Positions 1-32,895 are shown, counted from the first letter of the stretch. The stretch: DNA of 32,895 nt from Candidatus Saccharimonadota bacterium (GCA_020428115.1 JAGQNJ010000001.1:1-32895); one strand, 5' to 3'. The notes: generated by a model not told the origin, from the sequence alone. Translations and numbers: made by a program.

Positions 1-793
1 TGTCGGCAAAAAGCTTAACGTGTTTAGCATATAATTCTTTGCGCTGCTCGTCTGAGAGGGTCGCCCAGGGGCTCGCCTCGGCAAACACAAACGGATCATG
101 AAACACACCACGTCCGATCATCACGCCATCAAGCTTATACTGCTCTGCTAGCTCCCGTCCTTGCTGTTTGGTCATAACATCGCCGTTAAGCACCAAAAGC
201 GTAGTGGGGGAGATAGCATCGCGCAAACGCCGTATTTCGTCCATATATTGCCACTGAGCTGGCACCTTGGACATTTGCCTGGCCGTGCGGCAATGAATAG
301 TTAACATGTTAAGTTTAAATCCAAGCAAAAACTCAATCCAGGACAAATCAACCTCCTTGCTCCCAAGTCTGGTCTTGACACTAACAGGGAAATCGCCAGC
401 AGCTTTTTGCGTCGCTCGAATAATCTCCCCTGCCAGTCCCCTATCGTCAATAAGTGCGCTGCAGCACCCCTGTTTTATAACTGTTTTGACCGGGCACCCC
501 ATATTGATGTCAACCCCAGTGAACCCCATAGTTTTGAGCTCTTTGACTGTTTTGTAATAATTGTCTGGATTTTTGCCCCAAATTTGAGCAATCAGCGGCC
601 GTTCCTTGTCGGTATGCTGTAGCTTGTGCATCAGTTTTGGGCGCCCGGGACTCTGTAGGCCATCAACATTTACAAATTCTGTAAAGAATAAATCCGGCGG
701 TGCGCAGTCAGCAATTATCTGGCGAAAGACGCTATCAGTTACGTCATCCATGGGTGCCAGCACAAAAAACGGCTTTGGCAGATTATCCAGCAC
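1..793 (-). CDS. dus: tRNA-dihydrouridine synthase (Dus family), N-terminal ~264 codons; C-terminus runs off the window
   Basis: Absent from the ORF track because it is open at the window edge. Minus-strand translation from GTG 793 reads VLDNLPKPFFVLAPMDDVTDSVFRQIIADCAPPDLFFTEFVNVDG...VDINMGCPVK...VKTRLG...IHCRT...LNGD...GVMIGRG. These are classic Dus/FMN-barrel motifs. The upstream gene stops 1 nt before the GTG. Confidence 0.85.
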   Translation of the reverse strand, partial: MLDNLPKPFFVLAPMDDVTDSVFRQIIADCAPPDLFFTEFVNVDGLQSPGRPKLMHKLQHTDKERPLIAQIWGKNPDNYYKTVKELKTMGFTGVDINMGCPVKTVIKQGCCSALIDDRGLAGEIIRATQKAAGDFPVSVKTRLGSKEVDLSWIEFLLGFKLNMLTIHCRTARQMSKVPAQWQYMDEIRRLRDAISPTTLLVLNGDVMTKQQGRELAEQYKLDGVMIGRGVFHDPFVFAEASPWATLSDEQRKELYAKHVKLFAD

Positions 794-794
794 G

Positions 795-1709
795 CTAGCT
801 CGCTGCTCCTGCTTGTGCAAAGCTAGCGATTAGTTCCTGGGTTGCCTTCGCGTTTTCTCTATCTTGTGCGGTTCGTCTGTTTCTATCTATTCTAAGCATT
901 GCATTAAGCCGCTCCGACCACCACACCTGACGACGCTCCTGCTCACGCTTCGCTAGTAGTAATACGAGTGGTTGATCAGCAAGTATTTCCGTTTGTTCAC
1001 CTGCTTTATAACCAAAGTGTGCAATCCTAAATGCTAGATCCCTATTACAGGCACCGAGTAGTATATCGAGGTTTTCTGGGTCTGCTAAACAAGCACCGAG
1101 GTCCTCTATTGCATCTGCAGCATATCGTGCAGCAGACTCGTTGTAGGGTTGGCCGGTCTTCATCTGTTCTGTAACTGCTGTTATCGCCGCATGCCGAACA
1201 TTAGCTGCTGCCAAATTCGCATGTAACGCACGTTGCAGACTATCTGCCACGGCTTGTGGTTTCCTCTGTTGAGCCATCTTCTTTTGGCGTTTTTGTTCAT
1301 CAGTCAATACGACCTGTCCTATACCCTCGAGTGTTAACTGCGCCTCATCACGCTCTCGTTTCCTTCGTTCGTTATTAGCACCGGCATACATAATATACCG
1401 CTCGATTGCTTCGGGCTTAGGGTCTGGCGAATAGTATCTATTTAGATCATCGAGCACTGGGACATCCATGGCACTAAGGTGTATGCCGAGATTTCTGACC
1501 TCGACTGGATCAATTGGAAGGATTTCATCAGTATTAGCAAAATCAAGCCCTCGTCTTTTGCCTCTTAATGGCTCGCTTGGATATGGCAACGCAGCACGGG
1601 CATTTAGTTGCCTCTGTTCGCGAGCATCGGGCGAGCTCATCAGGAGCTGCTGCTGCTCGGCTGTCACCTGCTCACCAGAAATACCAGGATCGATATCAGA
1701 TAGTGTCAT
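795..1709 (-). CDS. hypothetical soluble charged protein (304 aa)
   Basis: Long ORF with no TM segment and no motif I recognise. It is co-directional with and abuts dus. Confidence 0.6.
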   Translation of the reverse strand: MTLSDIDPGISGEQVTAEQQQLLMSSPDAREQRQLNARAALPYPSEPLRGKRRGLDFANTDEILPIDPVEVRNLGIHLSAMDVPVLDDLNRYYSPDPKPEAIERYIMYAGANNERRKRERDEAQLTLEGIGQVVLTDEQKRQKKMAQQRKPQAVADSLQRALHANLAAANVRHAAITAVTEQMKTGQPYNESAARYAADAIEDLGACLADPENLDILLGACNRDLAFRIAHFGYKAGEQTEILADQPLVLLLAKREQERRQVWWSERLNAMLRIDRNRRTAQDRENAKATQELIASFAQAGAAS

Positions 1710-1734
1710 AGTATTAGTATACCTTGTTTATCAA

Positions 1735-2043
1735 TTACGAGGCACGGCTCTGTTTGCCTGCTTTGGCCTCTGTGCGTATACGTCGTAGTGCCTCTAGACC
1801 AACAACCCGAGCATCATCATCCAGCTTCCAGTCTTTGGCTGTTTCACGACCTGGAACATTTGGGTGTGGCATAGTTGGCAAAGTTTCGCCGAGATCTTCT
1901 GCTGGGACCTCTGAAACAACAACCCCTTCATAGATATCATGAGGCATTTCGGCATCCTGCTTGCTACCACGTGGATACCTCGGCTGATTCACCCCAGTGT
2001 ATGAGGGAACTATTTCGCCTTCGTGTTCATGAAAGGTATTCAT
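1735..2043 (-). CDS. hypothetical acidic protein (102 aa)
   Basis: ORF directly downstream of an extended -10 promoter. No recognisable motif. Confidence 0.55.
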   Translation of the reverse strand: MNTFHEHEGEIVPSYTGVNQPRYPRGSKQDAEMPHDIYEGVVVSEVPAEDLGETLPTMPHPNVPGRETAKDWKLDDDARVVGLEALRRIRTEAKAGKQSRAS

Positions 2044-2049
2044 AATTGT

Positions 2050-2058
2050 ATTATATCA
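2050..2058 (-). promoter_or_regulatory. extended -10 (TGaTATAAT), 6 nt before ATG 2043; leaderless-type promoter
   Basis: Minus strand reads gTGaTATAATacaattATG. No SD between the box and the ATG. Confidence 0.55.
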
Positions 2059-2096
2059 CGATTATTAGTATTTTACAATAGCCTGTCGCGTTCGGC

Positions 2097-3197
2097 TTAT
2101 TCCCAGCGGAAAGTTTTGAATGCAATAACGTAGATGACGACAGTCCATATGCCAATAACTAGCAACTGTGGGCCAAGATCGAATATAGTTTGCCCTTCTG
2201 TTAGGATACGGCGCAACCCCTCAACGACAGGAGTAAGAGGTATGAACTGGGTCACCTTTTGTAGCCACAACGGCATAAGGAACACTGGGAAGAATACGCC
2301 AGATAGGAACATCATCGGGAAGCTCACCAGGTTAGATAATGGCGCCGCCTGGTTTGCGTCTTTGGCCCAGCCAGCAATCGCCATACCAAAACCAAATAAA
2401 CAGGCCGTAGAGATAATGACAAATGTAATAAACGATAGGTAGTCACCCCTCATGTTGAATTTGAAGAACACAAGTGCGGTCACGAACATCAAGGCAACGG
2501 ATATGAGCCCAACAAATATTCTATTGAGTGCTGTGGCGCTAATGATTTGCCATGGACGAATTGGCGCTACCTGCATGCGACGGAGACTTCCGGCCTTTTT
2601 ATCACCGGTAAAACCCTCGCTCATGCTAAAAATACCCAGGCTCAGTATCGAGAATCCGATAAGACCTGCTAGGGTGTAGTCGAACCGAGTAAGATTCGCC
2701 GTCTGAAGTGTCCGCGTTTCTAGGGTAAATGGTGCTTCGGTCTGTACAAATTGGCTATTAATGCCATCGAGTGTTGACTGCAGAACTGCTTGGAAGGTAG
2801 CCGCCAGCTGCTCGTCACCTTCGTCGTAATAGGTTATAACTACGCCGTTGGGCACACCAGACTGGTCTATTTCGCCGAAACCTGATGGCAGTTCAATGAT
2901 GCCATCTATTTCGCTGCGACCTAGCTTTTCTTTGGCCTGATCAAAGGTTACGTTCTCTTGGAGCTTGAATATATCCCCCTCTTTGAGCCCATCAACAAAC
3001 TGGTTCGAAAACTGCGTTTGCGCGCTGTTGATAATTACAACGTCAAAACGCGGAGTGTCGTTGCGACCAAAGATCGTGCCGAACACTAGCAGAAATATGA
3101 GCGGAAACAAAAAGGTAAAAAACAGCGCTACTTTATCCCTAAAATAACGTCGTGTGAATGCCTTGGTGAGCTCCCAAACTGTACGAATATCACGCAT
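2097..3197 (-). CDS. ABC-2 type transporter permease
   Basis: 366 aa with an N-terminal TM, a large external loop and then 5 C-terminal TM segments. It sits 1 nt downstream of the ABC ATPase gene. Confidence 0.85.
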   Translation of the reverse strand: MRDIRTVWELTKAFTRRYFRDKVALFFTFLFPLIFLLVFGTIFGRNDTPRFDVVIINSAQTQFSNQFVDGLKEGDIFKLQENVTFDQAKEKLGRSEIDGIIELPSGFGEIDQSGVPNGVVITYYDEGDEQLAATFQAVLQSTLDGINSQFVQTEAPFTLETRTLQTANLTRFDYTLAGLIGFSILSLGIFSMSEGFTGDKKAGSLRRMQVAPIRPWQIISATALNRIFVGLISVALMFVTALVFFKFNMRGDYLSFITFVIISTACLFGFGMAIAGWAKDANQAAPLSNLVSFPMMFLSGVFFPVFLMPLWLQKVTQFIPLTPVVEGLRRILTEGQTIFDLGPQLLVIGIWTVVIYVIAFKTFRWE

Positions 3198-3198
3198 G

Positions 3199-3957
3199 CT
3201 ATTCCCGCAAATCCTTTCCTGTCAGATCAATAAATACATCTTCTAGATCGGCCTGCTCAACTTTGCGAGATTTTTTGAAACCTCTTTTGAGCAATGCCTT
3301 GATGAGGTGCTCGGGTGTATCAAGGGCTATGATTTTGCCATTATCCATAATTGCTACCCGATCACAGAGTAATTGTGCCTCTTCCATATAATGGCTCGTC
3401 AGTACAACAGTAATACCCTTCTCGCGTATCGATTGCACAAGCTCCCATAAGTTTCGGCGAGCCTGAGGGTCAAGCCCCGTAGTTGGCTCGTCCAGGAATA
3501 GCACTTTGGGTTTATTAACCAGCGCAGATGCAACACTAAAACGCTGTTTTTGGCCACCGGAGAGTGTATCGACATATGCCTTGGCTTTGTCATGCAAGTT
3601 GACATCCTTGAGGAGCGTATCGGGGTGGACGCGCTGATGATACATACTGCCGAACATCCGCAGTAGCTCACGAAGCGTCAGCTTGTCAAAAAAGCTCGAA
3701 CTTTGCAGCTGCACACCAATCACTTGTTTGACTTTATGCGGTTGCGTCTTGACATCAATTCCATCAAGCGTGACCACACCCCCGTCTATCGGGCGCAGGG
3801 CCTCTATCATTTCTAGCGTTGTAGTTTTACCAGCACCATTTGGGCCAAGTATTCCGAATACTTCACCCTTTTTGACCTCAAAGCTCACGCCTTTGACAAC
3901 TGTTTTGTTGCCATAGCGTTTCTTGAGATTTTGTACACTGAGAATAGTATCTGACAC
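3199..3957 (-). CDS. ABC transporter ATP-binding protein
   Basis: Walker A GPNGAGKTT, signature LSGGQKQR, Walker B VLFLDEPTTGLD, H-loop TSHYMEE. GTG start. Confidence 0.95.
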   Translation of the reverse strand: MSDTILSVQNLKKRYGNKTVVKGVSFEVKKGEVFGILGPNGAGKTTTLEMIEALRPIDGGVVTLDGIDVKTQPHKVKQVIGVQLQSSSFFDKLTLRELLRMFGSMYHQRVHPDTLLKDVNLHDKAKAYVDTLSGGQKQRFSVASALVNKPKVLFLDEPTTGLDPQARRNLWELVQSIREKGITVVLTSHYMEEAQLLCDRVAIMDNGKIIALDTPEHLIKALLKRGFKKSRKVEQADLEDVFIDLTGKDLRE

Positions 3958-3984
3958 AGTAATTACCTATTATACCAAATATAA

Positions 3985-4010
3985 AAGCGCCCTAGATAAC
4001 CAGGGCGCTT
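3985..4010 (-). terminator. intrinsic terminator after the 64-aa gene
   Basis: Stem AGCGCCCT / AGGGCGCT (3986-3993 / 4002-4009). On the minus strand it is followed by TTTTATATTT. Confidence 0.6.
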
Positions 4011-4033
4011 CTTTGATTGTCAATCGTGATCGA

Positions 4034-4228
4034 CTAACCCTTTTTAACAGTCAAGAAACCGTTGCGTGGGTTTTCTGTTACGACGTAACCGCTTGGTAGA
4101 TCGCAGCCTTCTGGTCGCTCATCTTTACTGAAGTAATAGATGGTTTGCTGCTTGCCGCCACGTAGTGTAACGTCTTTGCTGTTTAGATAGTATGTAACAC
4201 CCTTACTATTTGTGTGCTTGTAAGCCAT
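4034..4228 (-). CDS. small conserved-looking hypothetical protein (64 aa)
   Basis: ORF preceded by a purine-rich SD (agagggagagag) and followed by a terminator. Confidence 0.55.
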   Translation of the reverse strand: MAYKHTNSKGVTYYLNSKDVTLRGGKQQTIYYFSKDERPEGCDLPSGYVVTENPRNGFLTVKKG

Positions 4229-4453
4229 TGTAGACTCTCTCCCTCTTTAGGTTTACCTTAGTACCCCTACCATACTCTGAGCTCATTTCCTTTGTCAACC
4301 CTGTTATCGGTATTTTTGAAAACTGTCGGCGCAAATCACATACATTTACAGAGAAGCCCTGATTAAATAGCGGTTTGGGCATTGCCTAGACATACGCTTA
4401 TGCTTTACACTGTTAGACATAAGTAAACTAACACGCAAATAGGGGTGTAATGT

Positions 4454-4999
4454 ATGGATATTCAGCGCGCTAACCGTCCAAGCCAAAATTCTCAGGCTAG
4501 TGCAAGTACAAATGGCGGTCGTAAAAAACAAAAGTGGGTCGGAGCTATCAAGGTAACTTCAGTGATACTACTGTTTTCTATCACTATTTTGCTCGTGGCC
4601 GTGCTTGCTTACACTGTTATGAACCGCAAGAACGATACTACAGAGGCATCGTTGGTCGATACTTCTAAGTACCAGGCTGTGTTCCTTGTAAACCAACAAT
4701 TACCATATTTTGGTAAGATCGTTGCTCTGAACTCAGAATACATGGTGCTGGATGATATCTACTACCTACAGATCAACCAGTCGGTACAACCAGGCCAAGA
4801 GAATCAGCCACAAGATATCACGCTGGTTAAACTCGGTTGTGAATTGCACGGACCGCAAGATCGTATGGTAATTAACACCGACCAAGTGTTCTTCTGGGAG
4901 AACCTCAAAGATAATGGCAACGACAGTAAGGTCACTGCTGCTATCCAACAATTCCAGGAGCAAAATCCAAACGGTCTACAGTGTAAGACCACAAACTAG
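4454..4999 (+). CDS. membrane-anchored hypothetical protein (181 aa)
   Basis: SD aggggtg lies upstream. Basic N-terminus, one TM (VTSVILLFSITILLVAVLAYTV) and an external domain. Confidence 0.7.
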   Translation: MDIQRANRPSQNSQASASTNGGRKKQKWVGAIKVTSVILLFSITILLVAVLAYTVMNRKNDTTEASLVDTSKYQAVFLVNQQLPYFGKIVALNSEYMVLDDIYYLQINQSVQPGQENQPQDITLVKLGCELHGPQDRMVINTDQVFFWENLKDNGNDSKVTAAIQQFQEQNPNGLQCKTTN

Positions 5000-5021
5000 C
5001 CTGCAAATTCCAAGGCTGCAT

Positions 5022-5058
5022 ACGCCCCCAATCCACAGTGAGAGGGGGCGTTATATTT
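5022..5058 (+). terminator. intrinsic terminator
   Basis: 8-bp stem ACGCCCCC / GGGGGCGT (5022-5029 / 5044-5051) followed by TTATATTTCT. It lies between convergent genes. Confidence 0.55.
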
Positions 5059-5070
5059 CTGCGTATTTCC

Positions 5071-5676
5071 CTAGTCTTGGCGAATCGTAAACCGAGCCCA
5101 GCGCTGCGTAATAAACCGAAACACAAAGAGTACAAAAAAGATACCGGCTAGCACCAAGCTCCAGCCTGCAAGATCTGGTGACCAGCGAGGTGGTTCAAAA
5201 TCAAACTTGTATAGAGCATCTGGTATAGGCTGTTCCTTGGCACCGTTTTCGGCAACGTACTGCTCGATACACGGGACTCGTGGTCCGCCAGACGTACTTG
5301 CGGGATACAATGCCTCACAATGTGCCTGTGCTGCTGTATAGATATTGGAATTAACCTGTTCAACGCGCGCCTTCTCTGCCGCAACAAGCCGTTCGTATCG
5401 ATACTTGAGCTGCACGGGCTGTTGAACACCTGTGCCTGAGGATAGATCGGTATTCATATGTGCATAGACGTATTCGCGAAGCTCTTTTAGCGCCGCCTCG
5501 ACATCACCATTTTGCTCGTCAACCGCTAATACCTGATCACGCAGTCGTATCGCCTGAAGGTTATTAGCTCTGAGTGCAAATATTGCCACCCCTGTAAAGA
5601 ATAAAAAGGCACCCAGAAAATACCAATAACTCAGGGGTGGTATCCGCTGCCAAACAGATTGTTGTGACTTTTTCAT
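5071..5676 (-). CDS. two-TM hypothetical membrane protein (~201 aa)
   Basis: The track ORF runs to 5754. I prefer the internal start MKKSQQSVW (M27) just before the first TM. There is a second TM at the C-terminus. Confidence 0.65.
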   Translation of the reverse strand: MKKSQQSVWQRIPPLSYWYFLGAFLFFTGVAIFALRANNLQAIRLRDQVLAVDEQNGDVEAALKELREYVYAHMNTDLSSGTGVQQPVQLKYRYERLVAAEKARVEQVNSNIYTAAQAHCEALYPASTSGGPRVPCIEQYVAENGAKEQPIPDALYKFDFEPPRWSPDLAGWSLVLAGIFFVLFVFRFITQRWARFTIRQD

Positions 5677-5800
5677 TACTCTTATGGTAAACCGTTTTTT
5701 TACTTCAGTACAGTCAAAAGCCCAAGCGACAAAACCTGAGCCCCCTCCGTGCACTACAGTACTATTTACAGCTCACAGACGGTCGGTGTAAGCTGAATAG

Positions 5801-7120
5801 ATGGCGAATACGAAACACAGAATGCATATTTTCTTCAGCGGCATTGGTGGTACTGCTATTGGCCCTCTCGCACTTATTGCCAAGCAGGCTGGATACACAG
5901 TATCCGGCTCAGACAAGCAAGATTCGCAGTATATCGAGTACCTAAAAAAGCACGGAATCCATGATATCCATATTGGTCAGACCAATCAGGCAATTGCCGC
6001 TGTGCACCAAAAACAACCAATTGACTGGTTCGTGTATTCATCGGCTGTAGAAAAAGAGGATAACAAGCATCCAGAGCTTGAGTTTATCAAAGAACAGGCT
6101 ATCAAATACAGCAAACGTGACGAGCTCCTGAATCAAATTCTTGCCGATAAGAAACTACGCCTGCTGGCTATTGCAGGTACACATGGCAAGACCACTACCA
6201 CCGCAATGATGATATGGCTTTTTAAGCAGCTCGGGCTACCTGCGAGTCATTCTGTTGGTGCCAAAATTAGCTTTGGTGATATGGGGCATTACCAGCCGGG
6301 TTCAGAGTATTTTATATATGAGGCGGACGAGTTCGATCGCAATTTCTTGGCATTTGAGCCGTATAAAAGCCTTATTACTGGTGTTAGTTGGGATCATCAC
6401 GAAATTTTCCCAACCCGTGAAGATTACCAGGAAGCCTTCAAAGAATTTATTAGTCAGAGTAGCTGGACGTATCTGTGGCAGGATGATGCGGACTATCTTG
6501 ATCTGGCTGGCAGCACGCATATATCTATTCTCGACCCTGCCGAAGCAGAACGGACAGATTTACAACTCCCTGGCGCCTACAATCGGTTGGATGCATGGCT
6601 GGTCATCGAGGCGGTACACGAAATCACAAATGAACCGCTACCGCGCCTTGTAGAATTGATGAATGGTTTCCCTGGGCTACAACGGCGCATGGAACAGATT
6701 ATTCCCAACCTCTATAGCGATTATGCGCATACCCCAGAGAAAATACGTGGCGGACTAAGTGTGGCTTTGGAGCTGGCTGCAATAAAGGGTCAAAATGTTG
6801 TTGTTGTGTACGAACCTCTTACAAATCGTCGGCAACACTACATGATTGACGACTACAAAGATTGCTTTGCTGGGGCACGTAAGGTGTACTGGATACCTAG
6901 CTATCTTGCTCGAGAGGATCCAGGGCAACGTATTATTCCTCCAAGCGAAATGATTACACACCTCAGCGACCCAACTATTGCCACCCCAATGAAACGTAAC
7001 GCAGAACTCAAGGCAGCTATTCAAAAACACCTCGACGCAGGCGACATGGTTGTTGCAATGGCAGGTGGTGGTGGCGATAGCCTAGATGAGTGGATCAGAG
7101 CCGAGTTTAAGCCCGCCTAA
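5801..7120 (+). CDS. Mur ligase family protein (MurC/Mpl-like)
   Basis: N-terminal FFSGIGGTAIGPLA..GYTVSGSD, P-loop AGTHGKTTTTAMM and YEADEFDRNFL (compare MurC/Mpl EADESDxSFL). 439 aa. Confidence 0.8.
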   Translation: MANTKHRMHIFFSGIGGTAIGPLALIAKQAGYTVSGSDKQDSQYIEYLKKHGIHDIHIGQTNQAIAAVHQKQPIDWFVYSSAVEKEDNKHPELEFIKEQAIKYSKRDELLNQILADKKLRLLAIAGTHGKTTTTAMMIWLFKQLGLPASHSVGAKISFGDMGHYQPGSEYFIYEADEFDRNFLAFEPYKSLITGVSWDHHEIFPTREDYQEAFKEFISQSSWTYLWQDDADYLDLAGSTHISILDPAEAERTDLQLPGAYNRLDAWLVIEAVHEITNEPLPRLVELMNGFPGLQRRMEQIIPNLYSDYAHTPEKIRGGLSVALELAAIKGQNVVVVYEPLTNRRQHYMIDDYKDCFAGARKVYWIPSYLAREDPGQRIIPPSEMITHLSDPTIATPMKRNAELKAAIQKHLDAGDMVVAMAGGGGDSLDEWIRAEFKPA

Positions 7121-7827
7121 AGCAAGGCACGCTTACCACTGTTGGTAAAGCATTTTCCCGAATCAACGCTCTTCAACTTTGCAACCGTCTTAAGAATTGC
7201 CTCTGATGCTTCATCTGGTGATTGCGCGCCCCGTTGATTCATTGCCGTGTGAACACTACCTGGGTCGATAGCAAATACCATGGCATTATGTGGGGCCAAT
7301 TCATGCGCCAAGTCACGCGTCATCATATTCAGCGCGACTTTGCTGGCCGCGTAACCATAATTATTGTAGTTACCGTCTTCATCACGATGTGTAAACGATG
7401 CGCGGTACGAAGAAATATTAATAACCTTTGCATTTGCAAGCAGCGGTACGAAGGTCTGCACCACCATGATTGGCGCGATCGTGTTAACGTCAAACATCTC
7501 TAATAGCTCTGTACGCTGCAGATGACCAAGCTGTGTGGTACTTGGTTTATGCATACCAGGTGAGTCATGGTTAATGCCTGCGTTATTGATAAGTAGCGCT
7601 AGACTATCCGTCTTTGCGCTAATTGCCTGGTAGGCAGTTTGTATGGATGTACTATCAGTAACATCCATAGTGAGTTTGTGTAGGTGCGGGTGGTTGAGTT
7701 GCGCGAGCGGCTCGTCGTCCTTCAGCGCACGATAGGTTGCAAACACCTCATACCCTTGACCAAGCAGGTTTTGCACAAACCCAAAGCCCAGTCCCCGACT
7801 CGCGCCAGTGACTACTGCCGTTTTCAT
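7117..7827 (-). CDS. short-chain dehydrogenase/reductase (SDR)
   Basis: TGASRGLG dinucleotide motif, NNAG and catalytic YAASK. Confidence 0.9.
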   Translation of the reverse strand: MKTAVVTGASRGLGFGFVQNLLGQGYEVFATYRALKDDEPLAQLNHPHLHKLTMDVTDSTSIQTAYQAISAKTDSLALLINNAGINHDSPGMHKPSTTQLGHLQRTELLEMFDVNTIAPIMVVQTFVPLLANAKVINISSYRASFTHRDEDGNYNNYGYAASKVALNMMTRDLAHELAPHNAMVFAIDPGSVHTAMNQRGAQSPDEASEAILKTVAKLKSVDSGKCFTNSGKRALL

Positions 7828-8276
7828 CGTTTACTCCAGCCATATTCACAAAAACTATGGCCCTTAGATATTTCTCCTAAAGCAAATTTAACAGAGGGGA
7901 TCACATTTTTTGGCAAGTTGTCGGGTTCCAGCCATACTAATTCACTGTGTACATGGGGTTCGGCGTTGTATGGTTTTCCTTTGTATTTTTTAGGTTCAAA
8001 AAATACGTCCACCCACTCCATGCCGTTATCCTCCATACGATGCATAGTTAGAAGATAGTTTAGGTCGCCTGGTCTTATGTCAATCCCAGACTCTTCCTTT
8101 GCTTCTCTAACTGCCGCTTTTGTGAATGACTCAGCTTTCTCTACTTTGCCAGAAGGCAATCCGTAGTAGCCATTCATCCAAGAAGTGTTGCTTCGCAGAA
8201 CAAATGCGATTTTGTTGGCGTCTCTTATTACTAAGTAACTTGCCGTGTATGGAGTTGCTGTATCGTAAGTTTTCAT
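7824..8276 (-). CDS. NUDIX hydrolase
   Basis: Nudix box GLPSGKVEKAESFTKAAVREAKEESGI. Confidence 0.9.
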   Translation of the reverse strand: MKTYDTATPYTASYLVIRDANKIAFVLRSNTSWMNGYYGLPSGKVEKAESFTKAAVREAKEESGIDIRPGDLNYLLTMHRMEDNGMEWVDVFFEPKKYKGKPYNAEPHVHSELVWLEPDNLPKNVIPSVKFALGEISKGHSFCEYGWSKR

Positions 8277-8617
8277 CGGTTGTCCCCACTACCCCTAAGC
8301 TTGCCCCGCTCATTACGACTTGCTAGCTTATCAATATTGCGTTTCGCCACCTCTTCGAGGGGAACATCAAGGTGCTTCGCCAAAACTGCTATGTACCAAA
8401 GCACATCACCAAGCTCCTTGATCAGCAGCTGGCGCTTTTCTTCACTCATTTGAGCATTGTCATCACGTAGAATTTTCTTAACTTTGTCGGCAAACTCTCC
8501 ACTTTCGCCAACCAGCCCAAGAACTTTATCCATGAAGCTAACACTCATAACTTTGCCAAGATCTCCTGGCGTTAAGTTTGTTGCTTCGGCCGCAGCCTGG
8601 TACTCATCAAACGTCAT
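8273..8617 (-). CDS. MazG-like nucleotide pyrophosphohydrolase
   Basis: GLVGESGEF...KELGDVLWY...NIDKL pattern, 114 aa. Confidence 0.8.
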   Translation of the reverse strand: MTFDEYQAAAEATNLTPGDLGKVMSVSFMDKVLGLVGESGEFADKVKKILRDDNAQMSEEKRQLLIKELGDVLWYIAVLAKHLDVPLEEVAKRNIDKLASRNERGKLRGSGDNR

Positions 8618-9210
8618 GCTTCTATTCTACCAGCCTCGTTGATTTTTACTGATCCTTCACGAAGTACCTCGATAGCATCATCAACGATACGAATAATGGT
8701 TGAGGCTTCTGCACCTCGTTTGCTACCACCATCAACATAAAAATCGACTGTGTCCCCAAAATACTCACGTGCCTCATCAATTGTTGTGGCGGGCTCTGCA
8801 CCCGGTGTATTTGCACTCGACGTAATAAGCGGGCCTGTTTGCTCCAGCAGGCGATGGATCTTGGTATCGCTCGGGATACGAACCGCCAACGTTTGCTTAC
8901 CCTGGTGTAAATAGTCAAGCGCACTACCAGTCGGTATGACAATACTTATTGGGTTTGGCCAGAAGTGCTCAACAGCAGTAAGGTATCGACGCTTAATACC
9001 GAGCTCTACCAGCTGATCGATTGATGCCGCGATCAGTGTACCTGGTTTGTTACTGCGGCCTTTCAGCTTGTACAGTGCTTCTGTGGCTGATTGATTCGCG
9101 GCTTGGGCAACCAGGCCATAGAGAGTATCAGTCGGCATAACGCCAACACCACCCGCTTTGAGTTGCTTGATAAGCTGGGGGTCAAGAATATTCGTGTAGA
9201 GTTGTGTCAT
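8614..9210 (-). CDS. tsaC: L-threonylcarbamoyladenylate synthase (YrdC/Sua5 domain)
   Basis: Contains PTDTLYGL, KGRSNKPGTLI and SSAN. A 198-aa YrdC-only protein. SD aggaag lies upstream. Confidence 0.85.
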   Translation of the reverse strand: MTQLYTNILDPQLIKQLKAGGVGVMPTDTLYGLVAQAANQSATEALYKLKGRSNKPGTLIAASIDQLVELGIKRRYLTAVEHFWPNPISIVIPTGSALDYLHQGKQTLAVRIPSDTKIHRLLEQTGPLITSSANTPGAEPATTIDEAREYFGDTVDFYVDGGSKRGAEASTIIRIVDDAIEVLREGSVKINEAGRIEA

Positions 9211-9258
9211 GGTTTACTTCCTAATATAAGCGTAAGGTTTTATACTACTAATCAGACA

Positions 9259-10140
9259 ATGTGGGAAACACTAATTACCGATCTGAATACTAGTGCCGAA
9301 AATCTCGGCAAACTTGCAGCAACCTGGCTTGCGCTGCACTTGCTTAATATTATCATCATCTTAATCGGTGCGCGCATAATTAGAGTTGTGGCCACTCGGG
9401 CTATCAGCAAGCTCATACACAAAACTGTCCGACATGATTTGTTCCCAACCGAAGCAGATCGCAAAAAACGAATTGAGACGCTCGATAGTCTGGTGAGCGC
9501 ATCTGTCCGGGTAGTCGTCTGGCTGGTTGCAGGTATGATGATTGTCAATGAGCTTGGTGTTGATACTGGCCCGCTACTCGCGAGCGCGGGTATTGTCGGT
9601 ATCGCGCTTGGTTTTGGTGCCCAATCATTCATCAAAGATTTTGTGAGTGGCGTGTTTATCATTGTCGAAAACCAATACCGTGTCGGTGATATTATTCAGA
9701 TTAACGATATCGATGGCGTTGTCGAAGCAATCACCATACGTACAACCGTACTGCGAGATCTAGATGGCAACCTACACCATGTGCCTAACGGAAGCATTGT
9801 GGTGACCACCAATAAAACAATGGATTATGGTCGCATCAACGAAGACATTGTCGTTGGGTTTGACACGGATGTTGAGCAGCTGGAACACATTATCAACCAC
9901 ACTGGCGCACAGCTTGCTGCTGTTGCTGAGTTCAAGGATGACATCATAGATCCGCCTCATTTCGCCCGTGTCACCGGATTTAACGAGCGCGGTATGAGCA
10001 TCAAAATCCTGGGCAAAACAACACCAGGTGAACAGTGGCGAGTTAAGGGCGAACTATACAAACGACTCAAAAAGTCATTCGACAAGCATCACATCGATAT
10101 CCCATATCCACACCAAGTTAATGTACCGTTCAAGCGATAG
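9259..10140 (+). CDS. small-conductance mechanosensitive channel (MscS family)
   Basis: Three N-terminal TM segments, then FVSGVFIIVENQYRVGDII...DGVVEAITIRTTVLRDLDGNLHHVPN. The track ORF from 9091 overlaps tsaC, so I chose the ATG at 9259 (M57). Confidence 0.85.
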   Translation: MWETLITDLNTSAENLGKLAATWLALHLLNIIIILIGARIIRVVATRAISKLIHKTVRHDLFPTEADRKKRIETLDSLVSASVRVVVWLVAGMMIVNELGVDTGPLLASAGIVGIALGFGAQSFIKDFVSGVFIIVENQYRVGDIIQINDIDGVVEAITIRTTVLRDLDGNLHHVPNGSIVVTTNKTMDYGRINEDIVVGFDTDVEQLEHIINHTGAQLAAVAEFKDDIIDPPHFARVTGFNERGMSIKILGKTTPGEQWRVKGELYKRLKKSFDKHHIDIPYPHQVNVPFKR

Positions 10141-10686
10141 CTATTTCCTGGGCCGCACAAGGCTGTCTAGCCCAATCGCAACGGCAGCAGCGAACCCAAC
10201 GGTCTCAATTGGCCGCAGTATTGCCCTATCCACCCAAGTCTCATGACCATTACCACGACGTCGGACAAGTACACCCATGGTATCAATATTCAGTTCTTTT
10301 GCGACCGCCCAGCGACCCGATGCAACGCCCATAAGCCAGCGGTCTTCAATGACTATCCCTGATTGAATGTCATGTTCGCGTGCAGCCTGTGCAACTTCAC
10401 GGTACAGTGTACTTTTTTGCCACGTGTCTGTCTTTGGTACAGCCCACGTGTTTGCACCAATTGCTGTAGCCCTGCGTGCTCCCAACTCTTGGTCTGAGTT
10501 GCCAGAGACAAATGCCAAAAACGCAGTGTCTGGAATAGCCGATAGGAACAATTCTGCATCTGGGTACAATTCTGTACTGTTTGGCAAAAACAGAGTTCCG
10601 TCTCCATCAACAAAATATCCAACAAGCTCTGTCGCTGGTACTTCGACAGCCGACAGGTCACTAACGTTAATATTCACCAGACTCAT
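10141..10686 (-). CDS. HAD-superfamily-like phosphatase (YqeG-like?), degenerate motifs
   Basis: DGDGTL resembles HAD motif I (DxDxT). The overall length and layout resemble YqeG-type phosphatases, but the later motifs are divergent. Confidence 0.45.
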   Translation of the reverse strand: MSLVNINVSDLSAVEVPATELVGYFVDGDGTLFLPNSTELYPDAELFLSAIPDTAFLAFVSGNSDQELGARRATAIGANTWAVPKTDTWQKSTLYREVAQAAREHDIQSGIVIEDRWLMGVASGRWAVAKELNIDTMGVLVRRRGNGHETWVDRAILRPIETVGFAAAVAIGLDSLVRPRK

Positions 10687-10843
10687 ATTCGTAATATTAT
10701 ATCATATTAGAGTACTTTTGCATATGTTCATTTCTTCACTTTCAATCTAGCTGGTATTTGCATCACTAGAGGTTCATACTCACCTTCTTGAGATAACCTT
10801 TCTCAGCAAACACAACTACATTTCTATTCTATGTGGCCTAAAG

Positions 10844-10849
10844 TATACT
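10844..10849 (+). promoter_or_regulatory. -10 box TATACT, 6 nt before ATG 10856
   Basis: Reads aagTATACTacccgtATG with no SD. Confidence 0.5.
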
Positions 10850-10855
10850 ACCCGT

Positions 10856-11251
10856 ATGCCGCGAACTATATTTATGGACTTTATTGAAGGTAAGGCTCCG
10901 TGCGCCAGAGTATACGAAGATGATAAAACGTTTGCTTTCCTCGACCAAAGTCCTCTCACTACTGGCCACACACTTGTTATACCAAAGGACCCCGTCGACC
11001 AAATTGATCACTGTTCAGAGGAACTCTACCATGCCATTTTTCAGAGCGTCCACAAAGTATCCGCTATGCTTCAAAAATCACTCAAACCACTCCGCATTGC
11101 ATTAATTGTCCACGGAACAGAGATTCCCCATGCCCATGTTCATGTCGTCCCACTATATACCGGCAAAGAACTCCACCTCGCAGCAAAGGATAGAGAGCGC
11201 GCAACATCTGAGGACCTTAGTAAGCTTGCAGCAAAAATATGCTCCGCTTAA
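10856..11251 (+). CDS. HIT (histidine triad) family protein
   Basis: Contains GHTLVIPK and the triad HAHVHVVP. Confidence 0.9.
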   Translation: MPRTIFMDFIEGKAPCARVYEDDKTFAFLDQSPLTTGHTLVIPKDPVDQIDHCSEELYHAIFQSVHKVSAMLQKSLKPLRIALIVHGTEIPHAHVHVVPLYTGKELHLAAKDRERATSEDLSKLAAKICSA

Positions 11252-11273
11252 GCTTTAAATCATAACAAAACAA

Positions 11274-11282
11274 TGTGATAAT
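11274..11282 (+). promoter_or_regulatory. extended -10 TGtGATAAT, 7 nt before ATG 11290
   Basis: Reads caaTGtGATAATgttcgcaATGgca. This places the box inside the track's GTG-11275 N-terminal extension. Confidence 0.5.
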
Positions 11283-11289
11283 GTTCGCA

Positions 11290-12054
11290 ATGGCAGAAAC
11301 TGGGATCGAAATTGCAGCAGCAGGTAAGTCAACTAGGCTGCGTGAACATATAACTGAACTTGGTTATCCAAATGGATACCCAAAGTTATTACTTCCCACG
11401 GGTAGATCAGACGGCGAGACACTGCTTGGTAGAGTAACAAGGCAAGCACTCGAGGCTCCTGTTCCAGGCTTTGTCACGATACATACTAGTGAAGAAAATG
11501 AGAGGTATCTTCGCCAGAATCCGGATATATCGCCTCTTATAGATGGTGCTGAAGTTCGACTTGCTAGAGTAGAGTATGGCAATTCTTTCCGACCCTTTTT
11601 ACCAAAACTCGTAAAAGAAGGGGTACGAGTACTAGGTTCCAGTGGTGATTTTTATGCCGAATTCTCCTGGGCCGATGTACTCGATACCCATGAATCAAAC
11701 AATTACCCAGTTACTTTCGTCGTGGGGCAAACAGTTGCAGTTGATAATGGAGCGGTTTTTGACGTGTCGGATAATGGGTTGATAACTGATTTTGCCCGAG
11801 TAGATAGAACAAAGCAAAGTGACTTGGTTAACGTTGGGATATACGTTTTTGATCCTACTGATACGGTTCTTTCTACGCTGTCTGGTATTGTCTCTAGTAG
11901 ATACCTCGCTTCAGAAGAAGATATCGTGACGACACTAATTGCAAAGGGGCTCATGGGTGCCCACGTACTTGAGAGAACTCCATATAACGTAAACTCTGCC
12001 GAAACGTACCAGGCACTCCTTGCGCATGTGCAGACAGAACAAGTTGTCGCCTAG
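11290..12054 (+). CDS. sugar-phosphate nucleotidyltransferase-like protein (NTP_transferase fold)
   Basis: AAAGKSTRL......PKLLLP matches the GxGTRL...PK signature. The start is uncertain among 11275, 11281 and 11290. Confidence 0.65.
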   Translation: MAETGIEIAAAGKSTRLREHITELGYPNGYPKLLLPTGRSDGETLLGRVTRQALEAPVPGFVTIHTSEENERYLRQNPDISPLIDGAEVRLARVEYGNSFRPFLPKLVKEGVRVLGSSGDFYAEFSWADVLDTHESNNYPVTFVVGQTVAVDNGAVFDVSDNGLITDFARVDRTKQSDLVNVGIYVFDPTDTVLSTLSGIVSSRYLASEEDIVTTLIAKGLMGAHVLERTPYNVNSAETYQALLAHVQTEQVVA

Positions 12055-12094
12055 AAAATGTACAAATCTGTAGTAATATGTTAAGATAATTCTT

Positions 12095-12760
12095 ATGAAT
12101 GAGATTGCTCTAGTAATCCATGATGGCGATGGAAACCTATACGATACCATCGACCACATTACTCGGACAACAATAGCTGCCTTTAATGCCATGGGAGCAA
12201 ATGTTGATGAGGCAAATGTTTACGAGCGTTTTAGTGCTGGGGTAAGCTTGCACAAAATTTTTGAAGAGCTTGGACCAGAACTAGATCCTCATGCTCTCGA
12301 AGATCAATTCTATACTTTTGATTCTTCACTGGGATATGAGGGGGTCCATCCTAGTGTTGGGCTATTCGAAATGCTAGAAACATTCGCTGCAGCGGGAATC
12401 CGTAACGCTGTTGCCTCAAACCGCGAACAAAGTTCTACGCTTGCTATACTACGACACCTAGGCATCGTAGAAAATTATATTGACGCCGAGTTCGTCGCTT
12501 GCCCACCAGGACACCTTAGTAAACCAAATCCACATCAATTACAGTTCCTGATTAATAGTGCTGGTATTTTACCTGATCGCGCAATAATGGTTGGAGATAC
12601 CCCCGGGGACATCATTGCCGGCAAGAACGCTGGAGTGAAGGCTACAGTTGGCTTCACAAAAGGTTTTGGAAGCAAAGAAGCGCTTACTGAAGCTGGAGCA
12701 AATCTATTGATTGATGATCTATCAGATCTGCCAGCTATTGTGGCGGAACTATCTCAATAG
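12095..12760 (+). CDS. HAD-IA family hydrolase (phosphoglycolate-phosphatase-like)
   Basis: Motif I VIHDGDGNLYDT, motif II ASN, and motifs III/IV KPNP...VGDTPGDIIAGKNAG. Confidence 0.85.
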   Translation: MNEIALVIHDGDGNLYDTIDHITRTTIAAFNAMGANVDEANVYERFSAGVSLHKIFEELGPELDPHALEDQFYTFDSSLGYEGVHPSVGLFEMLETFAAAGIRNAVASNREQSSTLAILRHLGIVENYIDAEFVACPPGHLSKPNPHQLQFLINSAGILPDRAIMVGDTPGDIIAGKNAGVKATVGFTKGFGSKEALTEAGANLLIDDLSDLPAIVAELSQ

Positions 12761-12767
12761 CGTTTCG

Positions 12768-13253
12768 CTAGAGACCAATATTGCTGTCGCTGAGGTCGTT
12801 TGCGCCAAAATCGGTTGAGTCGTTGATTGTACCAAGCTGTGTATCGATCTCACTGATCGTAGCGTCGATGTCATCTACTTCGAGCTGGCCATCGGCAGTC
12901 TGATCGTCGGCCACTTGACTCGTATCAGTTGCTACTGGTGCGTCAGTATTGGAGCGAGATTGCATATACACATATGCTGCAGCACCAATTAATCCTGCGG
13001 TTACAATGATTGCCAAAATAATTGCGATAATCGGACCTTTTTTGCGTTTTGGCTTGTTTGTCTGCTTGTTCATTTTGTGGTTCATAGAGGAATGCTGCTT
13101 CTGTTCCTGCGGCGTCTGCCCAATAACTGCAGCTGGTGTATCCAATGGCTGGGGCTGTTGCAATGGTTGGTTTGGAGCTGGCTGTGCTTGGAGCGGTTGC
13201 GGCGTTAGTACATCAGGGCGTGGCTGCTGCTGCGGTCGCTTAATGTCATCCAT
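12768..13253 (-). CDS. Pro/Gln-rich single-TM hypothetical protein
   Basis: P/Q-rich N-terminus, TM GPIIAIILAIIVTAGLIGAAAYVYM and an acidic C-terminus. Its start overlaps the upstream stop (TAATG). Confidence 0.6.
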   Translation of the reverse strand: MDDIKRPQQQPRPDVLTPQPLQAQPAPNQPLQQPQPLDTPAAVIGQTPQEQKQHSSMNHKMNKQTNKPKRKKGPIIAIILAIIVTAGLIGAAAYVYMQSRSNTDAPVATDTSQVADDQTADGQLEVDDIDATISEIDTQLGTINDSTDFGANDLSDSNIGL

Positions 13254-13879
13254 TACTGGGTACCTCCTGTGATCTGACCAGTCTCGATCTGAGTACGCAT
13301 TGTTTGCAAGGCGGGTTTTATTGTATTGGTTATGTAGGTTCGTATGTCACCCGTGGTTGTCACGAGTGCATCATGCTCACTGCGTGCTACACTCAAAGCA
13401 GCCTGGAACGATACAGGATCCTGGCTACAATCAATAACCGTCATGTCGTCTACTGCTTGTTTGTATGCAGTCATTTGGGTTTTATACGTAGTCACTTTGT
13501 CGCTTAGGCTCGTAACATCTGTCTTAAGATTTGTCGTGTCTACGCCCTGTGTATCAAGTAGAGTCAGCAGTGCATTGAGCTCACCAAGTATTGCATCATA
13601 CGCCGTTGTACGCTTGGTCTGGATCTCACCAAGCCGACCAGCAAGATTCTTGACATTAGCCTGCACCACACTGCATCGCAGTTTCAGTCGATCTTGTTGT
13701 GCTTTGCTTATGTCGGCTTGCAACTTTGCCCTGTACTGCTCTTTGCGCTGTTCGAGCGCACTGTCTGTAGATTGGGCGCTTGTTTGAGTACTATAGTGAC
13801 TCTCTAGTGATAAAAATGGGATCAAAACACCAAGCGGTAATAACACCGCCGCAATAAGCACCTTTAGCCGTTTGTTCAT
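13253..13879 (-). CDS. secreted/anchored coiled-coil hypothetical protein (~208 aa)
   Basis: Start chosen at MNKRLKVLIAAVLLPLG (signal-like) with a GGGGG SD. The longer track ORF would overlap the MutY-like gene. Confidence 0.6.
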   Translation of the reverse strand: MNKRLKVLIAAVLLPLGVLIPFLSLESHYSTQTSAQSTDSALEQRKEQYRAKLQADISKAQQDRLKLRCSVVQANVKNLAGRLGEIQTKRTTAYDAILGELNALLTLLDTQGVDTTNLKTDVTSLSDKVTTYKTQMTAYKQAVDDMTVIDCSQDPVSFQAALSVARSEHDALVTTTGDIRTYITNTIKPALQTMRTQIETGQITGGTQ

Positions 13880-13904
13880 TCCCCCAGCAGACATACTGTA
13901 GGGA

Positions 13905-14732
13905 TCATTGTACACCACTGTCCGTATCTGCCCCAAGCCGATATTTGCCGGCTTTGTGGATAATAAGCCCTTCTTGACATTGATCCTCGAGCACACTACG
14001 AAGTCGCTGATCCGAAATATGCTGTTGTAGTTCTTGCATGCTTTGTTGTTTGCGAGTGAGTAAACGCAACACGGCACCTCGAACTTGTCGGCGCGAGCCT
14101 TCAAACGGCGATTGCTTTGTATAATGTTTGCTTTGCCGATTGCCCGTGTCCTTGGCTGTTTTTAGCCAGCTGCCATAGTCCATCATTGCCCAATAAAATT
14201 CCCTGGGATTGTCGACCTGTGCAATAATTTTGCCCAACACCTCACGTAGTTCTGCGTCCGTCACTGCCTGCGCTGACTTGAAGAAATGGTACAACAACAC
14301 CGTTCTAATATTGGTCTCGATAAATATGACAGGCTGGTTGTATGCATATGCACATATAGCTCCAGCAGTATTAACACCAACTCCAGGTAATCGCACCAAA
14401 CCCTCCACGGTACTCGTAACCTCTTGCTCATTCATTATCTTTGCTGCCTCGTGCAAATATTTGGCACGGCGGTTATAGCCAAGCCCATTCCAAAGTACCA
14501 GCACATCACTCAGTGGAGCTGTTGCCAGAGACTGCGCGTTCGGAAACCGCTGTATAAAAGCCTCGTATTTTGGCACTACACGCCCAACCTGCGTCTGCTG
14601 TAGCATTATTTCGGATACGAGTACACGGTACACATCTGTTGTATGTCGCCAAGGAAGTTCACGCCTAGCATGCTGATCATAATGTACCCACAGCGTTTGC
14701 AGAAATTCGTTGATAGACTGGCGACGTACCAT
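13905..14732 (-). CDS. MutY-like HhH-GPD DNA glycosylase lacking Fe-S cysteines and the NUDIX-like C-domain
   Basis: LPWR...YRVLVSEIMLQQTQV, HhH LPGVGVNTAGAI and AMMDYGS carrying the catalytic Asp. The whole protein has only 2 Cys. Confidence 0.8.
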   Translation of the reverse strand: MVRRQSINEFLQTLWVHYDQHARRELPWRHTTDVYRVLVSEIMLQQTQVGRVVPKYEAFIQRFPNAQSLATAPLSDVLVLWNGLGYNRRAKYLHEAAKIMNEQEVTSTVEGLVRLPGVGVNTAGAICAYAYNQPVIFIETNIRTVLLYHFFKSAQAVTDAELREVLGKIIAQVDNPREFYWAMMDYGSWLKTAKDTGNRQSKHYTKQSPFEGSRRQVRGAVLRLLTRKQQSMQELQQHISDQRLRSVLEDQCQEGLIIHKAGKYRLGADTDSGVQ

Positions 14733-14734
14733 GA

Positions 14735-14959
14735 CTATAATGCATCTATTGCTGCAGCAAGTTCGCGGTCCTTGGCGGTCACCTTGCCTGCGCTGTGTGT
14801 CGTTAGCGTAATCTTGACCCTGCCCCAGCCAAGCTCAATATCAGGGTGATGATTTGCCTGCTCGGCAAGTGCCCCGACCTTATTCACAAAAGCCAAAGCT
14901 TGTGCAAAATCCGGGAATGTAAATTCCTTGATAATTGTATTCGCTTCTTCTTTCCACAT
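14735..14959 (-). CDS. pterin-4-alpha-carbinolamine dehydratase (PCD/DCoH)
   Basis: F.DF..A..FVN.V...AE..NHHPDIELGWGRVKITLTTH. Confidence 0.85.
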   Translation of the reverse strand: MWKEEANTIIKEFTFPDFAQALAFVNKVGALAEQANHHPDIELGWGRVKITLTTHSAGKVTAKDRELAAAIDAL

Positions 14960-14995
14960 AACCTAACCTCTATATTCAATGAAGTATAGTCTACA

Positions 14996-17011
14996 TCAAT
15001 AGTAGTACCAGCGGTCAATACCGCCCGTGTTGGTAACGTCCACTAGTTTGCGTGGCTCGCCCCCTTGTATGTTGACCACATAGTCTGCTGTTTCTTGGTC
15101 TGTGTTTATTCGATACACAACGGTTGTGTCGTTCAGCCAGGTTATTGGAGTTGTCAGTCCACTTTGCGCAGTTATAGTCGCATCATCTTTGTTGCCGAGG
15201 TTATACACTAGCAATACGCCTTTGCCGTCGCGTTCGTCAGGCCAAATACTGTTCTCTTTGTTAGGGCTATTTACATATATACGTGACTTTTGTGTCGCAG
15301 GTGCGCCACCCATGGCATTCAGCGATCCATCAGCAAGATTGTACTCGTACCACGCCTGCCCGACCGCGATGGCAAGCTTGTTGTATTCGGTGCGGAAGAT
15401 ATTCCAAACTTCTTTGTCTATGAGAGCCTTACGGTTTTTGCCGTCGGCATCAACCACGAACAGTGCAATATTCGCGCCATCCGAAAATGCAGCAGATGGA
15501 GCGTAGTAGATCTTGTCGTTGGCTAGCACGATATCGTTAAAGTAGTTGGTGGCAGTAATCTCGGTGCTCTCGCCTGTTGCGTAGTCGTAGGTCATAAGCC
15601 GTTGTCGCTTTGGATTGTTAGTGCTGGCTCCAGCGGCAATCTGTACGTAGACGAGCTTATCGCCAACCCAGCCTACCACCTCAAATCGTTCCGACCGCCC
15701 CAGCGATACTGTTTCGTTCGTCTCTAGGTTGAGTATAGTAAGCGTGCTTAGTAGGTAACCGTCGCTGTTACGCATGTTGTCACGGGTAGATACCAGCGCC
15801 GCGACATTCTTGGTGGGGTGCGGTACAAGCACCATATCATCACGCTCCGTGCCGGTTCCGGCCAGAACAAGCTCCTCGTTTTTGCCATCAGCATCGATCT
15901 TATAGACGTCATATTTGCCCGATCGTTTGCTCACAAAGACATGCTTTTTGGCGGGAACCATTTTGACCTCAATCGCCTGGTTCGGGTCGCCAACCATCAG
16001 CTGCTCGTTGCGATAACCATCTTTGCTAATTGTTATTTCTGCATCTTCGTCGCTCTTGGTGTCTAGCGTCAGGACGAGCTTACCAGTATCGTCCGAAAAC
16101 GCACTGGCGTCTCCGCTGGTTGCCTCGGCCTTGGCGATAGGCTTATCAGACAAAAAGTCGTTAACCTGGAATGTATACTGTATGCCTGTTGGCTCCAGCT
16201 GATAATCTCCCAGCGGGTTACTGCCCCAGCCAATTGTTACTTTCTTGTCCACCTCGGCAAAGGCCCGCCGATCAATGGCCATATCCTGCTTGCCAAGCTT
16301 GAGCTTGCTCAGATACACCTGGCCTTCGTTGTCCGTAACGCCCGTCTGATTACCTATGCTTACCGTTACGTTCTTGAGCGGTTGCTGAGTACTCTGATCT
16401 AGCACCTTGAGCGATGCACGGCTGCGCACGCCAACAATATTAAGGAAAAAGTACCGTGTATTCGGTATACTCGCCAGCAGAATAATCAGTACGCCCACGC
16501 CGATGATAGTGGCCCATCGAGCCCTGGGGTTTTCCCACCACCGACGCAAAAAGTCTTTGGTCTTTTGCCAGAAACCCTGCTTTTTGTTATTGCTATCAAA
16601 GGCTCGCTCAACTGCCTCGTCTTCCGCGGCCAGCACTTCGTCACTCTCGCTTGCAGCGATATCGTCAACGGCAGTATCGAGATCTTCTTCTGAATCAGTC
16701 GCAGTATCTTGCTTGGGCTCTTCGGCAGGCTTGTCCGCGTCTGTTTTAGGCTCTTCTGGTTCGGGTTTCTCTGCAGCCTTTGCACTGTCTGCTGCGGGCA
16801 CTGGCGGCACACCCTTCATTGGGGCTTCTTCGGTTTTCGGCTCTTCGGGCTTTGGTTTGGGTTTGGGCTTGGCAGGTAGCTTTGGCTCAGGCTCGGGCGC
16901 AGCAGTTGGCGGGCTATCTTCAGGAGTCGGGCCCATGATGCCTTGTATCTTTTCATTCAGCTCTTTTTTGACTGCCTCGAGCTTGGCTTCTTTTTCTTTA
17001 TCTTCTTTCAT
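14996..17011 (-). CDS. membrane-anchored surface protein with K/P/E-rich linker and PD40/TolB-like beta-propeller region
   Basis: N-terminal KPKPKPKPEEPK low complexity and one TM (WATIIGVGVLIILLASI). Repeated DADGKN.. / VYV.. propeller-like blades in the C-terminal half. Confidence 0.7.
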   Translation of the reverse strand: MKEDKEKEAKLEAVKKELNEKIQGIMGPTPEDSPPTAAPEPEPKLPAKPKPKPKPEEPKTEEAPMKGVPPVPAADSAKAAEKPEPEEPKTDADKPAEEPKQDTATDSEEDLDTAVDDIAASESDEVLAAEDEAVERAFDSNNKKQGFWQKTKDFLRRWWENPRARWATIIGVGVLIILLASIPNTRYFFLNIVGVRSRASLKVLDQSTQQPLKNVTVSIGNQTGVTDNEGQVYLSKLKLGKQDMAIDRRAFAEVDKKVTIGWGSNPLGDYQLEPTGIQYTFQVNDFLSDKPIAKAEATSGDASAFSDDTGKLVLTLDTKSDEDAEITISKDGYRNEQLMVGDPNQAIEVKMVPAKKHVFVSKRSGKYDVYKIDADGKNEELVLAGTGTERDDMVLVPHPTKNVAALVSTRDNMRNSDGYLLSTLTILNLETNETVSLGRSERFEVVGWVGDKLVYVQIAAGASTNNPKRQRLMTYDYATGESTEITATNYFNDIVLANDKIYYAPSAAFSDGANIALFVVDADGKNRKALIDKEVWNIFRTEYNKLAIAVGQAWYEYNLADGSLNAMGGAPATQKSRIYVNSPNKENSIWPDERDGKGVLLVYNLGNKDDATITAQSGLTTPITWLNDTTVVYRINTDQETADYVVNIQGGEPRKLVDVTNTGGIDRWYYY

Positions 17012-17079
17012 TGGTAAGCATTACCTTCTTACACCCATTATAGCAAGAAGTTCTACTTACAATGACAATTTATTGCAGA

Positions 17080-17400
17080 CTAACTAGTAAGAATGGTGAT
17101 AAGACTTGGCATCAATGCATAAACCAAGATAACAGAAGCTACCGCAGCTATGGTAATCGGATCGATTCGTAGTTTTTGAGACTTTGAAAGCACGAGATAC
17201 GCGACAAATAAGGGGGCTACGACTAGCTCGACTAATATTGCCAAGCCAAAAGGGATTGAAGCCTCAATACCTGAAATATCCGTACTATTTCTGCTTACAT
17301 ACACTACTATTGCCCCACCAATAAAGAGCCCTATCTGCAGAAATGACAGAACTTTAACTACTAGTGACAGATTCTTTATTCGATTAGATTTCTTTTTCAT
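17080..17400 (-). CDS. small 3-TM membrane protein, paralog 1 (106 aa)
   Basis: Basic N-terminus MKKKSNRIKN followed by 3 hydrophobic helices. The most diverged of the three tandem copies. Confidence 0.65.
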   Translation of the reverse strand: MKKKSNRIKNLSLVVKVLSFLQIGLFIGGAIVVYVSRNSTDISGIEASIPFGLAILVELVVAPLFVAYLVLSKSQKLRIDPITIAAVASVILVYALMPSLITILTS

Positions 17401-17430
17401 TTTACTATTTTCGTATATACAGTATGTTCC

Positions 17431-17739
17431 CTAGAGAAAGAGCAGTACCACTAGGGGGAGTAAAAAAAGCAATAAAACAACTACAACCCTGCTGAAGCCT
17501 ATCCTGTTACGCTTTTGCCAAATGATGTATTCAACCAATAAAATTAAATTGACTACACTCAGGGCTAAAAAAAGCCCCCCTAGAACTACCTGGTTCCCCA
17601 GCCCATCGTATCCCTTGTCTTGGCCGTAGTTAAATAGCCAGTAGGCAACCAAATATACAATAATTTGTGCGCTTATCAGCACACTTAGCAAGACTGCTCG
17701 TGTATTTTTTTCTCTATGAGTTCGTTTATTTTGTTTCAT
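17431..17739 (-). CDS. small 3-TM membrane protein, paralog 2 (~102 aa)
   Basis: Start taken at MKQNKRTHREKN (M20 of the track ORF). GLGNQVVLGGLFLALSVVNLILLV aligns with paralog 3. Confidence 0.7.
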   Translation of the reverse strand: MKQNKRTHREKNTRAVLLSVLISAQIIVYLVAYWLFNYGQDKGYDGLGNQVVLGGLFLALSVVNLILLVEYIIWQKRNRIGFSRVVVVLLLFLLPLVVLLFL

Positions 17740-17746
17740 TTTGCCA

Positions 17747-17761
17747 TTCCCACTTATTTCC
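17747..17761 (-). repeat. conserved 15-nt leader GGAAATAAGTGGGAA, 8-22 nt upstream of the paralog 2 start
   Basis: An identical 15-mer sits at the same offset upstream of paralog 3. Confidence 0.7.
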
Positions 17762-17820
17762 TTGAACAGTCTTTTCTTAGGAAATGATGCAGGCACAGTA
17801 AGAAATATTCATACACTATC

Positions 17821-18141
17821 TCAGCTTAGAATATACGGATTGATAATAAAAATGTATGCCATTACTAATAGAAAGAGTGCTATTGCAATGTAATTAGGAC
17901 TTTCGTGCTGTTTTAAGGATCGGTATATATTTACTATCACCATGACCAAATTAGCAACACTAGTTAGAATGAAGATAATACCTAGTAGTACCTGCTGCCC
18001 AAGTCCAGTGAAATCATTATATTCTTTACCCATAAGAGCAACAGACAGCAAATAGATACCAAAAAGAATTATTGATAATACTATAGATATGGTTGCTTCT
18101 TTTCCATTGTTTATCTTTTTGCTGTACTGTTTCTTTTTCAT
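17821..18141 (-). CDS. small 3-TM membrane protein, paralog 3 (106 aa)
   Basis: MKKKQYSKKINNGK followed by 3 TM segments. Carries GLGQQVLLGIIFILTSVANLVMVI. Confidence 0.7.
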   Translation of the reverse strand: MKKKQYSKKINNGKEATISIVLSIILFGIYLLSVALMGKEYNDFTGLGQQVLLGIIFILTSVANLVMVIVNIYRSLKQHESPNYIAIALFLLVMAYIFIINPYILS

Positions 18142-18148
18142 ATTATTG

Positions 18149-18163
18149 TTCCCACTTATTTCC
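18149..18163 (-). repeat. conserved 15-nt leader GGAAATAAGTGGGAA upstream of paralog 3
   Basis: Exact copy of 17747-17761 at the same distance from the ATG. Confidence 0.7.
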
Positions 18164-18177
18164 CATACATAGTATCA

Positions 18178-20949
18178 CTATTCCGTTAATGCCTGGTTGG
18201 CAAAATTTCTACCTGTTGCACGTTCTTGAGCAGTTGTGCCATCTTGAATGGTTGCCTGATAACAGTATTGGCCTTCTGTACTCGCATTAGGGGAATTGTT
18301 CTCTACAACGCTGCCTTCAACAACTTGTCTAGGCCCAGTGTGCTGCCACCCTGACTGGCTTACTTCACAAATATAGTATGTGCCCCAATAGAGCTTATTG
18401 AACAGATACTTGCCGGGGTTAACTTCATATGCCCCAGTGGTTGTTGTTGCAACAAAACTCCATTGTTCGTCATATAAATTAATGCCCCACCCTGCCGTTG
18501 GTAGCTCGGTCTTTTGTTTGCGGCCATCGCCGTTCACATCTTCGTACACAGTGCCCGCAATGCGGCCTTCCCCAGGAGCTCGATCAATAAACCCATCACA
18601 AGCATCATCTATTTTGTCTTTGTCTATGTCTTGACCAGATTGCTCAAACGCAGGGCAACTATCATAGCCGTTCTTGATGCCATCGCCATCATAGTCGTTT
18701 GCAAAAGCTGCTACGTAAATGGTCTTGTAAACATCAATAGCTTGGCCGGTCATGTTTGTCCCGTAGATATGTAGCGTATGGAATCCAGGATCTACCGAGG
18801 GAACCCTAAATCTTGCTGTCAGATCACCATCTGTATTGGTTGTAAATGTTCCGAGTACAATTGGCTCCGAGTGTAACTCTATCTGATAGCTTGTATTTGC
18901 TGCCAGTGCATATTGATCACCATCCAGCGCAACATTCTGCAGGCGTCCTGTTATTGCAAGATCAGATGTTGCCTCAGGTGCTGCGCTAATTTCACGGATT
19001 TCCCGACCCGTACGTGGAACGTTAAGAATTGGCAGGTCGTCTGTTATAGCTGGTGGTACAGCCGCAGCATCTGGCTGGGGGTTAGCAAGCGTAAAGTTAC
19101 TGGTCTGCTCTAAAATTTTGTCTTTGTATAGTTGGTGCCCGAGTTTGTTCGGATGATAGCTTGCATTGGCTGTGGGGCCAATTCCTGATAGTGGCGAATC
19201 TCCACCCAGCGTGAGACCATTAACCGCCACAAAGTACGATTCTGTTTCGCACAACTTATGGCCTGCAAAAGCGTCCCCTACATCAACAAAGCTAACCCCG
19301 GCACTCGCTGCGGCACTTGATATCACGTTATTGAGATACTCGATCAACATGTTGGAAAATTTAACCTCTTCGCTATCAAGTCTCACATTCACTGCGCAAT
19401 TGCCATTGTTCTGGGCAATTTTTGGATAGCCCACGGCGTAAATTTTTGCATTTGAAGCAGTACTCCTAATTTTCCCGTACATACCTTTCAATTCAGCAAA
19501 CGTTTTATTAACCGTGTCGATAAGCTCAAACCTGTCTTCATATGTTGCATAGCAAGTCCCGGGAACTACTGCTAAGTTACCCACACATTTTTGTACTATT
19601 CCTCCGAACCCGATATCGTTACCACTAATGCCCACTGTAATAACATCTGGATTAACTTTGTTCACATAATGTAGTTGCTTTCTAAAACCTGGCAACATGC
19701 CACCTAGGGTGTTTGGATCTGGAATATTTACATACTGCACGTCATCAGTAATGTTCCTGACGACCGCACCCGAACATGCAACTGAATTATACGATTGTAG
19801 ATCTAGCTCCTGACCAATTAGGTACGGATACGAGACCTTCGACAAATGGCATTTGTTCTCTGGTGTATCCGTTTCTAGGAAATAATCATATGCTCCCTCG
19901 CCCGAACTATATGAATCGCCAAGCGCCAGATAGTCCTGATCCTCGATAACCGCACCTGGTGGCGCCATGCGTAACTTGCTGGTTGCGTTTGTGCCATTTA
20001 CAGTCGCGTTCACATAAAAACTAATTAAGCTATCATTAACAAAACGAGGTTGCCACGAACGCTTATAGCCAGGTATGTGCTGTGAAATTGCACTATTTAC
20101 GTCAGTATTACTACAAGCAACAGGTCCAGTGATAGCCTCTGGTACTGCTGCGCATGTCTGCGTATCAGCTATATTAAACATTCCAGTTGCAGCCGATATG
20201 ACAAATCGCCCATCATCACTAATTGCAAAGTGTGGCTTTGGATCAGATCCAAGATGATACGTGAACGGCGATCGAAACGGTGTTACCTGGTAGGAAGTAA
20301 GATCGACTTTAAGTGTGGCCAAATATTCGGAATCAACCACCATCCATTTGCCGTTTGCAGAAAATGTCATCGTGCTTGGTTTGACATATAGATCCGTTCC
20401 TGCAGCGTCCTCAAGTGTTTTTGTCGGGCTTGAGGGTAAGGTAAAGGTGACCGATTGATCAATAATGTTGGTGTCAATGCTCATAGTTCTGTTTATATTT
20501 TCATAGAAGTGCGATTTGAGCCCATTGCCAGTATTCTCGTACACTACTACTGTTTTTGAACCAGGAACTGGGACCATGCTCTGCTGTGAACCCGCGGTCG
20601 ATACGACCTTGCCGGCTACACCACTACCGTTTAATTCTATATAGCCTGCAGGATCAACCAGACCAAAATCCGTCTGCACAGCGCAAGCTTCGTGGCTCAC
20701 TTCTGCCTGTCCAAGCAGTGGAATAGCGGGTTTCGTAACGAACTTGTGTTTTGTGCAGTCTATATTGCCGTAACCAGTTATTGTCGTTGGTAATGCCTGC
20801 CCCGTCGGCAGTTGTTCTGCCTGGCTAAGTGTTGGATTACCTGGGGTTAGCCATGTGGCCAAGGTGTCGTCAGCAGCAGCCAGTTTGCCAATTCCAAATG
20901 TACAGACCAGCACCACTACTACAAGTGTTCTGAATAATTTTTGCTTCAC
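18178..20949 (-). CDS. large secreted multidomain SGNH/GDSL-type esterase/lipase
   Basis: Signal peptide MKQKLFRTLVVVVLVCTFGIGKLAAA and a propeller-like N-region. SGNH blocks LALGDSYSSGEG, GISGNDIGF and SYHPNKLGH. Asp-rich Ca-binding-type repeats (DYDGDGIKNGYDSCP, DIDKDKIDDACD) and a C-terminal Cna-B/SdrD-like YEDVNGDG domain. GTG start with SD AAGGTGG. Confidence 0.8.
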   Translation of the reverse strand: MKQKLFRTLVVVVLVCTFGIGKLAAADDTLATWLTPGNPTLSQAEQLPTGQALPTTITGYGNIDCTKHKFVTKPAIPLLGQAEVSHEACAVQTDFGLVDPAGYIELNGSGVAGKVVSTAGSQQSMVPVPGSKTVVVYENTGNGLKSHFYENINRTMSIDTNIIDQSVTFTLPSSPTKTLEDAAGTDLYVKPSTMTFSANGKWMVVDSEYLATLKVDLTSYQVTPFRSPFTYHLGSDPKPHFAISDDGRFVISAATGMFNIADTQTCAAVPEAITGPVACSNTDVNSAISQHIPGYKRSWQPRFVNDSLISFYVNATVNGTNATSKLRMAPPGAVIEDQDYLALGDSYSSGEGAYDYFLETDTPENKCHLSKVSYPYLIGQELDLQSYNSVACSGAVVRNITDDVQYVNIPDPNTLGGMLPGFRKQLHYVNKVNPDVITVGISGNDIGFGGIVQKCVGNLAVVPGTCYATYEDRFELIDTVNKTFAELKGMYGKIRSTASNAKIYAVGYPKIAQNNGNCAVNVRLDSEEVKFSNMLIEYLNNVISSAAASAGVSFVDVGDAFAGHKLCETESYFVAVNGLTLGGDSPLSGIGPTANASYHPNKLGHQLYKDKILEQTSNFTLANPQPDAAAVPPAITDDLPILNVPRTGREIREISAAPEATSDLAITGRLQNVALDGDQYALAANTSYQIELHSEPIVLGTFTTNTDGDLTARFRVPSVDPGFHTLHIYGTNMTGQAIDVYKTIYVAAFANDYDGDGIKNGYDSCPAFEQSGQDIDKDKIDDACDGFIDRAPGEGRIAGTVYEDVNGDGRKQKTELPTAGWGINLYDEQWSFVATTTTGAYEVNPGKYLFNKLYWGTYYICEVSQSGWQHTGPRQVVEGSVVENNSPNASTEGQYCYQATIQDGTTAQERATGRNFANQALTE

Positions 20950-20971
20950 AACTAGATGCCCACCTTTTTTA

Positions 20972-20987
20972 TATACTTATAAGTATA
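20972..20987. repeat. perfect 16-bp palindrome TATACTTATAAGTATA in the SGNH-gene promoter region
   Basis: Self-complementary by inspection, 23 nt upstream of the GTG start. Confidence 0.7.
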
Positions 20988-21070
20988 GTATCAATCTTCG
21001 CGTGTCACACAAATAAATAAGCCGATAGCAAAAAGGTAATTTTACTCATTCCTAATACAAGGTGAATTTT

Positions 21071-21421
21071 CTACAAAGTCGAGTGGCGGTCTTTGACTGT
21101 TGATACCAAAAAGCTAACCACAACCACGGCAAGTATCGCTGCGCCCACAAATATCATCCACCCATCTAAGTGAAACCCATCGGCAGACGTTAGTGGGGTG
21201 GTCTCTGTCTGTACTTGTGCTGAACTAGTGGGTACTGCCGTGGTACTCACGGTAATAACCGCGCCATTGCTGCGAGTCTGCAGACCACTCACCCCGACCT
21301 GTCCCGCGCTGGTGGTTTGATCTGGGTTAGCCGTAGATTGCTGCAGGGCATTGCCCCAGCTGGACTGCTGCAACTGTGGTGCACCTGTCTGATTGCCTTG
21401 CGTCACTGGACCTTCCGTCAT
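21071..21421 (-). CDS. hypothetical S/T/Q-rich protein with C-terminal TM (116 aa)
   Basis: ORF with TM WMIFVGAAILAVVVVSFLV near the C-terminus. Confidence 0.55.
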   Translation of the reverse strand: MTEGPVTQGNQTGAPQLQQSSWGNALQQSTANPDQTTSAGQVGVSGLQTRSNGAVITVSTTAVPTSSAQVQTETTPLTSADGFHLDGWMIFVGAAILAVVVVSFLVSTVKDRHSTL

Positions 21422-21471
21422 GTCAAAACAGTAGCACTTTTTGGCCGTTTTACCAACCGAGCACGCCGTGA

Positions 21472-22257
21472 CTAGCCTTGCAGAGCAAGAAACTTGGCGA
21501 ACTCGTCTGGGTGCTCACACATTGCCGCAAACTCACGACTGTTGATAATGCTGTTGAACTCCGCAAATGATGTGCCTGGGTGGCTGGCCTCGAACTGATG
21601 AAACCAATCAGCGACAGCCGTAGATTGCATATTGGGTTTGGCTTGCCGACTGGCCTGGGTTATCGAATCTATGATATTTGTAGAGCCAGAACCACGCGCG
21701 CTAAGCCCGTATTTGAGCCCAACAGCGGCGCCCACAAGTGCTACGCCACCAGCAGCCACGGCCACTACTGGACGCCTGCGGGCACGTTCGATTGTGTTAT
21801 GTGCCAGCGTATTGATCTGCACTGATTTTTTGAGCAACCAGTTACTAAGTCGTCGCGGTTTAGGTACTGCATGCTCTATTGTCTGGCTTTGTGGCTGCTC
21901 TACTGGAAGCGCAGGCTCAGGTTGAGTGATTGGCGCACGACCAAGATAGGCATCGTATTCATCAACCCTACAAATCGGCTGAGCGGAACCAAGCAGTATG
22001 CGGGCGTGCCCCATATTACTCCCTAGCTCTTCGTGATAGCCTGCCCTAAACATGTATCGTGCACGGTGTACTGCGAGGCGGAATCGACCTGGGAATCTGC
22101 GTGCTGGCTGCACCTGCTCAATCGCTTGTGGCGGCTCTGGTGCAGGTGGCATTTCGCCAAATGCAACTAGCTCCTCGTATGCAGCATACTCAAGAGCCCG
22201 AGAATCTAACGCTTCGGGTTCCATGGTTTCAAACTGGCCAGGCTCTGCTGTAATCAC
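21472..22257 (-). CDS. hypothetical single-TM protein (261 aa)
   Basis: GTG start with SD aaggat. Central TM VVAVAAGGVALVGAAVGL. No recognisable motif. Confidence 0.6.
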   Translation of the reverse strand: MITAEPGQFETMEPEALDSRALEYAAYEELVAFGEMPPAPEPPQAIEQVQPARRFPGRFRLAVHRARYMFRAGYHEELGSNMGHARILLGSAQPICRVDEYDAYLGRAPITQPEPALPVEQPQSQTIEHAVPKPRRLSNWLLKKSVQINTLAHNTIERARRRPVVAVAAGGVALVGAAVGLKYGLSARGSGSTNIIDSITQASRQAKPNMQSTAVADWFHQFEASHPGTSFAEFNSIINSREFAAMCEHPDEFAKFLALQG

Positions 22258-22376
22258 TAGTAATCTATCCTTTAGACTGCTTTATTAGTTTGATTATTAT
22301 ACCTTAAAATTGGCTTTTACGCCACTCTGGCCATTGCTTTGCCCTGTCACGCCCCTGTCCACCAGAAGAAAACAAC

Positions 22377-22404
22377 TTGAGTTTATCTGTTATTTTGCTA
22401 GAAT
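22377..22404 (+). promoter_or_regulatory. candidate tRNA promoter TTGAGT-16-TAGAAT
   Basis: The box pair ends 14 nt upstream of tRNA-Phe. Confidence 0.45.
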
Positions 22405-22418
22405 AACATGGTCGATGA

Positions 22419-22494
22419 GGCGCTATAGCTCAGCTGGTAGAGCAGAGGCCTGAAGAGCCTTGTGTCCCTGGTTCGAGTCCAGGTGGCGCCACCA
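22419..22494 (+). tRNA. tRNA-Phe (GAA), CCA encoded
   Basis: Hand-folded: acceptor GGCGCTA/TGGCGCC, D GCTC/GAGC, anticodon stem GAGGC/GCCTT with loop CTGAAGA, T arm CCTGG-TTCGAGT-CCAGG. Confidence 0.9.
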
Positions 22495-22528
22495 GCAATC
22501 AGCAAATAGCGAACATATCGAACACCAT

Positions 22529-22605
22529 GCGGGTGTAGCTCAGTTGTTTAGAGCGCATCCTTGCCAAGGATGAGGCCGCGGGTTAGAGTCCCGCCACCCG
22601 CACCA
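22529..22605 (+). tRNA. tRNA-Gly (GCC), CCA encoded; atypical D- and T-loops
   Basis: Acceptor GCGGGTG/CACCCGC, D GCTC-AGTTGTTTA-GAGC, anticodon stem CATCC/GGATG with loop TTGCCAA, T arm GCGGG-TTAGAGT-CCCGC. All stems are perfect. Confidence 0.9.
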
Positions 22606-22607
22606 AA
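22585..22607 (+). repeat. direct repeat copy 1 (attL-like core): AGAGTCCCGCCACCCGCACCAAA
   Basis: The 3' 21 nt of tRNA-Gly plus 2 flanking nt, identical to 29101-29123. Confidence 0.85.
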
Positions 22608-22608
22608 T

Positions 22609-22917
22609 ATTTGAATTATGACCCGCAAGGGTCTTTTTCTTTGTCTCAACGACTGTTCTAAAGGGGTCGTTTAGTATATAAGACAACTTCTTGTCCTTTA
22701 GTTCAATGTTTGAAAGTACGTATTCTAGCAACTTCTGTCTTAGCCCCTCATCGCTCTCATTGAACAGCTGTTCAGCCCGTTGAGCCAAGTCTAACAGATA
22801 GGATGCTGTAACTTGAAAGTCTTTATTGTCGCTTGTTAGCAACTTTAGGCGGTCATTTAGCTCCTGCTGTTTCTTTTCTAGCTCAGTTGCAATTTCATCG
22901 TGGAATGTCTGTGTAAT
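22609..22917 (-). pseudogene. relic of a large serine recombinase (C-terminal ~100 codons only)
   Basis: The frame is open from 22917, with an in-frame TGA at 22918-22920. It reads ITQTFHDEIATELEKKQQELNDRLKLLTSDNKDFQVTASYLLDLAQRAEQLFNESDEGLRQKLLEYVLSNIELKDKKLSYILNDPFRTVVET. From memory this matches the coiled-coil tail pattern LLELAxxAxxLF...EKRxLLNFVLSN....L......PF of large serine recombinases. No catalytic domain lies upstream. The track ORF's last ~25 codons are antisense to tRNA-Gly. Confidence 0.5.
22620..22638 (+). terminator. short intrinsic terminator after tRNA-Gly
   Basis: GACCC-GCAA-GGGTC followed by TTTTT. Confidence 0.55.
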
Positions 22918-23184
22918 TCACCTGGACACACGACGACTTTATGAAGACTTTCTAGCATTTCTTGATAAAGAGATTGCTCAGGCAACAACCAATGTTTATG
23001 TAAAAAATGGTCTTAATATAGGTACGAAGTATCGGGGCAGACTACGTTCTGATATAGATAACTTCCCATCGTAGATTGCCTGCCAAAAAACGCTTGGCAA
23101 AGTTGCCCCCAAAAATTAGGTACTTACACGGCGGAGTACCCTTGACAGACATAAAGGGGGACTACCCCCCTGTCACTACACCAC

Positions 23185-23213
23185 TTGCATAGTACCCCCT
23201 GGGGGTATATAGT
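23185..23213 (+). promoter_or_regulatory. csoR-like gene promoter (TTGCAT-17-TATAGT) with a 15-bp palindromic operator TACCCCC-T-GGGGGTA (23193-23207) in the spacer
   Basis: Read directly from the sequence. The ATG lies 6 nt after the -10 with no SD. A second G5-ACTA-C6 inverted repeat lies at 23156-23170. Confidence 0.65.
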
Positions 23214-23219
23214 GAAAGT

Positions 23220-23504
23220 ATGATAAGCGATATAAAACAACGAGCATTGCACCGAGCCAAGATACTTGAGGGTCAGATGCGTGGTGTCCAAAAGATGATT
23301 GAAAACGAAGACTACTGTATGGATATACTCACGCAGAGCCTCGCTATCCAAAAGTCTATTGGTTCACTGAATAAGCTGATACTTGAGAACCACGTACGAA
23401 CACACATTAAAGAGAACCTTAGTTCAAGCTCAGAGAAAGCCCAAGAGCAAGCAGTTGAGGAGCTACTAGGCTTGTACGAGCTATCTAATGTAAGAAGTAA
23501 GTAA
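23220..23504 (+). CDS. CsoR/RcnR-family metal-sensing transcriptional repressor
   Basis: L.RAKILEGQMRGVQKMIEN.DYCMDILTQ..AIQ......LIL.NH...H. C33, H58 and H62 sit at the family's ligand spacings (25 and 4). Confidence 0.85.
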   Translation: MISDIKQRALHRAKILEGQMRGVQKMIENEDYCMDILTQSLAIQKSIGSLNKLILENHVRTHIKENLSSSSEKAQEQAVEELLGLYELSNVRSK

Positions 23505-23515
23505 GGAGTAAAGTG

Positions 23516-23953
23516 ATGAAAAAAGAAAGCATAATGATAGGTGTAATCGGTTTGCTCGTAGGAGTGGTCTTAACAGGTTTTACGGCAGGTCAGGCTGTGA
23601 ACAATAACAACTCTGGAATGATGCGGATGATGGGTATGGACACTAGCAAAAATGAGAAAAGTGTTGCCACTGACCACGGCACAATGTCTATGGCTGATAT
23701 GAACAAACAGCTTGAGGGTTTATCGGGTGATGATTTTGACAAGGCTTTTATTGAAATGATGATAGCTCATCACGAGGGTGCGGTTAGCATGGCTGAGCTT
23801 GTTCCATCACGTGCCAAGCATGATGAAGTAAAGAAGCTCGGCGAAGCTGTCATCGCCGCACAAACTAAAGAAATTGCCGATATGAAACAGTGGCAAAAAG
23901 ATTGGGGTTATTCATCTAATGAAATGATGGATATGATGCACGGCAGCAATTAA
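23516..23953 (+). CDS. DUF305-family protein, membrane-anchored and Met-rich
   Basis: AAGGAG lies 7 nt upstream of ATG 23516. TM anchor, GMMRMMGMD, the DUF305 core DFDKAFIEMMIAHHEGAVSMAE, and a C-terminal NEMMDMMHGSN. Confidence 0.8.
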   Translation: MKKESIMIGVIGLLVGVVLTGFTAGQAVNNNNSGMMRMMGMDTSKNEKSVATDHGTMSMADMNKQLEGLSGDDFDKAFIEMMIAHHEGAVSMAELVPSRAKHDEVKKLGEAVIAAQTKEIADMKQWQKDWGYSSNEMMDMMHGSN

Positions 23954-23955
23954 AA

Positions 23956-25974
23956 ATGGAACACTCGCACCACGAACACCAATACTCTGAGCATCAAGAA
24001 CACGACAAGCACGCTGGTCATTCGGTAGCTATGTTCAAGGATAGGTTTTGGCTATCTTTGATACTGACCATACCCGTGCTTGTCTACTCCGAGATGATAC
24101 AGCACTGGCTGAACTTCACGCCGCCAGCGTTTCCAGGTTCGCAGTATGTGCCGTTTGTCCTCAGTACAGTCATATTCTTTTACGGCGGTATGGTCTTCAT
24201 CAAGAGTGCGTGGGGCGAGCTAAAAGCTAAACTGCCAGGTATGATGACGCTCATCAGCCTGGCAATTATCACAGCGTATACGTACAGCGTCGCAACACAG
24301 TTTTTTATAAAGGGCGAAACATTCTTTTGGGAACTAGCAACGCTGGTAACAATTATGTTACTCGGTCATTGGTTAGAAATGGCATCGATTGCTAAAGCTG
24401 AAAACGCCCTTGATGCTATTTCTAAACTACTTCCTGATAAAGCCGAAAAGCTCATAAACGGTAAGCCAATGCAGGTATTGGTAAGCGAACTAAAAGTTGG
24501 CGACTTGGTACTGATACGACCTGGTGCGAGTATACCTGTTGATGGTGTAATTGTTGACGGTAGTTCATCTGTTGATGAAGCTGCTATCACTGGCGAAAGC
24601 AACCCCGTGAGCAAAACTACGAATGATGAAGTTGTTGCAGGTACGGGCAATCAAGATGGCTCTCTAACCGTTAAAGTTACGAAACTCGGTCAGGATACAG
24701 CACTTGCAGGCATTATGAGGTTAGTAGCTGAGGCACAAAGCTCAAAGTCTAACGTGCAGGTACTTGCGGATAAAGCAGCTTTTTATTTGACAGTGATAGC
24801 AATAGCTACTGCGATCGTTACTTTTATCTACTGGTTCGTAACAAAAGATGCGAACTTTGCACTTGAACGGTCAGTTACGGTTCTGATTATCGCTTGTCCG
24901 CACGCATTAGGTTTGGCGATACCTTTAGTCGTTTCAATCTCAACTACTCTGTCAGCTCGTAACGGTCTGCTAGTACGTAAACGACTTGCCCTTGAAGCTG
25001 CACGCAAACTGGATTGGGTGCTATTTGATAAGACAGGTACGTTGACTAAGGGCGAACACGGCGTAGCAGACATATGGGCTACAAAAGGCTATACAAAGGA
25101 AGACATATTGCACCTCACAGCCAGTCTTGAGCAGAGCAGTGAGCACGTTGTTGGTAAAGGTATTGTACAAAAAGCCGAGGAGCAGCACGTTCATCTTGAT
25201 AAAGTTGATAACTTCACAGCCTTGCCTGGTTTAGGTGTTCAGGGTACTTTGCACGGCAGTGAGGTGTATACCGCAGCCAGCTACCGCTATATAGAAGAAA
25301 ACAAATTAACTGTTCCAACTAAAATAGCAAAGATGGTCAAGCAAGCTGCTAAAGAGGGTAAAACCGAAGTGTATCTAATTACCAATAAAAAGGTTATTGG
25401 AGCGTTGGGCTTAGCCGATATAGTCCGCGAGCAATCAAAGCAGACTATCAAAACACTCAAGACTATGGGCATAAAGACCGCAATGATAACCGGCGACTCA
25501 GACGAGGTTGCGGCTTATGTCTCAAAACAACTTGGCTTAGACCAGTATTTTGCCGAGGTTAGACCAGAAGACAAAGCAGCAAAGGTCAAAGAATTGCAGA
25601 AAAACGGGCAACAAGTTGCAATGGTTGGCGATGGCATTAACGATGCACCTGCTCTTACACAAGCTGATATAGGTATTGCGATTGGAGCTGGTACTGACGT
25701 TGCCATCAAATCAGCAGATATTATCTTAGTAAAAAGCGACCCTCATGACGTAGTAAAGGTAATTAACCTCTCAAAACGCACATACAGCAAGATGGCTCAA
25801 AACCTAGTTTGGGCAACGGGCTATAACGTCTTTGCAATACCTTTGGCAGCTGGTGTGCTATACAGTGCAGGCATTATACTAGCTCCTGCACTTGGTGCTG
25901 TCCTAATGTCGGTTTCTACAGTTGTTGTTGCTCTCAATGCTCAGCTGCTTAGGCGTGCTGAATTAGCTGGCTAA
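23956..25974 (+). CDS. copB: P1B-type heavy-metal ATPase, CopB-like (CPH motif, His-rich N-terminus)
   Basis: 8 His in the first 22 residues. TGES, TM6 [24 protein letters not shown] and [12 protein letters not shown]. No HMA (CxxC) domain. Confidence 0.85.
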
Positions 25975-26858
25975 TGCCGCTCGTGTTCTTCGTGCTTGGT
26001 ACTGTCTTCAAGCTCAACTTCAATCGTTGAATGTCTAAAACCGTACTTATCTGCCAGTAGCTTTTTTGCTACCTCTACTGTTTGGCGACTATCTTTGTAC
26101 TTCTGTTCGTCAACAATCAAATGGCAGCTAAAGGCATAGTAGTCGTTGTCTATTGTCCAGGCGTGAATATCATCTATGCCAATGACATTTTCCAACTTCA
26201 AGAGATTATGCTTAACCAGCCGCAAGTCAATATCGCTTGGTACGCCCTCAAGTAGTATATGCAGAGCGTCTTTGATGATGCCGAATGTCGCATACAAAAG
26301 CATCACGGCAATTAGAATACCAACGGCACTATCCAGCCACGTCCAGCCGAATAGAGCGATAGCAAAACCTGCCAGCAATGCTCCGACCGAACTGAGGGTG
26401 TCGTACAGCATATTGGTGTAAGCACTGCGAGCGTTGAGATTATGGCGTTGCTTACTGAGTAAGTACGCTATGCTGCCATTTATTGTTATGCCGATGGCAG
26501 CTACTGCTGCAATGGTCAGTCCAGGCACGTCTTTAGGTTCATCTAGCCGCTGTATAGCTTCAAAGCCGATAAACGTTGCAATGGCAACCAGGATGCCAGC
26601 GTTGAGCAGTGAGGCTATGATTTTAGCCCGTCCGTAGCCGTATGAGCGTCTATTATCAGCGTGTCGCTTACCTATCCGCTCAGCGATGAGGGCAATTCCA
26701 AGTGTGAGGCTGTCTGTCAGGTTATGTGTAGCATCTGCAATAAGGGCAAGACTACCTGTGATAACACCGACCGCCATCTCAAATATCGTAAAACCCGTGT
26801 TGAGTATCAACCCTAGCTTGAACGTATTGCCGCTATCTGGTTCGTGAGTATGTGCCAT
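25971..26858 (-). CDS. cation diffusion facilitator (CDF) family exporter
   Basis: LALIADATHNLTDSL (TM2 HxxxD), SYGYGRAKI, TM5 TNMLYD, and a His-rich tail KHEEHERH. Its stop overlaps the copB stop by 4 nt (convergent). Confidence 0.85.
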   Translation of the reverse strand: MAHTHEPDSGNTFKLGLILNTGFTIFEMAVGVITGSLALIADATHNLTDSLTLGIALIAERIGKRHADNRRSYGYGRAKIIASLLNAGILVAIATFIGFEAIQRLDEPKDVPGLTIAAVAAIGITINGSIAYLLSKQRHNLNARSAYTNMLYDTLSSVGALLAGFAIALFGWTWLDSAVGILIAVMLLYATFGIIKDALHILLEGVPSDIDLRLVKHNLLKLENVIGIDDIHAWTIDNDYYAFSCHLIVDEQKYKDSRQTVEVAKKLLADKYGFRHSTIEVELEDSTKHEEHERH

Positions 26859-26864
26859 TGTTTT

Positions 26865-26870
26865 ATTCTA
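26865..26870 (-). promoter_or_regulatory. -10-like TAGAAT, 6 nt before ATG 26858 (possible internal leaderless promoter)
   Basis: Minus strand reads gcgTAGAATaaaacaATG. Confidence 0.4.
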
Positions 26871-26876
26871 CGCTCT

Positions 26877-27521
26877 CTATTGTTTTTCTGCCTCAGCGAG
26901 TGCATCGTCAATCATCTGCGATAATGCCTCAACTGATGGTGCAGTTTTTTCTACCTTTTTGCCGTTTATAGCAAATGTTGGTGTACCTGTGCCGCCTAAC
27001 TCTTTTACGTCTGCCAAGTCTTTATTGATGACAGCAGCAACGTCTGAGCTATCTCGGTCGGTACGGTATTTTTCCATATCAAGTCCGACTGCCTCAGCAT
27101 ATTGGTCAAAGTAAGTCTGTGGGTTTTGGGTTTGTTCCCAAATTTTCTGACCCTCAAATATCTTGTCGTGCATTTCCCAGAACTTACCCTGCCTTGCCGC
27201 AGCCTCGGCTGCACGAGCAGCTTGCATAGCGAATTGATGACCAGAAGTTATCGGGAAGTTGCGTACTTGAAAACGAACCTTATCTTTATATTTTTCCTTT
27301 ACCTCTTTGACATAAGGGTAGTAGGCATAACACGCCTCACACTGAAAATCTACAAACTCTGTAACTGTAACGGGGCTATCTTCTTTGCCATAGTAGTTAC
27401 TTGAACCTTGAGCAGATACCGAACCGCTGCTGTCCGATGTTTTATCCTTGTTGAACATAATAAAACCAAAAAAGCCGACTAAGATGACCGCTAATATAAT
27501 CCAAAACCTTTTGCTATCCAT
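26877..27521 (-). CDS. DsbA-family thiol:disulfide oxidoreductase, membrane-anchored
   Basis: N-terminal TM, thioredoxin-fold CxxC (FQCEACYAY) and GTPTF. SD aggag. Confidence 0.8.
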   Translation of the reverse strand: MDSKRFWIILAVILVGFFGFIMFNKDKTSDSSGSVSAQGSSNYYGKEDSPVTVTEFVDFQCEACYAYYPYVKEVKEKYKDKVRFQVRNFPITSGHQFAMQAARAAEAAARQGKFWEMHDKIFEGQKIWEQTQNPQTYFDQYAEAVGLDMEKYRTDRDSSDVAAVINKDLADVKELGGTGTPTFAINGKKVEKTAPSVEALSQMIDDALAEAEKQ

Positions 27522-27570
27522 TTTTTACTCCTGTTGAAATTAAGAAATTACCACTAAAAGTTGGTAAATC

Positions 27571-27915
27571 TCAAAACCTCAGTTGTGCCGTCAGGAGTAT
27601 GATTTTTCGTTTATGAACAAAAAGGTAGTAGACAATAGGGGCTACATATAAGGCAGTGAAGTTGATTGGTATTTGTTGCCAATATAAGAGTGGCGGTGTT
27701 GGTTCTTTATCGTCTTCATCCTTTTCATCTCTAAGGCTACTGATAGCCGCTGGTTGACCGTGTGATGTACAGGAAGTGTTGCAGCCTTTTTGTGCCAAAC
27801 TACCAGCATTTATTTCACTGGTATGACTAAACGTAGCCAAAGAACAGACAGTCAAAACAGCACCGACTACCAATGCCAGTGTAATAACGCTTAAATGTTT
27901 GCCTAACCGCCGCAC
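27571..27915 (-). CDS. small two-TM hypothetical protein with an external CX3C and acidic loop
   Basis: TM1 ITLALVVGAVLTV, loop ..KGCNTSCTSHG..DEKDEDDKE, TM2 FTALYVAPIVYYLFV. Confidence 0.55.
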   Translation of the reverse strand: MRRLGKHLSVITLALVVGAVLTVCSLATFSHTSEINAGSLAQKGCNTSCTSHGQPAAISSLRDEKDEDDKEPTPPLLYWQQIPINFTALYVAPIVYYLFVHKRKIILLTAQLRF

Positions 27916-28769
27916 GTGCTATCCGATAACGGCTCAAGGTCATTGAACCTTTCTTTTATTTGCTGGTCAGTCGGCTTGTCTTTCTGCACGAAGATAACGA
28001 CATTACCAATCATATTGTTGATACGGGTCAGTTTTTCTTCTTCGGTTTCTTCGCCCGGCTCGCCATCGTTTCCGTCTTCAACACCGCCGTGGGCTGATGC
28101 TTTAGGAAATACTCTATCTAGCAAGCTGGTCTGCTTGTTCTGCTCGTGAGCTGGGAAATTGCTGGTATTGCCAAAGAACTGCTCTAAGTCTTGATTTTTC
28201 CAGTCATCAAAACTCTTTTCCTGATAGTCGCTCTCGTTACCTGTATAGATATAAAATTGTGCGTCATCAGGTGCGGCTGGCAGGAAGTTGCCGTGCGTGT
28301 TGACCTTTTGAACATCCATTAGGTTGTCTAGCTTGTAACCTAGTGCCTTATTGATACCGCCAATATAGTTCCAGCCGTAATACTTCATTACCATACCGCC
28401 AGTCATACCTTCCCAGTGAATGTGCGTAAACTGGTCTTTTTGGTCGTGGAAGTGGATAGGTTGCTCAGGCAGGTTGGCGTTGCACTGGTCTTTGGCGTAA
28501 TCTTGCTGGTACTTATCTTCGGCAAAGTTCTCAGCCTTACCGTTTACCAATATCTGCATACGGAAATGGTAATGCTCTAGCTTCGGCTCTCGTATAACAG
28601 TTGGGGTTGCGGCGTAAATATAGCCCGCATAGGATAGCGGAACGATAAGTATGGCTATCAAAACTATCGCAATTATCTTGAAACGCTTACTCAAAGTCCG
28701 TTTTTTGGCGGTCTTCGGCTTTTTATTTTCAATACTCTCAATAACTTCATCATCACTTTTTTCAGACAT
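27903..28769 (-). CDS. membrane-anchored hypothetical protein with paired His motifs
   Basis: TM IIAIVLIAILIVPL, then EHYHFRMQILVNGK and PIHFHDQKDQFTHIHWEG, an acidic region, and a C-terminal STCGG. Confidence 0.65.
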   Translation of the reverse strand: MSEKSDDEVIESIENKKPKTAKKRTLSKRFKIIAIVLIAILIVPLSYAGYIYAATPTVIREPKLEHYHFRMQILVNGKAENFAEDKYQQDYAKDQCNANLPEQPIHFHDQKDQFTHIHWEGMTGGMVMKYYGWNYIGGINKALGYKLDNLMDVQKVNTHGNFLPAAPDDAQFYIYTGNESDYQEKSFDDWKNQDLEQFFGNTSNFPAHEQNKQTSLLDRVFPKASAHGGVEDGNDGEPGEETEEEKLTRINNMIGNVVIFVQKDKPTDQQIKERFNDLEPLSDSTCGG

Positions 28770-28775
28770 ATGCTT

Positions 28776-28781
28776 ATTATA
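28776..28781 (-). promoter_or_regulatory. -10 TATAAT, 6 nt before ATG 28769
   Basis: Minus strand reads TATAATaagcatATG with no SD. Confidence 0.55.
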
Positions 28782-28883
28782 AACTATCTATCTGTTTGAA
28801 AGCAGGGCGGACTTATATCAAATTATCAGCAAGTCGGAATTGTTCAGCCAGATGTTTTAGCTTATAATCCTCTTGAGCAAGCG

Positions 28884-28952
28884 TAGCTGCCGTTTGAAAT
28901 GCGTCAACTATGTTGCACCAACTGAAGGACCAGACTATATGTCTGGTTTTTT
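28884..28952 (+). ncRNA. module A: 38-nt conserved core plus intrinsic terminator (candidate sRNA; alternatively a gene relic)
   Basis: Core 28884-28921. Hairpin ACCAGAC-TATAT-GTCTGGT plus a T-run at 28929-28952. Possible promoter TTGTTC-17-TATAAT at 28840-28868. Confidence 0.4.
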
Positions 28953-29100
28953 AGTTGGTATGAATGCTGGTTCAAACTCGCGGCCGATGAGGTCGGGGGT
29001 GAGAACAGCCTGATGGTTGTTCGCAAGGCCGGAGCCAAGGCGAAAATTATTTCCCTTGGCGAGGCATGCCGAAAAGTTCAGCAAAGCTGAAACTTTTGGG

Positions 29101-29123
29101 AGAGTCCCGCCACCCGCACCAAA
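29101..29123 (+). repeat. direct repeat copy 2 (attR-like core), an orphan tRNA-Gly 3' fragment
   Basis: Identical to 22585-22607. No D arm, anticodon arm or proper T-stem lies upstream. Confidence 0.85.
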
Positions 29124-29128
29124 ATAAG

Positions 29129-29155
29129 AACTCCCCTTTCGGGAGTTTTTGTTTT
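29129..29155 (+). terminator. strong intrinsic terminator directly after the orphan tRNA 3' fragment
   Basis: AACTCCC-CTTTC-GGGAGTT followed by TTTTGTTTT. Confidence 0.7.
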
Positions 29156-29182
29156 GGTAATGGGGCGGCTCAGCAGATAAGA

Positions 29183-29653
29183 TTACACGCTTGTTGAACG
29201 AAGATGACGGTTGATTTTCCAGATATCAATAAGATCTTTTGGGCGACCAGTACCACATGACTTTGCCTTCCTAATTGCTGCGAGCGTTCGACAGTGAAGA
29301 GTTAGCCCATCAACTGTTAATTGATCAGTCTTTGCAAGCTCCTCTTCAAGATCATAGGGAACACTTAAGTCTACACGTAATCCCCCAGGGGTAACCCTGT
29401 CTGGTGTGACGAGTCGGGGCGGATATGTGACACCACGGATCCTCGTCTCTTTAATCTCTACCGACTGTCCGTTAGGTAATTGGCTGGCTTGCTCAATATG
29501 TTTAAAGACATCTAGATCTACGAGCAGATCAACATCATTAGCCTTACGAATGCCGTGTATTGCCAGGACACTGCCACCGAATACTATGGCTTGATCTAGG
29601 TTGAGCCCACAGTTCTCAAGAGTTGTAGTAACTGGTTCGATATACCGATTCAC
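29183..29653 (-). CDS. minimal nucleotidyltransferase-fold protein (156 aa)
   Basis: GGSVLAIHGIRKANDVDLLV matches the GS-x(9-11)-DxD pol-beta NTase signature. GTG start. Confidence 0.6.
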   Translation of the reverse strand: MNRYIEPVTTTLENCGLNLDQAIVFGGSVLAIHGIRKANDVDLLVDLDVFKHIEQASQLPNGQSVEIKETRIRGVTYPPRLVTPDRVTPGGLRVDLSVPYDLEEELAKTDQLTVDGLTLHCRTLAAIRKAKSCGTGRPKDLIDIWKINRHLRSTSV

Positions 29654-29660
29654 ATTTATT

Positions 29661-29666
29661 ATTATA
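29661..29666 (-). promoter_or_regulatory. -10 TATAAT, 7 nt before GTG 29653
   Basis: Minus strand reads TTGTATAATaataaatGTG. Confidence 0.45.
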
Positions 29667-29800
29667 CAATTTATTCAAACTATTACAAATATTGCCTGCC
29701 TTAAGATTCGACATTAGTACAGTAAGGGTTCATATTATGCTGTTGTCTAGATTGAATATCACTGCAAGATTACTGAGTAATGGATTGTTAACTTGTTCAA

Positions 29801-29873
29801 TAGCTGATGTTTGAAATGCATCAACTATCTTTCACCAAGTAAAGCGTCTCAGCTATGCTGGGGCTTTTTATTT
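29801..29873 (+). ncRNA. module B: second copy of the 38-nt core plus an intrinsic terminator
   Basis: Core 29801-29838 is 33/38 identical to module A. The hairpin and T-run at 29846-29873 start 7 nt after the core, the same offset as in A. Confidence 0.4.
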
Positions 29874-29948
29874 ATAGTCGATATATGCTAATCAAGCGCT
29901 ATGATATAGTAAGTTACGAAATAATAATCGAATCAAAAGGAGTCAGAC

Positions 29949-30140
29949 ATGGTTACAGGATACTGCGTAAAATGCAAGGAAAAAGGCGCTGAACTTTCAG
30001 CACCAGAAATCGTTCAAACTGCAAAAGGTGGCTTTATGGCCAAGGGCAAGCACGAAAAATGTGGCACAACCGTGTGTGCAATGATGTCGAAAGAAAATGC
30101 CGAAAAAGCAATAGAACAAGGCGCAACAAAATCTTACTAA
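29949..30140 (+). CDS. small zinc-ribbon protein (DUF5679-like)
   Basis: AAGGAG SD. CVKC...(25)...CGTTVC cysteine pairs. 63 aa. Confidence 0.6.
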   Translation: MVTGYCVKCKEKGAELSAPEIVQTAKGGFMAKGKHEKCGTTVCAMMSKENAEKAIEQGATKSY

Positions 30141-30158
30141 ACTTTGCGCTATCAGCAC

Positions 30159-30190
30159 GAGGACACCATTGTTGGTGTCCTCTTTGTTTT
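30159..30190 (+). terminator. intrinsic terminator
   Basis: 9-bp stem GAGGACACC / GGTGTCCTC followed by TTTGTTTT. Confidence 0.75.
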
Positions 30191-30238
30191 GTGGTGAATG
30201 GTAAAATAAGAGCGCATTAAATAAAAGGAGTGGATAAA

Positions 30239-30619
30239 ATGGGAAAATATGTTGATGGATTTGTTCTGGTAGTACCAAAAGGCAAAGAAGCAGAGTATCA
30301 AAAGATGGCGGAAATGGGACGTGATGCCTGGATGAAGCATGGTGCCCTGCAATACTTTGAGTGCCGAGGTGACGACCTCAAGCCGCAGGAGATGGGTGAA
30401 GAAAAGTCACGAACCTTTACGGAAATAGCAGATGCTAGCGGGGATGAAAATGTCTGGTTTTCGTTTATCGTGTTCGAATCTAAACAGCACCGCGATGAAG
30501 TAAACAAAAAAGTAATGGCCGAGATGGAAGAACAGTACAAAGACCACGCAGATTTTGAGATGCCTGTACAAAGTAGCCGAATGGCCTACGGCGGATTTGA
30601 TGTAGCGGTAGAGGGTTGA
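30239..30619 (+). CDS. DUF1428-family protein
   Basis: MGKYVDGFVLVVPKGKEAEYQKMAEMGRDAWMKHGALQYFEC. AGGAG lies 8 nt upstream of ATG 30239. Confidence 0.7.
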   Translation: MGKYVDGFVLVVPKGKEAEYQKMAEMGRDAWMKHGALQYFECRGDDLKPQEMGEEKSRTFTEIADASGDENVWFSFIVFESKQHRDEVNKKVMAEMEEQYKDHADFEMPVQSSRMAYGGFDVAVEG

Positions 30620-30654
30620 TCACCTGTAAGTTGTTGGACATTTCTCTGTAGTGT

Positions 30655-30660
30655 TACTAT
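30655..30660 (+). promoter_or_regulatory. -10-like TACTAT, 6 nt before ATG 30667
   Basis: Reads gtgtTACTATttaggcATG with no SD. Confidence 0.4.
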
Positions 30661-30666
30661 TTAGGC

Positions 30667-31089
30667 ATGGCAAATTACCAAGGATTTAGACCATATCTAG
30701 CCCACGCACGTGAATGTGTTACCAGTATTGATACAAGCGAGGCAAGCAAACTAATCAGTGTAGACAACGCATCGATCATCCTTGATGTTCGACAGTCAGA
30801 GGAGTACTTTGAGGGGGCAATTCCTGGGGCGATACATATACCACGAGGTGTACTGGAAGAGTGTGTAGAAAGAATCATCCCAGTAAAGAGTGTGCCAATT
30901 ATTGTATATTGTGCAAGTGGCGTAAGATCCGTATTTGCTACACGCAGGCTAGAGGAGATGGACTACATCGATGCTAGAACCATGGATGGTGGCTTCCAGC
31001 GCTGGAAAGATGAAGGCCGAACCTGGATCACACCACAGTATCCAGAACTACCAGCTGGACAGACATATATAGACCAATTTATCGAGTAG
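30667..31089 (+). CDS. rhodanese-domain sulfurtransferase
   Basis: Active-site loop YCASGVRS (CxxGxR) preceded by DVRQSEEY..G.IPGAI.IP. Confidence 0.85.
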   Translation: MANYQGFRPYLAHARECVTSIDTSEASKLISVDNASIILDVRQSEEYFEGAIPGAIHIPRGVLEECVERIIPVKSVPIIVYCASGVRSVFATRRLEEMDYIDARTMDGGFQRWKDEGRTWITPQYPELPAGQTYIDQFIE

Positions 31090-31516
31090 TCTTAGTCGGT
31101 TTGCAATCGTGGCAGTATCCATCGACTTCAAAGATATGACGGCGTGGTGCAAAATCTGCACGCGCTGCTACATGCTCGATAAACTCATCGATATGCGATT
31201 CATCCTCAATATCAATAATCTTGCCGCACCCAAGGCAACTTAGGTGGTGGTGATGTTTAACAAAATCATCTGAGAGCTCTATCTTGTGTTTCCAGCCAAT
31301 GTACACGCGGTGCACAATACCGAGCTTTTCAAATAACTCGAGATTACGATATACGCTCACGCGGTCCACAGTCCCCTTGGCCTTGGCGAGTATTTTAGCG
31401 ACAGACTGCGGCTCACTGCTTACCAGCAAGCGAAAGGTAGCCTCACGAGCGCGAGTCAGACGGTAGCCGTTGCTTGTAATGATTTGCCTGAAATTGTTAA
31501 TATCATCAGCAGACAT
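31079..31516 (-). CDS. Fur-family metalloregulator (Fur/Zur/PerR type)
   Basis: wHTH N-domain, HHHHLSCLGCG and GYCHDC (two CxxC pairs). Confidence 0.85.
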   Translation of the reverse strand: MSADDINNFRQIITSNGYRLTRAREATFRLLVSSEPQSVAKILAKAKGTVDRVSVYRNLELFEKLGIVHRVYIGWKHKIELSDDFVKHHHHLSCLGCGKIIDIEDESHIDEFIEHVAARADFAPRRHIFEVDGYCHDCKPTKTTR

Positions 31517-31522
31517 GTTTCA

Positions 31523-31554
31523 AGTATACTGTTTATTGCAACAGAATTGCAATA
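31523..31554 (-). promoter_or_regulatory. fur-family gene promoter (TTGCAA-18-TATACT, 6 nt to the ATG) overlapping a 21-bp 8-5-8 inverted repeat TATTGCAA-N5-TTGCAATA (31534-31554)
   Basis: Read directly from the sequence. A third TTGCAA lies at 31569-31574. Confidence 0.5.
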
Positions 31555-31689
31555 TAACGTATATTCTCTTGCAACTTGTATACATGCAGTAAACAAGTGT
31601 TGCGAACATAGCTAAAACAGATGTATAGTTATTTGGTGCAGAAAGTCTCGTATGGGAGGCTTTTTTGTTAGAATAGTGAAGTACACTAT

Positions 31690-31763
31690 GGCGCGGTGGC
31701 CGAGGAGTTAGGCAACGGTCTGCAAAACCGTTTACACGAGTGCGAATCTCGTCCGTGCCTCCA
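31690..31763 (+). tRNA. tRNA-Cys (GCA), CCA encoded
   Basis: Acceptor GGCGCGG/CCGTGCC (one G:U) with discriminator U. Anticodon stem ACGGT/ACCGT with loop CTGCAAA. T arm ACGAG-TGCGAAT-CTCGT. Confidence 0.8.
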
Positions 31764-31766
31764 AGT

Positions 31767-31854
31767 GCGCGGGTGGCGGAATTGGTATACGCGACGGACT
31801 TAAAATCCGTTGGTTGAATAAACCTTGTGGGTTCAAGTCCCACCCCGCGCACCA
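31767..31854 (+). tRNA. tRNA-Leu (UAA), long variable arm, CCA encoded
   Basis: Acceptor GCGCGGG/CCCGCGC, anticodon loop CTTAAAA, variable arm TGGTTGAATAAACCTT, T arm GTGGG-TTCAAGT-CCCAC. Confidence 0.9.
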
Positions 31855-31877
31855 AAACACGGATTTTTTCAAGATTT

Positions 31878-31899
31878 GACGGCACAGCCGTCATTTTTT
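31878..31899 (+). terminator. intrinsic terminator after the tRNA pair
   Basis: GACGGC-ACA-GCCGTC followed by ATTTTTT. It overlaps the stop of the convergent NTase gene. Confidence 0.7.
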
Positions 31900-32718
31900 G
31901 TTGGACATATGCTTCATTCGGCGACTTTCGCCAGTCGCTGGTGTTCTGAGTTTCCAGCCGTCTATCTCAAAGCCACCCATTTTATCTAATACTAATTGCG
32001 TCAAAGCTTTAGCAGAGGAGTACATATCATCTTGACTTTTGTGTTGTAAGGCTTGGAGAAATTGAGCATTAAAATCATTATCGGGGAGTTGTTCAATTTT
32101 GTATCGCAAACGGAAATCTTCCGAAGATAAGAACTTGTACAGTTTAGAGTGTGCGAGTATTTCAGCCCCCATAAACTTCGCATATTTTATTAATAGGTTT
32201 TGCAAAAAAAGATGGTAACTATGCTCAAACGTGGGCTGTTTGGCACTGTAAGTGTCGTCCAGACCGTCAAACTCGTCCCATATTGCGTACTTAGCAACAT
32301 TAGTCCATATATCATCTGGCTTGGTAAACTCCCGTTCCATATAAGTTTTGGCTTGACTAACTAATTTCGCTACCTCGCCATTTTTATCAAACAAGATTTT
32401 ACCAATAACAAACATACGAGCATTTTGCTTACTGTTATTTGCGTAGTCCTCGTCAAGGTATTGCTGGAAAAAGAAAACTGGATTAGCAAAATACTCTATC
32501 AAAGTATCATTGACTAACTCATTGCCACGCTCACGCCAATCTATGTTTGGTGAGAGTATGATGTGTACATCAACATCAGAGTTTTGTGTAGCCGTACCGA
32601 CAACCTGACTTCCTGTTACCAATACCCCCTCAACATAATCTAAATCTCGCCACTTATCTAGAAAAATTTCTAATGCTTGTTGCCAATTATTGGACTTGCT
32701 ATCAACTTCGTTCATCAT
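31891..32718 (-). CDS. nucleotidyltransferase-domain protein, ANT(6)/KNTase-like architecture (~275 aa)
   Basis: VLVTGSQVVGTATQNSDVDVHIIL (GS...DxD) plus a helical C-domain. The track starts at GTG 32739, but I prefer ATG 32718 because a TATAAT box lies at 32725-32730. Confidence 0.7.
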   Translation of the reverse strand: MMNEVDSKSNNWQQALEIFLDKWRDLDYVEGVLVTGSQVVGTATQNSDVDVHIILSPNIDWRERGNELVNDTLIEYFANPVFFFQQYLDEDYANNSKQNARMFVIGKILFDKNGEVAKLVSQAKTYMEREFTKPDDIWTNVAKYAIWDEFDGLDDTYSAKQPTFEHSYHLFLQNLLIKYAKFMGAEILAHSKLYKFLSSEDFRLRYKIEQLPDNDFNAQFLQALQHKSQDDMYSSAKALTQLVLDKMGGFEIDGWKLRTPATGESRRMKHMSNKK

Positions 32719-32724
32719 GTAATG

Positions 32725-32730
32725 ATTATA
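32725..32730 (-). promoter_or_regulatory. -10 TATAAT, 6 nt before ATG 32718
   Basis: Minus strand reads ttgTATAATcattacATGATG. Confidence 0.45.
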
Positions 32731-32758
32731 CAATTTCACACCTTGTGAACAAAGGGGC

Positions 32759-32777
32759 GTGTCGGCTATGCCGACAC
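32759..32777. other. 8-bp hairpin GTGTCGGC-TAT-GCCGACAC
   Basis: Perfect inverted repeat upstream of the NTase gene. It may terminate an upstream minus-strand gene. Confidence 0.4.
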
Positions 32778-32817
32778 ATATGTCCTAAAAAACAAATTAC
32801 AAACCCCTGCGGAGCAG

Positions 32818-32850
32818 TTCGGCGGGTCGGGTCGGGGGCGACCCGCCGAA
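32818..32850. other. 12-bp GC-rich hairpin TTCGGCGGGTCG-(9 nt)-CGACCCGCCGAA
   Basis: Perfect 12-bp inverted repeat with no adjacent T-run on either strand. Confidence 0.5.
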
Positions 32851-32895
32851 AATATCATTTCTCACATTTGGTGCTAAAATGGGTTCGAGCGTGGG

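Follow-up and report, generated by a model that had tools for sequence, protein, structure and literature searches.

In SCCmec, large serine recombinases (LSRs; CcrA and CcrB) insert a resistance island right at the 3′ end of rlmH/orfX, a conserved gene. Islander-type islands are moved by tyrosine integrases and lie beside tRNA genes (PMC4383910), while in mycobacteriophage BPs and its relatives attP lies inside a gene and immunity is integration-dependent (PMC4557955). For metal cargo, the closest described systems are the copper operons regulated by CsoR. CopB-type P1B-3 pumps have a His-rich N-terminus and a CPH motif. Here we describe a locus from a Candidatus Saccharimonadota bacterium (GCA_020428115.1 JAGQNJ010000001.1:1-32895) that shares something with each of these; the whole stretch of 32,895 nucleotides is referred to below as the window. 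From comparison with related sequences, the metal-efflux genes next to its tRNA-Gly(GCC) are very probably the immobilised remnant of an LSR mobile element that is common in the Saccharibacteria.

Table 1. Features of the tRNA-Gly(GCC) locus, in window coordinates
Feature	Coordinates	Strand	Basis or remark
tRNA-Gly(GCC), intact, integration target	22529..22605	+	ARAGORN; Rfam tRNA, 72.9 bits
LSR relic, last 125 codons	22540..22917	-	100% aa identity over 125 aa to L015 LSR
Proximal 23-nt repeat	22585..22607	+	T loop through CCA plus AA of tRNA-Gly(GCC)
attL core GCACCAA	22600..22606	+	same as attR core and L037 P-arm/LSR junction
P′ arm, element-supplied	22607..22640	+	sequence, hairpin, same sequence in L033, L030, L037
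Filler at deletion junction	22918..23085		no match to intact elements, no LSR similarity
csoR promoter region	23086..23219	+	sequence; 83% identity to Ca. S. aalborgensis csoR upstream DNA (L033 8465-8806)
CsoR/RcnR-family metal-sensing repressor	23220..23504	+	PF02583, 1.4e-21, 77 bits
DUF305/CopM-like protein, Met-rich, signal anchor	23513..23953	+	PF03713 3.2e-36; CopM domain 1.6e-17
P1B ATPase, copper-type	23956..25974	+	TIGR01511 589 bits (cutoff 397)
CDF cation-efflux transporter	25971..26858	-	PF01545, PF16916, TIGR01297 253 bits
DsbA-like thioredoxin-fold protein, CEAC motif	26877..27521	-	PF13462, PF01323
114-aa membrane protein	27571..27915	-	translation; no Pfam/NCBIfam family
288-aa His-rich membrane-anchored protein	27903..28769	-	no Pfam/NCBIfam family; homolog in L035
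P arm, distal element end	28816..28921	-	similarity to P0004 tail, att-site comparison
Module X	28922..29100	+	hairpin about 28930-28952, then ~150 nt strongly structured up to orphan
Distal repeat, orphan tRNA-Gly 3′ fragment	29101..29123	+	sequence match, without covariance-model match
Remnant V, second, older element remnant	29124..29837		strain comparison, P0030 tail match

The recombinase relic and the ends of the element

A recombinase relic had been proposed next to the tRNA from the sequence alone, and it is indeed there. It is the C-terminus of a large serine recombinase and not of a tyrosine integrase, being identical to the near-intact LSR of the co-occurring contig L015, and none of the window ORFs that were scanned showed a tyrosine integrase or phage-integrase domain. 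The relic corresponds to amino acids 329-453 of the L015 protein, which is the region past the zinc ribbon only, and its frame meets no stop ahead of the tRNA but reads antisense into tRNA-Gly. L015 matches window positions 21083-22917 at 99.9% and then runs on into the LSR body; similarity of the window to all intact relatives ends at the same position, 22917. A Pfam search of the relic returned no domain, and the PF00239 catalytic domain is absent from the window copy; the intact relatives have PF00239 and an ARVSD motif. Since only the last 125 codons of the recombinase are kept, the window element is a defective member of its family. That family yielded 880 matches at E<=1e-20, bearing PF00239 and PF07508 and in some cases PF13408 as well, and our literature search found no description of it. 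Across Saccharibacteria its members converge on tRNA-Gly(GCC) (P0002, P0008 and P0014 each adjoin that gene, convergently), and 100 of the 120 best LSR relatives end in ..WC.., encoded by TGGTGC, the reverse complement of GCACCA; in 87 of those 100 the ending is WCG or WCE.

The terminal bases GCACCA of the tRNA-Gly are the recombination core. On the distal side, a conserved P arm of about 105 bp stops at GCACCA in the window and in contigs L030, L033, L034, L035 and L036, and because family members end in this way we place the element at 22600 to 28921, a span of 6.3 kb. The minus strand of the P arm holds an open 35-codon frame (WCNIVDAFQTAATLAQEDYKLKHLAEQFRLADNLI, then a stop) that is the LSR C-terminal tail in junction (attP) copies and is 94% identical in amino acids to the tail of P0004 (E 3e-19). 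On the tRNA side, the P′ arm, whose minus strand codes for the recombinase ending ..KKKTLAGHNSNI, is also found directly 3′ of tRNA-Gly in L033, L030 and L037. The short core GCACCAA is shared by the two ends, at 22600-22606 and at 28915-28921, where it closes the P arm, and metagenome contig L037 fuses the two arms, running from the P arm into the LSR 3′ end through an overlapping copy of the 7-nt core (92.7% identity to window 28812-28921 and 93.4% to window 22600-22917, respectively). This junction comes from a short contig and could belong to a tandem array instead of a free circle; a search of viral contigs for an attP junction found none. From these comparisons we infer both the past mobility of the window copy and its exact crossover dinucleotide.

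The site on the circular element would run from the P arm through GCACCAA into the P′ arm, which lies within the 3′ end of the LSR gene itself, and the LSR would join this site to the very 3′ end of tRNA-Gly(GCC). With a crossover in or beside the terminal GCACCA, the tRNA would be kept intact, and integration would swap only its trailer for an element-borne hairpin. The P′ arm does contain a terminator-like hairpin, at 22620-22633, in agreement with the earlier proposal that the tRNA is now served by a hairpin supplied by the island.

An 83-nt tRNA-Gly stretch is identical in contigs L001 and L032. Two relatives, both of other species, lack the element: L032 has the identical tRNA-Gly, a hairpin and a DUF1428 homolog about 150 bp on, and L002 a DUF5679 homolog about 0.9 kb past its tRNA-Gly. 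A same-species empty site, sought as an exact pattern, gave 0 matches in JGI metagenomes, and all contigs with the neighbouring 156-aa gene hold the right end of the element if they are long enough. Compositionally the element is the most atypical 6.3 kb of the window, with a tetranucleotide distance of 0.22-0.23 against 0.12-0.17 elsewhere, although its GC content is only 2 points off that of the flanks.

Metal cargo and decay of the window copy

The coherent metal-efflux cargo described in the sequence-only reading is confirmed at the level of protein families by Pfam and NCBIfam. The ATPase also scores 596 bits against TIGR01525 (cutoff 346), its translation has a His-rich N-terminus, the CPH motif (ACPHALG) and FDKTGTLT, and its relatives are labelled CopB or Cu2+-exporting ATPase in their source records. 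The repressor has C33, H58 and H62 at the expected ligand spacing, nearer to the RcnR-type pattern, and fell under the cutoff of each of the RicR, FrmR and RcnR subgroup models. Two G/C-tract palindromes in the csoR promoter region, AGGGGGACTACCCCCCT at 23155-23171 and TACCCCCTGGGGGTA at 23193-23207, are putative CsoR-type operators, from which the repressor may control the DUF305/CopM-like protein and the CopB-type ATPase. Copper would be the predicted substrate; the CDF exporter, the DsbA-like oxidoreductase and the two membrane proteins accompany these genes, and a 279-aa homolog of the 288-aa protein adjoins the ATPase in L035.

The suggestion that such cargo is unusual for this lineage did not survive. 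More than 100 protein clusters contain this ATPase at 89-95% identity, those with a named source being Saccharibacteria, and intact elements of the same family bear the csoR-DUF305-copB cargo in Ca. Saccharimonas aalborgensis. In CP005957, CP065015 and a 1.19-Mb JGI contig, intact elements lie at tRNA-Gly with csoR-DUF305-ATPase (and CDF) genes plus a core module. The metal genes of the window are very probably cargo of a site-specific integrative element, one of a Saccharibacteria-wide family moved by the LSR.

What is missing at the deletion junction is the LSR body, the core genes and the excisionase. Intact relatives carry an HTH_17 or excisionase-like gene; among the window ORFs between 22607 and 28921, Pfam searches found no excisionase or recombination directionality factor. 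The deletion, which ends at 22917, took away the LSR regions for catalysis and DNA binding together with four core genes and the excisionase-like HTH gene. Having lost these, the copy cannot move alone. Its two att sites are intact.

The orphan repeat and its rival explanations

The 23-mer AGAGTCCCGCCACCCGCACCAAA occurs exactly twice on the plus strand of the window, with no third copy in the window at up to three mismatches and 0 matches expected by chance (100 shuffles). On either side, the bases next to the two copies differ, and the repeat is thus exactly 23 nt long. Two claims of the sequence-only reading therefore stand, since the repeat is exact and the distal copy is an orphan tRNA 3′ fragment: neither ARAGORN nor the Rfam covariance models, even at E<=10, placed a tRNA, tmRNA or other Rfam family on it. 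The mobile element between the tRNA and the orphan is likewise borne out, with an anatomy other than first described. The repeat is real, yet it does not bound the LSR element: LSR sites share GCACCA(A) only, and the element ends 180 bp inside the orphan, which sits in a separate structured module of about 200 bp. Moreover, a tRNA-Arg in L040 is followed 153 nt downstream by an equally exact 3′ orphan with nothing inserted between, which tells against taking the two copies as an attL/attR pair. The notion that the hairpin after the orphan was the native terminator of the tRNA fails as well, because strains part at that very point, directly 3′ of the GCACCA of the orphan (contig L021 against the window).

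The module that ends in the orphan is strongly structured (28953-29123 folds at -75.2 kcal/mol, z -5.25), and its Rfam search gave no match. L030 and L040 share this layout, and in these three genomes, covering two tRNA species, the orphans begin in the T loop and match the resident tRNA allele exactly. In L030 an intact member of the LSR-element family lies between tRNA-Gly and an exact 22-nt orphan, and an exact inverted copy of tRNA nucleotides 40-59 overlaps the orphan by TAGAG. Beyond the orphan, remnant V has a hairpin at 29129-29147, a 156-aa ORF at 29183-29653 on the minus strand and a decayed P arm at 29733-29837 with core TCACCAA (P0030 tail match, E 3e-6); other strains have a different 2.3-kb segment, V′, in its place. 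Immediately right of the orphan the minus strand reads ..TKQKLPKGEFLFWCG, which resembles an LSR C-terminus (P0089, E 8e-4 in a small search). The locus would thus be an accretion site of an element, a structured module with its orphan and a decayed second remnant, but the LSR-element model leaves the origin of the 23-nt orphan unexplained.

It is possible, if doubtful, that the orphan and its leader of about 180 bp (28922-29123) are the trace of an older, nearly deleted classical T-loop island, with the LSR element arriving later between the regenerated tRNA and this trace. Orphans that start in the T loop and match the resident tRNA in each of the three genomes fit such a history, as does the inverted tRNA copy in L030. 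Against this, none of the three cases retains an integrase or other island gene, the remnants are alike in their small size (about 130-180 nt), an odd outcome of independent decay, and the segment is strongly structured. A second explanation, also held only tentatively, is that the orphan duplicates the LSR B half-site plus core and is maintained as a secondary attachment site where LSR elements also integrate, with V and V′ as its occupants. The orphan length (21-23 nt) would be that of an LSR attB half-site; strains begin to vary exactly past the orphan GCACCA, and the variable stretch closes with a decayed P arm; and the minus strand to the right of the orphan has the LSR-like ..TKQKLPKGEFLFWCG. 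However, the V/V′ difference is equally explicable by homologous replacement between strains, the LSR-like match is short and derives in part from tRNA antisense, and we know of no mechanism that duplicates a half-site.

Far less favoured is the scheme in which all of 22608-29100 entered as one unit by a T-loop crossover inside the 23-nt identity, in the manner of a tyrosine integrase, which would make the orphan the native 3′ end of the tRNA, displaced, with the native terminator behind it. Exact direct repeats are the standard signature of tRNA islands (PMC4383910), chance predicts none, and the L030 arrangement has the same outward form. Nevertheless, this reading is disfavoured and most unlikely. 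The sole recombinase is serine-type, LSR junction copies part directly after WC (GCACCA), and in none of the 120 best LSR relatives does divergence follow the T-loop position. L037 links the P arm, and not orphan-adjacent sequence, to the LSR; the intact elements of L033 and L035 have the P arm as their end and no orphan close by; L040 has tRNA and orphan with nothing between; and L021 begins 4 nt past the P-arm core. Finally, an ancestral chromosomal metal operon with nothing mobile and the repeats as incidental debris, which the near-flank GC content and the near-universal ATPase of related genomes might suggest, is scarcely credible given the identical counterpart of the relic in L015, the presence of this cargo in intact elements that have conserved ends and lie at the same tRNA, relatives whose tRNA-Gly lacks the segment, the composition peak upon it and the L037 junction.

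Comparison with known systems

Set beside known systems, the remnant of an LSR element in the window is ordinary in kind overall, with a few curious details. One is the recombinase tail: the LSR frame crosses attP, and integration therefore trades its conserved 35-aa tail for tRNA-antisense codons. If this swap acted as a switch between an integration-competent and an integrated state, it would be built into the element and, as far as we are aware, undescribed. Similarly, if the exact 18-23-nt orphans and their structured leaders of about 150 nt are maintained downstream of tRNA genes in Saccharibacteria, they might be secondary landing pads or a structured RNA, the latter with a 3′ end identical to that of a tRNA. 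A self-organising accretion site that combines both, with the tail swap as integration-state switch and the orphan units maintained and not scars, is in our judgement improbable.

The CsoR-regulated copper operons offer the nearest match to the cargo, with a CsoR-family repressor upstream of a copper-type P1B ATPase and G/C-tract palindromes in the promoter. The Cu(I) ligands of CsoR are Cys-His-Cys, as against Cys33, His58 and His62 in the window repressor; a DUF305/CopM-like protein stands where the CopZ chaperone would be; and the CDF exporter, the DsbA-like protein and the two membrane proteins are extras. As in the Islander-type islands of PMC4383910, the island lies beside a tRNA gene with the recombinase gene adjoining it, the functional tRNA is retained and a displaced-looking 3′ fragment lies farther out. 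In contrast to those islands, the window recombinase is serine-type, its crossover would be at the terminal GCACCA and not in the anticodon or T loop, the true ends of the element share an identity block of 6-7 nt, and the element stops with its P arm, 180 bp short of the displaced-looking fragment. Phage BPs is similar to the LSR family in that its att site lies in coding sequence, and integration therefore alters the C-terminus of a protein; in BPs it is the repressor that is altered, and integration is by a tyrosine recombinase (PMC4557955), whereas in the LSR family it is the LSR gene itself that loses its last 35 codons. SCCmec is a parallel in plan. In both, an LSR brings a resistance island to the very 3′ end of its target, a conserved housekeeping gene that is not inactivated, the ends share just a short core, and elements and remnants pile up in tandem at one site. 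Among curated NCBIfam models, the intact relative P0004 matches CcrA best (1.9e-18) and XisF next; it is not a Ccr, because its score on the CcrA model is 66.8 bits against a cutoff of 700. Unlike SCCmec, the window element targets the end of a tRNA gene and not of a protein gene, its family has a single recombinase gene in place of the ccrAB pair, the recombinase ORF crosses the attachment site, and the hosts are Saccharibacteria.

The repeat and the ends of the element

The sequence-only reading took a 23-mer, AGAGTCCCGCCACCCGCACCAAA, as the attL/attR pair bounding a tRNA island. The direct repeat itself is genuine, with two exact copies in the window (22585-22607 and 29101-29123); there are no near-matches elsewhere in the window, and chance would predict none. 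The distal copy is, as claimed, an orphan tRNA fragment, and searches at E<=10 placed neither a tRNA or tmRNA nor any other Rfam family over it. As a boundary, however, the repeat fails. The orphan lies 180 bp past the core of the P arm, a conserved stretch of ~105 bp (..GTTTGAAATrCGTCAACTATnnTGCACCA) that ends every element with a visible distal end. In contig L037, the 3′ end of a large serine recombinase (LSR) gene (window 22600-22917, 93.4%) directly joins this P arm (window 28812-28921, 92.7%), GCACCAA being common to both matches as an overlap. The junction is of either the attP or the tandem kind, and in both cases the unit it defines runs from P′ arm to P arm, the core measuring 6-7 nt. 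In the window, the element therefore extends from 22600/22607 to 28914/28921, or 6.3 kb, and the tRNA is untouched because the crossover sits at its CCA end. The claim that the hairpin after the intact tRNA is supplied by the island stands, since this hairpin belongs to the P′ arm. A circularity check of the junction contigs L037-L039 found no terminal overlaps, and the attP-junction pattern had 0 matches in IMG/VR.

Features of the tRNA-Gly(GCC) locus and its element
Feature	Position	Strand	Remarks
tRNA-Gly(GCC)	22529-22605		3′ end is the proximal 23-mer copy; ARAGORN, Rfam
LSR C-terminal relic	22540-22917	minus	adjoins tRNA-Gly; 125 aa identical to the C-terminus of the L015 LSR
attL core	22600-22606
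Hairpin	22620-22633		part of P′ arm; also codes ..KKTLAG.. of the recombinase
P arm, good copy	28816-28921	minus (frame)	open 35-codon frame, WCNIVDAFQTAATLAQEDYKLKHLAEQFRLADNLI then stop
attR core	28915-28921
P arm, decayed copy	29733-29837		within the remnant beyond the orphan
Cargo			between the 23-mer copies: CsoR/RcnR-family repressor, DUF305/CopM-like protein, copper-type P1B ATPase
Further cargo			between the copies: CDF exporter, DsbA-like protein, two family-less membrane proteins

Related loci lead to the same view of the repeat. LSR tails of the junction type part right after a WC dipeptide and never after the T-loop position, and the intact elements of Candidatus Saccharimonas aalborgensis (L033) and of L035 have the P arm as their end and lack an orphan in the vicinity. 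L040 (9500-9935; GCA_964629815.1) has a tRNA-Arg(TCG), a terminator, ~130 nt and an exact 18-nt copy of the tRNA's own 3′ end, with the element absent between tRNA and orphan. L030 has the window layout, an intact element between tRNA-Gly and a 22-nt orphan matching its own tRNA allele. Together, these observations set the 23-mer apart from the element. A 21-mer had only 4 matches in GTDB genomes, none of them accompanied by a second copy.

The orphan may be the trace of an older island of the T-loop type, or it may be a secondary attachment site. It may also be part of an RNA. Secondary structure over 28953-29123 is strong (-75.2 kcal/mol, z -5.25), and matches to tmRNA, SRP and any other Rfam family were at chance level over 28850-29250, as they were in the same search over the L040 module. 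A decayed tRNA body 5′ of the orphan is unsupported by alignment against shuffles (p 0.06-0.16 for the window, 0.35 for L040). The one significant result of that comparison was a 20-mer in L030 (976-1155; GCA_964557445.1), between P arm and orphan, that repeats tRNA-Gly nt 40-59 exactly in inverted orientation. This copy overlaps the start of the orphan by TAGAG, and a second, degenerate inverted copy lies 3′ of the orphan. In L040, the 5′ neighbor of the orphan is a 46-nt tRNA-Arg-like 5′ fragment fused to TGAGAACAATCAGTGATTGTTCGCAAGGC; TGAGAACAGCCTGATGGTTGTTCGCAAGGC, at window ~28998-29027, resembles the latter, and the hairpin shows compensatory changes.

The recombinase and its C-terminal tail

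The recombinase relic reported beside the tRNA is real, but it belongs to an LSR and not to a tyrosine integrase, the type implied by the island signature that had been invoked. The family is large, with 880 matches at E<=1e-20 carrying PF00239 and PF07508, and an LSR abuts tRNA-Gly(GCC) convergently in 3/3 relatives on long contigs. Contig L015 matches window 21083-22917 at 99.9% and then enters a recombinase body that is absent from the window. Its LSR is near-complete, and the window copy, truncated by comparison, is therefore a deletion derivative. The source metagenome of L015 also contains the island (L007); truncated and near-complete LSR forms occur together in one sample. Homology to the LSRs of intact elements breaks at 22917 in every comparison, and 22918-23219 was ruled out as more recombinase pseudogene, having no similarity.

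Among the 120 best LSR relatives, 100 have a ..WC.. C-terminal ending, corresponding to TGGTGC, the reverse complement of the tRNA GCACCA. The next residue is G or E in 87 of these 100, and WCG/WCE is the continuation seen where the LSR ORF enters tRNA-Gly antisense. The peptide encoded by the good P arm is the C-terminal tail of LSRs P0004, P0013, P0030, P0079 and P0108, whose ORFs do not enter a tRNA; pairwise dN/dS of P-arm-encoded tails is 0.14-0.54. In this family, LSR ORFs reach the attachment core without a stop (the minus strand of the good P arm, the same five proteins, and L037-L039). The C-terminus is tRNA-Gly antisense (..IWCGWRDSNPRP..) in integrated copies and 35 conserved P-arm codons in junction or attP copies; integration therefore rewrites the C-terminus of the recombinase. 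A WQG ending, mostly WQGWQESNPRP..., is found in 14 of the 120 (P0057, P0061-P0064, P0068-P0070 and others). Because it is the antisense of another tRNA 3′ end, ..CCTGCCA, this sister group appears to target a different tRNA.

Insertion, strain variation and cargo

A tRNA-Gly locus lacking the insertion was seen in other species only. The single match to the tRNA-allele pattern in JGI metagenomes, L032, is a distant relative in which the tRNA-Gly region is identical over 83 nt and is followed by a hairpin and, ~150 bp on, by a homolog of the DUF1428 gene that in the window lies 1.1 kb past the orphan. L002 has the order tRNA-Gly, 0.9 kb and DUF5679 homolog, to which tRNA-Cys/Leu succeeds as in the window. 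No same-species empty site was found, and a JGI metagenome search for the T arm of the tRNA joined through the repeat to 29124 and beyond gave 0 exact matches. The composition of the element is distinct: tetranucleotide distance, taken over sliding segments of 6.3 kb, is maximal exactly on it (0.22-0.23 vs 0.12-0.17), with GC differing by only 2 points. Elsewhere in the window, 17000-18500 has a GC of 0.37-0.38 vs ~0.46 for the rest and small ORFs of 106-121 aa, of which the sole one scanned (17080-17400) had no Pfam match.

Strain divergence starts exactly at the orphan GCACCA. In L021 (198-2512), a 2.3-kb segment replaces window 29124-29821 and reaches the decayed P arm at 29822; 29124-29837 therefore looks like the remnant of a second, older element. 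The break points are the orphan GCACCA exactly and a position inside the decayed P arm. The alternative segment, also present in L020, L022, L023 and L025, has ORFs of 114, 223 and 159 aa and a DUF4287 or DUF1801 gene, and its 0.7-kb window counterpart a 156-aa ORF. The 114-aa gene led to no closer strain, but to L040 and its tRNA-Arg orphan. L006 (ERZ28660125 scaffold_1436) carries the island at 99.4% with another tRNA-Gly allele (acceptor GCGAGAC/GTCTCGC), which leaves it with an inexact repeat. In L014 (1-128; ERZ28660125 scaffold_5867), after the upstream flank of the window and both tRNAs comes the 3′ end of another LSR variant, which indicates that a second type of element occupies this site in that sample. 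S. aalborgensis and L035 have tandem element arrays. Repeated integration and replacement thus make the tRNA-Gly end a hot spot. Homology between L006 and the window stops exactly at the start of tRNA-Phe (window 22419), and the genes upstream (MazG, NUDIX, LemA, M48) are unrelated to the window and like those of L030. Within the arrays, a second serine recombinase (522 aa; L033 12138-13706) has an ORF that runs on into the P arm of the metal element, and in L035 (~13740-13766, 15864-15892) at least 3 junctions resemble a P arm, one unit containing a gene for an aldehyde dehydrogenase.

The metal cargo had been thought unusual for a reduced genome; it is typical of the family. The P1B ATPase (His-rich N-terminus, CPH and DKTGT motifs, TIGR01511 at 589 bits) is 89-95% identical to the representatives of >100 clusters; where a source is named, it is Saccharibacteria. 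The csoR-DUF305-ATPase module lies inside intact elements of CP005957 (S. aalborgensis), CP065015 and a 1.19-Mb JGI contig, accompanied by CDF genes in the first two, and the window is 79-83% identical in nucleotides to intact elements over the csoR promoter and gene and the ATPase gene. Intact elements are laid out as tRNA-Gly, LSR, 375-aa, SpoVG-like, 69-aa, 534-aa and HTH_17 (excisionase-like) genes, then cargo, which in other family members is restriction-modification or something else. A PHROGs search of the core genes gave an excisionase-family match for the HTH_17 gene only and no phage structural genes, and thus no mark of a prophage. In the metal-cargo elements of two other genomes (L035 5060-6712, L036 708-2255), a 515-550-aa protein with a weak RVT_1 match adjoins the excisionase-like gene.

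Going by family membership only, the CopB-like pump would export Cu and the CDF protein Zn/Co-type cations. Candidate metal ligands of the repressor are C33, H58 and H62. Just 5′ of its gene are two G/C-tract palindromes, AGGGGGACTACCCCCCT (23155-23171) and the perfect TACCCCCTGGGGGTA (23193-23207). CsoR proteins bind sites of this type, and both are probably operators of the repressor.

Significance and comparison with known systems

These results correct the boundary and mechanism of an island that resembles textbook tRNA integration, and they show that island callers can be misled by a displaced-fragment repeat beside a tRNA if the recombinase is of the serine type. Copper and zinc efflux genes of ultra-small Saccharibacteria move on one widespread LSR family that targets the tRNA-Gly CCA end, a traffic that includes the type genome, S. 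aalborgensis. The pumps are ~90% identical across otherwise diverged genomes because they are carried on LSR elements. As integration tools, LSRs whose natural attB/attP pair is defined have practical interest; to our knowledge none is established for this phylum. The remaining curiosity is the LSR tail swap together with the tRNA orphans.

Literature searches on Saccharibacteria serine-recombinase, tRNA-Gly or copper islands returned nothing relevant and no description of the family. The window copy is a defective representative of an already known element type. It behaves differently from tRNA islands of the tyrosine-integrase type (PMC4383910), whose signature was first invoked. The closer likeness is to SCCmec, an LSR-borne island that enters a housekeeping gene at its very 3′ end and has a short core and tandem accretion; CcrA is the best curated match, but far below the model cutoff. 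That the attachment site falls within the coding end of the recombinase gene is reminiscent of the integration-dependent systems of mycobacteriophage BPs (PMC4557955), where the gene affected is a different one, whereas here it is the recombinase itself.
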